IMG/VR virus record: IMGVR_UViG_3300018036_000002
Length of the DNA stretch: 34,699 bases
Reading direction: 5' to 3' (one strand)
Origin: a virus
Shown: positions 1 through 34,699 of the stretch, piece by piece
Position numbering within the stretch: position 1 is the first letter of the stretch
How the letters are laid out: every line of letters starts with the position of its first letter
Program-made: the position numbers and the translations under genes
The notes under the pieces: generated by a model
Seen by the model: only the letters and a program-made list of their open reading frames with translations
Told to the model about the DNA's origin: nothing
Databases searched by the model: none

Positions 1-123
1 GACCTATGATAAGGACAAGAATGGCGTTATCGATTCGGATGAGCTTGCTCTTATTGAACTTGAGGATCGCCGTCGTAAGATGGAAGATGAGGACGCTCAA
101 AGAGATTCGATCAGGAAGATGGC
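1..123. repeat. Terminal direct repeat, exact copy of 34577-34699. Either a circular-assembly overlap or genuine terminal redundancy.
   Basis: Bases 1-123 (gacctatgataaggacaag...gaagatggc) are identical to 34577-34699 by direct comparison. The reading frame continues across the junction. Confidence 0.95.
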
Positions 124-307
124 GTGGTTTGCGCTCTTTGGTTTACTGCTTTATCCCAGTGGTATTTTTATATGTAGTCTTGTCGGACTTGATAAAGCGG
201 CTAGCCTTATCACTGACATCGCAGGGACATACTTCATAGCAGTGTCCGCCCTTGTTGCTAGTTTCTTCGGAGCCAGCGCATATCAATCAAGGGGGACTAG
301 CAAGTGA
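2..307 (+). CDS. 3' part of a wrap-around gene that starts at 34560: small membrane protein with an N-terminal EF-hand loop, in the lysis cassette.
   Basis: Frame of ORF 80..307 is open from base 2 and continues the ORF starting ATG 34560. Two hydrophobic segments are present (WFALFGLLLYPSGIFICSLVGL and YFIAVSALVASFFGA). Confidence 0.7.
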   Translation, partial: TYDKDKNGVIDSDELALIELEDRRRKMEDEDAQRDSIRKMAWFALFGLLLYPSGIFICSLVGLDKAASLITDIAGTYFIAVSALVASFFGASAYQSRGTSK

Positions 308-681
308 TACAGGCATTGTTGCCCATGATTGGGGATATCGCTGGAGGCTGGATCAAAGGCAAGGCTGAAGAGAAAGCCGCCGCGTCTAAAGCCAGGGTCG
401 CCAAGGCTGAAGCTGAAGCTGAGGTGATGAAGGTTGCCGCTACGCACGAGGCGTCTTGGGAAAAGATCATGGCCCAGGGTTCTAACGAATCATGGAAAGA
501 TGAGGCGTGGACCGTGTGCTTCATCGTGATAATTTCTATGTGCTTCATTCCGCACACACAGCCGTATGTTGCTAGAGGGTTTGAGGTCTTATCCACCACG
601 CCTGATTGGTTTCAGTGGGCAGTGTACGCAAGCATCGCGGCAAGCTTTGGTTTGCGTGGAATGAAGGGGCTGAAGAAGTAA
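304..681 (+). CDS. Holin-like membrane protein, resembling the amphipathic N-terminus plus TM architecture of GTA-type 3TM holins.
   Basis: GTG start overlaps the upstream stop (GTGA) and has an AGGGGGA SD 7 nt upstream. The N-terminus is Ala/Glu/Lys-rich and helical, followed by hydrophobic segments AWTVCFIVIISMCFIP and WFQWAVYASIAASFGL. It lies immediately upstream of the lysozyme gene. Confidence 0.5.
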   Translation: MIQALLPMIGDIAGGWIKGKAEEKAAASKARVAKAEAEAEVMKVAATHEASWEKIMAQGSNESWKDEAWTVCFIVIISMCFIPHTQPYVARGFEVLSTTPDWFQWAVYASIAASFGLRGMKGLKK

Positions 682-1119
682 GTGAGGTATATGGATATGG
701 ACGTAGATAAGTTAAAAGACCAACTAATTCTACATGAAGGCTTAGAGCTAAAGAGTTACCAATGCAGTGCAGGATTCATAACGCTCGGGGTCGGGCGCAA
801 CGTCGAAGAGTTAGGCATCACCGAAGACGAAGCCAGATACCTTTTGGACAACGACATACTGAGAGTGACCAAGGAACTGGACGACAACCTCCCGTGGTGG
901 AGGGACCTGAGCGAAGTACGCCAGAGAGTCCTAGTTGATATGGTATTCAATCTCGGCATCAGTCGCTTCCTGAATTTTAAAAACGCTATCGCCGCGGCAC
1001 AAGATGAGCGGTGGGAAGACTGTGCGTCAGAAATGTTGAATAGTCGTTGGGCAGACCAAGTAGGACAGCGAGCTACACGCCTGGCGACTGCAATGGTTGA
1101 AGATACGCTGGAGGTTTGA
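682..1119 (+). CDS. Endolysin, T4-type lysozyme (glycoside hydrolase family 24).
   Basis: HEGLELKSYQCSAGFITLGVGRN aligns to T4 lysozyme [22 protein letters not shown]. The catalytic Glu and Thr are present and Cys occupies the Asp20 position. Start is ambiguous (GTG 682, ATG 691 or ATG 697). Confidence 0.85.
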   Translation: MRYMDMDVDKLKDQLILHEGLELKSYQCSAGFITLGVGRNVEELGITEDEARYLLDNDILRVTKELDDNLPWWRDLSEVRQRVLVDMVFNLGISRFLNFKNAIAAAQDERWEDCASEMLNSRWADQVGQRATRLATAMVEDTLEV

Positions 1120-1120
1120 C

Positions 1121-1264
1121 ATGAGTCTTTACGAGAACATGAATAAGCGCAAGAAGAAAGGCACATCGCGCCCTGCGAGTGAGTCAACGATTAGCGATAA
1201 GACTTACTCTATGATGCGGCGCAAGACCGGCGGGTTTAAGAAGAAGGATAAGGACAATGGCTAG
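1121..1264 (+). CDS. Small, highly basic hypothetical protein (47 aa, MSLYENMNKRKKKGTSRPASE...).
   Basis: ATG lies 1 nt after the lysozyme stop. The frame is open for 47 codons and overlaps the next ATG (ATGGCTAG). It is below the ORF-track cutoff and was found by reading the sequence. Confidence 0.4.
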   Translation: MSLYENMNKRKKKGTSRPASESTISDKTYSMMRRKTGGFKKKDKDNG

Positions 1265-1550
1265 CTCTCCTGCATGGACTCGCAAGGAAGGCAAGAACCC
1301 AAAGGGTGGGCTGAACCAAAAGGGACGGGACTCTTATAAGGGTGGCACCCTAAAGGCGCCCGTAAAGAAAGGTGACAACCCGCGTCGCGCTAGCTTCCTT
1401 GCAAGGATGGGCAACATGAAGGGGCCGGAAAAGAAGAACGGTGAGCCAACAAGATTGCTCTTGTCACTCAGAGCCTGGGGAGCATCAAGCAAAGCTGACG
1501 CCCGTGCAACAGCAAGGGCTATCAGCAAACGGAATGAAGCCAAAGGTTAG
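1257..1550 (+). CDS. Basic Lys/Gly-rich hypothetical protein (97 aa).
   Basis: ORF with ATG overlapping the upstream small ORF. Sequence AWTRKEGKNPKGGLNQKGRDSYKGGTLKAPVKKGDNPRRASFLARM. It is the last gene of the plus-strand late operon. Confidence 0.5.
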   Translation: MASSPAWTRKEGKNPKGGLNQKGRDSYKGGTLKAPVKKGDNPRRASFLARMGNMKGPEKKNGEPTRLLLSLRAWGASSKADARATARAISKRNEAKG

Positions 1551-1819
1551 CGCATCCATCTAGGGGCGCAGGTTACATCTACTACGATCGATGTAGGCCT
1601 TCCGTTAATTGCTCTCTTTGTCCATATCGGAACGGCACGGAGACCTGATGTCTCGCACTCCTTGATAGCATCAATAGTTTCTGATCTCGACATCGCATAC
1701 AGCGTGTCCTCTAATACCAAAGTTTGATTTGGCGTTTCGCTCGTAGGCTTAGACGCCCCGCTAAAAGCGGAGCATCCTTGCACTGCGGCGCATATGAGCA
1801 TGATTGTAATCATCTTCAT
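1547..1819 (-). CDS. Putative lipoprotein (signal peptide plus lipobox), last gene of leftward early operon 1.
   Basis: N-terminus MKMITIMLICAAVQGCSAF has a hydrophobic core and a lipobox-like AVQG-C. ATGA start/stop overlap with the upstream ORF. There is no C-terminal TM, so it is not a unimolecular spanin. Confidence 0.6.
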   Translation of the reverse strand: MKMITIMLICAAVQGCSAFSGASKPTSETPNQTLVLEDTLYAMSRSETIDAIKECETSGLRAVPIWTKRAINGRPTSIVVDVTCAPRWMR

Positions 1820-1986
1820 TTTTTGCTCCGACTATCTGTGTTAAGTACAGCGTCTGGGTTGCGCAGGAATATTGACTGATTCTGAGGCTTCTTCCTGTGT
1901 TCAATGTCGAGCCTATGAATGTCCATCCTGTTTGCAATCCACGCCTGCCTCAATAGTTTACGCCAGTGATGTCCAGCTTGACCCAT
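1816..1986 (-). CDS. Small hypothetical protein (56 aa, MGQAGHHWRKLL...).
   Basis: Of three in-frame ATGs, only the one at 1986 has a strong SD (AAGGTGGGG, 3 nt spacer). The stop overlaps the lipoprotein start (ATGA). Confidence 0.4.
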   Translation of the reverse strand: MGQAGHHWRKLLRQAWIANRMDIHRLDIEHRKKPQNQSIFLRNPDAVLNTDSRSKK

Positions 1987-2317
1987 TGTCCCCACCTTGA
2001 TTCCTAGCCTGCGGTTGCTGTCGCTCTTGCGGCTCATTCACATAAAGGTCTGCATAGCATGTCGCCGGGAATGCTTTGACATCACCCCCAGGAATGCGCT
2101 TCTTGATTGTCATCTGTAGTTGCATGCCGTTGTCATGCATCAGTTTATGAATCTGATCAACGATAGCCTCCTGCTCTGGGGTCATCGGATTCCTGCGACG
2201 GGACGCTTCGTCCCATCCGTTATCCAATTGCAACCAGCACTGCACCTGATAGGTTTCGTTAGCTGGCATGTCGGCTTTAAGTTTCACTTCGGCTTTTGAT
2301 ATCTGCGCTCTTGGCAT
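1958..2317 (-). CDS. Hypothetical protein in the recombination module (119 aa). It may be a ssDNA-binding accessory, but this is unproven.
   Basis: The track ORF 1958..2479 is trimmed to ATG 2317 (MPRAQISKAEVKLK...), which has an AAGGAGAG SD 5 nt upstream and lies just downstream of the annealing-protein stop. Confidence 0.55.
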   Translation of the reverse strand: MPRAQISKAEVKLKADMPANETYQVQCWLQLDNGWDEASRRRNPMTPEQEAIVDQIHKLMHDNGMQLQMTIKKRIPGGDVKAFPATCYADLYVNEPQERQQPQARNQGGDNGSSWTSLA

Positions 2318-2333
2318 GATGCTCTCTCCTTTG

Positions 2334-3086
2334 TTAGAACGGTATGTCGTCTTCTGTGTTTGGGTTAGGTAATGGGGCTGGGGTTGGGTCGTCGTTTGGG
2401 GCTGGTGCCCCACCATCACTCGGAACCTCTCCTTCTCCTGGGGACTCAGTAATCTTCCCCGCTCTCTCCTTGACAGCATTTTTAACTAACTCCGCGTTGG
2501 CTTTGTTTTGTTTTTCAAACTGCTCAAGTTTGTTGGCGTTTGCGGCCAGCCACCCTTGCAGTTCTCCTTGTGTCTGAATGTTATTCACCTGGCGAATGTA
2601 GTCCTCCGCCAGTTCAGCGCCAGTGCGTACGTTCGCGACTGGAGCAGGTTTTGCTGTGCGCTTGCTGTTCTCCTCCTTTGCTTTCTCTTTGCGCCCGACT
2701 CCATCAAGCTCATTTGCGCTGGCATACTCCCCACCGCTGAGACCGATAGCACTGAGCGCCCTACCGATTGCAGAAGTTTCGCAGTTCTCTATGGCTGAAG
2801 TCTTATTGACTAAGCCTACGTCGCGCAATTCTTCTGCATGCCCTGTGCCGAGAGTGACCGAGGGCGAGTCAATAGTATGGATGATCGCCTTAACAACGAC
2901 GCGAGTGCCGTCATCGATAAGTATCTGTGTCGAGACACCAACGTCCAACCCGTGATGTTCGCGCAATGCTTCCATTCGATGGACAACCTGCGTGTATAAC
3001 TTGCCGCCTTTCTGCGTAACGCCATGCGTCTTGTTCAGTTCAGCAACGTGGGCCATTGTGTCAGCCCACTTCTTTCTAGTCTCCAT
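2334..3086 (-). CDS. Single-strand annealing protein (Rad52/Erf superfamily) with an SSB-like disordered linker and an acidic EDDIPF C-terminal tip.
   Basis: ENCETSAIGRALSAIGLSG aligns with the Rad52/Sak motif (TDxLKRALxxFG). Start ATG 3086 overlaps the upstream TAA (TAATG). The C-terminus is ...PAPNDDPTPAPLPNPNTEDDIPF. Confidence 0.6.
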   Translation of the reverse strand: METRKKWADTMAHVAELNKTHGVTQKGGKLYTQVVHRMEALREHHGLDVGVSTQILIDDGTRVVVKAIIHTIDSPSVTLGTGHAEELRDVGLVNKTSAIENCETSAIGRALSAIGLSGGEYASANELDGVGRKEKAKEENSKRTAKPAPVANVRTGAELAEDYIRQVNNIQTQGELQGWLAANANKLEQFEKQNKANAELVKNAVKERAGKITESPGEGEVPSDGGAPAPNDDPTPAPLPNPNTEDDIPF

Positions 3087-4021
3087 TATTCGATGCTCCA
3101 TATTGATCGTGCTTCTTGTAAATATCCCTCTGGAGCGTTCCATCCTAGGTTATCCCAATCGGGATAGACCAAAGATAGCAACTCGTGAGGGGTTCTTGCG
3201 GCCTTCAACATATTCTCAGTGATACGATTCATCAGCCTTATCTGCTTCACAACTTCCTCCAGATACTCTGGCTTCAATTGATCGCAGTTATCTTGGTTTA
3301 AGATTCTGTAGTCATCTTTGTTTGCGTATAGTAGCCACACCGGCTTGCGTCCATTGATCTCCCATCCACCGGCGACCTGATAGACGTTCGCAATATCGAA
3401 GCGACCACTCAGATCTTTGGGTAAATTGTTATTAGCGAACCCACTCTTAGTCCGTGAGTTGCGGGTAGACCATTTAGTTTTGAGGTCACCTACTCCTGCA
3501 TAGTCAGGCAGGTTCTTGTGCCCAAGCTCATTCCCAGGCAGTGCCCCGTATAACTCTGTCTCTCCGAAGATCTCCGAGCCAGCCATCACTTCCCGCAAAC
3601 CAGCTAGTGCGCTCTGTATCACGCCCTCTAGCTCAGTCTCATACTGCGTCCACTTTGCGGCGTCGATGCCGTCATCCCAATCGCGTGGGATGTACTTCAT
3701 GTACTGTTGATAAGTAGACGCCATAACTTCTGCGGGGTCTTTACGTTCAAGCAGGATTGCATCACATGCAGACTGAACCAGCCTGCCGCATAGCATGTTG
3801 GCATTGTCTGAACCATTGTATCCTTGATCCAGCCGGTAGATAACTTCCCATGCCTGTTCTTGTTGCACGTTATCAGAGTCCGGATTCTTGATGACCTCCC
3901 AGGCGCCCCTTACTTTAGGACGGACCACGCATTTATCGAAGAACACTTTCGCTTGGTCGCGGTTCTTCATGTTGGAATGCCAGAAATAATTGTGGCGTCT
4001 CGCCCAATCAGGGATGATCAT
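3086..4021 (-). CDS. PD-(D/E)XK-type nuclease-like protein, the probable exonuclease partner of the annealing protein.
   Basis: LPDYAGVGDLKTK fits the PD...(D/E)xK motif, with upstream acidic residues (GETE). It is translationally coupled to the SSAP gene, the classic exo + SSAP arrangement. Confidence 0.5.
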   Translation of the reverse strand: MIIPDWARRHNYFWHSNMKNRDQAKVFFDKCVVRPKVRGAWEVIKNPDSDNVQQEQAWEVIYRLDQGYNGSDNANMLCGRLVQSACDAILLERKDPAEVMASTYQQYMKYIPRDWDDGIDAAKWTQYETELEGVIQSALAGLREVMAGSEIFGETELYGALPGNELGHKNLPDYAGVGDLKTKWSTRNSRTKSGFANNNLPKDLSGRFDIANVYQVAGGWEINGRKPVWLLYANKDDYRILNQDNCDQLKPEYLEEVVKQIRLMNRITENMLKAARTPHELLSLVYPDWDNLGWNAPEGYLQEARSIWSIE

Positions 4022-4410
4022 GACTGAACCCCCGTACCATGAAGCTCTTCAATTAGCTTTCTAACATATGCTTTGGACTTCATCCGCCTTGGTTTATTAG
4101 CTGACGATGCGCTACCTGCAGATACCTTGCGCACGTTTCTGTTGTGTCGCTCTGTCGGTTGCACCTGCACCGGAGCCAGCACTTCTTGGTAAAAGTTTTG
4201 GAGCGCGAGCCGCATTCTATTGTTGCGAATCCTGTACAACTTACGGACCTTAGCTTCAGTCAAGCTGTAGCGTTTAGCAACTGACGCAATGGGTTCGCCT
4301 CTGTCAACTAAATCACAGATACGACCGATAGCCCCTAGGATATCAGAGACTACCCGATCAACGTGGTGGTCCTCCGTGGCGTGTCTGATTAAATCTAAAT
4401 ACTGATGCAT
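4018..4410 (-). CDS. Putative HTH DNA-binding protein.
   Basis: AGGTG SD lies 4 nt upstream of the ATG. The segment PIASVAKRYSLTEAKVRKLYRIRN looks like a sigma-region-4/HTH unit, and the C-terminal half is basic. Confidence 0.5.
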   Translation of the reverse strand: MHQYLDLIRHATEDHHVDRVVSDILGAIGRICDLVDRGEPIASVAKRYSLTEAKVRKLYRIRNNRMRLALQNFYQEVLAPVQVQPTERHNRNVRKVSAGSASSANKPRRMKSKAYVRKLIEELHGTGVQS

Positions 4411-4418
4411 ATTTCACC

Positions 4419-4670
4419 TCACAAATTGCTAATGATTTCTTTTTTTACATGCACGATAACGCTCGTGTACCACCCAGGCGCTCGGTCATAAATGATCTCT
4501 ATGTGCCTGGGGTATTTCTCTAAGGCAGTATCGAAAAACTTGGCGAAACTATGTGACCCCCCGTAATACACGAAGGAATGTTTGATCTCAGGTACGGTAG
4601 TGTACGCGCCGAAGTTTGCGTTAATTGCCGCAACCATCGCTCGCATTTGTACACGAAAACTTCCCTGCAT
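4419..4670 (-). CDS. Hypothetical protein (83 aa), first gene of leftward early operon 1.
   Basis: ORF next to the divergent promoter region. The SD is weak. Confidence 0.5.
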   Translation of the reverse strand: MQGSFRVQMRAMVAAINANFGAYTTVPEIKHSFVYYGGSHSFAKFFDTALEKYPRHIEIIYDRAPGWYTSVIVHVKKEIISNL

Positions 4671-4732
4671 AATTTCAAAATCCCACGCTTACATATAGTG
4701 TCTTAGAAAAATACTTGGTCAGCGTATTCTTG

Positions 4733-4761
4733 TTGACGTATCATGTCAACCATCGATAAAA
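4733..4761 (+). promoter_or_regulatory. Sigma70-like rightward early promoter with an overlapping palindromic operator.
   Basis: TTGACG (4733-4738), a 17-nt spacer, then ATAAAA (4756-4761). The inverted repeat TTGAC-gtatcat-GTCAA spans 4733-4749. The 10-mer TGTTGACGTA (4731-4740) recurs on the minus strand at 9240-9231. Confidence 0.55.
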
Positions 4762-4801
4762 GTCTGATTCATCGTGACGCAGACTGAAACAGGATGGGAC
4801 A

Positions 4802-5017
4802 ATGACACTAGATCAATGGCGCAAAAAACGAGGGTATAGCTACCGGGCATTAGCTCAAATGATAGGGGCTTCTCATGCTTCTGTGGTTCGCAGATGGTGT
4901 ATGGACTTGGATGATGATGACTTCATGATTCCGAAAACGAAGTACATGCTGGTCATTTTGGAGGTCACAGCGGGCGAGGTACAGCCAAACGATTTCTACA
5001 TTCGGAGGTCGAAGTGA
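4802..5017 (+). CDS. Cro/XRE-like HTH regulator.
   Basis: YSYRALAQMIGASHASVVRRW is a typical helix-turn-helix. It is a small first gene divergent from an early operon. Confidence 0.6.
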   Translation: MTLDQWRKKRGYSYRALAQMIGASHASVVRRWCMDLDDDDFMIPKTKYMLVILEVTAGEVQPNDFYIRRSK

Positions 5018-5415
5018 GCGGTGTCAATGGCAGAAACAAGGGGGCCGCGTTTGAACGGCAGATTGCGGGCATGTTGCGTGATCAATTGGGCATCGACTGC
5101 AAGCGCAATTTGATGCAGACGGCAGAAGGTGGTCACGATTTGATTGGTTTGCCGGGGTTCGCGATCGAGTGCAAGCGATACGCTGTGATCAGTCACGGAA
5201 AATTAGACAAGTTCTGGGCGCAATGTGTCTCACAGGCACAGAGAGTCGATCTAACGCCATGTTTGATTGTGAAAGGTGATAGACAGCCGGTCAGAGTTTT
5301 CATCCCTTGGAGCGGCTTAGGTTGGGACGCTTATCAGTGGGACAATTTTAATTGTGCGGCTGAAATTTCGTTTGAATTATTTTGCGCAATCGTTCGCGAA
5401 GGGTTGACCAAATAA
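5014..5415 (+). CDS. Hjc-like PD-(D/E)XK Holliday junction resolvase/endonuclease.
   Basis: GTG start with a GGAGG SD 5 nt upstream. The sequence KGAAFERQIAGMLRDQLG ... GHDLIG ... FAIECK matches the archaeal-type Hjc pattern (KGxxFE ... D ... ExK). Confidence 0.55.
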   Translation: MSGVNGRNKGAAFERQIAGMLRDQLGIDCKRNLMQTAEGGHDLIGLPGFAIECKRYAVISHGKLDKFWAQCVSQAQRVDLTPCLIVKGDRQPVRVFIPWSGLGWDAYQWDNFNCAAEISFELFCAIVREGLTK

Positions 5416-5452
5416 TCTAAAAGCATTACGCTCCGCTTGCGGTCCCGGAGGG

Positions 5453-5523
5453 GTACGTGTTCAGAACACGTACGTGTTAAGCATGTACGTGTTACTAAAC
5501 ACTTTCTTATTCAAAACACTTTC
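5453..5523. repeat. Iteron-like cluster: GTACGTGTT x3 and AAACACTTTC x2, giving six GTGTT/AACAC cores in 71 nt.
   Basis: GTACGTGTT occurs at 5453, 5470 and 5485. AAACACTTTC occurs at 5497 and 5514. The perfect palindrome ACGTGTTC-A-GAACACGT spans 5455-5471. No ORF overlaps. Confidence 0.8.
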
Positions 5524-5571
5524 AATGCACGTGCTATGCACTGTCTCAAATTCTGTGGATAACTTTCAGGC

Positions 5572-5596
5572 AAAAAAAAGCCCGGCGAACCGGGCT
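5572..5596 (-). terminator. Rho-independent terminator ending the ribozyme-punctuated leftward operon.
   Basis: The minus strand reads AGCCCGG-ttcg-CCGGGCT followed by TTTTTTTT. On the plus strand the same hairpin lacks a U tract. Confidence 0.8.
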
Positions 5597-5617
5597 GAAG
5601 ACACACAGGGGAGTGTG

Positions 5618-5800
5618 TTAGATAGTCAGTGAGTGACGATACACGATCGCCATCACTGTTCCAAAGTGTTTTTGATTGGGTCTAACCGCACGATACCCCT
5701 GATGAGTGCGGCTAATGTGCATCACGCTCAGATGATTGCGGAGCATGATTGATTTTGCATCCGCTAGCGCATCTAGCGGATTGAGTTTGAATCCAAACAT
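5618..5800 (-). CDS. Possible small ORF (60 aa) at the 3' end of the operon. Weak call.
   Basis: AAGGA lies 6 nt upstream of the ATG. It overlaps the upstream gene by 28 nt and lacks the conserved ribozyme/leader unit. Confidence 0.3.
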   Translation of the reverse strand: MFGFKLNPLDALADAKSIMLRNHLSVMHISRTHQGYRAVRPNQKHFGTVMAIVYRHSLTI

Positions 5801-6180
5801 GGATTGTCCTTGAGCCTGTATTGGGCAAATCGTTTGCCGTTATGTTTAATCATGGTCGAGGTGATATTGTATCCCCTTCCTCTCAGATCATAAATGCGAG
5901 CAGACAATCGCATACAGCCAATTTCCATCGTGGATTCCCACTGAGTGATTGAACCATTGCGTTTCATGAATGCCAAAATAAGGTCGCATTGAGCGCCCTT
6001 GGTTTGCTCCTCGGTTGAGTCGAAGTCTTCAGACGGATCGATTGTACGAACGATCGCTGATAGTGCGGCAGGGCCGCTCTCCATTGTGCGTTCTGCGAAA
6101 TCGTCTGCCGCATTTTTGCTTTCAGCATAAAAAGTGACAGTCCCGCCGTCAGAATATTCAACGTCGATTGCGTGCTTCAT
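5773..6180 (-). CDS. Protein with a C-terminal winged-helix DNA-binding domain (phage HTH_39-like).
   Basis: CDLILAFMKRNGSITQWESTMEIGCMRLSARIYDLRGRGYNI matches the common phage wHTH pattern (...GI.RLSARI.DLR..G..I). It is preceded by the conserved leader GGGGAAAUACAAU-AUG. Confidence 0.65.
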   Translation of the reverse strand: MKHAIDVEYSDGGTVTFYAESKNAADDFAERTMESGPAALSAIVRTIDPSEDFDSTEEQTKGAQCDLILAFMKRNGSITQWESTMEIGCMRLSARIYDLRGRGYNITSTMIKHNGKRFAQYRLKDNPCLDSNSIR

Positions 6181-6200
6181 ATTGTATTTCCCCTTGATGT

Positions 6201-6262
6201 GCGACCTGTCTTATCAATACGGGTAGGTCACATCCCGTAGACCGGGCGAACCCGGTTTCGAC
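6201..6262 (-). ncRNA. Hammerhead ribozyme A (type II, U3:A8 core variant).
   Basis: RNA: GUC GAAA CCGGG-UUCG-CCCGG UC|UACGGG-AUGUGACCUA-CCCGUA UUGAUAA GAC AGGUCGC. Stem II is GAC/GUC. The tail AGGUCGC pairs with loop I GUGACCU. Predicted cleavage is after C at 6240. The G of the upstream UAG stop is part of stem II. Confidence 0.8.
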
Positions 6263-6630
6263 TATGCAAGATGGTTCAAGTGGTGACGCTTGAGCAACCC
6301 AAACAAATATTTTGTCGAGCTTTCTAGCTCATCACCAAACACTCTGAACTCTGTGTGCAGTACGCACTCTTCCATGAACATTGGGACAAAGTCACAGTCG
6401 AAGGGTTCATCATAATCAAGCTCATCCTTGACCATGTTGTAGACCTGTTCGCATGACACAGCCAACTCTGAGATCTTGTCTCTTGTATGAGCCATGCCGT
6501 GCTGTCTTCTGAACGCCTTCAAATCGTGATCGTCGTCCAATTCTTGGAAGTATTCATTGATGACCTGCGCTGTGAACAGCAGTTGGTCAGCCTGAATTCC
6601 GCATACTTTTTCATTAAGAATATTTTCCAT
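6262..6630 (-). CDS. Acidic hypothetical protein (122 aa, MENILNEKVCG...).
   Basis: The track ORF is trimmed to ATG 6630, which follows the conserved leader. The extra 10 upstream codons read through ribozyme B. Confidence 0.65.
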   Translation of the reverse strand: MENILNEKVCGIQADQLLFTAQVINEYFQELDDDHDLKAFRRQHGMAHTRDKISELAVSCEQVYNMVKDELDYDEPFDCDFVPMFMEECVLHTEFRVFGDELESSTKYLFGLLKRHHLNHLA

Positions 6631-6648
6631 TGTATTTCCCCTATGTGA

Positions 6649-6715
6649 TTGCCCTGACATCGTCAGATCGGGTAAGGCAAGGTTCCCGATGACGCACCCG
6701 GAGGTGCGTTTCGTC
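6649..6715 (-). ncRNA. Hammerhead ribozyme B (type II, extra U after A9, flipped stem II).
   Basis: RNA: GAC GAAA CGCACC-UCCG-GGUGCG UC|AUCGGG-AACCUUGCCUUA-CCCGAU CUGACGA U GUC AGGGCAA. Stem II is GUC/GAC, compensatory relative to the other copies. The tail AGGGCAA pairs with loop I UUGCCUU. Cleavage is after C at 6691. Confidence 0.75.
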
Positions 6716-7176
6716 TATGCAAAAAGCTCATCAAATTCAGCAACCTGAATTGATAGAACCGATGTGGCTTTGTTGTCGAGACCAATGATGACCTCGATCG
6801 CACGGCCTTGGTTGCTATGCCAGACAGCGGTCAGTCCGGCATCTTCAAGATCATGCACCAGTTGCTGTGCATGCATGTGCATCTGCGCTTCCCGGCGGTC
6901 ACCTTTCGGATACCACGGGAAATTAACGTAAATCTGAAAGCCGTTGGTCTCTAGATCATTCGCCAGCACACTGTCGCTCCAGTCCGCATGCGATTCAGTC
7001 CAGAAATAGCATGGTTGGTTAAGCTCCTCCATGCGGGCTTTGAACTCCTTGAGCATAGATTTGTTGAGACCTACGCGGGCAGAGACTTTACGCTTGGGCC
7101 TGCTGTCACGCATGACACTTTTGAAAGTTTCATACTGAGCCGCCTTGATACGCTGAATGATTTTCATGTGATTCAT
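6715..7176 (-). CDS. Hypothetical protein (153 aa, MNHMKIIQRIKAAQ...).
   Basis: Trimmed to ATG 7176 after the conserved leader. The longer track ORF (to 7377) reads through ribozyme C and into the next gene. Confidence 0.65.
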   Translation of the reverse strand: MNHMKIIQRIKAAQYETFKSVMRDSRPKRKVSARVGLNKSMLKEFKARMEELNQPCYFWTESHADWSDSVLANDLETNGFQIYVNFPWYPKGDRREAQMHMHAQQLVHDLEDAGLTAVWHSNQGRAIEVIIGLDNKATSVLSIQVAEFDELFA

Positions 7177-7195
7177 AATGCTTCCCCTGTGTGTG

Positions 7196-7261
7196 TCATC
7201 CTGTCTAATCATGCCGGGTAGGATGAGGTTCCCGACGACACACCCGAAGGTGTGTTTCGAC
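7196..7261 (-). ncRNA. Hammerhead ribozyme C (type II, A3:U8 core variant).
   Basis: RNA: GUC GAAA CACACC-UUCG-GGUGUG UC|GUCGGG-AACCUCAUCCUA-CCCGGC AUGAUUA GAC AGGAUGA. There is a perfect 7-bp pseudoknot (AGGAUGA/UCAUCCU). Cleavage is after C at 7237. Activity of the A3:U8 core is uncertain. Confidence 0.7.
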
Positions 7262-7501
7262 TCAAAGGCAAATGCGTATACGTTCGATGGTGTGCTTGCC
7301 GCGTACCAGCCGGTGATCGACTTTGACGCGACGGCCAACGAAGGCATGCCAGTCATGCGCTTGCACCCAATTGGCATTGCAGGGTGTGTAAAAGCACTCT
7401 GCTGTGCCGGGCTTGTTACCGATCAATAGCATCCAACGTGGGTTGCCATTACGTGTGTTCAGTTCGCGTGATACTTGCAGTACGTTTGCATGTGTTTCCA
7501 T
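7262..7501 (-). CDS. Hypothetical protein (79 aa, METHANVLQVSRELN...).
   Basis: Trimmed to ATG 7501 after the conserved leader GGGGAAAUAUC-AUG. Confidence 0.6.
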   Translation of the reverse strand: METHANVLQVSRELNTRNGNPRWMLLIGNKPGTAECFYTPCNANWVQAHDWHAFVGRRVKVDHRLVRGKHTIERIRICL

Positions 7502-7520
7502 GATATTTCCCCTGTATGTG

Positions 7521-7584
7521 CCACCCTGTCTTATCAATACAGGTAGGGTGAGATTCCTGTAGACGCCCCGGAGGGCGTTTCGAC
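7521..7584 (-). ncRNA. Hammerhead ribozyme D (type II, U3:A8 core variant).
   Basis: RNA: GUC GAAA CGCCC-UCCG-GGGCG UC|UACAGG-AAUCUCACCCUA-CCUGUA UUGAUAA GAC AGGGUGG. The tail AGGGUGG pairs with loop I UCACCCU. Cleavage is after C at 7562. Confidence 0.8.
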
Positions 7585-7931
7585 TATGCCATTTCAACCG
7601 TTTCTTCTGTCACGTACTTGCATGTGTATGTGACCTCATCGCCTTTGAATCTATCGAACACCTTGAAGTGCTTAGCGACAAATCGAAACTCGATATCTTT
7701 ACGGCCTCGATACGCATGTTCATTTTGAAACTGCCAGTTGACAGCTTTGAGATACCCAACGTCGAAATCATCGTCTGGACTCGGTTCAGCGTCGAATGTT
7801 CCACCGGGATGTGACACCCGTTGAACTTCAAGCATCGGTATCCATTGTGATGTCTTCCATTCAGACCACTTGCGGCCCTCTTTTTTGCGGTATTGACATG
7901 CATATGAATTGGCTTGGATTAGATTTTCCAT
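7584..7931 (-). CDS. Hypothetical protein (115 aa, MENLIQANSYACQYRKK...).
   Basis: Trimmed to ATG 7931 after the conserved leader. The upstream extension reads through ribozyme E. Confidence 0.65.
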   Translation of the reverse strand: MENLIQANSYACQYRKKEGRKWSEWKTSQWIPMLEVQRVSHPGGTFDAEPSPDDDFDVGYLKAVNWQFQNEHAYRGRKDIEFRFVAKHFKVFDRFKGDEVTYTCKYVTEETVEMA

Positions 7932-7950
7932 TGTATTTCCCCTGTGTTGA

Positions 7951-8013
7951 GATACCTGTCTCATCAGTGCCGGGAGGTAAACCCCGGTCAGACGGGCCGA
8001 AGCCCGTTTCGAC
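7951..8013 (-). ncRNA. Hammerhead ribozyme E (type II, canonical core).
   Basis: RNA: GUC GAAA CGGGC-UUCG-GCCCG UC|UG(A)CCGGG-GUUUACCU-CCCGGCA CUGAUGA GAC AGGUAUC. The tail AGGUA pairs with loop I UACCU. Cleavage is after C at 7991. Confidence 0.85.
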
Positions 8014-8274
8014 TTATGCAGTTGTGATGCCCTCAGCAATGTAAATTCGGTTGAGGGTAAGCACTAGATCATGCTTGGTATCAGCGCGGGCGATGACTTT
8101 GGTGAAGCCGTCCGCATTGCGTATCGATGTGTCTTTGGCAAGCCACCGACCTCCAACTTTTAAAACGGAGATGTGTTCGTTGCCTTTGACAACCCATTCT
8201 GCTGAGTCTGTTCCCATGCCGTTTCCAAGCCATTCTGTAGACTTAGTTTTGGTCAGCTTGATGTAGTTTTTCAT
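8014..8274 (-). CDS. Hypothetical protein (86 aa, MKNYIKLTKTKSTEW...).
   Basis: Trimmed to ATG 8274 after the conserved leader GGGGAAUACAAA-AUG. Confidence 0.6.
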   Translation of the reverse strand: MKNYIKLTKTKSTEWLGNGMGTDSAEWVVKGNEHISVLKVGGRWLAKDTSIRNADGFTKVIARADTKHDLVLTLNRIYIAEGITTA

Positions 8275-8292
8275 TTTGTATTCCCCTGTGTT

Positions 8293-8354
8293 TGAGATGT
8301 CTTCATCAGACCGTGGTCTCTCACACCACGATGACGGGCAAGGCCCGTTTCGAC
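8293..8354 (-). ncRNA. Hammerhead ribozyme F (type II, extra A after A9).
   Basis: RNA: GUC GAAA CGGGC-CUU-GCCCG UC|AUCGUGG-UGUGAGAGA-CCACGGU CUGAUGA A GAC A UCUCA. The tail UCUCA pairs with loop I UGAGA. Cleavage is after C at 8333. Confidence 0.75.
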
Positions 8355-8441
8355 TTAGTACCAATCGGTTGACCGTAGGACCGCCCATGCAAGGATGGTG
8401 ATGCCCCAAAGGATCAAGAAGGTTTCTTCTGCGCCAGTCAT
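8355..8441 (-). CDS. Micro-ORF: 28-aa hydrophobic peptide (MTGAEETFLILWGITILAWAVLRSTDWY).
   Basis: Found by reading the sequence. The ATG overlaps the upstream micro-ORF stop (TGATG), and the TAA stop abuts ribozyme F. Confidence 0.45.
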   Translation of the reverse strand: MTGAEETFLILWGITILAWAVLRSTDWY

Positions 8442-8515
8442 CAGATCACCTCCCAGAACTTGAGAGTGCCAAATGCGAAAGCCGCGCTAAATGAAAGAAT
8501 GATTAATAGTTCCAT
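8441..8515 (-). CDS. Micro-ORF: 24-aa hydrophobic peptide (MELLIILSFSAAFAFGTLKFWEVI).
   Basis: It is preceded by the same conserved leader as the larger ORFs (ACACAGGGGAAUACAC-AUG). It occupies a ribozyme-delimited slot between copies G and F. Confidence 0.5.
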   Translation of the reverse strand: MELLIILSFSAAFAFGTLKFWEVI

Positions 8516-8532
8516 GTGTATTCCCCTGTGTG

Positions 8533-8595
8533 TTGCCCTGTCTCATCAGTGTGGGTAGGGCGTGATCCCACAGACCGCCCGGAGGCGGTTTCGAC
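8533..8595 (-). ncRNA. Hammerhead ribozyme G (type II, canonical core).
   Basis: RNA: GUC GAAA CCGCC-UCCG-GGCGG UC|UGUGGG-AUCACGCCCUA-CCCACA CUGAUGA GAC AGGGCAA. The tail AGGGC pairs with loop I GCCCU. Cleavage is after C at 8573. Confidence 0.85.
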
Positions 8596-8958
8596 TTATG
8601 CGCTTTCAATCAGCTTTCTGATTTTCTTGATGACTTTGCGTTCTGCTTCAGCCATTTTTTTGTTGCCGTACGCGATGGCTTCTTGAGGTGTTTTAAATGA
8701 TTTGGCGCGAGGTGCTTGTCCGAATCTTTCACCGTTCCGTTCATTTCTCAGAAACACTGTAAAATCCCTTGGAACGAAATCTTCAGGTCTGACCCAACAC
8801 CGCTTTGACCATTCCGCATTCTCGTCTTTGGTGTAGTCAAACTGCCAAACCAAAAAACTGAATCCGATGACTCTGCCTTGAGCATCTCGCAATCCAAATT
8901 CTTTGCTTTCTTCAGCGACAATTTTTTCTTCACGTGAACATGTAATTAAGTTAGTCAT
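8596..8958 (-). CDS. Hypothetical protein (120 aa), first cistron of the ribozyme-punctuated operon.
   Basis: ATG 8958 follows the conserved leader ACACAGGGGAAUACACA-AUG. Confidence 0.65.
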   Translation of the reverse strand: MTNLITCSREEKIVAEESKEFGLRDAQGRVIGFSFLVWQFDYTKDENAEWSKRCWVRPEDFVPRDFTVFLRNERNGERFGQAPRAKSFKTPQEAIAYGNKKMAEAERKVIKKIRKLIESA

Positions 8959-8966
8959 TGTGTATT

Positions 8967-9031
8967 CCCCTGTGTGTTTCGCGGATACTGCCGCTCATCA
9001 GTCAGGCTGGTTGCCTGAGACACTAGGGGGG
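8967..9031 (-). ncRNA. Hammerhead ribozyme H (type III topology, canonical core). Its stem III contains the SD of the first cistron.
   Basis: RNA: CCCCCCU-A-GUGUC|UCAGGC-AACCA-GCCUGA CUGAUGA GCGG-CAGUAU-CCGC GAAA CAC-AC-AGGGG. Stems I and II are closed hairpins. Stem III is open (GUGU/ACAC plus CCCCU/AGGGG). Cleavage is after C at 9019. Confidence 0.8.
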
Positions 9032-9207
9032 AAAGTTAACTGGTTGGTGCGTGATGCGAATGCTTGAGTGAGACCTTGCTGAATCAGCGGAACCCCGAAG
9101 GCGCTGAAACCATCCGGAAACCAGAAGCACCGTCAAGGCGCAGACCAGATAACCAGTAAGCAGGTTTTTAAAGAGCTTTGAACCGGGGCCGCCGATCCGT
9201 TGAGAAC

Positions 9208-9240
9208 ATTATAATCATAGTGTGACGCATTACGTCAACA
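9208..9240 (-). promoter_or_regulatory. Candidate leftward early promoter plus palindromic operator driving the ribozyme operon.
   Basis: The minus strand reads TGTTGACGTAatgcgtcacactatgatTATAAT. The -35 TTGACG is at 9238-9233 and TATAAT is at 9213-9208, with a long 19-nt spacer. The inverted repeat TGACG-taatg-CGTCA overlaps the -35. Confidence 0.5.
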
Positions 9241-9306
9241 CCTATGTGAAATTTTTTTTGAGGGGTACACTGTCAAGTGCGCGGAAGCGTGATGTTCCCT
9301 CACTTG

Positions 9307-9331
9307 CCCCGGCGCAGACCGGGGACTTTTT
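9307..9331 (+). terminator. Rho-independent terminator-like hairpin immediately upstream of the terS SD.
   Basis: CCCCGG-cgcaga-CCGGGG followed by acTTTTT, ending 2 nt before the AGGAGA SD of the 9344 ORF. Confidence 0.6.
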
Positions 9332-9343
9332 AGGAGAGACGAT

Positions 9344-9748
9344 GTGGCACGAAAGGAACGAGTAAGCAAAGCGCAGATGAAGCGCATTTGTGATGAGCTA
9401 TGCGATGGGCGATCGCTAACCAAGATTTGTCAGGCGGATGAGTTGCCATCGTGGCGCACTGTGCTCCGCTGGGTCCAAGAGGATGAAGATGCCCACGAGA
9501 TGTATCGGAAGGCCAGAGCGTTGCAGGCAGAGATTTTGCGCGACCAGATTATTGATTTAGTCGAACAGCCGCTCCCGGACGATCCAAAGCTCGCACAAGC
9601 AGAGGTCCAGCGTAGACGACTTGAAGCTGATCAAAAGGACAAGTATGTGAGACAGCTTGCTCCGTTGGGTATTCGCAATAAGGCTGTCGATACTAAGGAT
9701 CAAATGAGTGGCACGATCACTCTTAAATGGAATGATGCTGAGAGCTAA
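9344..9748 (+). CDS. terS: Terminase small subunit (HTH type).
   Basis: ICDELCDGRSLTKICQADELPSWRTVLRWVQEDEDAHEMYRKARALQAE matches the common TerS N-terminal HTH pattern (I...I..G.SL..IC...P....V..W......Y..A...QA). GTG start with AGGAGA 7 nt upstream; an alternative ATG is at 9377. Confidence 0.7.
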   Translation: MARKERVSKAQMKRICDELCDGRSLTKICQADELPSWRTVLRWVQEDEDAHEMYRKARALQAEILRDQIIDLVEQPLPDDPKLAQAEVQRRRLEADQKDKYVRQLAPLGIRNKAVDTKDQMSGTITLKWNDAES

Positions 9749-10167
9749 TATAAGGCTCTGTGAGCGGACTTTGCATAAATGGCACATGTTTGTGCCATGT
9801 TTGGTACAGGTTCTGAAGCAGGGCTTTGAGTGAAGCGAGAGAGATAAGGTCAATGATGATGCGGGATAGAGAGATTGGACTGGCTGAAATGACACATATA
9901 GTAAGTGCTGTGTGGCAGTGGTCTCGCGCACGAGGCTTGAAGGCATGAAGAGATCCGACAACCATGCCCTCCGATTTAACATAATCTACGTTATGCGACA
10001 CGGACGTTCTAGGATTCATGCGGGTTCCAGCCTTTCGATCGCACCGTTCAGCTACCGATCGGCCACGATCGACACCCGGTCGCAAAAGAAAATTGGACCG
10101 ACCCAGTCCCCGCCAGACGCCGCGCCGATACATAGCGTATAACTCACCTGTACAGGAGTGTCTTACA
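9749..10167 (+). other. About 420 nt of apparently noncoding, hairpin-rich spacer between terS and terL.
   Basis: There is no convincing ORF or SD in any frame. Hairpin ATGGCACA-tgtt-TGTGCCAT lies at 9780-9799 and GGCATG...CATGCC at 9942-9968. There are three CGATCG palindromes within 36 nt (10036-10071). Confidence 0.6.
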
Positions 10168-11451
10168 TTGACTGAGATCCACATTCCATATAGCCCAAGG
10201 CCACTGCAGAGAAAACTCCATGACGCTCTTCGCGATAAACGATGGGGTGTCGTAGTGTGTCATCGTCGATTTGGCAAAACGGTCATGGCGATCAACCATT
10301 TGCTTCGTGACGCGATCTTGACGGACAAGGCGAACCCCAGGTATGCGTACATTGCGCCGACGTACAGGCAGGCTAAGAACGTGGCCTGGGACTATTTAAA
10401 GCAGTTTGGGGGCGCGATCCCTATGGTGAGGTTTCATGAGACCGAATTACGTTGCGATTTGCCAAATGGCGCTCGGATTCAATTGCTCGGCGCGGAGAAC
10501 CCTGATTCGCTTCGTGGCATTTACCTTGATGGAGCCGTGCTCGACGAGATGGCAGACATGCCGGAGTCCTTGTTTCCGGAAATTATTAGACCTGCGTTAT
10601 CAGATCGTAAGGGGTGGGCCGTCTTCATTGGGACGCCCCGTGGTCATAATGCGTTCTTTGAATTGTATGAAGCCGCCACTGGACAGCAAGATTGGTTCAC
10701 GCAGGTATATAAGGCCAGCCAGACTGGGATCTTGGACGACGAGGAACTATCAGCCGCCCAAGCAATGATGTCGCATGATCAGTTTGAACAAGAGTTTGAG
10801 TGCTCATGGGTTGCAAACGTGCCGGGGGCTATTTTCGGGAAAGAGTTACAGGAGGCCCAGGAGAAGGGGCGCATCACTGAGATACCTTACGATGAGGGTT
10901 ACCGGGTTGATACCTGGTGGGATTTGGGGGTTGGAGACTCGACCGCTGTCTGGTTTACCCAAACGATTGGGCGAGCTATCTATGTAATTGACTTCTACGA
11001 AAACCGGAATGAGGGCTTGCCGCATTACGCTGGGGTGCTTCAACAGAAGGGATATCTTTACGGGACGCACAATGCCCCGCATGATATTGAGGTCAGGGAA
11101 CTTGGGTCCGGGAAGTCCAGACGAGAGATTGCTTACGACCTTGGGATTAATTTCCGGGTTGTTCCGAAGCTTCCTTTGGAGGATGGAATCCATGCGGCTC
11201 AATTGTTGCTGGCTAGATGCTCATTCGACCGGGCAAGGTGTAAGGAAGGCCTGGAGTGTTTACGCCACTACCACCGGGCTTATAATGAGAAGGCTCGATC
11301 GTTCCGGGCAACGCCGGTACATGATTGGAGTTCCCACGGTGCCGATGCCTTTAGGTATCTTGCCGTAGGGTTGCGAGAAAGTAGACAATACGAGCGTCCG
11401 CCGCAAATGATCGCGGACTCAAACTATAATCCACTAGGAGTTAGTCTGTAA
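10168..11451 (+). CDS. terL: Terminase large subunit.
   Basis: Walker A-like CHRRFGKT, Walker B-like GAVLDEMAD and a C-terminal nuclease-like region. The proposed TTG start at 10168 has an AGGAG SD 9 nt upstream. The ORF is open back to ATG 10018, but that extension is Arg/Pro/Ser-rich and looks like noncoding read-through. Confidence 0.8.
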   Translation: MTEIHIPYSPRPLQRKLHDALRDKRWGVVVCHRRFGKTVMAINHLLRDAILTDKANPRYAYIAPTYRQAKNVAWDYLKQFGGAIPMVRFHETELRCDLPNGARIQLLGAENPDSLRGIYLDGAVLDEMADMPESLFPEIIRPALSDRKGWAVFIGTPRGHNAFFELYEAATGQQDWFTQVYKASQTGILDDEELSAAQAMMSHDQFEQEFECSWVANVPGAIFGKELQEAQEKGRITEIPYDEGYRVDTWWDLGVGDSTAVWFTQTIGRAIYVIDFYENRNEGLPHYAGVLQQKGYLYGTHNAPHDIEVRELGSGKSRREIAYDLGINFRVVPKLPLEDGIHAAQLLLARCSFDRARCKEGLECLRHYHRAYNEKARSFRATPVHDWSSHGADAFRYLAVGLRESRQYERPPQMIADSNYNPLGVSL

Positions 11452-11723
11452 TGGGTAAGATCATCAATCAAATTGGCCGAGAAGTCGGCAAGCTGTTCGG
11501 TGTGGATATGAGCGTCCCCGATCTTCCTCCCCCACCTCCAGCGCCGCCAGTCACGCCAAGAGAGGCGATTGACCCAGCGAAATCTGTTAGCGCAGGGACG
11601 AAGAAAAAAGTTGCCGCCAGGAAAAACAGAAGTGGGACGGTCCGCACTTCAACGCGAGGCGTGACCAGCGATGAAGCGATTGTCTATAAATCTTTGCTAT
11701 CAGGAAGCGACAAAGCCGAATGA
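11451..11723 (+). CDS. Small Pro-rich/basic virion-associated hypothetical protein, paralogous in layout to 12120-12428.
   Basis: TAATG coupling to terL. PPPPPAPPVTP linker, then a basic tail KKKVAARKNRSGTVRTSTRGVTSD...YKSLLSG. Confidence 0.55.
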   Translation: MGKIINQIGREVGKLFGVDMSVPDLPPPPPAPPVTPREAIDPAKSVSAGTKKKVAARKNRSGTVRTSTRGVTSDEAIVYKSLLSGSDKAE

Positions 11724-12148
11724 TACGACCTCTTCTGCGGGCTGATGAGCATGAGGCTGATAGGCTGTTCGACCTGATGGTTGATATGGACTATCCGCAT
11801 ATTGCCGATCATGAGGACAAGCTTGAGTACGCAGTGATGTTTCGTTGCATGAATGAAGATGCGACAGCAGGGTATTTCTGGTTTTATCGTTTAGAGGAAT
11901 TCCATGACAAGTACGCGATGCATGCGATTGTCAAGCCAGAATACCAGTCTCGGTTTTTTTCGCGTACACTCTTGACAACGGTATTCAATTTATTATGGGC
12001 TGTTGGTGCAAGTAAGATTGTAGTCGAGTACGACTACCAAGATTTAGCAATTCGGTTAGGTGGATCAGAGACTGACCTTGGTGTAGAGATCAACTTACCG
12101 TTTAAATGGAGATCAAGACATGTCAAGAGTAATTCGCAAAGTTGTTAG
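11720..12148 (+). CDS. Hypothetical protein, with weak resemblance to a GNAT acetyltransferase fold.
   Basis: ATGA coupling. HAIVKPEYQSRFFSRTLLTTVFNLLWAVGASKIVVE resembles the GNAT beta4-alpha3 region, but no clear acetyl-CoA motif (Q/RxxGxG/A) is present. Confidence 0.4.
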   Translation: MIRPLLRADEHEADRLFDLMVDMDYPHIADHEDKLEYAVMFRCMNEDATAGYFWFYRLEEFHDKYAMHAIVKPEYQSRFFSRTLLTTVFNLLWAVGASKIVVEYDYQDLAIRLGGSETDLGVEINLPFKWRSRHVKSNSQSC

Positions 12149-12428
12149 GAACCCCGTTAAGGCGGTTAAAGAAGTTATCTCAGCGGCTGGTGGGACACCA
12201 GACCAACCGGCCCCGGAAGCCCCGAAAGTCGCGGAGCCAACAAAGCCTGCGGTAAAGCCAAAGGAAGCAGTGAAGCCTACGCCATCAACCGGGGCGGTAT
12301 CCGGTCAATCAGCGGACGCTAGATCTAAAGCCGCACAACGCCGTGGCAGGCGGTCAAATATCATGACTGGATCGCGTGGCGTAAGCGGTAACGTGCAAAC
12401 CACTAAGAAGACATTGCTCGGAGGCTAG
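12120..12428 (+). CDS. Small Pro/Lys-rich basic hypothetical protein preceding the portal.
   Basis: GGAG SD. PDQPAPEAPKVAEPTKPAVKPKEAVKPTP linker, then SKAAQRRGRRSNIMTGSRGVSG...KKTLLGG. Confidence 0.55.
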   Translation: MSRVIRKVVRNPVKAVKEVISAAGGTPDQPAPEAPKVAEPTKPAVKPKEAVKPTPSTGAVSGQSADARSKAAQRRGRRSNIMTGSRGVSGNVQTTKKTLLGG

Positions 12429-12430
12429 TC

Positions 12431-14038
12431 ATGGATAATCCTCTTGCCCACCATATTTTGCGACAGCTAGGCTCTCTCCAAAGCCAGCGCGAAGTTTGGG
12501 AGTCACACTGGCAAGAGATTGCTGATTATGTGGTCCCCAGGAAGGCTGATGTCACGAAGAAGAGAACTTCTGGTGACAAGCGCACCGAGCTAATCTTTGA
12601 CTCTACCGCGATTCATGCCGCTGAATTATTATCTGCGTCTCTTCATGGGATGCTCACAAATGCATCAACTAAGTGGTTCTCTTTAAGATTCCGTGACAAA
12701 GAACTCAACGGAAACGACGAAGCAAAGGAATGGCTTGAGTCTGCTGAAGACACAATGTATGCGGCGTTTGCCCGCTCTAATTTCCAAGAACAGGTCCATG
12801 AGCTTTATCATGACTTGATCACATTTGGGACAGGCGTGATGTTTATTGCGTCTGACAAAGAGCAAACACTGCGTTTCCAGACTAGGCATTGCTCTGAAGT
12901 CTACCTATCTGAGGATGCGAATGGCCGAGTTGACACAGTGTTCCGTAAGTTCAAGATGCCCGCCAAAGCAGTCATCGAGCGATTTGGAGACGGGGTTAGC
13001 CAGAAAATTATAGACAAGGCGAAAGTAAACCCTTACGAAATGCTAACTCTGGTGCATGCGGTGTACCCCAGGTCTGACAGAGACCCTAAGTTACTGACAT
13101 CTCAGAACAAGCCTTTTGCGTCGGTTTATATTGACCCGGACTCCAAGGTGGTGCTGAGTGAGTCTGGCTTTGATGAGTTGCCTTATGTCGCGCCTCGCTT
13201 CTTGAAAGCATCGTTTGAGATTGGGTACGGTCGATCACCTGCAATGACGGCTCTCCCAGATATCAAAATGCTTAACAAGATGTCTGAAGTTACAATCCGC
13301 GCGGCCCAGAAACAGGTTGATCCACCGCTAATGGTCCCAGATGATGGATACATGTTGCCGATTCGGACTGTACCTGGGGGCCTAAACTTCTATCGCTCAG
13401 GCACTCGTGATCGGATTGAGCCTCTCAACACTGGCGCAAATACCCCGCTGGGCTTGAGCATGGAAGAACAACGCCGGAATGCAATCCGCTCTGCGTTTTA
13501 CGTGGACCAGCTAACTCTTTCACAAGGTCCGCAGATGACTGCGACAGAGGTCATCCAGAGAACCGAAGAGAAAATGCGGTTACTTGGGCCAGTTCTTGGG
13601 CGCTTGCAGGCAGAAATGTTGCAACCGATGATTCAACGGTGCTTCCAAATTATTGCGAAACAAAAACTGTTTAATGTCGCTCCGGACATTTTGCGTAACG
13701 TAGATATCGATATTGAGTATGTGTCGCCAATTGCCAAAGCGCAGAGGCAGGGAGACGTTCGCGACGCGCTACAACTCCTAGAGTTACTGTCTCCGTTAGC
13801 TCAACTAGACCAAAGTGTTATTGACTATGTTGACGCAGATGGTATGGCGAAATATCTGATGCAAACTTTGTCTGTCCCTGCGACAACTGTTCGCGGAGAA
13901 ACAGAAGTTGCACAGCGCAGAGAAGAGCGGAAGCAGATGGAACAGCAAATGATGGAACAGCAACAAATGATGGCTGAAGCGCAAGCGATGGGCCAAGCCG
14001 CTCCAGGCATGAAGCTTATACAAGGTGGCGCTGAGTGA
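12431..14038 (+). CDS. Portal (head-to-tail connector, T7 gp8-like).
   Basis: 535 aa, placed after the terminase genes. The N-terminus ...REVWESHWQEIADYVVPRK is typical of podovirus connector proteins. The C-terminal tail is Gln/Met/Glu-rich. GGAGG SD. Confidence 0.75.
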   Translation: MDNPLAHHILRQLGSLQSQREVWESHWQEIADYVVPRKADVTKKRTSGDKRTELIFDSTAIHAAELLSASLHGMLTNASTKWFSLRFRDKELNGNDEAKEWLESAEDTMYAAFARSNFQEQVHELYHDLITFGTGVMFIASDKEQTLRFQTRHCSEVYLSEDANGRVDTVFRKFKMPAKAVIERFGDGVSQKIIDKAKVNPYEMLTLVHAVYPRSDRDPKLLTSQNKPFASVYIDPDSKVVLSESGFDELPYVAPRFLKASFEIGYGRSPAMTALPDIKMLNKMSEVTIRAAQKQVDPPLMVPDDGYMLPIRTVPGGLNFYRSGTRDRIEPLNTGANTPLGLSMEEQRRNAIRSAFYVDQLTLSQGPQMTATEVIQRTEEKMRLLGPVLGRLQAEMLQPMIQRCFQIIAKQKLFNVAPDILRNVDIDIEYVSPIAKAQRQGDVRDALQLLELLSPLAQLDQSVIDYVDADGMAKYLMQTLSVPATTVRGETEVAQRREERKQMEQQMMEQQQMMAEAQAMGQAAPGMKLIQGGAE

Positions 14039-14289
14039 AAGAGCTTGAAGATCTTAGAAACAGTTATCGGTTAATTTTTGGCGCTAATGACGGGGAAACT
14101 GTTTTAGCAGACTTGCAAGCACGTTTTCATTGCCACTCCCCGTCATTTTCTCCAGACTCTCACGAAACAGCCTTTAGAGAAGGCCAGCGATCTGTCGTGC
14201 TGTTTATACAAAATATGCTGGTAAAACAAACACTTAATGGTCAATCATTAGAAGGATATCAAGACAATGTCGGAAGAACAGGTAGCTGA
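14035..14289 (+). CDS. Small conserved post-portal protein (Bbp19-like).
   Basis: LIFGANDGETVLADLQARF...FSPDSHETAFREGQRSVVLFIQNML resembles the small protein that follows the portal in BPP-1-like podoviruses. GTG start with AAGGTGG SD. Confidence 0.5.
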   Translation: MKELEDLRNSYRLIFGANDGETVLADLQARFHCHSPSFSPDSHETAFREGQRSVVLFIQNMLVKQTLNGQSLEGYQDNVGRTGS

Positions 14290-15076
14290 AGTCCCTGAAG
14301 AAGGGGTAGCTCAGTCTGTCGAGACTGGGGATTGGAGATCATCCATTCCAGAAGAAATTCGCGAGCATCGTTCGTTATCTACGATCCCGGATGTTGGTGC
14401 GCTTGCAAAATCATATGTGCATGCACAGCAAATGATCGGAGCAGATAAGGTTGTCATACCTAGCGAAGGCGCAAGCGATGAGCAATGGAATGAATTTTTC
14501 GCAAAGGTTGGCAGGCCTGCTGACCCTGATGGATATCAAATCCAGGCATCGGACGGCGATATCCCGGAAATGGTTGATTGGTATAGAAAAACTGCGCATG
14601 AGCTTGGGTTAAATGACCGGCAGGCTACGGAGTTGTTTGCTCGATACAGCGAGTTTGCGCAGAGCATGAATGCTTCTGGCGAAGTTAACCGAGAGCAATT
14701 CATTGCCCAGGCGGAAGCGGATCTTCGAGCGGAGTTTGGTCCAGCTTTTGACGAGCGACTAGATAATGGCCGGGCAATTGTGGAGCAATTCTCTGATCCA
14801 GGAATTATGGAAATGCAGATGGCCGACGGCACTTTGCTGGGAGATAACCCTGAATTTATCCGGATGGTTATGCACGTTGGAGAGTTTATTTCTTCCAGGA
14901 TGGGCGAAGACCAGCTTGAAGGAATGAAGGTATCTAATGCCATGACTGTGCAAGATGCGCAGGAAGAACTTGCGAAGATAAGGAGAGAAGGTTCTCCTTT
15001 CTGGAAGAGCAACGACCCAGAGCATGATGCTTATGTGCGTCGAGGCCTGGAACTGCAAGAGATGATTCATGGATGA
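14267..15076 (+). CDS. Scaffolding protein.
   Basis: Acidic 269-aa protein between portal and capsid. It has the typical motif SL..IPDVGALAKSYVHAQQMIG...IP..GASDEQWNEFFAKVGRPADPDGY. Confidence 0.65.
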   Translation: MSEEQVAEVPEEGVAQSVETGDWRSSIPEEIREHRSLSTIPDVGALAKSYVHAQQMIGADKVVIPSEGASDEQWNEFFAKVGRPADPDGYQIQASDGDIPEMVDWYRKTAHELGLNDRQATELFARYSEFAQSMNASGEVNREQFIAQAEADLRAEFGPAFDERLDNGRAIVEQFSDPGIMEMQMADGTLLGDNPEFIRMVMHVGEFISSRMGEDQLEGMKVSNAMTVQDAQEELAKIRREGSPFWKSNDPEHDAYVRRGLELQEMIHG

Positions 15077-15257
15077 TAGAGAGTTTAAACTTGAAGTTTT
15101 ACGGGTTACACTAAGTTATAGCTCTATGAGCCAACAAAGGAATATCCTTGAAGAGGCTCAGAAAAACCTTGACTGGTGCTGTGCTCCGATTGACAAGCCA
15201 GTGGCCCGATCGGCTAAAGCACTAGCTAAGAGTGAGTTGAATCAGGATAAGCGTTAA
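15069..15257 (+). CDS. Small hypothetical ORF (62 aa).
   Basis: ORF overlaps the scaffold stop. The SD is weak. Confidence 0.3.
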   Translation: MDDREFKLEVLRVTLSYSSMSQQRNILEEAQKNLDWCCAPIDKPVARSAKALAKSELNQDKR

Positions 15258-15357
15258 GCCCCTGTCGGAAGCAGAATCCGGAATCTGCACGTTATCGTCC
15301 CGTGGTACGGGGTAGCGAGTTGATTATTATTTTTTGCAACTGAATAGGAGAGACGCT

Positions 15358-16221
15358 ATGTCTAACCAAATCACTACTGCATTCGTGCAACAGTTCAGCA
15401 GTAACGTACAACTGCTGTCCCAACAGCGCGGGTCTATCCTGCGTGGGGCTGTCTCTGAAGAATCAGTGACAGGTGAAAAAGCTTTCTTTGATCAGATTGG
15501 TGCATCTGCGGCTGTGAAGCGTACTTCACGCCACGGCGACACTCCGATCGTTGAGACTCCACATTCACGCCGTATGGTCACTATGGACTCATACGAGTGG
15601 GCGGATCTCATCGATGACGCTGACAAAGTTCGCATGCTGATCGATCCTACGTCTACCTACGCGCAAGCGGCGGCGGCGGCGATGGGACGCGCAATGGATG
15701 ATGCAATCATCGACGCGGCCATTGGTACTGCTAAGACAGGTAAGACTGGGGCAACAAGCCAGGCAATGCTTTCTGGGCATCAAATTGCAAACGGCGGGGC
15801 TGACCTGTCTCTTGCAAAACTCATTGAGACAAAGAAGATTTTGGATTTGGCTTCTGTCGATCCATCAATTCAGCGTCACATTGTTGTTGGTCCAGACCAA
15901 ATCGAAGCGTTGTTGAACAGCACAACGGTAACAAGCTCTGATTACAATACAGTCAAGGCTTTGGTCCAAGGTGAGATTAATACCTTCCTGGGCTTCCGTT
16001 TCCACGTGTCTACTCGTCTTGCAAAAGCTGGGAACATTCGTTCTTGCTTTGCATTCGCAGAAGATGGAATCAAGCTAGCTGTCGGCAAAGACGTTGTGTC
16101 TCGCATCGATGAGCGTTCTGACAAGTCTTACTCTACGCAGGTTTACTACTGCGCTACATTCGGGGCGACTCGCATGGAAGAAGAGAAAGTTGTTCAGATT
16201 GACTGTGATGAATCAGCATAA
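15358..16221 (+). CDS. Major capsid protein (HK97-fold type).
   Basis: ATG 15358 has an AGGAGA SD, and the track ORF starts 24 nt earlier. The 287-aa protein follows the scaffold and shows strong codon bias. It is followed by a decoration-like gene and a terminator. Confidence 0.75.
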   Translation: MSNQITTAFVQQFSSNVQLLSQQRGSILRGAVSEESVTGEKAFFDQIGASAAVKRTSRHGDTPIVETPHSRRMVTMDSYEWADLIDDADKVRMLIDPTSTYAQAAAAAMGRAMDDAIIDAAIGTAKTGKTGATSQAMLSGHQIANGGADLSLAKLIETKKILDLASVDPSIQRHIVVGPDQIEALLNSTTVTSSDYNTVKALVQGEINTFLGFRFHVSTRLAKAGNIRSCFAFAEDGIKLAVGKDVVSRIDERSDKSYSTQVYYCATFGATRMEEEKVVQIDCDESA

Positions 16222-16234
16222 GGAGATATGAATC

Positions 16235-16711
16235 ATGGCGACTGTATATTCTAATGTTCGCACGAACCTTACTCAGAACGACCCATCTGAGTTCGTACAA
16301 GCCAATCAGCTTGGTGGCGTAATGCGTGTAGCCCACGCAGAATACGAAGCTTCTGCTTTGGCTAGCGGGGATGACATCGAGATGTTTGCTCTGCCAAACG
16401 GTGCTCGCATCTTACATGGCAAGTTATGCCATGATGCAATGGGCGCAGGCACAACCTTGTCTGTAGGCCATGCGGCTTACGTCAACTCAGCCGGGACTAC
16501 TGTCGCGGCAGATGTTGATGAGTACAAGGCGGCGGCGGCTTCAACTGGAGGGCAGTGTGTTGAGGTAGCCAATACTTTGGCTCTTGGCGCTGGCTCTGAG
16601 GTTGACCTCGATGGCGAAGATGCTGACAACTCATTCGTTGTGACAGTAACAATGGGTGGTGCCGCAGGCACCGGCACTGTTGCGCTCACAATGTACTATG
16701 TTGTTGACTAA
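16235..16711 (+). CDS. Putative head decoration/auxiliary capsid protein.
   Basis: GGAG SD. A 158-aa Ala/Gly-rich beta-type protein immediately after the capsid gene. Confidence 0.45.
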   Translation: MATVYSNVRTNLTQNDPSEFVQANQLGGVMRVAHAEYEASALASGDDIEMFALPNGARILHGKLCHDAMGAGTTLSVGHAAYVNSAGTTVAADVDEYKAAAASTGGQCVEVANTLALGAGSEVDLDGEDADNSFVVTVTMGGAAGTGTVALTMYYVVD

Positions 16712-16719
16712 ATGAGTCT

Positions 16720-16744
16720 GGGGGCGGCAACGCCCCCTTCTCTT
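16720..16744 (+). terminator. Rho-independent terminator after the capsid genes.
   Basis: GGGGGCG-gcaa-CGCCCCC followed by ttctctt. Confidence 0.7.
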
Positions 16745-16757
16745 AAAAGGAGGTTGC

Positions 16758-17339
16758 ATGGCAACTCAAGTTGAGATTTGCAATAGCGCATTGACTCAGA
16801 TTGGCGCAACCACTATCGCTTCTCTTACAGAGAACAGTAAGAACGCTGAAGTCTGTAACCAACGGTATCATTCTATTAAGCATGCCGTTTTAAGATCGCA
16901 CCCCTGGAATTTCGCAGTAACTAGAGTTTCGCTCTCTCCTACTGGAGCAACCCCTGCATTTGGCTTTGCAAGTGAGTTTGCTCTCCCTCGCAACTGCCTC
17001 CGCGTTTTAAACCTAAGTAAGCTAGATATCCCTCATAGGGTCGAGAAAGACAAGATCCTGTGTGATGAGGGGACCTTAGAGATTATGTATGTCGCAGATG
17101 TTTCAGAGAACATGTTCGACGGCCTATTTGAAGAAGCCTTGATTGCTAAGATCGCGGCAGATATTTGCTACCCCATTGTAGGTAGCGTCAATCTTGCGGA
17201 TTACTTCCGGTCTGTTTACGAAGAGAAACTGAAAGAAGCCAGGTTTGTTGATGCTACCGAAGGCACTCCGGCGAGCATTGATAGTGTTTCTGCGGCAGGC
17301 TCACTAGAGGCAGACGTATTTATTAGATCGAGGTTCTGA
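16758..17339 (+). CDS. Head-tail adaptor / tail tubular protein A-like (T7 gp11-like).
   Basis: AGGAGG SD. The N-terminus ICNSALTQIGATTIASL...HPWNFA is typical of podovirus adaptor proteins. It lies directly upstream of the nozzle gene. Confidence 0.5.
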   Translation: MATQVEICNSALTQIGATTIASLTENSKNAEVCNQRYHSIKHAVLRSHPWNFAVTRVSLSPTGATPAFGFASEFALPRNCLRVLNLSKLDIPHRVEKDKILCDEGTLEIMYVADVSENMFDGLFEEALIAKIAADICYPIVGSVNLADYFRSVYEEKLKEARFVDATEGTPASIDSVSAAGSLEADVFIRSRF

Positions 17340-20300
17340 TGGCTAAAGCGAGTCCTATCCAGACTAACTTCACAGCGGGCGAGCTTTCTCCGCGACTAGA
17401 TGGGCGGACCGATGTAGCTAAGTATGACAACGGCTGTAAGACGCTTGAGAACATGTTGGTCCATCCACAGGGCGGCGCAACACGTAGACCTGGAACAAAG
17501 TTCATTGGCGAAGTTCAAGATTCGTCTAAAGATCATCGGCTAATCCCTTTTGAGTTTAATGTTGATCAAACTTATGCCGTTGAGTTTGGGGAAAAGAAGG
17601 CTCGGTTTGTAACTAACGACGGGTTCCTTGTTGAGACTAAGCAGGTGTATGACACAGATGCGCTCCCTTCTGTTGGGTTCGGAGTTGTTGATAGCTCGGT
17701 TTCTGATGTTCGGATTATCTGGGATGATGATGGCGAGAACGTCTTTTTCTACAAAACTACCGAGGAGAAAACGGGTAGCACTCATACGTTGGAAATTGTT
17801 GTTCGTCAGTACGAAACTGTAGGATTTTCACTATTTGGCGCCAAGCTCAAGGCAGAAAAAACTTTTAATTTACCGGACAGGTACTCTTCTAATGTTCCAG
17901 AGGGCGAGAGACGTTTTCACTGTGGTATCGGGTTCATTGATGGCAACAGGCCCGCTGACAAACACTTTTACGTGTGGGATGGGATACCAGACGCTGACAT
18001 CACAGCGCAAAGTACGTCGCACACAGATTGCAATATTTGGGTTGATTACAACACTGGTTATGACATATCGGGTGTTGATGAGGATTTGACAGCCGCAACA
18101 TGGTTTAATTATGAGTTAGGTGCCAGCCAAACAACTAACCGTTATCCGATCCCTATCTCAGGGCTTGCGTTTACCCCGCATTTTAAATCGGTGATTCCTG
18201 GGCAAGAATACAATGAGTCAACCCAAAGCTGGGCCTCAAGTAAATTTTATCGGATGAATGACTATAACAACATAGACAATGTTGTTGTGCATTTACAAGA
18301 TGATGATGGTGAACATGGAAGACTGCACGTAATTGTCAGCAACTTGATTGAGGCTGGACAGACAGTTAACTCTATCGTTACCGCCGGAGGCTATTTGATT
18401 CACATAAACACGTGGAATTCCTCAAGTGGCGGGCCAGACTTTTCAAAAGATTGCTTTACTGAATTTCCATATTCCAATGTTACCAATGATAATTACACCT
18501 TTTCTGAAGATCCATTTGAAGATTTAATCACTGATCCAGGATTCATTACGGGGCTTCAAGTTGTTGCAGGGAATAATTACTGGCTAGCCGACGCCAATGG
18601 CAACTACGCGCATACCGCTGATTTTGTCGATGCTGGAAGTGGTTACAATACTGATGGCACCCGGTACATATCTTCTCAAGACCCAAGTCTTTTGGATTTG
18701 CCTCGGCATATGCAGAACCCGTCTTACATGTTTATTACTACGCATCTTTCTGAGGATGGGAAGCGGGTTGCGCTTGTGACTGGAACTATGACTTTCAGTT
18801 ATTTTTCGGGGACTAACAACACATCCGCATGGGTTTTTGGTCCGATTGCTGGTTCCGATGACACTACATTTAAGACTGTTCAGTATGCGGCCTTTGCTCT
18901 TTCTGAGTTAGAAGATCTTGCCTCTCCATCTGCGACAAGCGATTGGGGCTGTATAGGTTCTTGGATGCAGGCAGATGGCAAAAGGATGTGGTTCAACGAC
19001 GGCAGTGTGTCGTCAACTGTATCAAATGTAGCAACCTCAATCCCTTTAAAGTACCCATATCATGTCCTGAAGATTGAGGAGTCTGTAATCCCATCTGGCG
19101 CCTCGGGGCTTGAAGTTGATTTCTATGCAGGAACTGACACCATCCCTGGGGGTTCTGGCAGTTATACCTGGGGCTTTGATTTTGAAAATGCAGTTTTGCA
19201 ATCGTCAAATCCTCTTGCCATTCCGACGCCTTTTTCTGAATCTCAACTTTCTGGTCTTAGGTACGCGCAATCTGCTGACGTATTATTTCTTGCGCATCCG
19301 GATGTCCCTCCGCAGGATCTTGTCCGTTACGGGGCGACTCTGTTTTCTTGCCAGCCAACTGTATTTACAAGAGGCCCAATGCAAGATGTGGTCTTTGATG
19401 GGACTACACTAACTGCTAGCGGTCGATCGGGATCTGTCACGATTACAGCTTCTGATGGGGTGTTCCGTACAACTGATGTTGATCGACTTGTCAAATTACA
19501 CGACGGGTACGCAAAGATAACAGCGTTCACATCCGGGACCTCAGTAACGGCAACTGTCATCGAGAATGAAGATGGCCGGACAGAGCTTATGCCGTCTTAC
19601 ACTGCGACGACAATTTCTGCGGTGGAGGGAGATCCCAGCGGGACTGGTCTTTCGCATAACGATCGGTTTGAGGATAGTGCCGGTAAGTTTATTGAAAGGG
19701 GCTTCAAAGAAGGCATGCGCATATCCGTAACCGGGTTTACATCGCATGCCAATAATAATGAGGTAGGTGCCTTAATTGTAAGCGTTACTGACGATACAAT
19801 TCTGATAGCACCTGCGGGAGATTTGACAACCGAAGCGGCTGGAGATTCTGTAACGATCGTTGGCGATCTTGAAGCTGATGATGAGTACCGGCTTGGCGCT
19901 TTTTCGGAGACCAGCGGATACCCGTCAGTTATTACTTTGTACGAACAACGATTAATTCTTGGGAATACTCTTGAGCAACCGCAAACACTGTTCTTCTCAT
20001 CGGCTGGCTTGTTTACAGACTTTACGCCAGGTATTGATGCGACTGATGCGATTACCTACACACTTAGTAGTAACCAGGTCAACGTCATCCAGTATCTTGT
20101 TGGAGCGAGACTGCTAGTTGTTGGGACAAGTGGTGGTGAGTTTTCTGTAAGTTCCGGCGGTACAAGCGAACCCTTAACGCCAACTAACGTGCAAATTCGG
20201 CGGCAGTCTAACTATGGCGGGTCTGATGTTCAGCCTTTTGCAATTGGGTCTGCGGTCTTATTTGTGCAGAGAGCCGAAAGAAAGCTCAGAGAATTAGTTT

Positions 20301-21166
20301 ATGACTTCGACACGGACAGTTATTTTGCTCCTGACTTAACTCTATTGTCGGAACACTTAACCGAAGGCCTGATCAAAGAGATAGCCTGGCAACAAGAGCC
20401 AGACGGAATCTTGTGGGCGCGACTTGCTGACGGGTCTTTGATTGGTCTCACGTATCGTCGAGAGGAAGAAGTGATTGCCTGGCATAGGCACGATGTTGGA
20501 GGCTCGGGATTTGTTGAAAGTTTAATTTCTTTGCCGTCTCGGACTGGTGAAGATGAGCTTTATATGATTGTTAAAAGAACGATCAACAGTGTAACCAAGC
20601 GTTACATTGAAAGACTTTCCGAAATCGATAACATTTCTTCGGTTACTGATCCCAAGTTCTTAGATTCGCATCTGACTTATAGTGGGGCGGCTGTTAGCTC
20701 TCTATCAGGGCTTGACCACCTTGAAGGAGAAACCGTGTCGATCCTCGCCAATGGAGCAAAGCATGCAGACAAGACTGTATCTAGCGGTAGCATCTCGTTA
20801 GACGTAAACGCTACAAATGTAGTTGTTGGCTACAAATATTCGTCAACGCTTGAAACAATGCGGATTGATGCAGGCGGTACGGAAGGGACCAGCCAGGGCA
20901 AAACAAAACGTATTAGAGGGGTGACCGCAAGGTTCTTGGAAACGTCTGGTGCGCAGATTGGGCCGGACACCAGTAACTTAAAACCAATTGCTTTTGCCGA
21001 GCCTGGCGCTTCAGCTACGACAGCAATTCCGCTGTATAATGGCGACAAATATATCGAGTTCAGCGGCAATTACGAAACGGATGGGTTCATTGTTGTTAAG
21101 CAAGATGACCCTTTACCAATGACAGTATTGGCTTTGATGCCATTACTCCAAACTTTCGATAGGTAG
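17339..21166 (+). CDS. Tail tubular protein B / nozzle-like protein carrying a large internal insertion (1275 aa).
   Basis: The N-terminus FTAGELSPRLDGRTDVAKYDNGCKTLENMLVHPQGGATRRPGTKF and the later segment LRYAQSADVLFLAHPDVPPQDL match podovirus nozzle motifs. About 530 aa between them have no counterpart that I recognise. Confidence 0.55.
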   Translation: MAKASPIQTNFTAGELSPRLDGRTDVAKYDNGCKTLENMLVHPQGGATRRPGTKFIGEVQDSSKDHRLIPFEFNVDQTYAVEFGEKKARFVTNDGFLVETKQVYDTDALPSVGFGVVDSSVSDVRIIWDDDGENVFFYKTTEEKTGSTHTLEIVVRQYETVGFSLFGAKLKAEKTFNLPDRYSSNVPEGERRFHCGIGFIDGNRPADKHFYVWDGIPDADITAQSTSHTDCNIWVDYNTGYDISGVDEDLTAATWFNYELGASQTTNRYPIPISGLAFTPHFKSVIPGQEYNESTQSWASSKFYRMNDYNNIDNVVVHLQDDDGEHGRLHVIVSNLIEAGQTVNSIVTAGGYLIHINTWNSSSGGPDFSKDCFTEFPYSNVTNDNYTFSEDPFEDLITDPGFITGLQVVAGNNYWLADANGNYAHTADFVDAGSGYNTDGTRYISSQDPSLLDLPRHMQNPSYMFITTHLSEDGKRVALVTGTMTFSYFSGTNNTSAWVFGPIAGSDDTTFKTVQYAAFALSELEDLASPSATSDWGCIGSWMQADGKRMWFNDGSVSSTVSNVATSIPLKYPYHVLKIEESVIPSGASGLEVDFYAGTDTIPGGSGSYTWGFDFENAVLQSSNPLAIPTPFSESQLSGLRYAQSADVLFLAHPDVPPQDLVRYGATLFSCQPTVFTRGPMQDVVFDGTTLTASGRSGSVTITASDGVFRTTDVDRLVKLHDGYAKITAFTSGTSVTATVIENEDGRTELMPSYTATTISAVEGDPSGTGLSHNDRFEDSAGKFIERGFKEGMRISVTGFTSHANNNEVGALIVSVTDDTILIAPAGDLTTEAAGDSVTIVGDLEADDEYRLGAFSETSGYPSVITLYEQRLILGNTLEQPQTLFFSSAGLFTDFTPGIDATDAITYTLSSNQVNVIQYLVGARLLVVGTSGGEFSVSSGGTSEPLTPTNVQIRRQSNYGGSDVQPFAIGSAVLFVQRAERKLRELVYDFDTDSYFAPDLTLLSEHLTEGLIKEIAWQQEPDGILWARLADGSLIGLTYRREEEVIAWHRHDVGGSGFVESLISLPSRTGEDELYMIVKRTINSVTKRYIERLSEIDNISSVTDPKFLDSHLTYSGAAVSSLSGLDHLEGETVSILANGAKHADKTVSSGSISLDVNATNVVVGYKYSSTLETMRIDAGGTEGTSQGKTKRIRGVTARFLETSGAQIGPDTSNLKPIAFAEPGASATTAIPLYNGDKYIEFSGNYETDGFIVVKQDDPLPMTVLALMPLLQTFDR

Positions 21167-21169
21167 GAT

Positions 21170-21658
21170 ATGTCAGCAACAGGCACTGGAATGATGTTAG
21201 CGGGTATGGCTTTAAGCTATGCCGGTTCTCAAGCGGCGGCTGAAGCACAAGAGGTCGCTGGACGCTGGAACAAACAAGTTGCAGAGCGTAATGCATCGTT
21301 ACTAAGAACTGCGGCAGAAGATCTCCTGCTTGAGAGTAAACTCGATATTCTAAATTTCCAGACTCAGTATCGAAAATTTGAAAAAGAAACAGAGTCGGCA
21401 ATCATGAAGTCTGGGTTCGACGCTTATAGCGGGACCGGGCTTGAGATACTTCTTGCGAACGCTGATCAGGCAGACGAAGAAATACGAAGGATCGATTATG
21501 CTTCACGCGCTCGTGCTCGTGACATTAGAGAGCAGGCAACAGGTGTAAGCCTTAAAGGCGATATTGCTATGTTTGAAGCAAAAGCGTCGGCCAATGCTAC
21601 TAGGACAGAAGCGATGGCAACGCTCTTGTCTCAAGGTGGCAAGATGATTCCCGCTTAA
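21170..21658 (+). CDS. Internal virion protein (small, with an N-terminal hydrophobic segment).
   Basis: MSATGTGMMLAGMALSYAGSQAAA followed by a coiled-coil-like region. It occupies the position of the T7 gp13/14 analogues. Confidence 0.45.
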   Translation: MSATGTGMMLAGMALSYAGSQAAAEAQEVAGRWNKQVAERNASLLRTAAEDLLLESKLDILNFQTQYRKFEKETESAIMKSGFDAYSGTGLEILLANADQADEEIRRIDYASRARARDIREQATGVSLKGDIAMFEAKASANATRTEAMATLLSQGGKMIPA

Positions 21659-21677
21659 TTAGGAGAGGCTGGTTACC

Positions 21678-23387
21678 ATGAAAGTTCCTTTGTACACGGC
21701 GCAGACGAAAAGAGTTTCTGGTGCAGTCACGCCCCAAGTTAACGTGCAAGTAAGCGGCCAGGTGCTTTCAGCTAACGCTCGCGTCATCTCTCAGGCCGGG
21801 CAACTTTTGTTCCAGGCAGGTGAAGAGAAGCTAAAGATCCACGCTCAAAACCAAGCCATTGCGGCAGAGAAGGCGATGGAGATCGAGCTTCGCACGATTG
21901 AGGATGAGGCACTTAGGCAGGACATTAGCGTTGTCGATCCGTCAGAAGTAGTGTCAAAAATGGACCAAGTTTACAAAGAGTATTCTTCCGGCAAAAGGAT
22001 CAACCCTGCATCAGGGAAACCTTTCCTTACCACTTCGACGGCTAAATCATTTTTTGGCTCTACAGCCAGCGATTTGCATACTCGTTACGTAGGATCTTTC
22101 CGTAAAAACTCAAACAAGATTTTTGTGAAAACCGCAGGGATCAACATAACTAAAAGAGTTCAGAAAGAAGTGATGGTTGCGGCAGATACCCAATTGACAG
22201 AAGAAGAACGCGAGATTGCTTTAGGAAACCTTTTTGATACTAACCCTGTCTATGACCCAACTTTCAATGTTCGTCGTAGTAGAGGGCTTCTAAATTATGC
22301 AATGAAATCGGGGTATATGTCAGCGGAGGCTGTTGCAACTTTAGCGTCTGACACAATTCAAGACATTGCCACTGGGACGGTTGAGTCTTATATGGCAGGC
22401 GGCGACTACGATGGGGTTGCGAATAGGCTTGTCAGTGGAGAACTTGAGAAAACCGATGCAATCTTGTCTGCGGCTTTAGCGCAAATGGAGCCTGACGAAA
22501 GAATTGCGTTTGAAAAAAGCATTATCGATTACGCAAACAAGCAAGAAAAGTTTGCTAGCGATATGAAGAAAAAACAAGATGAAGCGCGATTAGAGCGTCT
22601 AGATGAAATGCATGCAAACATCCTCAACGCAGATGTGCGAGTTCCTTCCGAGTTAGCCAAAGCTTTGACGGCATATGAGCATCTTCGCGGCCAGAACTAT
22701 TACGAAAAGACAACTGAGATCAACTGGATTGAAAAGCGTTTAGGCATTTCTACAACTGAAGCAAAGATGACTGATGATCGCGATGCAAGCAATTATTTGA
22801 ACCGGCTGGATGGCGAGAACCGATTGACGATGGAAGCAGTGATGGCAGTCCAGGACAAGCTCACTGTTAATACTGTAGATAAATTTCTAGGCCGCGTACG
22901 GCAAGAGGCTAACGAGGGGGTTGGCCGGGGCAAGGAAGTAATTGCTGACAAGATTGGATTTAATAAGTACAAAGACAGCCTTAGCCCAGAGCTTAGGTCC
23001 TTTGGAGACACATACTTCAGACAAGCCCGAGATCGATTCAATGAGTGGCTTAGTACAACTCCAGAGCCTGGGCAACCTATGTCGGGCGGGCGTGGAGCAA
23101 GCTATGACACCATTGTGCAAAAAGCCCAGGAGATCGGCACGGCTTTTTCTGCGCCGCTTAAAGCAGAAATTCAAAATGCCTTTGATATGCAGTACACCTT
23201 GATCGTTAACTCAATCAAGCTCAACGATGACATATTGACTGGATGGACTGAGCCGCCAGCGGGGACTAACCGCAAGCAGTATCTACAGCAGTATCTTGCG
23301 GGACTTCCGACGGCAACTAAAAAGCTGGGCCAGGTCATAGGGATTTTGAACCAGCTTAATCCATTCTTAGGGGAGGACGTTCAATGA
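21678..23387 (+). CDS. Internal virion/ejection protein (569 aa).
   Basis: AGGAGAGG SD. The call rests on synteny after the nozzle gene; no enzymatic motif was recognised. Confidence 0.45.
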   Translation: MKVPLYTAQTKRVSGAVTPQVNVQVSGQVLSANARVISQAGQLLFQAGEEKLKIHAQNQAIAAEKAMEIELRTIEDEALRQDISVVDPSEVVSKMDQVYKEYSSGKRINPASGKPFLTTSTAKSFFGSTASDLHTRYVGSFRKNSNKIFVKTAGINITKRVQKEVMVAADTQLTEEEREIALGNLFDTNPVYDPTFNVRRSRGLLNYAMKSGYMSAEAVATLASDTIQDIATGTVESYMAGGDYDGVANRLVSGELEKTDAILSAALAQMEPDERIAFEKSIIDYANKQEKFASDMKKKQDEARLERLDEMHANILNADVRVPSELAKALTAYEHLRGQNYYEKTTEINWIEKRLGISTTEAKMTDDRDASNYLNRLDGENRLTMEAVMAVQDKLTVNTVDKFLGRVRQEANEGVGRGKEVIADKIGFNKYKDSLSPELRSFGDTYFRQARDRFNEWLSTTPEPGQPMSGGRGASYDTIVQKAQEIGTAFSAPLKAEIQNAFDMQYTLIVNSIKLNDDILTGWTEPPAGTNRKQYLQQYLAGLPTATKKLGQVIGILNQLNPFLGEDVQ

Positions 23388-26300
23388 ATGAAGATCGCGA
23401 GCAACTTGCGTACGACGCATATGATCAAGCTGAACTGCTCCAAAATTTTTCTAGCGACGATTATAGGAGCATAGTCCCAGATATTATAATCACCGGGAAA
23501 CTTGCGGAAGACGCAAGCTCTGGCGTTGATCCTGATGTGCCAACAAAAGAAAAACTTGAAGAAGTCGGCGCTGGTCCTCTGGTCGATCAAGACGGGTTCC
23601 CGGTAGATGTAACGCGCCCAATATTGAAAAATGAAGATGGGTCAATCGCTACGGAAGAAACGATTACTGTTCGCGGCGTAGAGATTGGTTTGTCTGATGA
23701 CAGTCGTTTTTACAATATCCCAACAATTGTGGATGGCAAGCGCGTGACAGATCGCGAAGCTCTTTACGACGCGGCAACCCGCATTCGATCTGGGGATAAG
23801 TTGCCAAACTATGAATCAGAAGAGTTAGCCATTCGCGGTGCGAAAGCGCGGTCTGAATTTCTTGGCGCAACGCATAGCAAGCGAATGGAGATGATAGAAG
23901 CAAACGCCCCTGGAGCTTTTGAGCAAGGCGGCGTTGTTGATCGCACCATTATCAATGGTTCGGTGCGGGCGTTAAATCAAGCCAGCCAACTCGTTTACGA
24001 ATTAGCGGAAAGCGAACTTGAGTCCTTTACCGGCTCAGTAGGCATTAGATACATTGACAATGTTACGGGCGAAGAGATACCCATCCCGTACATGGTGCAA
24101 TTACCTGCGGCTCCGCAGTTTGACGACCGCGAAGAAGCCCGTGGATTTGCCGAGGAAATGTTGCGAGACATCTCTCAATTCACAACTGGTTTCTTGTTTA
24201 CGAAAGGTGCAGGTACAGGCCGAGGCGCTTTGTACGGTCGAAGCGCATTCTCCGCAACACTGTTTGACCCCGAGCAAGGAGGAATCGTCAAGGCGATGTC
24301 TTCTGGCTTAGGGCTTCCAATCCTTGAATATCTTAATACTGCCGACGACGCCGACTTGGAGTCAGCCGAAGGGAGGCTCCGTGAACGGTTCCAGTTTGCT
24401 TTGGAAGATCTGGGACTTGCTGGAATGATTGACGGAGCAATTAGTTCGTTGCGCTATATAAGAAAACACCCGGTGCTAATGAAGTCTCTTATTACAACTA
24501 TGGGGCTTTCCGGGTTGGTTTATGCAGATGAAGCCGAGGCGGGACCAGGCGGAAGGATTATTAAGAGGCTTGCCGCTAAAGACAAAGCAAATATTGCGAA
24601 ATCTTTAGAGGGCTTGAATCTACCGGCAAGCGAAGTCAAGCGCGTTGAAGACGAAGTCAGACGGATTAAGTCCAACTACCCGACTGAAGATGGATGGGCA
24701 GAAATTACCGTCAAGGACGTTAAAAGTAAGCCGACTGTCGCTATTAAAGAGGGAACTAAAAAAGTTGATGTCGAGTGGCAACCGATTGTCTACGGGTATG
24801 AAAAGCCTCGCCGCAACAAAAGCTATGCGCGTCACCAGCAGGACATGACGACTCGTACAGTCGATGATGTCCGTGATGTCGTTAACAGGGCCAATAATGG
24901 TGACCAAGCGGCGAAAGACATTCTTGCGCAAGCAGACTGGTATCGGTCGATGCGGAGTCGTTTGCGCTCAGAGTTTGGCGGCCTGGGCGATGTATTCGCT
25001 GACCTGCTTGGCGCAACATCGGCAAACACGGATGTCCGTACAAATTGGAATAATGGAATCGATGTATTGCGTCGGTACACCAATGGCGATTTCGATAAAG
25101 AGATCCAGGCGTACCTTGCTCGCGTCGAAGCTGGAGAAAAGGTTGACCCAGCAACATTGACAAAATTGTTTAAGGCTGGCGAGTTCCCGCTGATGACTAA
25201 GGCGACTGGTCAGTTATATGGCATCAACAGTCCAGCCGCAACGAAAGCTTTGCTGGATATGTTCAGGCAGATCAAGGTAGGGCAGGCGCCGAAGACCATT
25301 AACTTTACAGGTAACCTCATTGGCTATGGGTCGCAACCAACAATTGATGTGTGGGCGGCTCGATACCTGCGCGACGCGGCAGGACTCAAGCGGATTCCTC
25401 CCCCTGCAGAGCAGGCTGTCGCAGGGAACCACTTAACTGGCAGTACAATTGATAAGCCAATCATTGGTTCTGAATTTGGTTTTGGTCAGCGCATATTCAC
25501 TGATGCGGCTAACGCTATCAACGCCGAAGGCTTCGTTAAGAACTATGACTCGTCGATTGGCGACTTAGGCCCAGATGATCTCCAGGCTGTTGTATGGTTT
25601 ATGGAGAAAGAGAAGTGGACCATCAACGGATGGACAAACAAAGCTGGTGAAGGCGGCTCACTTGATTACGAGGCGGCCCTTGCCGGTTCTCCTGAACGAG
25701 TCGAGATTGATGAGTTGCGCAAGACCATCAATTCGTCTGGGTCAACACCAGAGCAGAAAGCGATAGCGGAAGCGCGTCTGGAGGAATTGAAAGCTCCAGT
25801 AGAGCGCCGAATTGTTGGCGTGTCTCGCGAGCGGCCAGAACAGCGTCCGACTAATGTCGAACAAGCGGAGCTATCTAGCGAGGTTCTTAACCCTCTCAAA
25901 GACGATCCAGCCGTCGTTGCACAACAGGCAAACAATAGTTACGGCTTATTCGGTAACACTCCAGAGCGTTCTCTGAATACCGAAGTCGTTACCCGGTCAG
26001 ATTTTGATGAGACTAATTTTATCAATAACCTGGTCGATCTTGGACGTAAGTATGACCAAGACGCTGTATATGTGTCCAAAGTTGTACCAACCGGAACGCA
26101 GGGTGCGATGCCTGGCCTAGAAGTATTTTTCAAATCTAGACAGGAAGCAGATAAAGCAATCGCTATGATTGACTCTTTGCGTCAAAAGTATGATATTAGT
26201 GGTGGCACAATCATAACGGACGCTAGGTATAAGGATCGTCCAGATGTGCAGGTTGATACAGGCGAAGAGATTGCTGGCGCTGTAGGTTTGCGGATTCAAT

Positions 26301-26605
26301 ACATCCCAGAGTTTGAAGGTGGGGTTCCAGACCCAGACAAAGCAATGGATACGTTTATGGACATTGCTCAAGACTTAATGGAAGAGGCAGACGTATCCTC
26401 TACAAATGTATTATTCTTTGAAAACAAAGTGTTCAAGAACACGGACCGTCCAGGGGCGGAGTGGATTGAAGGTGGAGTAAGTTATGAAGACAGCATTGCA
26501 GGCCGCAATGGAATCAGTGAAGAAACGGGGCGGAGACGAGAATCACCCGCTGATCAAAATGTTGAAAGCGCAGGAGACAGCGGACAAGAACCGCAAGTCG
26601 AGTGA
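23384..26605 (+). CDS. Large internal virion/ejection protein (1073 aa).
   Basis: ATGA coupling. Size and position match podovirus core proteins; no catalytic motif was recognised by eye. Confidence 0.45.
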   Translation: MNEDREQLAYDAYDQAELLQNFSSDDYRSIVPDIIITGKLAEDASSGVDPDVPTKEKLEEVGAGPLVDQDGFPVDVTRPILKNEDGSIATEETITVRGVEIGLSDDSRFYNIPTIVDGKRVTDREALYDAATRIRSGDKLPNYESEELAIRGAKARSEFLGATHSKRMEMIEANAPGAFEQGGVVDRTIINGSVRALNQASQLVYELAESELESFTGSVGIRYIDNVTGEEIPIPYMVQLPAAPQFDDREEARGFAEEMLRDISQFTTGFLFTKGAGTGRGALYGRSAFSATLFDPEQGGIVKAMSSGLGLPILEYLNTADDADLESAEGRLRERFQFALEDLGLAGMIDGAISSLRYIRKHPVLMKSLITTMGLSGLVYADEAEAGPGGRIIKRLAAKDKANIAKSLEGLNLPASEVKRVEDEVRRIKSNYPTEDGWAEITVKDVKSKPTVAIKEGTKKVDVEWQPIVYGYEKPRRNKSYARHQQDMTTRTVDDVRDVVNRANNGDQAAKDILAQADWYRSMRSRLRSEFGGLGDVFADLLGATSANTDVRTNWNNGIDVLRRYTNGDFDKEIQAYLARVEAGEKVDPATLTKLFKAGEFPLMTKATGQLYGINSPAATKALLDMFRQIKVGQAPKTINFTGNLIGYGSQPTIDVWAARYLRDAAGLKRIPPPAEQAVAGNHLTGSTIDKPIIGSEFGFGQRIFTDAANAINAEGFVKNYDSSIGDLGPDDLQAVVWFMEKEKWTINGWTNKAGEGGSLDYEAALAGSPERVEIDELRKTINSSGSTPEQKAIAEARLEELKAPVERRIVGVSRERPEQRPTNVEQAELSSEVLNPLKDDPAVVAQQANNSYGLFGNTPERSLNTEVVTRSDFDETNFINNLVDLGRKYDQDAVYVSKVVPTGTQGAMPGLEVFFKSRQEADKAIAMIDSLRQKYDISGGTIITDARYKDRPDVQVDTGEEIAGAVGLRIQYIPEFEGGVPDPDKAMDTFMDIAQDLMEEADVSSTNVLFFENKVFKNTDRPGAEWIEGGVSYEDSIAGRNGISEETGRRRESPADQNVESAGDSGQEPQVE

Positions 26606-26645
26606 GCAATTGTACGTGACAGGTTCAGTTAAGAAGGGATAGCAA

Positions 26646-29600
26646 GTGGCAATACTTGATGAACAGGCAGGACAAGCCGCTTTAGAAGGTGGCGTTACAG
26701 AGCAGGCGAGCACAATACCGCGCAAGCCTGAGCGCGTATTTGTTGCTGGCGGACCGTTAAGCACGTTCATTAAGCAAGCTTCTAAGGTCTCACCTAGGGC
26801 TGTAACACGCGGAACAGACGCGGAAGACATGGCTGTACCTACTGCAATTGAAGAGCGCCAGGTGCCAGCCGGGGAATACTCTAAGAGACAAGAGGCTCTT
26901 GCTGAAAAAGTATTATCCGAAGAAGGCAGGGAAAGGTTTGAGACTGCTGGCGGATCAGCTAAAACTGCAACGGAATTGCCTCCTGAAGGGTTGACTCCTG
27001 AAGATATTGGTATGCCCCCAGAATCTCAAATGCCGACTCGCGGTGAAGTCAAAGCAGAACAAGTTCGCGAGCTTGGGCAGAAAGGATTAAGTGAGTATTC
27101 CACGGGGGTTGCCCCGGAGGGAGAAGCTATTGATTTACTTGAGATGTACAAGAATCGCGGGGTAATCATTGAGACAGACACCGGGATTGATTTCAATTTC
27201 GATTACATGGACGACAACGAAGATATCCAGTCTGTTTTGAATGCAGTCAGCGAAATACTTGCAGACCCGACAGAAGCTGTGAAGCGCGGCATTATTAAGA
27301 ATGAGCAAACTTTGCAGAATGCGTCAGAAAAACTTGCTGATGACCTTGGCTTCAGCCGATCTGTGCTAAAGAAAAAAGTTGGCGAAACATTAAATGCAGA
27401 AGAAATGACAGCTTTGCGCATTCTTTTGCAACGATCTGCCAAGCAATTAGCAGAAATGGCAGAAAAGATTACTGCTGGCGGGGCTGATGACGCCGCGACT
27501 CTAGTCGCCTTTCGCAGAAAAATGGCAGTGCATTCAGCGTTGCAGATGAAAGCAAAGGGATTTCAGACAGAAATAGCTCGGGCGTTACAAGCATTTAAGA
27601 TCCCTGTCGGGCCAAATGTTGATGTCGGTTACGCAACTTCAGAAATACTTGAAGGCGCGGGCGGACAAAAATTAAACAGAGATATGGCTAAAGCATATCT
27701 TAGAGAGTTGCGCCGAAACGGGCAAAAAGGGGCAAATAAGTTTGTTTCCAAAGGATGGACCGCAAAAACCAAAAGGGTGCTTCACGAGATTTACGTTAAT
27801 GGGTTGCTCTCTTGGCCCACGACTTCTTTAAAGAATTTCCTCGGGACCCCGTTATTTGCTGTTTACAACGAAATTGCAGATATCACTGGCGCAGGGATTG
27901 GCGCTGGAGTACGGGCCGGACAGCGAGCTATGGGAAAGGCGACAGACCCAGAGGGCATTTATTTAGAAGACATCATGGCGCGGTGGTATGGGTACGGAAG
28001 ATCATTCAAAGATGCATACCTTGTCGGCCTGGAAACATTTAAAACCGGCCAGCAGGCATCGGTTTCTGGAGGCAAGCTTGATCTGGACCCAACTGAGTTA
28101 AGGGCTATAGACTCTCAAACGCTTGGGGCTTCTGGCTGGATGGGCCAATCTATTGATTTCATTGGGAAAGTGATCCGCTTGCCCGGAGATATTCTTGGCG
28201 CAACAGATGATTTTTGGAAGTCTATATTGTCGCGCGGAGCATTGTATGAAGAAAGCATGCGCCAAGTGCGCATAAGTAAGGCCGCAGGCAAGTCTGATCA
28301 GGAAGCTCTTGATGACGGAATGATGGTCTTAATTGACCCCAGGTCTCGTACGGAAGAAATTTCTGATTTTGCAAAATACAATACGCTTACTGCGGATATC
28401 AATAACGGTGTCGGCTCCATTACAAGGGCCATTCAAAAAACTTTCCTTGGACGGTTCCTTCTTCCTTTCGGGAAGGTTCCTACGAACTCAATACGAATAT
28501 TGACTGAGAACCATCCTGTTGCTGTGTTCTTTTCTCCTTCGACGCAAAAAAGGTTGCTCGGGAAAGAAGGCCCGAAGATGCAACAACGTGCAATGGGGCG
28601 GCTGGCTATGGGTACGGGCACCATGATGACATTTATGGAGTACGCCCAGAACGGACAGATGACCGGAGCCATGCCAACAGATAAAGAGCTTAAAGCTAGA
28701 TTGCCTAATGGGTGGCAACCATTTAGCTTTGTTTTCCGTGGAGACGGATGGCCGAAGGATGACGACGGTAACGAGCTACCAATGTATGACCAAAATGGAA
28801 TCCCGAATGGTCCTCTCGTTTATATCAGCTATCAAGGGCTTGAGCCGGTATCCGCCTTCCTTGGGATTGCGGCAGATACTGTCCAGAAGATGAATATGTA
28901 TACTGACCCACAGGACCGTGAGAATCTTTTGACAGCATCCCTAGGTGCAACCTTGGATTACTTCAAAGAGACTCCGTTCCTGACCAGCGTCGGGGACATT
29001 ATTAAGTCTATGGAGTATGGCGACATCAGCTTAGTGATCAAGTCTCCCCTGTCTAATTTCACTGGTCCAATTCCCACGCCGTACTCTTCAGTATTGAGAA
29101 ATGTGTCTAAGCTACAAGATCCAACGATCACGAAGGTTAGCCCTGAAGTTAACTACTGGACGGAAAGCGATCTCAAAGATTGGCACCAGCAACAAAAAGA
29201 CGAAGGGTTTATTCCGAAGGACTCTCCTTTTCCTTACAACATGGTTGGGTCCATCAAGGGTGGTGGCGAGTCTGCAGGAGAGTTTTGGCAACGTCAGTAC
29301 AATGATGCCTGGGCGCTACAGACATTAAACAATCCGTTTTTCCAAGAAGCCGAAAAGCGTTATCAGAAAGTTCTCGATCCGTTTGGGAAACCGTTCATGC
29401 GCAACGTGCCATTCTCTTTGAACCCAGTCGAGGCGACTTACAATGCGATCGTTCCATTCAAGATTAAGCGAGGGGAAGCGCCAACTAATGTCCAGCGGGA
29501 AATGCTGAGGCTCAACATGCCGCTAACCAATCAGCCTGCAACGATTGACGGATTTAAGATCCCGGCGTACATGGGGACCGATGTTGCTCTGCTCGCTAAG

Positions 29601-29855
29601 AACGGTGAGATCCTGGTAAAGGGTCAGTCATTTGAGGATGCTTTAAAAAGTTTGGTAGAGGTAAGTGTTGGATACTCTAGAAGTCGCGATGACGAGAAAG
29701 CGGCGAAAGTGCAAAAGCTTGAGCGGGAATTTTATGAGCAGGCGTTCAAGGAAATTATTGCGCGACCTGAAAACAGGGATGTCCTGAAGGCTTATATGCA
29801 AAGAGATACTGCGCAGGAAATTCTTAAATCGCAGAAATACACTGGGCGGCAGTGA
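26646..29855 (+). CDS. Large internal virion/ejection protein (1069 aa).
   Basis: GTG start with an AAGGGA SD. The call rests on synteny. Confidence 0.45.
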   Translation: MAILDEQAGQAALEGGVTEQASTIPRKPERVFVAGGPLSTFIKQASKVSPRAVTRGTDAEDMAVPTAIEERQVPAGEYSKRQEALAEKVLSEEGRERFETAGGSAKTATELPPEGLTPEDIGMPPESQMPTRGEVKAEQVRELGQKGLSEYSTGVAPEGEAIDLLEMYKNRGVIIETDTGIDFNFDYMDDNEDIQSVLNAVSEILADPTEAVKRGIIKNEQTLQNASEKLADDLGFSRSVLKKKVGETLNAEEMTALRILLQRSAKQLAEMAEKITAGGADDAATLVAFRRKMAVHSALQMKAKGFQTEIARALQAFKIPVGPNVDVGYATSEILEGAGGQKLNRDMAKAYLRELRRNGQKGANKFVSKGWTAKTKRVLHEIYVNGLLSWPTTSLKNFLGTPLFAVYNEIADITGAGIGAGVRAGQRAMGKATDPEGIYLEDIMARWYGYGRSFKDAYLVGLETFKTGQQASVSGGKLDLDPTELRAIDSQTLGASGWMGQSIDFIGKVIRLPGDILGATDDFWKSILSRGALYEESMRQVRISKAAGKSDQEALDDGMMVLIDPRSRTEEISDFAKYNTLTADINNGVGSITRAIQKTFLGRFLLPFGKVPTNSIRILTENHPVAVFFSPSTQKRLLGKEGPKMQQRAMGRLAMGTGTMMTFMEYAQNGQMTGAMPTDKELKARLPNGWQPFSFVFRGDGWPKDDDGNELPMYDQNGIPNGPLVYISYQGLEPVSAFLGIAADTVQKMNMYTDPQDRENLLTASLGATLDYFKETPFLTSVGDIIKSMEYGDISLVIKSPLSNFTGPIPTPYSSVLRNVSKLQDPTITKVSPEVNYWTESDLKDWHQQQKDEGFIPKDSPFPYNMVGSIKGGGESAGEFWQRQYNDAWALQTLNNPFFQEAEKRYQKVLDPFGKPFMRNVPFSLNPVEATYNAIVPFKIKRGEAPTNVQREMLRLNMPLTNQPATIDGFKIPAYMGTDVALLAKNGEILVKGQSFEDALKSLVEVSVGYSRSRDDEKAAKVQKLEREFYEQAFKEIIARPENRDVLKAYMQRDTAQEILKSQKYTGRQ

Positions 29856-29868
29856 TGGAGAGTGACAA

Positions 29869-30210
29869 ATGACAAGCACATCTGATGTTATCTACTTGGT
29901 GCAAGGTGACACCAAGCCTCAGATAAAAGTGACTTTGAAGCGCGATGATGATACAGCCCAGGATGTAACTGGAGCAACGATATCGCTTCACTTCCGGCCA
30001 GCTAACTCGACCACGGTGACGTTCTCCTTGTCCGGGTCTTTTGTCGGCGTTGACCCAGCCCAGGGAGAAGTGGTCTTCAACTTTACCTCGGGCCAGCTTG
30101 ATATAGACGCCGGAGATTACGAAGGCGAAGTCGAGGTGGTCTATACAGACAGCACTAGAGAAACTGTTTTTGAAGTGATTCAGTTTGTTTTGAGAGAAGA
30201 CTTCGCATGA
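29869..30210 (+). CDS. Small beta-sandwich structural protein (BppU N-terminal-domain-like).
   Basis: VIYLVQGDTKPQIKVTLKRDDDTAQDVTGATISLHFRPANS...GDYEGEVEVVY shows the pattern of Ig-like tail accessory domains. Confidence 0.4.
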   Translation: MTSTSDVIYLVQGDTKPQIKVTLKRDDDTAQDVTGATISLHFRPANSTTVTFSLSGSFVGVDPAQGEVVFNFTSGQLDIDAGDYEGEVEVVYTDSTRETVFEVIQFVLREDFA

Positions 30211-30941
30211 ACTTAAAGAGTGTCATCAAGACAACCAACCTTGTTCTAGAGACAGCGAAGAACCGGCTGGTCTTTGCTGTGTCAGCGAGTAATCTAGTTG
30301 CTTCTGTTGCGAAACAACGGCTGGTCCTAGTCAATGGCACGAAGAGATTAACTGCGACACTGTTGGCTAACGCGCTGAACGCGACCGCAGTACTAGGAAA
30401 GTTTTTTGAGTTTAAGGAACTCAATGACTCGATCGATCTTACTGAGACGACAGCGTTTGATATAGACAAACCTTTATCAGATGACTCTACTGCGCTTGAG
30501 CAAATCTCTCTGGGCATAGACAAACCTCTGACAGACTCTTATGCGGTGACTGATTTTACTTCATTAACCCCAGTTAAGGGGCCGCAGGACACAGTCAGCG
30601 GCGTTACAGACTCAGACCCGATCTTTGATATTACAAAGGGAATCATTGAGCTACCCATGCTGACGGAAGTGGTGTCATTCGATATCGACTACACCATTAC
30701 AGATGCGTTTGCCGTTACTGACGATGTAAACGGCGCGGCACTTGGTGACGAGTCAAACCTAAGAGTGTTCAAAATTTTAAGCGATAATAGCCTGGCGTCA
30801 GAAGCAATAGAGATAACGCCAGGAAAAGGTCTATCAGATTCTGCAAATACTACTGACGCAGGATCGATTAGGGTGCAAAATTACACAGTCGATATGACTT
30901 ATTTTGCGGAAGACTATGTTGGGCAATCCCAATCATTCTAG
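30207..30941 (+). CDS. Tail-fibre-module structural protein with short internal repeats.
   Basis: ATGA coupling. Repeated IDKPL(S/T)D.. and (A)VTD motifs are present. Confidence 0.45.
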   Translation: MNLKSVIKTTNLVLETAKNRLVFAVSASNLVASVAKQRLVLVNGTKRLTATLLANALNATAVLGKFFEFKELNDSIDLTETTAFDIDKPLSDDSTALEQISLGIDKPLTDSYAVTDFTSLTPVKGPQDTVSGVTDSDPIFDITKGIIELPMLTEVVSFDIDYTITDAFAVTDDVNGAALGDESNLRVFKILSDNSLASEAIEITPGKGLSDSANTTDAGSIRVQNYTVDMTYFAEDYVGQSQSF

Positions 30942-30950
30942 GAGAACACC

Positions 30951-31400
30951 ATGTTTAATGATGGTTTGAAACTAAAAGGGCGTGTCGGGATTGTCGTCAA
31001 AGACAAAGACGGCAACGTCAAAGAAAAGCGGCAAGAGACTAACCTGGTTGTAAGCGCCGGGCTGGATTACATTGCATCCCGCATGAAAGACGCTACGGCA
31101 ACAGCCATGACGCATATGGCACTAGGTACTGGTACATCTGCGGCGGCGGCTGGTGACACGGCTCTCGGTACGCAAGCAGGCTCTCGTGAGATCCTCGATG
31201 CGACGACTGTTACCAATAACACTATTAAGTATGAAGCGGCTTTTGAAGCTGGCGATGTTACTGGTGCTATTACTGAAGCTGGGGTTTTCAACGCGGCTAG
31301 TGCCGGGACTATGTTGTGCAGGGTCGTATTCAGCCCAGTCAACCTATCAGCAACCGATAGCATCTCGGTCGATTGGACGATTACGATCTCAGCGTCATAA
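30951..31400 (+). CDS. Tail fibre/receptor-binding accessory protein (149 aa).
   Basis: AGGAG SD. It is Gly/Ala/Thr-rich and beta-type, and sits within the fibre module. Confidence 0.4.
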   Translation: MFNDGLKLKGRVGIVVKDKDGNVKEKRQETNLVVSAGLDYIASRMKDATATAMTHMALGTGTSAAAAGDTALGTQAGSREILDATTVTNNTIKYEAAFEAGDVTGAITEAGVFNAASAGTMLCRVVFSPVNLSATDSISVDWTITISAS

Positions 31401-31410
31401 GGATTGAGCG

Positions 31411-33396
31411 ATGTCAACGATCACCACTAGAGCCGGGAAGGGTTCGCCGCTTACCAACGCTGAGGTAGATGATAACTTCACTAACCTCGATACGGATAAG
31501 CTGGAGAGCATTGAGAATGAGTCGTTGTCTGACTTGTCCAACGTCAGAACAACACTCCCGACTAACGGTCAAGTGTTGGCATTCAATGCATCGTTCGGTA
31601 GCTGGGAGCCGCAGGATGCGAGTGGTGGCGCGGCAGAGATCAATGATCTTACGGACGGCTTCTCTAATGGTGCAATTTATCAATCTCTTTGTCTAGGCGA
31701 AAATGCCGGAGCAGGCCTCAATTCTAATACAACCTACACCACTTGTGTTGGGTACAATGCTGGGCTGAATACAACTGCCAACGCCAATACACTTATCGGT
31801 GCTAATGCTGGCGATGCGTTAACAACAGGATTTTCAAATACTGCTGTAGGTTCCGGTGCGCTAGGAGCAGTAACAACTGGTTGGCATAATGTTGGGATTG
31901 GCGTTGGTGCACTTTACGGACTGACTGGGTCTGCAAGACTTAACATCGGAATTGGTAACTCCGCTGGCTACAACCTAACGTCAGGCATTAATAACATCAA
32001 TATCGGTGATCAGTCGACTGCATCAAGTGCATCGATTAACCATGAGATCACTCTCGGAAATGACAGCCACCTCTATTTTAGGATTCCCGGTCTACAAGCC
32101 ACTGCGTCGAATGGTGACGTTTTAACTCATAACGCAACAACCGGACGGATAGAGCTAACTGCTCCATCAGGCGGTGGTGGTGGCAGTGGTGATATGACAT
32201 GGCAAACTGCATGGCCGTCAGACCCAGCATCTGGAAACATTCCTATCGGTAACAACACCCTTACAACTATTCAAAATTCAGGCTACCGGAATGTTGCCAT
32301 TGGGGATAGTGCCGCCAGACTCCAACAATATGGCGATGATGGAGTTGCGATTGGTTATCTTGCTGGAGAAACCAATGTAAGTTCAGCCAATGTATTTGTT
32401 GGGGCTTATGCAGGACGGTATTTAGATTCTGGATCTTATAATGTTGGCGTGGGCTATTACGCTTTAAACCGCAATTCATCAAATGCTAACTACAATGTAG
32501 GAATTGGGTATGCCTCCGGGAATGTAATTGAGACGGCGGATTACACTGTCATTATGGGCTACAACGCTAATCCTATAGATGGCGCGGATACTGCTTGCGT
32601 CGGGATTGGCGGTTATGCCAAGCCCGGTTTTTACTCCGTTAATATAGGCTATCAATCTGGATACTCCTCTACATTAGGTAGCGACTACAACACTTGTGTT
32701 GGTTACCAGACAGGCTATGACCTTGACGGCGGTGACTACAACTGTTTCATTGGTTATCAAGCCGGGTACGCAGGAGGCTCTGGGGCCGGGAATGTCGGGG
32801 TCGGCAGATCAAGCATGAGAAACTTGAATGGTGGCACAAAAAATGTCGGGGCCGGCGAGAATGCTGGTTACTACATTACTAATGGTTCACAGAATACTGT
32901 TATCGGTGCTGATGCTGGCGCTAGCGGGATCACACTACAAAGTGGGACTAATAACATTTTGCTCGGTTATCAAGCTTCTCCCACCTCCAGCAGTATAACC
33001 AACGAAATCACTTTAGGTAATTCCTCAATCACAAGTTTGCGGTGTAACGTCACATCAATCTCTTCACTTTCTGACGAGCGAGACAAGACAAACATTGTTG
33101 ACATCCCTTATGGCTTAGACTTTATCAACGATATGCGTCCAGTTAAGTTTGATTGGGACAGACGCGATGGATCGTTTATTGGGGAAAAATCGGTGGGCTT
33201 CATTGCTCAAGATTTGCATAGTCTTGAAATCGAATACGGTTCACAGCATTACACAAACTTGGTTGATGTTAGTAACCCGGAGCGTTACGAAGCTCGCCCT
33301 ATGGAAGCTTTCCCAATTATGGTAAAAGCTATTCAAGAACTTTCTGCTAAAGTCGAAGCACTTGAAGCAGAGGTTGCAATACTGAAAGGAGAATGA
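31411..33396 (+). CDS. Tail fibre with YadA-head-like Gly/Asn repeats and a C-terminal intramolecular chaperone (peptidase S74) domain.
   Basis: Many degenerate N(T/V)x(I/V)GxxAGxxxTxG repeats. The C-terminus SLSDERDKTNIVDIPYGLDFINDMRPVKFDW...VGFIAQDL matches the S74 auto-cleaving chaperone (SDxRxK Ser-Lys dyad), followed by a coiled-coil end. Confidence 0.7.
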   Translation: MSTITTRAGKGSPLTNAEVDDNFTNLDTDKLESIENESLSDLSNVRTTLPTNGQVLAFNASFGSWEPQDASGGAAEINDLTDGFSNGAIYQSLCLGENAGAGLNSNTTYTTCVGYNAGLNTTANANTLIGANAGDALTTGFSNTAVGSGALGAVTTGWHNVGIGVGALYGLTGSARLNIGIGNSAGYNLTSGINNINIGDQSTASSASINHEITLGNDSHLYFRIPGLQATASNGDVLTHNATTGRIELTAPSGGGGGSGDMTWQTAWPSDPASGNIPIGNNTLTTIQNSGYRNVAIGDSAARLQQYGDDGVAIGYLAGETNVSSANVFVGAYAGRYLDSGSYNVGVGYYALNRNSSNANYNVGIGYASGNVIETADYTVIMGYNANPIDGADTACVGIGGYAKPGFYSVNIGYQSGYSSTLGSDYNTCVGYQTGYDLDGGDYNCFIGYQAGYAGGSGAGNVGVGRSSMRNLNGGTKNVGAGENAGYYITNGSQNTVIGADAGASGITLQSGTNNILLGYQASPTSSSITNEITLGNSSITSLRCNVTSISSLSDERDKTNIVDIPYGLDFINDMRPVKFDWDRRDGSFIGEKSVGFIAQDLHSLEIEYGSQHYTNLVDVSNPERYEARPMEAFPIMVKAIQELSAKVEALEAEVAILKGE

Positions 33397-33399
33397 CAA

Positions 33400-33642
33400 A
33401 TGGCTGTCAATGATTTAGAACGTGATTTTTTGCGGATGCAACACCAAGCAGACTCGATCCAAGAGATTATTGCCGGGGTCAGAATGCGCGATGCCCCTGA
33501 CGAAGAAAAGAAGAGTCAAGTCGGAAACTTAGTCCGCTATTTAGAAATGGAACTTCTTGATTCTAACTGGGTAGACAACGGGAAGGATGTTTCTGGATTG
33601 CAAGCTATTGCCGCTTCTGGCCGTGCTTACTGGTTAGGATAG
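33400..33642 (+). CDS. Hypothetical protein (80 aa).
   Basis: AAGGAG SD. Confidence 0.5.
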   Translation: MAVNDLERDFLRMQHQADSIQEIIAGVRMRDAPDEEKKSQVGNLVRYLEMELLDSNWVDNGKDVSGLQAIAASGRAYWLG

Positions 33643-33708
33643 GTGCTGGCGCCAATGCACTTAGTTATACTGGAGAAGTATATTCAGTAGACTCTCTGGA
33701 GGTAAAAA

Positions 33709-33903
33709 GTGGATAAGCGTACCGTGGCCTCGGCTCACAAAAGAATTGACAGCATCGAAACTCAATTAGTCGCGCACGAAGCGGTATGCGGTGAGCGTTG
33801 GAAGGAAACTATTCTGCGCATCAAGAGAATCGAGGGAGTAATGATAGCAACAGCGGGGAGCATCATTGCCATGCTTGTCGCTATCCTAATGAAGATGACC
33901 TAG
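33709..33903 (+). CDS. Small membrane protein with a C-terminal TM helix, next to the lysis cassette.
   Basis: GTG start with a GGAGG SD. The C-terminus is VMIATAGSIIAMLVAILM. Confidence 0.5.
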   Translation: MDKRTVASAHKRIDSIETQLVAHEAVCGERWKETILRIKRIEGVMIATAGSIIAMLVAILMKMT

Positions 33904-34359
33904 ATGATCTTTGAAGCAATCGCTGTCGGGAAGGTAGCGCTCGATGCTCTTCAGACAGTGCGTGGACTTCTTGAAGAAGGCAAGGGTATTGCCGAAGCTG
34001 GCAGAGACCTCGGTAAATTCTTTGATGCAAAAGAGAAGATTGAGGGTCGCATCTCATCTGGCAAGGCGGGTGATGAAGAGTTCTGGGAACTCGAAAAGAT
34101 ACGCGCCGCCGAGAAACAATTTTACGAACAGATGGATTGGTACGGTCGCGCCGGACTCAAGGACGATTACTTGAGATGGCAGAAAACGCGCAAAGAACTC
34201 AAAGAGAAAGAGCAGAAGCGTGAGGAAGCTAAGAGACTGGCTAGAAAAAAAGCCATACAGAATGGATTTCTTTATACTGCTGTCGGCATTGCTGTTCTCG
34301 GTGTGGTGGGCGGGGCCGTGGCCTTACTACTTTGGATTATTAGTCTTAAAGGAAAGTAG
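33904..34359 (+). CDS. Coiled-coil protein with a C-terminal TM anchor.
   Basis: Charged helical region (KELKEKEQKREEAKRLARKK) followed by FLYTAVGIAVLGVVGGAVALLLWIISL. Confidence 0.5.
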   Translation: MIFEAIAVGKVALDALQTVRGLLEEGKGIAEAGRDLGKFFDAKEKIEGRISSGKAGDEEFWELEKIRAAEKQFYEQMDWYGRAGLKDDYLRWQKTRKELKEKEQKREEAKRLARKKAIQNGFLYTAVGIAVLGVVGGAVALLLWIISLKGK

Positions 34360-34563
34360 ATGATCCTGGTCTTCGCGTTGATAATTGTGATTGACGGGAA
34401 GCCACAGCCACAAGATACATCGTACTGGTATAGCATCAATCGGTGTAATTACTTTGCTGAAAGGACCGGGAAGTGGCGTTACAATTACTGGACCAAGCGT
34501 AAGGTGGACGCCTACTGCGTACCCAAGAAAGTCAAGAAAGGATCTGTTGAGGTACTGAGATGA
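34360..34563 (+). CDS. Small protein with an N-terminal signal-anchor.
   Basis: MILVFALIIVIDG followed by a basic/aromatic domain with 2 Cys. There is no lipobox. Confidence 0.45.
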   Translation: MILVFALIIVIDGKPQPQDTSYWYSINRCNYFAERTGKWRYNYWTKRKVDAYCVPKKVKKGSVEVLR

Positions 34564-34699
34564 GTAAGATATTGGAGACCTATGATAAGGACAAGAATGG
34601 CGTTATCGATTCGGATGAGCTTGCTCTTATTGAACTTGAGGATCGCCGTCGTAAGATGGAAGATGAGGACGCTCAAAGAGATTCGATCAGGAAGATGGC
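34560..34699 (+). CDS. 5' part of the wrap-around EF-hand membrane protein gene, which continues at bases 2-307.
   Basis: ATGA coupling and a GAGG SD. MSKILETYDKDKNGVIDSDELALIELEDRRRK; the loop DKDKNGVIDSDEL satisfies every position of the canonical EF-hand calcium-binding pattern. Confidence 0.7.
   Translation, partial: MSKILETYDKDKNGVIDSDELALIELEDRRRKMEDEDAQRDSIRKM
34577..34699. repeat. Terminal direct repeat, exact copy of 1-123.
   Basis: Direct base-by-base comparison with the window start. Confidence 0.95.

Follow-up and report, generated by a model that had tools for sequence, protein, structure and literature searches.

Perreault et al. (PLoS Comput Biol, 2011) described clusters of hammerhead ribozymes that flank genes in prophages, in Agrobacterium tumefaciens (flanking ardA), Azorhizobium caulinodans and Clostridium scindens (PMC3088659). 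In that study, polycistronic fragments of three clustered prophage arrays cleaved in vitro at all sites, and long phage transcripts were hypothesized to be processed into gene-length mRNAs. In Desulfovibrio vulgaris, type II hammerheads cleave in vivo, as detected by cyPhyRNA-seq; like the copies described below they belong to RF02276 and lie near hypothetical and phage-like genes, but they occupy three separate loci and form no operon-delimiting array (PMC8782182). The glmS ribozyme is likewise located in a bacterial mRNA and, by its self-cleavage, determines what becomes of the downstream message (PMC6765202). Unlike our array, it has another fold and requires a metabolite; just one copy is present, in a 5' UTR, and its effect is to destabilize the mRNA that carries it. 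In the podophage T7, host polymerase makes an early polycistronic mRNA that RNase III, a host enzyme, then cleaves at long double-stranded hairpins in the intercistronic regions, which leaves stabilizing 3' hairpins. Our array would similarly yield discrete mRNAs by intercistronic cuts, but with the cutting activity residing in the RNA itself, with 5'-OH and cyclic phosphate ends and with no host factor. Engineered insulators of the RiboJ type place a hammerhead before the ribosome-binding site, where it strips variable upstream RNA so that the mRNA begins with a defined 5' hairpin and expression is context-independent, and aptazyme switches free a masked Shine-Dalgarno sequence. Unlike these engineered devices, the array is natural, and an insulating role is one that we infer.

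We analyzed a window of 34,699 nucleotides (IMG/VR record IMGVR_UViG_3300018036_000002), a complete marine-type podophage genome of ~34.6 kb. Among small genes on its minus strand, between positions 6201 and 9031, lie eight hammerheads, of which seven are type II and one is type III. The array is probably a hammerhead-delimited cassette operon, which we consider the best explanation of the observations below. It shares with the clusters of Perreault et al. co-oriented hammerheads flanking single genes or short blocks of varying identity in phage DNA, a type II pseudoknot between loop I and the 3' tail, and U3-A8 covariation. It differs from them in that its eight copies lie within a complete podophage genome and each cistron of at least 79 aa has one in front of it.

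Identification of eight hammerhead motifs

A preliminary description of this DNA had placed eight hammerheads, seven of type II and one of type III, on the minus strand and had predicted a cut after the GUC of each. The Rfam models recognize all eight, but only one, at 8291-8355, exceeds its gathering score (37 bits for Hammerhead_II, RF02276; 48.5 bits for Hammerhead_3), and seven lie below. An independent helix-and-core descriptor for types I, II and III, run over the 34.7-kb window, returned exactly these eight elements, all on the minus strand, with the same eight cut positions (Table 1), and gave no match when the window was reversed or complemented. No additional copy emerged from a search of the window with a covariance model trained on the seven type II copies. 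The Rfam models, the descriptor with its clean controls and the strong covariation together support seven type II and one type III hammerhead in mRNA sense. All eight lie at the coordinates given earlier, and direct reading bears out the stem sequences, the UUCG, UCCG and CUU loops, the flip of GAC/GUC that marks copy B and, for copies A, B and D, the overlap of position 11.3 with a UAG stop codon.

The type III element comprises stem I (UCAGGC/GCCUGA), a CUGAUGA box and stem II (GCGG/CCGC) followed by GAAA. Its stem III (GUGU/ACAC) is extended by CCCC(CC)/GGGG(AA), which covers the Shine-Dalgarno sequence at 8965-8971, and the RNAfold minimum-energy structure reproduces the hammerhead including this extension. 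The element is kept in relatives with one compensated stem II pair; the first Shine-Dalgarno sequence is paired with the stem III extension in about half of the related lineages, a likeness to aptazyme switches. For the type II copies, RNAfold gave no consistent shift in Shine-Dalgarno accessibility upon cleavage.

Covariation, core variants and predicted product ends

The seven type II copies were aligned manually with the structure as guide, a procedure that favors high pair counts; paired cells make up 96.4% of this alignment, whereas shuffles give 71.9% and slid controls 31-43%. Double, compensatory changes occur at 17 of 25 base pairs, and pairing is kept, in line with the earlier proposal of a selected RNA structure rather than a simple DNA repeat. 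The pseudoknot between loop I and the 3' tail shows double changes at six of its seven pairs. It is formed by the last 7-8 nt of each type II interval of the preliminary description, where it was not named. Also absent from that description is an extra base between A9 and G10.1 in copies B and F. In copies A to D, every ribozyme substitution between the window and its relative L128 falls in loops.

Not all type II copies have the CUGAUGA box ascribed to them: it reads UUGAUAA in A and D and AUGAUUA in C, with compensated changes of the C3-G8 core pair (CG in four copies, UA in two, AU in one). The A3-U8 pair of copy C is kept in L128 and L127 and is the only convincing one among 183 surveyed type II copies; our literature search found no reported activity for such a core. 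The stem II pair GUC/GAC recurs in six of the seven copies in the window and in 149 of the 183.

The predicted downstream products start directly at a 6-7-bp hairpin with the pseudoknot and have no unpaired 5' base, and the upstream products end in a GC-rich tetraloop hairpin. Cleavage could serve decay or timing control rather than stabilization, the 5'-OH product being preferred by a 5' exonuclease such as RNase J, as in glmS, so that early or accessory transcripts would be shorter-lived or slow variants would grade expression along the operon. We regard this as unlikely. The end chemistry is that of glmS (PMC6765202), rates could differ between copies with core variants (U3-A8 in two, A3-U8 in one) or the insertion after A9 (in two), the core variants are kept in relatives, and Perreault et al. 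raise regulated cleavage of phage variants (PMC3088659). However, both product ends are structured and expected to block exonucleases, a destabilizing element before each of eight retained genes is hard to rationalize, and no ligand-binding or switch element is visible. Whether hairpin 5'-OH ends stabilize or destabilize an mRNA depends on the RNases of the host.

Organization of the operon

The array forms a 3.65-kb unit of small ORFan genes that begins at a putative sigma-70-like promoter and ends at an intrinsic terminator. We take it to be one transcription unit because a promoter-like site lies upstream, a strong terminator lies downstream and all ORFs and ribozymes are co-oriented. The putative promoter is kept with few changes in L128 (82% identity over 9239-9206). 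Our consensus scan found no better promoter-like site within the operon and none between cistrons; a lone weak internal site lies inside the 122-aa gene.

Table 1. Features of the hammerhead array, listed in the direction of transcription
Feature	Position	Strand	Evidence	Predicted cut after (descriptor)	Details
Putative sigma-70-like promoter	9211-9238	-	consensus scan; weak match, 9/12		TTGACG, 16 nt, GATTAT
5' leader, released by predicted type III cut	9041-9205	-	95.8% identity to L128		adjoining coding sequence 73.8%
Type III hammerhead	8967-9031	-	Hammerhead_3 at 8971-9026, 28.4 bits; descriptor	C9019	
Cistron 1, 120 aa, ORFan	8596-8958	-	ORF behind conserved leader		
Type II hammerhead G	8533-8595	-	RF02276 at 8532-8596, 35.0 bits; descriptor; structural alignment	C8573	pseudoknot GCCCU/AGGGC
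Cassette, two overlapping putative mini-ORFs	8355-8515	-	translation		24 aa MELLIILSFSAAFAFGTLKFWEVI; 28 aa MTGAEETFLILWGITILAWAVLRSTDWY
Type II hammerhead F	8292-8354	-	RF02276 at 8291-8355, 38.7 bits, above gathering; descriptor	C8333	additional A between A9 and G10.1; pseudoknot UGAGA/UCUCA
Cistron, 86 aa, ORFan	8014-8274	-	cassette common to distant relatives		
Type II hammerhead E	7951-8013	-	RF02276 at 7950-8014, 35.9 bits; descriptor	C7991	bulged A in stem I; pseudoknot UACCU/AGGUA
Cistron, 115 aa, ORFan	7584-7931	-			with hammerhead E, unit missing from L128
Type II hammerhead D	7521-7584	-	RF02276 at 7520-7585, 23.8 bits; descriptor	C7562	box UUGAUAA (U3-A8); 100% identity in L128
Cistron, 79 aa	7262-7501	-	weak phrog_20597 match, E = 9e-5		unknown function
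Type II hammerhead C	7196-7261	-	RF02276 at 7195-7262, 23.9 bits; descriptor	C7237	box AUGAUUA (A3-U8, rare)
Cistron, 153 aa, ORFan	6715-7176	-			
Type II hammerhead B	6649-6715	-	RF02276 at 6648-6716, 36.8 bits; descriptor	C6691	stem II flipped GAC/GUC; extra U after A9; N7 = C; seven-pair pseudoknot UUGCCUU/AGGGCAA
Cistron, 122 aa, acidic ORFan	6262-6630	-			
Type II hammerhead A	6201-6262	-	RF02276 at 6200-6263, 27.9 bits, scanned in isolation; descriptor	C6240	box UUGAUAA (U3-A8); eight-pair pseudoknot UGUGACCU/AGGUCGCA
Last cistron, 135 aa	5773-6180	-	Pfam HTH_39, E = 9e-16		C-terminal winged helix-turn-helix
Intrinsic terminator	5571-5596	-	terminator scan; 96.7% identity in L128		AGCCCGG-TTCG-CCGGGCT + T run

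The 5' leader is not conserved in more distant relatives and has no Rfam match, and the product of cistron 1 matches nothing in Pfam, PHROG or the PDB. A ribozyme had been proposed for every intercistronic gap. This holds for each cistron of at least 79 aa, but the overlapping mini-ORFs (8515-8441 and 8441-8355) share one cassette, meet at TGATG and have no intervening ribozyme, the second stop codon abutting hammerhead F; nor does a ribozyme precede the 60-aa ORF at 5800-5618, if this is a genuine gene. Among the seven upstream ORFs, five share the ending GCA-UAA/UAG.

Cassette turnover in related phages

L128 lacks exactly two units, the mini-ORF cassette and the 115-aa cistron with hammerhead E, and the breakpoints coincide with hammerhead unit starts. 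The identity of the window to L128 changes abruptly at the edges of ribozymes, from 97% to 68-74%: cistron 1 is 73.8% identical at the nucleotide level between flanks that are 96% identical, and the last cistron is 68% identical behind a hammerhead at 97.6%. The 86-aa protein shares 67-71% amino acid identity with its counterparts in six relatives (L122, L123, L097 and L124-126); its gene is found in at least four different neighbor contexts, with hammerheads adjoining every time. In relatives, homologous cassettes are flanked by type I (L125/L126) or type III hammerheads (L122/L123), and the order of type III first, then type II, recurs throughout the phage group.

We infer that recombination caused this turnover, and the mosaic identity could have arisen by recombination anywhere in the conserved flanks rather than in ribozyme DNA specifically. 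The repeats might alternatively act mainly at the DNA level, as homologous joints for cassette exchange with a role like that of integron attC sites or phage boundary sequences; the ribozyme fold would then be secondary or vestigial. The coincidence of cassette indels and identity jumps with hammerhead units would fit, as would the mutual identity of about 75-85% between array copies over 60-100 nt and the shared GCA-UAA/UAG ends, by which the repeated unit extends into coding sequence. We nevertheless consider a mainly DNA-level role improbable: helix sequences vary with pairing kept and the core is invariant or compensated, which shows that selection acts on the RNA rather than on DNA identity; such compensatory variation reduces DNA homology among copies; and the flanking of relatives' cassettes by other topologies suggests that cleavage is needed, not a particular DNA sequence.

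Type II hammerheads in IMG/VR

Among 120 IMG/VR loci retrieved with one subfamily pattern, 59 contain two or more hammerheads and three contain 7-9. The rarity implied for the array by the preliminary description is not supported, given these 7-9-copy arrays in other contigs, the recurrence of mixed topology and the phage clusters published in 2011. The geometry of the array holds generally in this subfamily: in a non-redundant set of 183 type II copies from IMG/VR, an ORF end precedes 155, and in 117 of these the stop codon abuts stem II or overlaps it by one base (20% at random positions). The next start codon mostly lies 18-30 nt downstream, the leader and Shine-Dalgarno sequence are uniform within each surveyed array and specific to it, and ArdA is among the hammerhead-preceded genes.

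Discussion

We propose that host RNA polymerase would start near 9211-9238, as the promoter-like sequence suggests, and transcribe ~3.65 kb to the terminator. Each ribozyme would fold on emerging and cut after its own GUC, with stems I and II of the type II copies held together by the 5-8-bp pseudoknot. The leading type III cut would remove a leader of ~190 nt. Each type II copy lies directly against the stop codon before it. The mRNA upstream of its cut would finish with the tetraloop hairpin of stem III and a 2',3'-cyclic phosphate, and the next would open without an unpaired base, with the stem I hairpin and pseudoknot followed by the uniform leader ACACAGGGGAA(A)UAC, which contains the Shine-Dalgarno sequence, and the AUG. 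Because of the type II topology, processing would give monocistronic mRNAs with a hairpin at both ends. The predicted output is seven mRNAs, six of them monocistronic, with standardized structured ends and equal ribosome-binding context. Conversion of polycistronic RNA into monocistronic mRNAs is a supported prediction, and the same reading has been given to the published clusters (PMC3088659).

An RtcB-type ligase, or reversal of the hammerhead reaction, might also re-join the products into circular or spliced phage mRNAs; RtcB uses 5'-OH and 2',3'-cyclic phosphate ends such as those predicted here, and the common GUC/GAC stem II could let the 3' half of one copy pair with the 5' half of another. 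This is very improbable, as a 3-bp stem II is weak for trans assembly, no sequence feature specifically favors ligation, and Perreault et al. report having sought spliced or circular products of such clusters and detected none (PMC3088659).

The array is a clean new example of a kind of system already known. The geometry of stop codon, ribozyme, pseudoknot and Shine-Dalgarno sequence across the family, the gain, loss and mosaicism of ribozyme-bounded cassettes in close relatives, the rare conserved A3-U8 core and, in about half of related lineages, the pairing of the first Shine-Dalgarno sequence with the extended stem III of a leading type III copy may be new details; the 2011 text makes no mention of stop-codon abutment, a uniform leader, an A3-U8 core or cassette turnover at ribozyme borders. 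In a hammerhead-delimited cassette operon, each small accessory gene would be expressed independently of its neighbors. Recombination within the ribozyme-plus-leader module would add, remove or swap cassettes with expression undisturbed, since the same module frames every cassette.

Eight hammerheads in one phage operon

A preliminary description, made from the sequence alone, had placed eight hammerhead motifs on the minus strand of the window between 9031 and 6201, and direct reading confirmed their coordinates. We compared them with the models of the Rfam hammerhead clan (CL00010), in which the gathering score is 37 bits for type II (RF02276) and 48.5 bits for type III (RF00008). All eight motifs were matched, but just one of them reaches its gathering score; three type II copies lie immediately below it (35.0-36.8 bits), three score 23.8-27.9 bits, and the type III copy scores 28.4 bits. 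The lowest type II scores belong to the copies with core covariants (A, C and D). Since one copy alone passes the curated threshold, we wrote an independent descriptor. It demands a box with a C3-G8, U3-A8 or A3-U8 pair, a GAAA, an A15.1-U16.1 pair, a base other than G at position 17 and all three helices, and was run for each of the three topologies. Scanning the 34.7 kb window returned exactly eight sites, every one on the minus strand, at the cut sites originally assigned. The topologies agreed as well, RF02276 matching seven sites and the type III model one, with the descriptor concurring. The reversed or complemented window, used as control, gave zero matches, and no further copies were found in the window by the descriptor or by a covariance model trained on the seven type II copies. 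Weak Rfam matches at 5572-5639 (toxic sRNA, anti-hemB, RyhB) were rejected as the terminator hairpin only. The eight hammerheads lie inside 2.8 kb, in mRNA sense throughout, each between a stop codon and the following start codon.

Hammerhead copies and other features of the window
Feature	Coordinates	Covariance-model match	Strand	Cut site	Basis
Type III copy	8967-9031	8971-9026	minus	9019	type III model, 28.4 bits (gathering score 48.5)
Copy G	8533-8595	8532-8596	minus	8573	RF02276, 35.0 bits
Copy F	8292-8354	8291-8355	minus	8333	RF02276, 38.7 bits (above gathering score 37)
Copy E	7951-8013	7950-8014	minus	7991	RF02276, 35.9 bits
Copy D	7521-7584	7520-7585	minus	7562	RF02276, 23.8 bits
Copy C	7196-7261	7195-7262	minus	7237	RF02276, 23.9 bits
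Copy B	6649-6715	6648-6716	minus	6691	RF02276, 36.8 bits
Copy A	6201-6262	6200-6263	minus	6240	RF02276, 27.9 bits (stretch scanned alone)
Sigma-70-like promoter (predicted)	9238-9211		minus		consensus scan
Intrinsic terminator, strong (predicted)	5596-5579		minus		terminator scan
GCA-stop ends	6263-6268, 6716-6721, 7585-7590, 8014-8019, 8596-8601		minus		
5' leader	9041-9205		minus		
37-aa TTG-start ORF	9136-9023		minus		
Mini-ORF cassette (24 + 28 aa)	8355-8515		minus		
60-aa ORF (doubtful)	5618-5800		minus		
Imperfect palindrome	5449-5522				
123-bp direct repeat	1-123 and 34577-34699				

Fold and core of the type II copies

We dissected the seven type II copies manually and padded the pieces so that they share 101 alignment columns, fitting the alignment to the structure by hand. 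In this hand-fitted alignment 96.4% of the cells are paired, compared with 71.9% in column shuffles, and none of 500 shuffles reached the observed value; sliding the partners by 1-3 columns lowered the fraction to 31-43%. The covariation score, again for the hand-fitted alignment, is 0.669 versus 0.172 in shuffles (0/500 reach it) and 0.05-0.14 in the slid controls, with both-sided changes in 17 of the 25 pairs. Pairing is complete (100%) in stems I, II and III of all seven copies. In each of them, the stretch of 7-8 nt that follows stem II also pairs with loop I as a pseudoknot of 5-8 bp (e.g. UGUGACCU/AGGUCGCA, UCAUCCU/AGGAUGA and UGAGA/UCUCA in copies A, C and F, respectively), which covaries in six of its seven pairs and has 87.8% of its cells paired. 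This contact between loop I and the 3' tail, which aligns stems I and II, is the published tertiary contact of type II hammerheads, as described in the available text of Perreault 2011 (PMC3088659). Descriptor scan, Rfam matches and covariation together establish the motifs as hammerheads, and the compensatory changes in the helices support the earlier view of a selected RNA structure rather than a simple DNA repeat.

GAAA, A15.1-U16.1 and GUC are unchanged in all eight copies. A CUGAUGA box had been ascribed to all seven type II copies, but direct reading gives UUGAUAA in copies A and D and AUGAUUA in copy C; CUGANGA is retained in five of the eight hammerheads, N7 being C in copy B and U in the other four. 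The deviating boxes replace the core pair C3-G8 with compensation, by U3-A8 in copies A and D and by A3-U8 in copy C. The former is a natural variant reported in the available text of PMC3088659. For A3-U8 we found no report in the literature searched, and copy C is the sole convincing case among 183 type II copies surveyed among the IMG/VR matches listed; it is kept in L128, a close relative of the window, and in the further contig L127. Copies B and F carry one additional base between A9 and G10.1, and an insertion after A9 is present in 22 of the 183 copies surveyed among the matches listed.

The operon and its genome

The cistrons encode, in order, 120, 24+28, 86, 115, 79, 153, 122 and 135 aa. 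An ATG comes after each copy of the conserved leader, ACA(C/U)AGGGGAA(A)UA. The last cistron, a winged helix of the HTH_39 family (E = 9e-16), is the only one with a Pfam domain. The 79-aa protein weakly matches a PHROG with no assigned function, and the other cassette proteins have no relative in Pfam, PHROG or PDB. Our operon scan found no promoter-like sites between cistrons; the single internal promoter-like site, a weak one, lies within the 122-aa gene. The claim that a hammerhead occupies each intercistronic gap has to be corrected slightly on two points: two mini-ORFs share one cassette, and a 60-aa ORF comes without a ribozyme. The mini-ORFs are hydrophobic, overlap at a TGATG junction and form a single hammerhead-bounded cassette; they could encode small membrane peptides. 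The 60-aa ORF is doubtful: it shares 28 nt with the end of the last cistron and has no preceding hammerhead, no leader and no family match. Five of the seven ORFs preceding type II copies end in a GCA (Ala) codon plus UAA or UAG, so that the repeated unit extends one codon into coding sequence; the other arrays inspected do not share this ending.

The flanking genes encode a RusA-like resolvase and an Sf6-like small terminase, the latter on the opposite strand; a large terminase with 57% aa identity to HTVC010P-type pelagiphages follows. Further genes encode a T7-type portal, capsid, tail and internal virion proteins, a tail fibre and a lysozyme, and the array thus sits in a phage genome. An exact 123-bp direct repeat at both ends of the window marks either a terminally repeated, complete genome of ~34.6 kb or an overlap left by circular assembly. 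A relative contig of 34,196 bp is collinear with the window but permuted. No phage RNA polymerase was found among the window ORFs scanned, and the host polymerase therefore presumably transcribes the operon. The interval from the operon terminator to the resolvase gene contains an imperfect palindrome with many ACGTG/GTACGTG repeats and weak microRNA-like Rfam matches on both strands, which could be an operator or origin-like element. A blastn search with the operon against 50,697 phage records gave no match, and a host search with the type III probe found one uncultured alphaproteobacterial MAG only, with no genes in common.

Comparison with other hammerhead arrays

We searched IMG/VR with the subfamily pattern GTCGAAAC..GTC..TGATGAGACAGG and obtained at least 120 loci. 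On the loci among the matches listed, our own scanner found 228 hammerheads, versus 5 in control sequences; 59 of the loci listed contain two or more. The matches listed include 18 non-redundant arrays with at least three hammerheads and four with at least seven, namely the window and loci L037, L016 and L070, for which Rfam gives 8, 6 and 6 type II matches, respectively, at E <= 0.01. The eight-copy array is thus at the upper end of the distribution and not unique. L037 (IMGVR_UViG_3300000217_000001) has nine hammerheads once scanner-only copies are added, one of type III and eight of type II within 3.4 kb (3341-6707); the array of this unrelated viral contig exceeds that of the window in size, and its leader, again uniform, is of a distinct AAAGGAA type.

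The window array is a further example of known phage hammerhead clusters and represents no new system. As in the clusters described in the available text of Perreault 2011, several co-oriented hammerheads flank single genes or short gene blocks in phage DNA, and the genes between them vary in identity among related elements (PMC3088659). The same text reports in vitro cleavage at every site for ~2 kb fragments of three prophage arrays, and it proposed in 2011 that long phage transcripts are processed to gene-length mRNAs (PMC3088659). A 2019 review restates this idea and calls the roles 'largely elusive' (PMC6765202). In Desulfovibrio vulgaris, type II hammerheads close to phage-like genes cleave in vivo (PMC8782182).

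We surveyed the geometry of 183 non-redundant type II copies among the matches listed, scoring ORFs of at least 30 codons that end within 15 nt. Such an ORF precedes 155 of the 183, and in 117 of those the stop codon either abuts stem II (41) or is a UAG overlapping it by one base (76); at random positions, abutment or overlap occurs in 20%. The available text of Perreault 2011 makes no mention of stop codons (PMC3088659). In the copies surveyed among the matches listed, the start codon of the next gene mostly lies 18-30 nt past stem II. Leader and Shine-Dalgarno are uniform within an array and specific to it: ACACAGGGGAA in the window, AAUGGAGA in L016, ACGAAAGGGAAG in L070 and ACAGGAGG in a further locus, L007. 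The ORFs immediately 3' of type II copies (n=122 among the matches listed) have a median length of 91 aa, and about one-tenth of them have a Pfam match, including ArdA (2), DUF932 (2), DUF2958, Bro-N, NinX, phi29-type SSB and HTH domains; matches in PHROGs extend this list to anti-restriction and anti-repressor families. This content fits small accessory or early genes, and ArdA echoes the ardA case in the available text of Perreault 2011 (PMC3088659).

Cassette turnover between relatives

The array of the close relative IMGVR_UViG_3300025617_000062 (L121/L128) comprises five type II hammerheads besides one of type III. Compared with it, the window holds two extra units, hammerhead E with the 115-aa gene and the mini-ORF cassette with a hammerhead, and the breakpoints fall at the starts of hammerhead units. 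Copy G and the single hammerhead at the first junction of L128 show compensatory differences in the pseudoknot and in stems I and III. Ribozyme-plus-leader units are 96-100% identical between the two genomes, three genes 97%, the first gene 74% and the last 68%. We dropped the argument that ribozymes are better conserved than genes, because the central cassettes are equally conserved (97%). Every substitution within copies A-D falls in a loop, and neither the A3-U8 nor the U3-A8 cores have changed. In more distant relatives, homologues of the 86-aa gene (67-71% aa identity) have other neighbours and always adjacent hammerheads; contigs L123 and L097 have this gene alone in common with the window. 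The breakpoints suggest that the module DNA may serve as a recombination joint.

In two further contigs a type I hammerhead follows the 86-aa homologue (L125 2948-3006, L126 1436-1494), and then come tightly packed ribozyme-free genes. Equivalent positions can therefore apparently be occupied by hammerheads of different topology.

The leading type III copy

Probing with the type III copy retrieved 16 metagenome contigs, and each one with enough downstream sequence has type III first, followed by at least two type II copies; the first cassette is 243-668 nt long among 12 related operons. In the 18 non-redundant arrays of at least three among the matches listed, type III accounts for 0 of 44 internal copies and stands first in three. 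A strict rule (type III first, type II internal, type I last) was rejected: contigs L122 and L123 have a second type III between cistrons, and L125 and L126 a type I. Several arrays backing the rule are related to one another.

The type III copy has a 6-bp stem I, CUGAUGA, a 4-bp stem II and GAAA; its stem III consists of GUGU/ACAC, an internal loop and a CCCC(CC)/GGGG(AA) extension. The RNAfold minimum-energy structure of the region comprises stems I, II and III with the extension, which is predicted to pair with the first Shine-Dalgarno. This pairing covaries in ~6 of 12 lineages (CCCC/GGGG, CCUC/GAGG, CUCA/UGAG, CCUCUC/GAGGGG, CUC/GAG) and is absent from the remainder. Cleavage is predicted to raise Shine-Dalgarno accessibility from 0.24 to 0.44. 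The predicted duplex between the two fragments is quite stable (-14.3 kcal/mol), making release after the cut uncertain, and we treat masking of the first Shine-Dalgarno as a lead only. Similar masking is not claimed for uncleaved type II copies, as RNAfold accessibilities shift inconsistently (0.36 to 0.56, 0.61 to 0.49 and 0.69 to 0.71 in three examples).

The 5' leader, which the type III cut would release, is 95.8% identical in L128, where the adjoining gene is 73.8% identical; it has no Rfam match and could be a functional RNA or regulatory leader. The UAG stop of a 37-aa TTG-start ORF lies directly against type III stem III.

Possible function of the array

The reading we favour is co-transcriptional self-cleavage, by which the ~3.65 kb transcript would yield seven mRNAs, all but one of them monocistronic, besides a leader that is discarded. 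Hammerhead cleavage depends on Mg2+, falls 3' of position 17 and leaves 2',3'-cyclic phosphate and 5'-OH ends. Because of the type II topology, an upstream mRNA would close with the stem III tetraloop hairpin, ~22 nt past its stop codon, and carry the cyclic phosphate, and the downstream mRNA would begin with stem I and the pseudoknot, without an unpaired base, followed by the common Shine-Dalgarno leader. Given the general properties of 3' exonucleases and of RNases E and J, such structured ends would resist 5'-end-dependent and 3'-exonucleolytic decay. By analogy with engineered ribozyme insulators, the uniform module may also insulate translation of each gene from its neighbours. Processing into single-gene mRNAs, the mechanism put forward in the preliminary description, is the accepted hypothesis for such clusters. 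The opposite outcome, in which cleavage acts as a decay signal as in glmS, seems unlikely to us. We give still less credence to repeats acting mainly at the DNA level, which is contradicted by the compensatory changes in the helices and by other hammerhead topologies beside homologous genes. Re-ligation of fragments into circular or spliced RNAs is the least credible alternative, as Perreault et al. sought such products and detected none, according to the available text (PMC3088659).

Beyond transcript processing, we tentatively consider a joint reading that is possible, if rather doubtful, in which the module is an expression adaptor for exchangeable cassettes, a DNA swap joint and, at its head, a type III switch. 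Stop codon, type II hammerhead, pseudoknot and uniform Shine-Dalgarno leader would form a natural plug-and-play unit for the exchangeable cassettes of hypervariable early or counter-defence phage regions. At the RNA level the cut would insulate a newly acquired gene from its neighbours; at the DNA level cassettes would be swapped at the shared module. The type III copy that heads the array would, in this lineage, additionally work as a switch, its cleavage exposing the first Shine-Dalgarno.

The operon is an unusually tidy natural test case, with one promoter, one terminator and eight ribozymes, an own ribozyme for each gene of at least 79 aa, natural core variants, and close relatives differing by whole cassettes. 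If synthesised, the operon could serve to decide between stabilisation, insulation and timing of expression as effects of the cuts, and ribozyme-plus-leader modules might provide compact, host-independent parts in operon building. The value of the array lies in being a compact, complete and variant-rich example. Family-wide geometry and cassette turnover yield concrete testable predictions, and geometry together with cassette mosaicism sharpens a question open for fifteen years. If true, the joint reading of adaptor, swap joint and switch would supply the long-missing biological rationale for abundant self-cleaving ribozymes in phage DNA.

Follow-up and report, generated by a model that had tools for sequence, protein, structure and literature searches.

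Which elements separate the genes of a minus-strand operon in a marine phage contig of 34,699 nucleotides (IMG/VR record IMGVR_UViG_3300018036_000002, whose whole length is referred to here as the window), and what does the pairing between their loops and tails signify? A preliminary description of the sequence had identified seven type II hammerhead copies at this locus and had claimed that in every copy the nucleotides just 3' of stem II form pairs with loop I, as in the tertiary pseudoknot reported for this ribozyme type. We put at roughly 85% the probability that all seven are type II hammerhead self-cleaving ribozymes, with an open 3-bp stem II, a CUGANGA...GAAA core, a GUC site and a loop I pseudoknot. 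Including their tails they occupy 6198-8596 on the minus strand, and from their sequence they are predicted to cleave about 23-26 nt downstream of the preceding stop codon (Table 1).

Table 1. Layout of the hammerhead-bearing operon, listed in the direction of transcription (window coordinates; C17 is the first nucleotide of each cleavage position in the type II copies)
Feature	Position	Strand	Score	Predicted cleavage	Core	Pseudoknot (tail x loop I)	Remarks
Operon	about 9238-5572	minus					Promoter match to terminator; 1 probable type III and 7 type II hammerheads
Sigma-70-like promoter match	9211-9238	minus					Upstream of leader hammerhead; consensus match only
Probable type III hammerhead	8967-9031	minus		after C9019 (AGUGUC/UCAGGC)			Operon leader
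Cistrons between ribozymes	5618-8958	minus
Cistron	8958-8596	minus					120 aa
Type II hammerhead G	8530-8596	minus	RF02276 35.0 bits	8573/8572	CUGAUGA 8549-8543	8539-8535 AGGGC x 8561-8557 GCCCU; 5 bp
Cistron	8515-8441	minus					24 aa, hydrophobic
Cistron	8441-8355	minus					28 aa, hydrophobic
Type II hammerhead F	8289-8355	minus	RF02276 38.7 bits	8333/8332	CUGAUGA + extra A, 8309-8302	8297-8293 UCUCA x 8323-8319 UGAGA; 5 bp	Stem I 8 bp; loop 7 nt; spacer A at 8298
Cistron	8274-8014	minus					86 aa
Type II hammerhead E	7948-8014	minus	RF02276 35.9 bits	7991/7990	CUGAUGA 7967-7961	7957-7953 AGGUA x 7979-7975 UACCU; 5 bp	Bulged A in stem I
Cistron	7931-7584	minus					115 aa
Type II hammerhead D	7518-7585	minus	RF02276 23.8 bits; model R1 84.4 bits	7562/7561	UUGAUAA 7537-7531 (U3-A8)	7527-7521 AGGGUGG x 7551-7545 UCACCCU; 7 bp incl. 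1 G-U
Cistron	7501-7262	minus					79 aa; phrog_20597
Type II hammerhead C	7193-7262	minus	RF02276 23.9 bits; model R1 76.9 bits	7237/7236	AUGAUUA 7212-7206 (A3-U8)	7202-7196 AGGAUGA x 7226-7220 UCAUCCU; 7 Watson-Crick bp
Cistron	7176-6715	minus					153 aa
Type II hammerhead B	6646-6716	minus	RF02276 36.8 bits	6691/6690	CUGACGA + extra U, 6666-6659	6655-6649 AGGGCAA x 6680-6674 UUGCCUU; 7 bp incl. 1 G-U	Stem II GAC/GUC, opposite to other copies
Cistron	6630-6262	minus					122 aa
Type II hammerhead A	6198-6263	minus	covariance model R1 77.6 bits	6240/6239	UUGAUAA 6217-6211 (U3-A8)	6207-6200 x 6232-6225; 8 bp incl. 1 G-U	Stem II 5' strand 6262-6260, 3' strand 6210-6208; stem III hairpin 6256-6241; stem I 6239-6234 / 6223-6218
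Cistron	6180-5773	minus					135 aa, winged HTH; PF14090 / phrog_4973
Cistron	5800-5618	minus					60 aa
Intrinsic-terminator-like hairpin + U-run	5572-5596	minus					Operon end

With filters off, a covariance model search of the window returns the seven type II copies and no others, the next match scoring 11 bits. The Rfam family RF02276 matches six of them (A is missing from the matches at E<=10); only F lies above the gathering score of 37 bits, with B, E and G within 2 bits of it and C and D at about 24, low scores that are accounted for by substitutions at core positions 3 and 8 and by the long loop I. The GAAA, the A15.1-U16.1 pair and the GUC cleavage site are present in all seven copies, and two copies carry one additional nucleotide between A9 and G10.1. 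Stems I and III form in the minimum-free-energy fold of every copy. Stem II, with only 3 bp, is absent from these folds throughout, and in A and D its 5' strand is paired with core nucleotides instead. Because MAFFT misaligned F when given all seven copies, a covariance model was built from six copies and used to align the remaining sequences. Across the copies, pairing is complete (100%) in stems II and III and stands at 95.2% in stem I, with double-sided changes at 1 of 3, 4 of 6 and 5 of 6 pairs in stems II, III and I, respectively. Taking all helices together, 95.9% of the cells in 22 pairs are paired and 14 pairs change on both sides, a result matched by none of 500 shuffles.

The probable type III copy in the operon leader has a consensus core and three stems at 8971-9026 on the minus strand, and its minimum-free-energy fold is the canonical three-way junction (z = -3.09). 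It scores 28.4 bits against RF00008, for which the gathering score is 48.5, and is conserved in four related contigs, with covariation in stem II. Its stem III is lengthened by pairing of a C-run and U (about 9030-9025) with AGGGG (8971-8967), which is the Shine-Dalgarno sequence of the first operon gene.

All of the loop I pairings in the preliminary description are present, each helix having at least 4 bp, but the details of four copies needed mending. Copy A has one G-U and can form an eighth pair (AGGUCGCA/UGUGACCU); in B the 3' strand of stem II is GUC rather than GAC, an A-U to U-A swap, and the loop reads CUU rather than CCU; in F the helix begins one nucleotide (A) past the GAC; and in E no nucleotide separates the loop-side strand from the 3' strand of stem I. 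As was further claimed, the variable positions change together, with double-sided changes at four of the seven pseudoknot pairs, and F replaces the motif entirely. The pairing is copy-specific, since only one of the 5040 possible assignments of tails to loops, the true match, attains the observed total duplex energy (two attain the observed helix length). When 10-nt tails were shuffled copy by copy, between 21 and 1471 of 20000 trials matched the observed helix. When the seven copies are aligned with the model, pairing in the pseudoknot columns is 90.5%, compared with 31-43% if these are slid by 1-3 columns, and the covariation score of 0.435 (shuffled, 0.170±0.058) is reached by none of 500 shuffles. 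With so few copies (six or seven, all closely related), two stricter within-window measures are weak, 46 and 37 of 500 shuffles reaching the observed values; F was judged separately because its loop sat in insert columns of the alignment.

The covariation persists when homologues are added, as the preliminary description had proposed to check. An exhaustive anchor-based scan yielded 182 distinct type II hammerheads on 109 IMG/VR contigs; the pattern fixes GTCGAAAC...CTGATGAGAC, and so samples one sub-family, but leaves loop and tail unconstrained. Of these ribozymes, 88% have a helix of 4 bp or more, compared with 13-20% in control segments, and swapping tails among them reached the observed value in none of 200 trials. 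They carry 93 distinct tail sequences in unrelated contexts. In a 146-sequence alignment the covariation score is 0.230 against 0.086±0.007, a value that none of 500 shuffles attained. Orthologous copies in related contigs show the same behaviour, the eighth pair of A changing from U-A to C-G and G-U becoming A-U in both A and D. A correlation between pseudoknot-to-core length and the tail-side linker (rho 0.67) was left unused, since a one-pair shift of the helix start moves both lengths and the relationship is partly trivial.

The preliminary description was right to link this helix to the reported tertiary contact, for it is the same element as the loop I pseudoknot in the type II consensus of Perreault et al. 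2011 (PMC3088659; PLoS Comput Biol 7:e1002031). The observation is correct but already known, and adds nothing new in itself. In that study deletion, mutation and compensatory mutation established that fast cleavage at 0.5 mM Mg2+ depends on the pseudoknot, disruption lowering k_obs by 20- to more than 100-fold and compensatory mutation restoring it. Three type II hammerheads of Desulfovibrio vulgaris have been shown to cleave in vivo. By analogy with this literature, the pseudoknot would be needed for activity here. The 3' strand of stem II continues into a 5-8 bp helix with loop I, which extends stem II, keeps stems I and II side by side and would stand in for the loop-loop contacts of other natural hammerheads; holding the stems in this way would in turn allow fast cleavage at physiological Mg2+.

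Comparison with RF02276 reveals no difference in kind: the core, the pseudoknot partners and their position (at least 4 bp) and the placement of several copies around single genes of phages or prophages are all shared, and the window copies differ only in having four helices of 7-8 bp, three U3-A8 or A3-U8 cores, two extra nucleotides and a single member above the gathering score. The extended hammerheads of the Schistosoma and sTRSV types have the same core and, according to the literature, must likewise hold stems I and II parallel at low Mg2+, but do so through non-Watson-Crick contacts with a closed stem II loop, whereas in the window copies the contact is a regular helix and stem II has no loop. 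The ribozyme in PDB 8YDC (Zhan et al. 2024, Nat Commun 15:6628) also uses a Watson-Crick pseudoknot instead of loop-loop contacts to stabilize a hammerhead core, with a G8-C3 pair and the 2'-OH of G8 as the general acid. There, however, helix II gives way to a pseudoknot whose partner is the loop of a further hairpin (helix IV), and the fold is pistol-like, while the window copies retain a 3-bp helix II, pair with loop I and have no additional hairpin between core and tail. We rejected this structure as a model for the contact on account of its different topology.

A real pairing might nonetheless serve mainly after cleavage or irrespective of it, as a compact 5' fold of the downstream mRNA that blocks 5'-end-dependent decay or shields the nearby ribosome-binding site from upstream sequence, with the 7-8 bp helices of A-D tuned for stability rather than catalysis. 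The tail stops just 3-7 nt short of the Shine-Dalgarno sequence in a hammerhead-plus-ribosome-binding-site unit that is conserved whole, as one block; helices of at least 7 bp occur in four of the seven window copies but in only 9 of the 182 external ribozymes; and, from the sequence, both pseudoknot strands lie on the 3' cleavage product, so that the pseudoknot can outlast cleavage. Published mutagenesis demonstrates that catalysis in a type II hammerhead needs the pseudoknot, and we regard a mainly non-catalytic role as improbable; the catalytic and post-cleavage roles are compatible with each other.

We think it just as improbable that some of A, C and D are catalytically dead relics, kept as hairpins or recombination repeats, so that fewer than seven copies cut. 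Copies B, E, F and G have CUGAUGA or CUGACGA cores, but those of A and D (UUGAUAA) and C (AUGAUUA) depart from consensus, with Rfam scores of about 24 bits or lower, and core changes usually reduce activity. The altered positions are nevertheless exactly those of the C3-G8 pair, and they change jointly, the 3-8 pair being kept through covariation as U3...A8 in A and D and A3...U8 in C. A scan of IMG/VR allowing A or U at both positions found 28 cores with U..A, 10 with A..U (around half of these ten resemble real hammerheads) and just one with A..A, which does not look like a hammerhead. Active natural variants with U3-A8 have been published (Perreault et al. 2011, PMC3088659); A3-U8 is absent from the natural variants tested in that work, and a literature search for 'A3-U8' gave no match in open-access papers, which is weak evidence of absence. 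Moreover, A, C and D own the longest and cleanest pseudoknots together with intact stems. The orthologue of D in two related contigs (L207 and L212) has a CUGAAGA core (C3...G8) on identical stems, and A3-U8 is found again in L231, an independent contig in which the stems are different and the pseudoknot covaries. From the covariation in four helices and at the C3-G8 pair, it is a reasonable inference that the copies are under selection for activity.

It is barely credible that the complementarity has no structural role and merely reflects chance or the shared ancestry of duplicated intergenic repeats: the units, each about 95 nt long, are clearly paralogous (73-84% identity in cross-matches) and six of seven share AGG/CCU, so that three base pairs come free, but the variable positions differ among copies with complementarity kept, F pairs two entirely different sequences, orthologues carry compensatory exchanges, and the helix is present in the 182 external ribozymes but not in controls or swapped tails.

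Each of the seven type II ribozymes begins at the upstream stop codon, or overlaps it by one nucleotide, and ends ahead of the next ribosome-binding site, and the motif CA(G/A)GGGGAA N5-7 AUG precedes every cistron. Among 164 external type II hammerheads, 87% adjoin the stop codon of an upstream ORF, compared with 8% on the opposite strand, and an ORF follows 92% at a median of 23 nt, compared with 41% on the opposite strand. Pfam and PHROGs searches of the flanked genes gave matches only for the 135-aa and 79-aa proteins. The phage itself is of a lytic-type podophage kind, its structural genes resembling those of HTVC010P-type pelagiphages at the level of protein similarity only; neither the operon nor the structural region gave a megablast match among GenBank phages, and no genomic relatives were present among the first 120 hammerhead-bearing contigs. 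The ribozyme array is confined to the closest relatives of the phage, which differ from one another by entire 'gene plus ribozyme' units, and L231 carries a larger array of at least 10 hammerheads. No other ribozyme family scored above gathering thresholds in TerL relatives without type II hammerheads. Gene cassettes were seen to be gained or lost at hammerhead repeats.

Prophage hammerhead clusters have been described that flank single genes and cut polycistronic RNAs of about 2 kb in vitro, one of them being active in E. coli (Perreault et al. 2011, PMC3088659). Those of Clostridium scindens, Azorhizobium caulinodans and Agrobacterium tumefaciens (Fig. 3 of that study) resemble the present locus in having several ribozymes around genes or short blocks of variable identity, and differ from it in that the window packs eight ribozymes into about 3.4 kb and its genome is that of a lytic-type podophage. 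Here the ribozymes are intercistronic modules of a single phage operon, and self-cleavage would split the polycistronic transcript into single-gene mRNAs. At its 3' end each of these would carry the UNCG-type stem III hairpin with a 2',3'-cyclic phosphate, and at its 5' end a 5'-OH followed by the fold of stem I and the pseudoknot and by a standard ribosome-binding site. Such cleavage and processing, like any consequence for the stability or translation of the mRNAs, is a prediction from the sequence. More tentatively, the succession of stop codon, type II hammerhead, pseudoknot tail and Shine-Dalgarno sequence could be the standardized cassette boundary of a ribozyme-delimited array. The boundary unit would then cut and insulate each ORFan mRNA, a ribosome that terminates over the 5' strand of stem II might act as the gate for hammerhead folding, and the ~95-nt repeat could provide DNA homology for the gain, loss and reshuffling of accessory genes among close phage relatives. 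It is similarly tentative that A3-U8 is a functional natural variant of the C3-G8 pair, one unreported by the 2011 survey.

A 2019 review described the function of bacterial and phage hammerheads as still undefined. The locus is a clean natural example: a single operon carries eight ribozymes, all of them fitted tightly between stop codon and ribosome-binding site. It offers natural U3-A8 and A3-U8 cores on matched scaffolds, making the weight of 3-8 pair identity testable, and its layout, together with relatives that differ unit by unit, makes it a convenient system for asking what cleavage does to gene expression.

The seven copies (A to G, lettered by increasing coordinate) are units of ~66-71 nt that read, 5' to 3', A-GUC-GAA-(stem III hairpin, A...U)-C-(stem I hairpin)-CUGAUGA-GAC-tail, where the tail comprises the nucleotides directly 3' of stem II. 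Judged from this layout they are type II hammerheads, with stems I and III predicted to be closed and stem II open. Six are matched by the Rfam type II model RF02276 (F 38.7, B 36.8, E 35.9, G 35.0, C 23.9 and D 23.8 bits; gathering score 37), and copy A is absent from the matches at E<=10. A covariance model made from six copies, searched with filters off, gave exactly seven matches, at 37-84 bits, with the best remaining match at 11 bits. Stem III is capped by UUCG or UCCG loops, except in copy F, which has a CUU triloop instead. Homologues were collected by an IMG/VR pattern scan that fixed only GTCGAAAC...GTC...CTGATGAGAC, leaving loop and tail free, and matched at least 120 contigs. Exhaustive descriptor scanning of the 120 listed contigs found 205 type II hammerheads, and our homologue set consists of the 182 among these listed matches that are distinct and lie outside the window; they come from 109 contigs. 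The extra nucleotide between A9 and G10.1 in copies B and F (see table) recurs in many external copies of the homologue alignment, as CUGAUGA-U-GAC or CUGAUGA-U-GGC.

Features of the hammerhead operon, with the loop I/tail pairing of each copy
Feature	Coordinates	Strand	Details
Putative sigma-70-like promoter	9238-9211	minus	sequence match
Putative type III hammerhead (eighth ribozyme)	8967-9031	minus	operon leader; predicted cleavage after C9019
Type II copies A-G	6198-8596	minus	seven units
Two tiny hydrophobic ORFs	8355-8515	minus	between G and F; joined by UGAUG overlap
Core plus extra nucleotide, copy F	8302-8309	minus	A
Core plus extra nucleotide, copy B	6659-6666	minus	U
Core, copy D	7531-7537	minus	UUGAUAA; U3-A8
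Core, copy C	7206-7212	minus	AUGAUUA; A3-U8
Core, copy A	6211-6217	minus	UUGAUAA; U3-A8
Pseudoknot, copy A		minus	tail AGGUCGC(A) / loop I (U)GUGACCU; 7-8 bp, one G-U
Pseudoknot, copy B		minus	tail AGGGCAA / loop I UUGCCUU; 7 bp, one G-U
Pseudoknot, copy C		minus	tail AGGAUGA / loop I UCAUCCU; 7 bp
Pseudoknot, copy D		minus	tail AGGGUGG / loop I UCACCCU; 7 bp, one G-U
Pseudoknot, copy E		minus	tail AGGUA / loop I UACCU; 5 bp
Pseudoknot, copy F		minus	tail UCUCA / loop I UGAGA; 5 bp, after a one-nucleotide spacer
Pseudoknot, copy G		minus	tail AGGGC / loop I GCCCU; 5 bp
Predicted terminator	5596-5572	minus	

When every copy was parsed into its parts, a pseudoknot between loop I and the tail was present in all seven, with the pairings given in the preliminary description. 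Minor corrections to that description are that the copies lie on the minus strand, that the helix of copy A contains a G-U pair that had not been flagged, and that in copy B the stem II strand is GUC and the loop carries CUU in place of CCU. Both strands of the helix would lie on the 3' cleavage product. A helix serving mainly after cleavage, in 5' protection or in insulating the ribosome-binding site, would fit the unusual length of the A to D helices (7 bp is reached by 9 of the 182 listed external ribozymes), and we regard such a role as improbable.

Copies A, C and D depart from the consensus C3-G8 pair of the catalytic core. That they are dead relics is unlikely, because their core changes affect only positions 3 and 8, which are substituted as a pair, and because such pairs recur elsewhere. 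An IMG/VR scan permitting A or U at both positions returned 28 U..A and 10 A..U cores (about half of the latter resembling real hammerheads), with a single A..A core, not hammerhead-like, and no U..U. Moreover, in two related contigs, L207 and L212, the orthologue of copy D combines identical stems with a C...G core, and an A3-U8 core is seen again on different stems in an independent contig (L231:6681). Natural covariation from C3-G8 to U3-A8 was described by Perreault et al. (2011, PMC3088659), and is the sole natural replacement reported there.

The match between tail and loop is specific to each copy. Helices as good as the observed one arose in 21 to 1471 of 20000 shuffles of the 10-nt tail, depending on the copy. 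When all 5040 ways of assigning tails to loops were compared (7 x 7 matrix), the true assignment alone attained the observed total duplex energy, and two attained the observed helix length. In a model-based alignment of the window copies pairing in the seven pseudoknot columns amounts to 90.5%, compared with 31-43% after the partner was offset by 1-3 columns, and both sides change in four of the pairs. The covariation score, controlled by column shuffles and column slides, is 0.435 vs 0.170±0.058 and was reached by 0 of 500 shuffles. Two stricter measures, which count double-change pairs and further pair types, fall short of significance with the six sequences alone, being matched by 46 and 37 of 500 shuffles, and homologues were therefore needed.

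Among the 182 listed external ribozymes, an uninterrupted helix between the ribozyme's own loop I and the 10 nt directly 3' of stem II spans at least 4 bp in 88% and at least 5 bp in 57%, compared with 13-20% and 2-4% for four control segments of the same RNAs. In 200 rounds of exchanging tails between ribozymes, neither the observed mean helix length nor the observed mean energy was attained, and the tail-side helix sequences include at least 93 different ones. In a 146-sequence alignment fitted to the nested stems only, the pseudoknot columns score 0.230 vs 0.086±0.007 (0 of 500 shuffles), and the central pairs occur as GC, AU, CG and UA, all in large numbers. Persistence of the covariation after adding homologues had been set beforehand as one test of the claim, and the signal was kept in both collections. 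Given the copy-specific matching and these external data, it is very hard to credit that the complementarity reflects chance or common descent alone. Orthologues of the copies in the nearest related contigs supply direct instances: the eighth pair of copy A, U-A in the window, is C-G in L212, and the G-U pairs of A and D become A-U in L207, as does that of copy A in L212.

On scaffolds similar to those of the window, L231 (IMGVR_UViG_3300033551_000003) carries the pseudoknots AGGAUC/GAUCCU, AGGAUCG/CGAUCCU and AGGACCG/CGGUCCU. This contig has at least ten type II hammerheads in ~11 kb (82-11040), and thus arrays larger than that of the window exist. Its pseudoknot variants include AGGACCG, AGGAUCA, AGGAUCG and AACCA, and one of its cores is U3...G8 (UUGAAGA).

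The window genome is podovirus-like, with genes for terminase, portal, major head, tail tube, internal virion and tail spike proteins. Its portal is ~60% identical to those of HTVC010P-type pelagiphages, and no nucleotide-level match to the window was found among GenBank phages. The seven type II ribozymes and the leader ribozyme belong to one minus-strand operon, which G, F, E, D, C, B and A in turn divide into eight cistron groups. Nearly all its genes are ORFans of 24-153 aa; a 135-aa protein with a winged HTH (PF14090) has the sole named domain, and the only match of a 79-aa protein is a PHROG of unknown function. The two tiny ORFs encode 24 aa (MELLIILSFSAAFAFGTLKFWEVI) and 28 aa, and this cassette is missing from L121.

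In every one of the seven units the stop codon of the preceding ORF either sits directly against stem II's 5' strand (as UAA-GUC or UGA-GUC) or shares one nucleotide with it (UAG-UC; in B, UAG-AC). The conserved A preceding GUC belongs to the stop codon. The predicted cleavage site lies 23-26 nt downstream of each stop codon, and a conserved Shine-Dalgarno block, CA(G/A)GGGGAA, begins 3-7 nt past the pseudoknot. This placement between stop codon and next ORF is general for the sub-family sampled: among 164 listed external type II hammerheads (L001-L120), an ORF of 40 or more codons terminates at the 5' edge in 87% (opposite strand 8%), and a downstream ORF starts in 92%, with a median distance of 23 nt past stem II (opposite strand 41%).

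The leader ribozyme, with its core and stems at 8971-9026, scores 28.4 bits against the type III model RF00008, under the gathering score; its core is perfect and its minimum-free-energy fold has the canonical junction (z = -3.1). A C-run in the stem III extension pairs with the Shine-Dalgarno sequence of the first gene (AGGGG, 8971-8967), and cleavage with release of the fragment could thus unmask translation. Ribozyme and C-run are kept in four relatives (L121, L123, L207 and L212), with covariation in stem II, and the first gene differs among these.

The closest relative of the window is L121 (TerL 96% identical, nucleotide identity 86-91%). Compared with it, the window has two additional units, one (7590-7924) a 115-aa gene with one hammerhead and the other (8310-8516) hammerhead F with the two tiny ORFs. 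The overlaps in this alignment fall inside the repeats that combine hammerhead and RBS. L123 carries a G-like ribozyme behind another gene, and several of its genes bear no relation to those of the window. Close relatives (compared: L121, L123, L207 and L212) differ by entire 'gene plus hammerhead' units, which suggests that cassettes may be gained and lost through recombination at the ribozyme repeats. Type II hammerheads occur in two of 80 TerL relatives (L121-L200), those with TerL at least 91% identical; none was found in the other 78 (76-85% identity), at least 20 of which include the 5-10 kb upstream of TerL, and six relatives without them have no other Rfam ribozyme above gathering thresholds. 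The array thus looks like a recent acquisition or expansion within one small clade.

The pseudoknot has been known since 2011, and the window locus is a new, unannotated instance of type II hammerheads. Perreault et al. (PMC3088659) found that at 0.5 mM Mg2+ k_obs drops 20- to more than 100-fold once the pseudoknot is truncated or mutated, that a compensatory mutant restores activity, and that prophage hammerhead clusters flank single genes and cleave ~2-kb polycistronic RNAs. In the literature the pseudoknot keeps stems I and II parallel and is required for speed at physiological Mg2+. The 'pseudoknot hammerhead' of a 2024 crystal structure (8YDC) differs in topology: there a pseudoknot with an additional hairpin takes the place of helix II. 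Pairings, homologue covariation and this published work bear out the match to the type II tertiary pseudoknot drawn in the preliminary description, an interpretation that is textbook for type II hammerheads. Selection of the copies for activity, which that description also proposed, is supported as a reasonable reading. In vivo cleavage by type II hammerheads has since been shown in Desulfovibrio vulgaris, and a 2019 review still listed their biological role as unresolved.

The motifs, four helices and helix covariation are established from sequence. Because a ribosome in the act of termination at the stop codon would sit over stem II and some of stem III, we speculate that ribozyme folding and translation termination may be mutually exclusive at any one moment. 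The array would cut the operon transcript into single-gene mRNAs that retain their own stop codon, each with a 3' end formed by the stem III hairpin with a cyclic phosphate, and a 5' end that would carry a 5'-OH and the stem I/pseudoknot fold, followed by a standard ribosome-binding site.

Follow-up and report, generated by a model that had tools for sequence, protein, structure and literature searches.

Paired changes at positions 3 and 8 of the catalytic core in a predicted phage array of hammerhead ribozymes

The hammerhead array and its operon

The window analysed here, the whole 34,699-nucleotide stretch of IMG/VR record IMGVR_UViG_3300018036_000002, is a podovirus genome or genome-sized fragment that encodes small and large terminase, capsid, nozzle and portal proteins, the portal sharing about 60% identity with its counterparts in HTVC019P-type pelagiphages. 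Its minus strand carries an operon of about 3.6 kb with eight hammerhead ribozymes, seven of type II and one of type III (9026–8971), the total of eight agreeing with the initial annotation. One ribozyme occupies each intergenic gap, running from the stop codon of the previous small gene towards the ribosome-binding site of the next: the type II ribozymes start at the stop codon of the upstream open reading frame or within it (UAG-UC, UAA-GUC or UGA-GUC) and end about 10 nt upstream of a GGGGAA ribosome-binding site. A promoter-like site (9238–9211, minus strand; TTGACG, a 16-nt spacer and GATTAT, from a consensus scan only) and, at the operon end, an intrinsic-terminator-like hairpin followed by a T run (5596–5579, minus strand; a 7-bp stem with six G-C pairs and a T8 tail) are predicted to bound one transcription unit of about 3.6 kb. 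The promoter-like site lies in the gap between the array and the divergent small-terminase gene (9344–9748, plus strand). Pfam and PHROGs assign no function to the array genes, save for an HTH_39 domain in the last large gene, and a blastn search of the array against 50,697 GenBank phages returns no match.

The type III ribozyme (8971–9026) lies in the 5′ leader, has a canonical core and scores 28.4 bits against RF00008 (E 1.3e-4, local scan; gathering score 48.5). It folds as a three-way junction (z −3.2), with an extended stem III (CCCC...GGGG) that lies over the ribosome-binding site of the first gene. Four contigs, designated L001, L003, L004 and L473, conserve it, stem II having changed in a compensatory manner in L001 and L003. 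All seven type II ribozymes lie on the same minus strand. Copy G (8532–8596; 35.0 bits on the Rfam model RF02276 and 67.8 bits on R1, a covariance model made in this analysis) has the canonical CUGAUGA box, and so does copy E (7950–8014; Rfam 35.9 bits, R1 56.2 bits), which carries a bulged A in stem I. Copy F (8291–8355; Rfam 38.7 bits) follows the same box with an extra A after A9, while copy B (6648–6716; Rfam 36.8 bits, R1 72.9 bits) combines CUGACGA, a C3:G8 core with C7, with an extra U after A9 and a stem II swapped to GUC/GAC. The other three are the variant copies D (7520–7585; Rfam 23.8 bits, R1 68.3 bits), C (7195–7262; Rfam 23.9 bits, R1 79.3 bits) and A (6200–6268; Rfam 27.9 bits in a local scan covering 6263–6200, R1 70.4 bits). 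Across the eight ribozymes, the pair at positions 3 and 8 is thus C:G in five, U:A in two and A:U in one.

The identification of these elements as hammerheads holds, all of them being matched by hammerhead models and by a strict descriptor (GAAA; stem III of at least 4 bp; U16.1; H17; stem I of at least 5 bp; NUGANNA; stem II of at least 2 bp). Over the window the descriptor returns exactly the seven type II copies, and R1 returns the same seven and nothing else, the next best match scoring 13 bits. A looser pattern, CGAAAC..GUC..UGANNA, matches nine times against 0.8 expected, and none of 100 shuffles reaches nine; by this enrichment the array is not a product of chance. RF02276 aligns copies A, C and D end to end, yet all three score below its gathering score of 37 bits, a threshold that is a curation cut-off and no biological feature. 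The canonical copies B, E and G also fall narrowly short of it (35.0–36.8 bits), copy F is the sole array member above it, and seven of the eight ribozymes score below the respective Rfam gathering scores. Since the 3:8 variants lose about 10 bits on the Rfam model, such arrays would mostly be missed by standard annotation, which here passes one ribozyme in eight.

Anatomy of the variant cores

The core box is numbered C3 U4 G5 A6 N7 G8 A9. C3 and G8 pair with each other in the active structure, as the initial annotation had assumed, and this structural pair has been confirmed functionally (PMC3884650). The plus strand reads ttatcaa at 6211–6217 and 7531–7537 and taatcat at 7206–7212, exactly as first annotated; on the minus strand, the boxes are UUGAUAA in copies A (6217–6211) and D (7537–7531), giving U3:A8, and AUGAUUA in copy C (7212–7206), giving A3:U8. 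In all three copies positions 3 and 8 change together and keep Watson–Crick complementarity, again in agreement with the first description, and the core consensus is otherwise unaltered.

The three variants are otherwise complete. They retain U4, G5, A6 and A9 of the box, the GAAA, the A15.1-U16.1 pair and the GUC cleavage triplet with its C17, after which cleavage is predicted at 6240 in copy A, 7237 in copy C and 7562 in copy D. The conserved core of RF02276 (U4 G5 A6 A9, G12 A13 A14, A15.1-U16.1 and H17) is present in all seven type II copies, as is its helix layout, in which three helices surround the core, loops close both stem I and stem III, and stem II is open. Copies A, C and D depart from the consensus letters C3 and G8 of that family, but not from Watson–Crick pairing between the two positions. 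Their stem III has 6–7 bp, stem I has 6 bp and stem II has 3 bp (GAC/GUC). In addition, loop I pairs with the 3′ tail in a pseudoknot of 6–8 bp, whose sequences differ from copy to copy while complementarity is kept: UGUGACCU/AGGUCGCA in copy A, UCAUCCU/AGGAUGA in copy C and UCACCCU/AGGGUGG in copy D. The minimum-energy fold of copy C is the three-way junction; in nested folding of copies A and D, under a model without pseudoknots, stem I is in competition with the strong helix of the pseudoknot. Judged by this anatomy, the boxes of copies A, C and D are Watson–Crick replacements of C3:G8 in what are predicted to be otherwise intact, pseudoknot-stabilised type II hammerheads.

Covariation, rarity and conservation of the 3:8 pairs

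The natural range of 3:8 pairs was surveyed in IMG/VR within a single strict type II sub-family, GUC-GAAAC...GUC...N3-UGAU-N8-A-GAC. Raw pattern matches in sequence collections mostly arise by chance in coding DNA; the matches were filtered with a descriptor of stems and pseudoknot. The survey is exhaustive for all cores other than C3:G8 (106 + 9 raw loci) and yields 25 genuine ribozymes with U:A, 25 with U.G, five with A:U, two with C.A and one with C.U, which by scaffold similarity fall into approximately six, five, two, two and one lineages, respectively. There is one dubious A3.C8 match besides (L062), and for the remaining nine combinations IMG/VR holds no real ribozyme, the raw matches all failing the stem test. 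Single-site mismatches are rare (C.A 2, C.U 1, A.G 0). Where sampling was free of bias at positions 3, 7 and 8, C:G accounts for about 145 of about 152 good matches, U:A and U.G for about 2% each, and A:U is absent.

The 3:8 covariation is real and statistically clear. When the 3′ partner is shuffled among 138 unique sequences, 0.14 A:U pairs are expected and four observed, and 6.3 U:A pairs are expected and 21 observed; none of 20,000 shuffles reaches either observed count. A covariance-model alignment of 150 matches (134 distinct) contains 86 C:G, 23 U:A, 18 U.G and four A:U pairs and three others, so that 97.8% of the distinct sequences have a standard pair at 3:8, percentages in this alignment differing from population frequencies because it is enriched for variants by design. 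Over the whole structure, pairing amounts to 94.8%, compared with 69.7% for shuffles. It reaches 99.3–99.7% in stems I, II and III, where double-sided changes are numerous, and 81.5% in the pseudoknot helix, all six of whose pairs show such changes. A candidate relationship, that longer pseudoknots offset weaker 3:8 pairs, is unsupported for U:A (5.5 versus 5.2 bp, p = 0.46); a longer pseudoknot with A:U is only suggestive, the pair being represented by two lineages.

One unrelated lineage, with a GGCC stem III and a YACCGGGRCCGCCCGCCCGGUR stem I, contains one C:G, ten U.G, six U:A and one C.A ribozyme on near-identical scaffolds, and these four states show what appears to be a stepwise route from C:G to U:A. 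G:C at 3:8 is absent among the surveyed ribozymes of the strict type II sub-family in IMG/VR. All ribozymes here use GUC, and the absence of G:C is consistent with a remark from the Hammann laboratory that G17 suits G3-C8 better than C17 does (PMC3884650); presumably G3 traps C17.

The initial annotation did not recognise A3:U8 as a common natural form, and the pair is indeed rare. It occurs in two IMG/VR lineages, the first comprising copy C of the window and its orthologs in L001, L003, L004 and L006, and the second a diverged ribozyme in L009, which departs from copy C in stem III and in the pseudoknot and whose stem I has a covarying closing pair. A scan of 185,579 GTDB reference genomes gives 88 raw matches, none of them a real A3:U8 hammerhead, and among the matches listed in a metagenome scan A3:U8 is represented by the same two lineages. 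No further A3:U8 ribozyme appears when the scans are relaxed to admit any N7, any H17 or an additional base after A9, and the searchable literature yields no paper in which ‘A3-U8’ appears together with ‘hammerhead’. A3:U8 is a genuine, rare natural variant, apparently unreported in nature. The rarity of A:U fits the lack of a wobble intermediate leading to it.

Relatives of the window carry the same variant boxes in part. L004 and L006 are about 90% identical to the window over 7589–5401, and L001 and L003 about 80% identical over 8014–7174. The orthologs of copy A (in L001, L003, L004 and L473) all read UUGAUAA and show compensatory changes in the pseudoknot. Those of copy C (in L001, L003, L004 and L006) all read AUGAUUA, their differences being confined to the loop of stem III; the adjacent gene is 92–97% identical in these four relatives (3–8% different), and at such closeness the two conserved bases of A3:U8 are weak evidence for selection. 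A search through flanking proteins for more distant orthologs of the copy C junction returned just close relatives and one shorter array. Copy D has U3:A8 in the window, L004 and L006 but C3:G8 (CUGAAGA with A7 and an extra U) in L001 and L003, the window box UUGAUAA corresponding to CUGAAGAU in the L001 ortholog. The copy D orthologs have identical stems I and III; a single base sets the pseudoknot tail apart, in L001 only. This difference between C:G and U:A on otherwise identical stems favours near-neutral covariation or gene conversion. In the window, copies A and D have the 16-mer GUAUUGAUAAGACAGG in common, which makes exchange between them plausible.

Between the window and L001, ribozyme E is 100% and ribozyme D 92% identical, whereas gene4 between them is 59% identical. 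The 153-aa gene that follows copy C is found only in L004 and L006, and in L473 the array has shrunk to the type III ribozyme, gene5, a U:A ribozyme of the A type and the HTH_39 gene, so that the ribozyme after gene5 is of the C type (A:U) in the window and of the A type (U:A) in L473. Since the ribozymes are better conserved than the genes and the arrays differ from relative to relative, the ribozymes appear to behave like conserved junctions between gene cassettes that have been shuffled.

Function of the variant pairs and relation to known hammerheads

We favour, with moderate confidence, the reading that copies A, C and D are functional ribozymes with near-neutral, isosteric 3:8 pairs, and we infer from their anatomy that they cleave and process mRNA. 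Each ribozyme would be cut after its GUC, splitting the polycistronic transcript into single-gene mRNAs that would begin with a stem I hairpin bearing a 5′-OH and end with a stem III hairpin bearing a 2′,3′-cyclic phosphate. A study of a pseudoknot hammerhead names the 2′-OH of G8 as the key catalytic group (PMC11300833). Nucleotide 8 would accordingly contribute its 2′-OH, its base mainly needing to pair with nucleotide 3; from such a role it follows that any Watson–Crick 3:8 pair should leave the ribozyme competent, the rate varying with the context. Near-neutral steps from C:G through U.G or C.A to U:A, together with exchange between copies, are the most likely origin of the variants.

An adaptive alternative, raised in the initial annotation, is that a selected 3:8 pair sets the cleavage rate of its junction, hence the ratio of single-gene to multi-gene mRNA and the expression of early genes. 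The identity of the pair is stable in the orthologs of copies A (L001, L003, L004 and L473) and C (L001, L003, L004 and L006), as such tuning would have it. Przybilski and Hammann reportedly found that two type III ribozymes cleave with any Watson–Crick pair at 3:8, with a preference for Y3-R8 that depends on the scaffold, and that 3:8 swaps alter the rate by context. Copy D, however, alternates between C:G and U:A in close relatives on identical stems, which argues against strict junction-specific tuning, and the exchange of an A:U for a U:A ribozyme after gene5 in L473 indicates that ribozymes are shuffled relative to genes. Moreover, with one transcript for all cistrons the cleavage rate alone does not fix stoichiometry, and pseudoknot length does not differ systematically between U:A and C:G cores. 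Tuning of this kind is unlikely, and the variants probably do not reflect selection for a junction-specific rate. A stronger proposal, quite improbable in our estimate, would have A3:U8 as a naturally selected core that is competent only in pseudoknot-stabilised type II hammerheads, with the series C:G, U.G, U:A and A:U providing junction kinetics that program the early ratio of single-gene to multi-gene mRNA.

Alternatively, copies A, C and D could be inactive or crippled pseudo-ribozymes, kept as structured spacers (translational insulators or protective hairpins) or as stretches of homology serving recombination between gene cassettes. When pairs of positions were comprehensively mutated in a type III hammerhead, activity was rescued by the C3G+G8C swap only (Roberts et al. 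2023, PMC9901934), the U:A and A:U double mutants having low activity (PMC9901934), so the variants may be slow or dead in some scaffolds. They also score 10–14 bits under the canonical copies on the Rfam model, and the greater conservation of ribozymes E (100%) and D (92%) than of gene4 (59%), with cassette shuffling at ribozymes, would be compatible with a non-catalytic role. Decay, however, should strike any of about 13 core positions and leave mismatches, whereas only positions 3 and 8 have changed, always to Watson–Crick pairs; single-site mismatches are rare across IMG/VR; the cores are intact, and stems and pseudoknots covary. Furthermore, natural U3-A8 hammerheads have been called compensatory variants, and earlier in vitro work found such variants active (PMC3088659). 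Loss of function is therefore a rather unlikely account of the three copies. Chance resemblance or a sequencing or assembly error in the boxes, for which no support was found, is effectively refuted by the recurrence of the same variant boxes in independent contigs from other samples (L001, L003, L004, L006 and L473) and by the pattern enrichment in the window.

The finding is a modest extension of earlier work, since two thirds of it, U3:A8 and phage hammerhead arrays, have been known since 2011. If A3:U8 cleaves, nature would have supplied the remaining evidence that the contribution of position 8 lies in its sugar and its pairing and not in the guanine base. Kinetic comparison could draw on the array itself, where one transcript holds three natural isosteric cores whose scaffolds are near-identical. 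The purpose of bacterial and phage hammerhead arrays, still described as open (PMC6765202), is not settled by this finding.

Type II hammerheads with a pseudoknot between loop I and the tail were described by Perreault et al. 2011 (PMC3088659). The type II copies of the window share the element order of RF02276 and of that description, i.e., the 3′ strand of stem II, GAAA, the stem III hairpin and the UC site, followed by the stem I hairpin, the NUGANNA box, the 5′ strand of stem II and the pseudoknot tail, and they are alike in the short stem II (3 bp) and the phage context. They differ in the changed C3:G8 pair of three copies and in the extra base after A9 of two. U3:A8 had been taken for a known, tolerated natural variant, correctly so: it is documented by Perreault et al. 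2011 (PMC3088659) and by Cervera & de la Pena 2014 (PMC4209133), the latter with about 1,300 U3-A8 hammerheads in Penelope-like elements. Copies A and D have exactly this variant, whereas the A3:U8 of copy C, with a purine at position 3 and a pyrimidine at position 8, is mentioned in neither paper.

Published arrays include those of Agrobacterium ardA, Azorhizobium and Clostridium scindens (Perreault 2011, Fig. 3, PMC3088659), and prophage arrays flanking single genes cleave in vitro and in vivo (Perreault 2011, PMC3088659). The window array belongs with these clustered phage arrays, its co-oriented hammerheads likewise separating single small genes of varying identity in one unit. Unlike them, it lies in a pelagiphage-like podovirus, has one ribozyme of type III in the leader besides seven of type II and brings three different 3:8 pairs together. 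The engineered 3:8 swaps, those reported from Przybilski and Hammann and those of Roberts et al. 2023 (PMC9901934), involve the same two positions and follow the same pair-restoring logic; those, however, were made in the laboratory on type III scaffolds and give conflicting pictures of tolerance, whereas the swaps of the window are natural and reside in type II pseudoknot scaffolds.

Ribozymes and gene cassettes

The ribozymes of the operon (5570–9030, minus strand), together with their orthologs in the related contigs L001, L003, L004 and L473, behave on sequence comparison as conserved boundaries between gene cassettes that have been shuffled. Between the window and L001, identity is 59% for gene4, located between copies E and D, and 92–100% for the ribozymes on either side of it. 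The gene downstream of copy C is not the same among the relatives, and the L473 array comprises no more than the type III leader ribozyme, gene5, a ribozyme of the A type and the gene for the HTH_39 protein. Between ribozymes G and F, one shared cassette (8355–8515, minus strand) holds two tiny overlapping ORFs that no ribozyme separates: the first (8515–8441, minus strand) encodes a hydrophobic peptide of 24 residues, and the second, following it within the cassette, encodes about 28 residues.

Directly downstream of the operon terminator, short repeats, both direct and inverted, are clustered at 5450–5525 (GTACGTGTT / AACACGTAC, and AAACACTTTC twice); the cluster, conserved at about 80% in L001 and L003, could be an operator or origin-like site.

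Overlap with translation signals

All type II ribozymes of the window start at or inside the stop codon of the upstream ORF (6262–6264, 6715–6717, 7262–7264, 7584–7586, 8014–8016, 8355–8357 and 8596–8598, minus strand). A terminating ribosome would thus cover stem II and the GAAA element, an arrangement implying that cleavage would have to compete with translation.

In the operon 5′ leader, the extended stem III of the type III hammerhead (8971–9026, minus strand; CCCCUAGUGU / ACACACAGGGG) pairs with GGGG, the ribosome-binding site of the first gene; cleavage could thus unmask first-gene translation. This hammerhead is kept in L001, L003, L004 and L473, and the stem II change from GCGG/CCGC to GCGA/UCGC in L001 and L003 is compensatory.

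Core variation, detectability and array density

Two type II copies carry one extra nucleotide between A9 and G10.1, a U in copy B (6659, minus strand) and an A in copy F (8302, minus strand); an insertion of the same kind is found in the copy D ortholog of L001 and L003. The stem II of copy B is in the swapped form, GUC/GAC. Only one of the eight ribozymes (6200–9026) reaches the Rfam gathering score, and the 3:8 variants lose about 10 bits; routine annotation would therefore miss nearly the whole array.

Within the type II sub-family surveyed in IMG/VR, U3•G8 wobble cores (UUGAUGA and UUGAAGA) are as common as U3:A8 (17 versus 21 unique sequences) and fall into about five lineages, with examples at L047, L051, L127, L157, L165, L174 and L009 (3850–3909). 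In the literature examined, we found no statement that U3•G8 matches U3:A8 in frequency in this sub-family. The viral contig L009 (IMGVR_UViG_3300033551_000003) carries at least 14–17 type II hammerheads within about 11 kb (80–11050), one with A3:U8 and one with U3•G8, and its array is thus denser than that of the window.

Follow-up and report, generated by a model that had tools for sequence, protein, structure and literature searches.

A type III hammerhead with the first gene's Shine-Dalgarno sequence in stem III at the head of a ribozyme-rich phage operon

The operon and its first ribozyme

The window analyzed here is the whole 34,699-nt stretch of viral DNA held as IMG/VR record IMGVR_UViG_3300018036_000002. 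Its large terminase shares about 57% identity with those of HTVC010P-type pelagiphages and, given this likeness and the size of the pelagiphage genomes (34-36 kb), the window probably represents the near-complete genome of a marine podovirus. The minus strand carries an operon of small genes and hammerhead ribozymes, with the following features (SD, Shine-Dalgarno sequence):

9208-9238, minus strand: predicted sigma-70-type operon promoter (promoter scan; invariant block in five relatives)
9180-9198, minus strand: leader hairpin around the invariant GGCGGCCCC (MFE; the flanking stem covaries)
9166-9176, minus strand: boxA-like motif GCUCUUUAAAA (also written GCTCTTTAAAA), a perfect match to GYTCTTTAANA
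9034-9154, minus strand: conserved leader domain of about 120 nt (alignments), with a predicted closing helix of CUGGUUAUCUGGU with ACCAGUUAAC
8967-9031, minus strand: first hammerhead (copy H)
8596-8958, minus strand: first cistron, 120 aa (open reading frame list)
6200-8596, minus strand: seven type II hammerhead units (RF02276 matches, sequence and our own scanner)
8532-8596, minus strand: type II unit G (RF02276)
8291-8355, minus strand: type II unit F (RF02276)
7950-8014, minus strand: type II unit E (RF02276)
7520-7585, minus strand: type II unit D (RF02276)
7195-7262, minus strand: type II unit C (RF02276)
6648-6716, minus strand: type II unit B (RF02276)
about 6200-6262, minus strand: type II unit A (RF02276)
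5572-5613, minus strand: operon 3' end, a hairpin with an anti-SD loop (5613-5597) and an intrinsic terminator (5596-5572) (terminator scan)

The promoter has the -35 hexamer TTGACG (9238-9233) and a -10 region at 9216-9208. A palindrome, TGACG-N5-CGTCA (9237-9223), overlaps the -35 hexamer and, judged by its sequence, is likely an operator. The transcript would begin with a leader that the initial annotation put at about 180 nt, a length that depends on the predicted, conserved promoter and is counted from an inferred start, not from a mapped one.

The product of the first cistron had no match in Pfam or PHROG; a homologue (71% identity) occupies the same place in the related contig L124. Every type II unit overlaps the stop codon of the upstream gene and is followed by a shared SD leader and a small gene. 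The SD leader, ACACAGGGGAA, is common to all eight ribozyme units, and the arrangement ACACAGGGGAA(U)ACA..AUG was matched 8 times against 0.48 expected. The cassette proteins gave no family match in Pfam or PHROG, except for a winged-helix domain in the eighth gene. Together, the constant SD leader and the ribozyme resemble the border of a cassette, across which small genes could be exchanged among related phages. The hairpin at the operon 3' end, ACACA-CUCCCC-UGUGU, gave a weak match to RF02278 and is conserved in four relatives. Its UCCCCUGUGU is complementary to the shared SD leader at every position, and the earlier statement that the leaders of the type II units have no anti-SD partner therefore holds in cis, but not for the operon overall. 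The released 5' leader could likewise pair with other units in trans.

Copy H was resolved into the following parts:

9020-9031, minus strand: stem III 5' strand and anti-SD, CCCCCCUAGUGU (paired at 9029-9025 and 9023-9020)
9018-9019, minus strand: predicted scissile bond, 3' of C17 (C9019) in a GUC triplet
8977-9018, minus strand: hammerhead body (Rfam RF00008 alignment)
9018-9002, minus strand: stem I hairpin (9018-9013 pairs with 9007-9002)
9001-8995, minus strand: core CUGAUGA (sequence)
8994-8981, minus strand: stem II hairpin (8994-8991 pairs with 8984-8981)
8980-8977, minus strand: GAAA (G12A13A14 at 8980-8978)
8967-8977, minus strand: stem III 3' strand (ACAC 8977-8974, loop AC 8973-8972, AGGGG 8971-8967)

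Read directly from the minus strand (window 9031-8967), copy H is a canonical type III hammerhead with the layout 5'-UUUCCCCCCUAGUGUC^UCAGGCAACCAGCCUGA-CUGAUGA-GCGGCAGUAUCCGC-GAAA-CACACAGGGGAAUACACAAUG, in which ^ marks the predicted cut; the unbroken read is 5'-UUUCCCCCCUAGUGUC^UCAGGCAACCAGCCUGACUGAUGAGCGGCAGUAUCCGCGAAACACACAGGGGAAUACACAAUG. It has C3U4G5A6N7G8A9, G12A13A14, the A15.1-U16.1 pair and an NUH triplet. Folding by hand, by MFE and by RNAalifold gave in each case an open stem III and loop-closed stems I and II. Since the 5' and 3' ends of the RNA both lie in stem III, the topology is that of type III, as the initial annotation, which read stems I and II as closed hairpins, had proposed. 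The predicted cut after C9019 was likewise correctly placed: C17 is at 9019, and the GUC triplet is in the canonical position.

The match to Hammerhead_3 (RF00008) at 8971-9026 scored 28.4 bits in Rfam, with E-values of 0.011 in a 10.5-kb search and 3e-4 in a 321-nt local search. This is under the Rfam gathering score of 48.5, which is a curation cut-off and not a structural requirement; among the seven type II units of the operon, just one reaches its own threshold. Both the single-sequence MFE and the RNAalifold consensus returned the hammerhead fold, and in both the SD falls within stem III. Among the relatives, stem II shows compensatory changes (GCGG/CCGC, GCGA/UCGC, GUGA/UCGC and GCCG/CGGC) and stem I shows wobble changes.

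Stem III consists of four proximal pairs (9020-9023 with 8977-8974, GUGU/ACAC), an internal loop in which A9024 lies opposite A8973 and C8972, and five distal pairs (U9025-C9029 with A8971-G8967, CCCCU/AGGGG). Direct reading confirmed this pairing as first described, together with the assignment of AGGGG (8971-8967) as the SD of the first cistron (8958-8596; start codon 8958-8956). The distance to the start codon, given earlier as 10 nt, was corrected: the spacer from the last G of the SD (8967) to the AUG is 8 nt. The anti-SD strand (9020-9031) has no second copy elsewhere in the window.

Conservation of the leader and of the ribozyme module

Seven distinct versions of the module, in two clades, were recovered from the window and from IMG/VR and JGI metagenome contigs (L124, L121, L122, L123, L359 and L291/L375). 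Searches of GenBank phages with the DNA of the region and of the structural module gave nothing, and no prophage copy was found in representative bacterial genomes by a scan based on the small terminase gene (terS) or by a scan with an 18-mer of the leader. A 14-mer leader scan of viral contigs produced chance matches only, and a further module scan added no members. In all seven versions a divergent Sf6-type terS flanks the module on one side; on the other side are the promoter with its palindromic putative operator, the leader, a type III hammerhead, the SD and the type II units. Since the first gene varies between the relatives and the RNA parts are kept, it is the RNA module rather than the gene that forms the conserved unit; the cassette genes occur in differing combinations. 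Relatives of terS at 56-73% identity are without the module, some of them with a similar operator-promoter followed directly by an SD.

Pairing of the SD was kept in all seven versions, including the divergent clade, in which both strands differ. In the main clade both strands of stem III are invariant and thus carry no column-by-column covariation information. In L359 a deletion of 2 nt (AC) shortens the 3' strand, and the pairing persists with a 1-nt bulge. In L291/L375 the strands of stem III are CUUCGUGU/ACACGAGG and the SD of these contigs is still paired, with the SD leader ACACGAGGAACUACCUAUG, the 5' strand CCUCCUUCGUGU and eight contiguous pairs over the SD. The L291/L375 ribozyme differs in stem I and has a stem II of just 1 bp; pairing between its loops I (UGGCG) and II (CGCCA) could form a pseudoknot, and activity has been shown elsewhere for hammerhead variants of this kind (PMC3088659).

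In alignments of the relatives, the leader was the best-conserved part of the locus. The stem of its hairpin varies among relatives as GGAUC/GGUUC, GGUCA/UGACC, GCUCA/UGAGC and UGCC/GGCG. The hairpin lies 5' of boxA, in the order boxB-boxA of rrn leaders, and has no sequence similarity to known boxB elements. When both strands of the 34.7-kb window were scanned with GYTCTTTAANA, the single match was that at 9176-9166; this is the gamma-proteobacterial boxA consensus (PMC5725501; rrn boxA sequences in PMC2724277), and the assignment as boxA is one by sequence. The match is perfect in five of the seven distinct versions, with two mismatches at consensus positions in each of L359 and L291. The motif includes the core of the rrn boxA, GCUCUUUA (core from PMC2724277); the rrn and lambda forms of boxA are UGCUCUUUA and CGCUCUUA, respectively (PMC2724277, PMC5725501). 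The spacer of L291, ACAAUUU, equals the rrn spacer. The hairpin and boxA are found about 25 nt after the predicted, unmapped start, and boxA is about 200 nt 5' of the SD.

The 120-nt domain ends 2-5 nt before the anti-SD. Under its alifold model, 99.7% of the cells were paired, versus 35-44% with the partners slid; only two pairs showed changes on both sides. The MFE of the leader set against shuffled controls gave z about 0 and is not informative. No known RNA family was matched by the leader in Rfam at E-values up to 10, including the 321-nt search. A conserved leader peptide, in the frame that ends at the UAG in the anti-SD, was rejected: the frame has no conserved start, and it is frameshifted in L122, truncated in L359 and absent in L375. 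Phages with an Sf6-type terS usually have the pac site inside terS. As the terS found here is of that type, a cos site is an unlikely cause of the conservation of the leader. The leader is more than a carrier of the anti-SD; it also holds the hairpin and a consensus boxA, and is the best-conserved element.

Occlusion of the Shine-Dalgarno sequence and its possible meanings

The stem III duplex was calculated at -14.3 kcal/mol, versus -4.3 kcal/mol for the four proximal pairs alone, and about 3% of random upstream 11-mers of this genome equal or exceed its stability. The probability that SD pairing recurs by chance is about 0.05 in the second clade, where the sequence is different, and about 0.013 in the indel variant. 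Taken alone, the duplex has a chance probability of about 0.03 per clade, a modest value that is suggestive, not decisive. In the folding model, the unpaired probability of the G-run of the SD of copy H rises from 0.001 in the precursor to 0.48 in the free 3' product, a level similar to that of the type II units; over all members of the family the modelled values are at most 0.012 before cleavage and 0.15-0.51 after it. For the type II units the values are 0.17-0.60 (n = 7) without cleavage. By the thermodynamic model, then, the SD is paired in the precursor and accessible after processing, and the anti-SD tail of the free leader is unpaired with a probability of 0.65-0.99.

The initial annotation held that the 9-bp helix left after cleavage can dissociate and thereby open the SD. 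The modelled opening agrees with this. The helix is stable in the model, at about -12 kcal/mol, for which a rough estimate would be a low-nanomolar Kd and release within tens of seconds to minutes. At this stability strand release, not chemistry, may be the slow step, and religation could compete with release of the cleaved leader. If cleavage is fast and constitutive, masking would amount to a short delay only.

Several readings of the locus compete with the one preferred below. Burial of the SD could be a by-product of lengthening stem III beside a short, fixed 5' UTR: fast constitutive cleavage would serve to remove the leader, so that the first mRNA starts with a standard and stable 5' end (a 5'-OH and hairpins), much as with RiboJ, and a weak 4-bp stem III (-4.3 kcal/mol) would have been extended into the sole sequence available, with no effect of the SD pairing on protein output. 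Trimming of the RiboJ type alone lifts mRNA and protein levels, with expression up 2- to 10-fold (PMC6206723). A survey of viral contigs for hammerheads with GGAG near the core also points this way. It returned 42 distinct type III hammerheads, and in 35 of them a phage start codon follows directly, 4-12 nt past GGAG; the SD is outside stem III in 26 of these 35, partly inside in 5 and fully inside in 4 (L548, L532, L470 and L565). In L061, an unrelated array of nine ribozymes, a leader of about 150 nt precedes a first unit of type III whose stem III is 3 bp long and leaves the SD unmasked. A general rule that type II arrays open with a type III unit is not supported: L061 is the only case, and none of 10 other arrays with upstream sequence has one. 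From the 26 unmasked cases and L061 it follows that SD burial is a trait of this family and does not explain in general why a first unit is of type III; leader trimming appears as the common theme and masking as an optional extra. Three points weigh against a by-product. The SD pairing is kept in two clades of different sequence and across an indel; the 5-bp G-C extension over the internal loop exceeds what stabilization needs and slows product release; and synthetic constructs of the same geometry strongly alter expression (PMC5052635). Trimming without an effect of the pairing is in our estimate less likely than not, though likelier than the other competing readings.

The leader could instead be the product. 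The hammerhead would then set free a non-coding RNA, stable and about 180 nt long, whose C-rich single-stranded tail (CCCCCCUAGUGUC>p) would pair in trans with host SDs or with the identical ACACAGGGGAA ahead of the other cistrons, acting jointly with the anti-SD hairpin at the operon 3' end. The strong conservation of the leader, a type III topology that leaves almost no ribozyme sequence on it, a tail predicted to be unpaired, the identical target sequence in all units and the second conserved anti-SD element at 5613-5597 would all fit. One leader per eight cistrons is a poor stoichiometry unless the leader accumulates, however; exonucleases readily attack a single-stranded 3' tail, and boxA with its hairpin favours a co-transcriptional over a trans-acting role, which together make this reading improbable. 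Very unlikely, in our estimate, is a natural allosteric hammerhead in which the 120-nt domain senses a ligand, a protein, temperature or Mg2+ and sets the availability of the anti-SD tail, which would make both cleavage and first-gene translation conditional. It would suit a strongly conserved domain that lacks an Rfam match and ends so close to the anti-SD, and the observed substitutions fit both alternative local and long-range pairings; against it, every model has the tail free and the hammerhead fold in the MFE, no aptamer is recognizable in the domain, shuffled controls equal the leader in MFE stability, and covariation is thin, at two pairs changed on both sides. That the ribozyme is inactive or a chance resemblance, and the helix an ordinary SD-occluding 5' UTR structure, would agree with the Rfam score under the gathering threshold. 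It is scarcely credible for an element that has every invariant core position and compensatory changes in stem II, heads seven further hammerheads, is kept in seven versions, and in one relative takes the form of the 1-bp stem II plus pseudoknot variant, a type shown to be active elsewhere.

Proposed role and comparison with known systems

The reading preferred here, to which we give about an even chance (roughly 0.5), is that copy H is a processing site that parts a boxA/Nus-loading leader from the first mRNA, with the SD held in a helix until cleavage and strand separation. The anatomy and its conservation are observed, and the masking and unmasking of the SD are predicted; catalytic activity, Nus factor binding and an effect on translation are inferred. 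In the transcript of the operator-controlled promoter, the hairpin and boxA would be made first and, by analogy with rrn and lambda nut sites, may recruit NusB/NusE and their partners to RNA polymerase. The 120-nt conserved domain would follow, with the single-stranded tail CCCCCCUAGUGU at its end, and the ribozyme would close only once the last part of the 5' UTR (ACACACAGGGG) has emerged. Because stem III is made of the leader tail and the SD of the first gene, the SD would be captured as soon as it is made. Self-cleavage after C9019 would sever the covalent link, and melting of the 9-bp helix would then remove the leader, with any tethered polymerase-bound Nus complex. The resulting mRNA would begin with a 5'-OH, carry two hairpins as protection and have its SD open, and its 5' end would be like those made by the type II ribozymes for the remaining seven cistrons.

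A more specific form of this proposal, put forward tentatively and with more doubt than confidence, is that the hammerhead replaces host RNase III in the lambda-type processing between nut leader and first gene: cleavage would both cut the nascent mRNA loose from a boxA/Nus-modified polymerase and unmask the SD, licensing translation of the first early gene. The locus offers a concrete case with a position rule, type III at the junction of leader and first gene and type II between genes, and it joins an SD inside a ribozyme helix with a consensus boxA upstream. The function of most bacterial and phage hammerheads is still listed as open (review PMC6765202). If the proposal is true, the locus would give such hammerheads a defined function and would be the first natural ribozyme-gated SD, and phages could carry an RNA-processing activity of their own in place of host RNase III. 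If cleavage gates translation, copy H would be the natural original of a design built independently by synthetic biologists.

Clustered phage hammerheads are known to cleave in vitro and in vivo, and clusters of mixed type flanking single prophage genes have already been described (PMC3088659, Perreault et al. 2011). Those arrays resemble the present locus in having hammerheads of mixed type between small phage genes, a pseudoknot between loop I and the 3' tail of type II units, covariation of U3-A8 in the core, and a proposed role in the processing of polycistronic RNA. The same work describes HHphage of HF1/HF2, which lies 13 nt 5' of the first ORF of a polycistronic haloviral transcript (PMC3088659). 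Its text differs from the present case in that it nowhere mentions SD pairing or a ribosome-binding site, and describes neither a boxA leader nor a rule of type III first and type II after. In the literature searched, with partial coverage of journals, no natural hammerhead with an SD in a ribozyme helix, or coupled to boxA, was found.

Engineered SD-masking hammerheads and twisters control translation in E. coli over a range of 5- to 100-fold (twister constructs in PMC5052635 and a hammerhead design cited there). These synthetic switches share with copy H a ribozyme in the 5' UTR, an SD/anti-SD duplex within a ribozyme helix and, as predicted for copy H, release of the SD by cleavage. RiboJ-type devices share the removal of a promoter-proximal leader by a type III ribozyme and an mRNA with a hairpin-capped 5'-OH end. 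Copy H would be the natural counterpart of these engineered devices; it is conserved in uncultivated phages, where a boxA leader and a downstream ribozyme array go with it.

In its spacing the locus resembles lambda, in which nutL lies about 200 nt 5' of N, with a structured leader between them (Wilson et al. 1997 and 2002, as summarised in PMC5725501). The N protein and the Nus factors at nutL repress the translation of N, by a proposed mechanism in which the RNA loops to the polymerase (PMC5725501), and RNase III modulates this repression (Wilson et al. 2002, as summarised in PMC5725501). At both loci boxA, here a candidate, is located about 200 nt 5' of the first gene of an early operon and, as predicted here, the leader between them is structured and cleaved and its cleavage is linked to translation of the first gene. 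The two differ in that cleavage in lambda is by host RNase III and here would be by a ribozyme in cis; in that the hairpin follows boxA in lambda and precedes it here, in the rrn order; and in that lambda has N, whereas here no N-like protein was found and the first gene varies between relatives. In the early mRNA of T7, RNase III cuts a polycistronic transcript into monocistronic mRNAs that end in hairpins, and some of the cuts stimulate translation. Unlike the predicted cleavage of copy H, that processing needs a host enzyme and has no SD within a ribozyme helix. In the reading preferred here, copy H would perform a host-independent version of the RNase III processing of the lambda nutL-N leader.

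Stop codons and core variants in the type II units

The stop codon of the upstream gene lies within or adjoins the 5' strand of stem II in all type II units of the window, in the context UAAGUC, UAGUC or UGAGUC followed by GAAAC. Two examples are:

8598-8590, minus strand: stop codon at the 5' strand of stem II, UAAGUCGAA
7587-7580, minus strand: stop codon at the 5' strand of stem II, UAGUCGAA

The same placement was found in type II units of four relatives with the same leader and type III module (L121-L124), of L291, from a divergent clade of relatives, and of L061, an independent viral contig with a nine-ribozyme array. With the stop codon so placed, part of the type II ribozyme would sit under the terminating ribosome, and the processed mRNAs would each retain a stop codon and a 3' hairpin (stem III).

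The C3-G8 core pair is swapped in three type II units:

6200-6262, minus strand: unit A, core UUGAUAA, U3-A8
7520-7585, minus strand: unit D, core UUGAUAA, U3-A8
7195-7262, minus strand: unit C, core AUGAUUA, A3-U8

Both variants were seen again in the relatives. Natural U3-A8 hammerhead cores are already known (PMC3088659); no mention of an A3-U8 core was found in that paper.

Exchange of genes and of the ribozyme-leader module

When window 5618-8958 was compared with L121, L122, L123 and L124, the small genes between the ribozymes were found to differ in combination and order, and the first gene was unlike that of the window in three of the four relatives. The ribozyme and the constant Shine-Dalgarno (SD) leader were unchanged throughout. 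Judged from the sequences, the inter-ribozyme genes look like a cassette system with the ribozyme-leader units as boundaries. The second 'gene' of the array is a pair of very small hydrophobic ORFs that overlap each other, MELLIILSFSAAFAFGTLKFWEVI and MTGAEETFLILWGITILAWAVLRSTDWY (window 8355-8514, minus strand). In L359, a further relative, the first ORF, which lies directly 3' of the type III unit, is similar.

Four contigs with a related small terminase gene (L254-L257; 69-70% identical) have a similar promoter and palindromic operator (TTGACCAATTTGGTCA) 5' of that gene. They carry neither leader nor ribozyme, and the first SD directly follows the promoter-operator. Since the promoter-operator is kept in them without the leader and ribozyme, the sequences indicate that the ribozyme-leader module is gained or lost as a single unit. 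A G+C-rich hairpin with a T-run (window 9307-9324, plus strand) lies immediately 5' of the small terminase SD in the window, and may be an attenuator or terminator before the packaging and structural operon.

Type III hammerheads in other contigs

A variant hammerhead was found in the divergent clade:

L291 11495-11440, minus strand: type III hammerhead whose stem II has a single base pair; the L375 copy is identical

Its 8-nt stem II loop, AACGCCAA, is able to pair with loop I (UGGCG). Its weak Rfam alignment is to the type II model, which suggests a type II core that has been closed so as to give type III topology.

In the unrelated L061 (3200-6700, plus strand), a leader of about 150 nt is followed by a type III hammerhead, whose stem III has 3 bp, and then by eight type II units; this array has neither boxA nor SD masking (pairing of the SD inside stem III). 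Among uncultivated phage contigs from a scan for hammerheads with GGAG close to the core (L458-L577), it is common to find a type III hammerhead immediately 5' of an SD and start codon, and the SD lies wholly within stem III in a few independent contigs (L548, L532, L470 and L565).

The 3' end of the operon

A long imperfect palindrome with AACACGUAC repeats lies 3' of the operon terminator (window 5451-5508). MicroRNA models match both of its strands, and it may be an operator or origin-like element.

The operon itself ends in the following element:

5572-5613, minus strand: hairpin ACACA-CUCCCC-UGUGU, followed at once by an intrinsic terminator

Within this hairpin, UCCCCUGUGU is complementary without mismatch to the shared SD leader, ACACAGGGGA. 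The hairpin is also present 3' of the last gene in L124, L121, L123 and L122, with UCCCC unchanged in all four, and may be a 3'-UTR-derived anti-SD RNA. It gave a weak Rfam match (29 bits; the gathering score is 50) to the Betaproteobacteria toxic sRNA family, in which C-rich anti-SD loops are likewise present.
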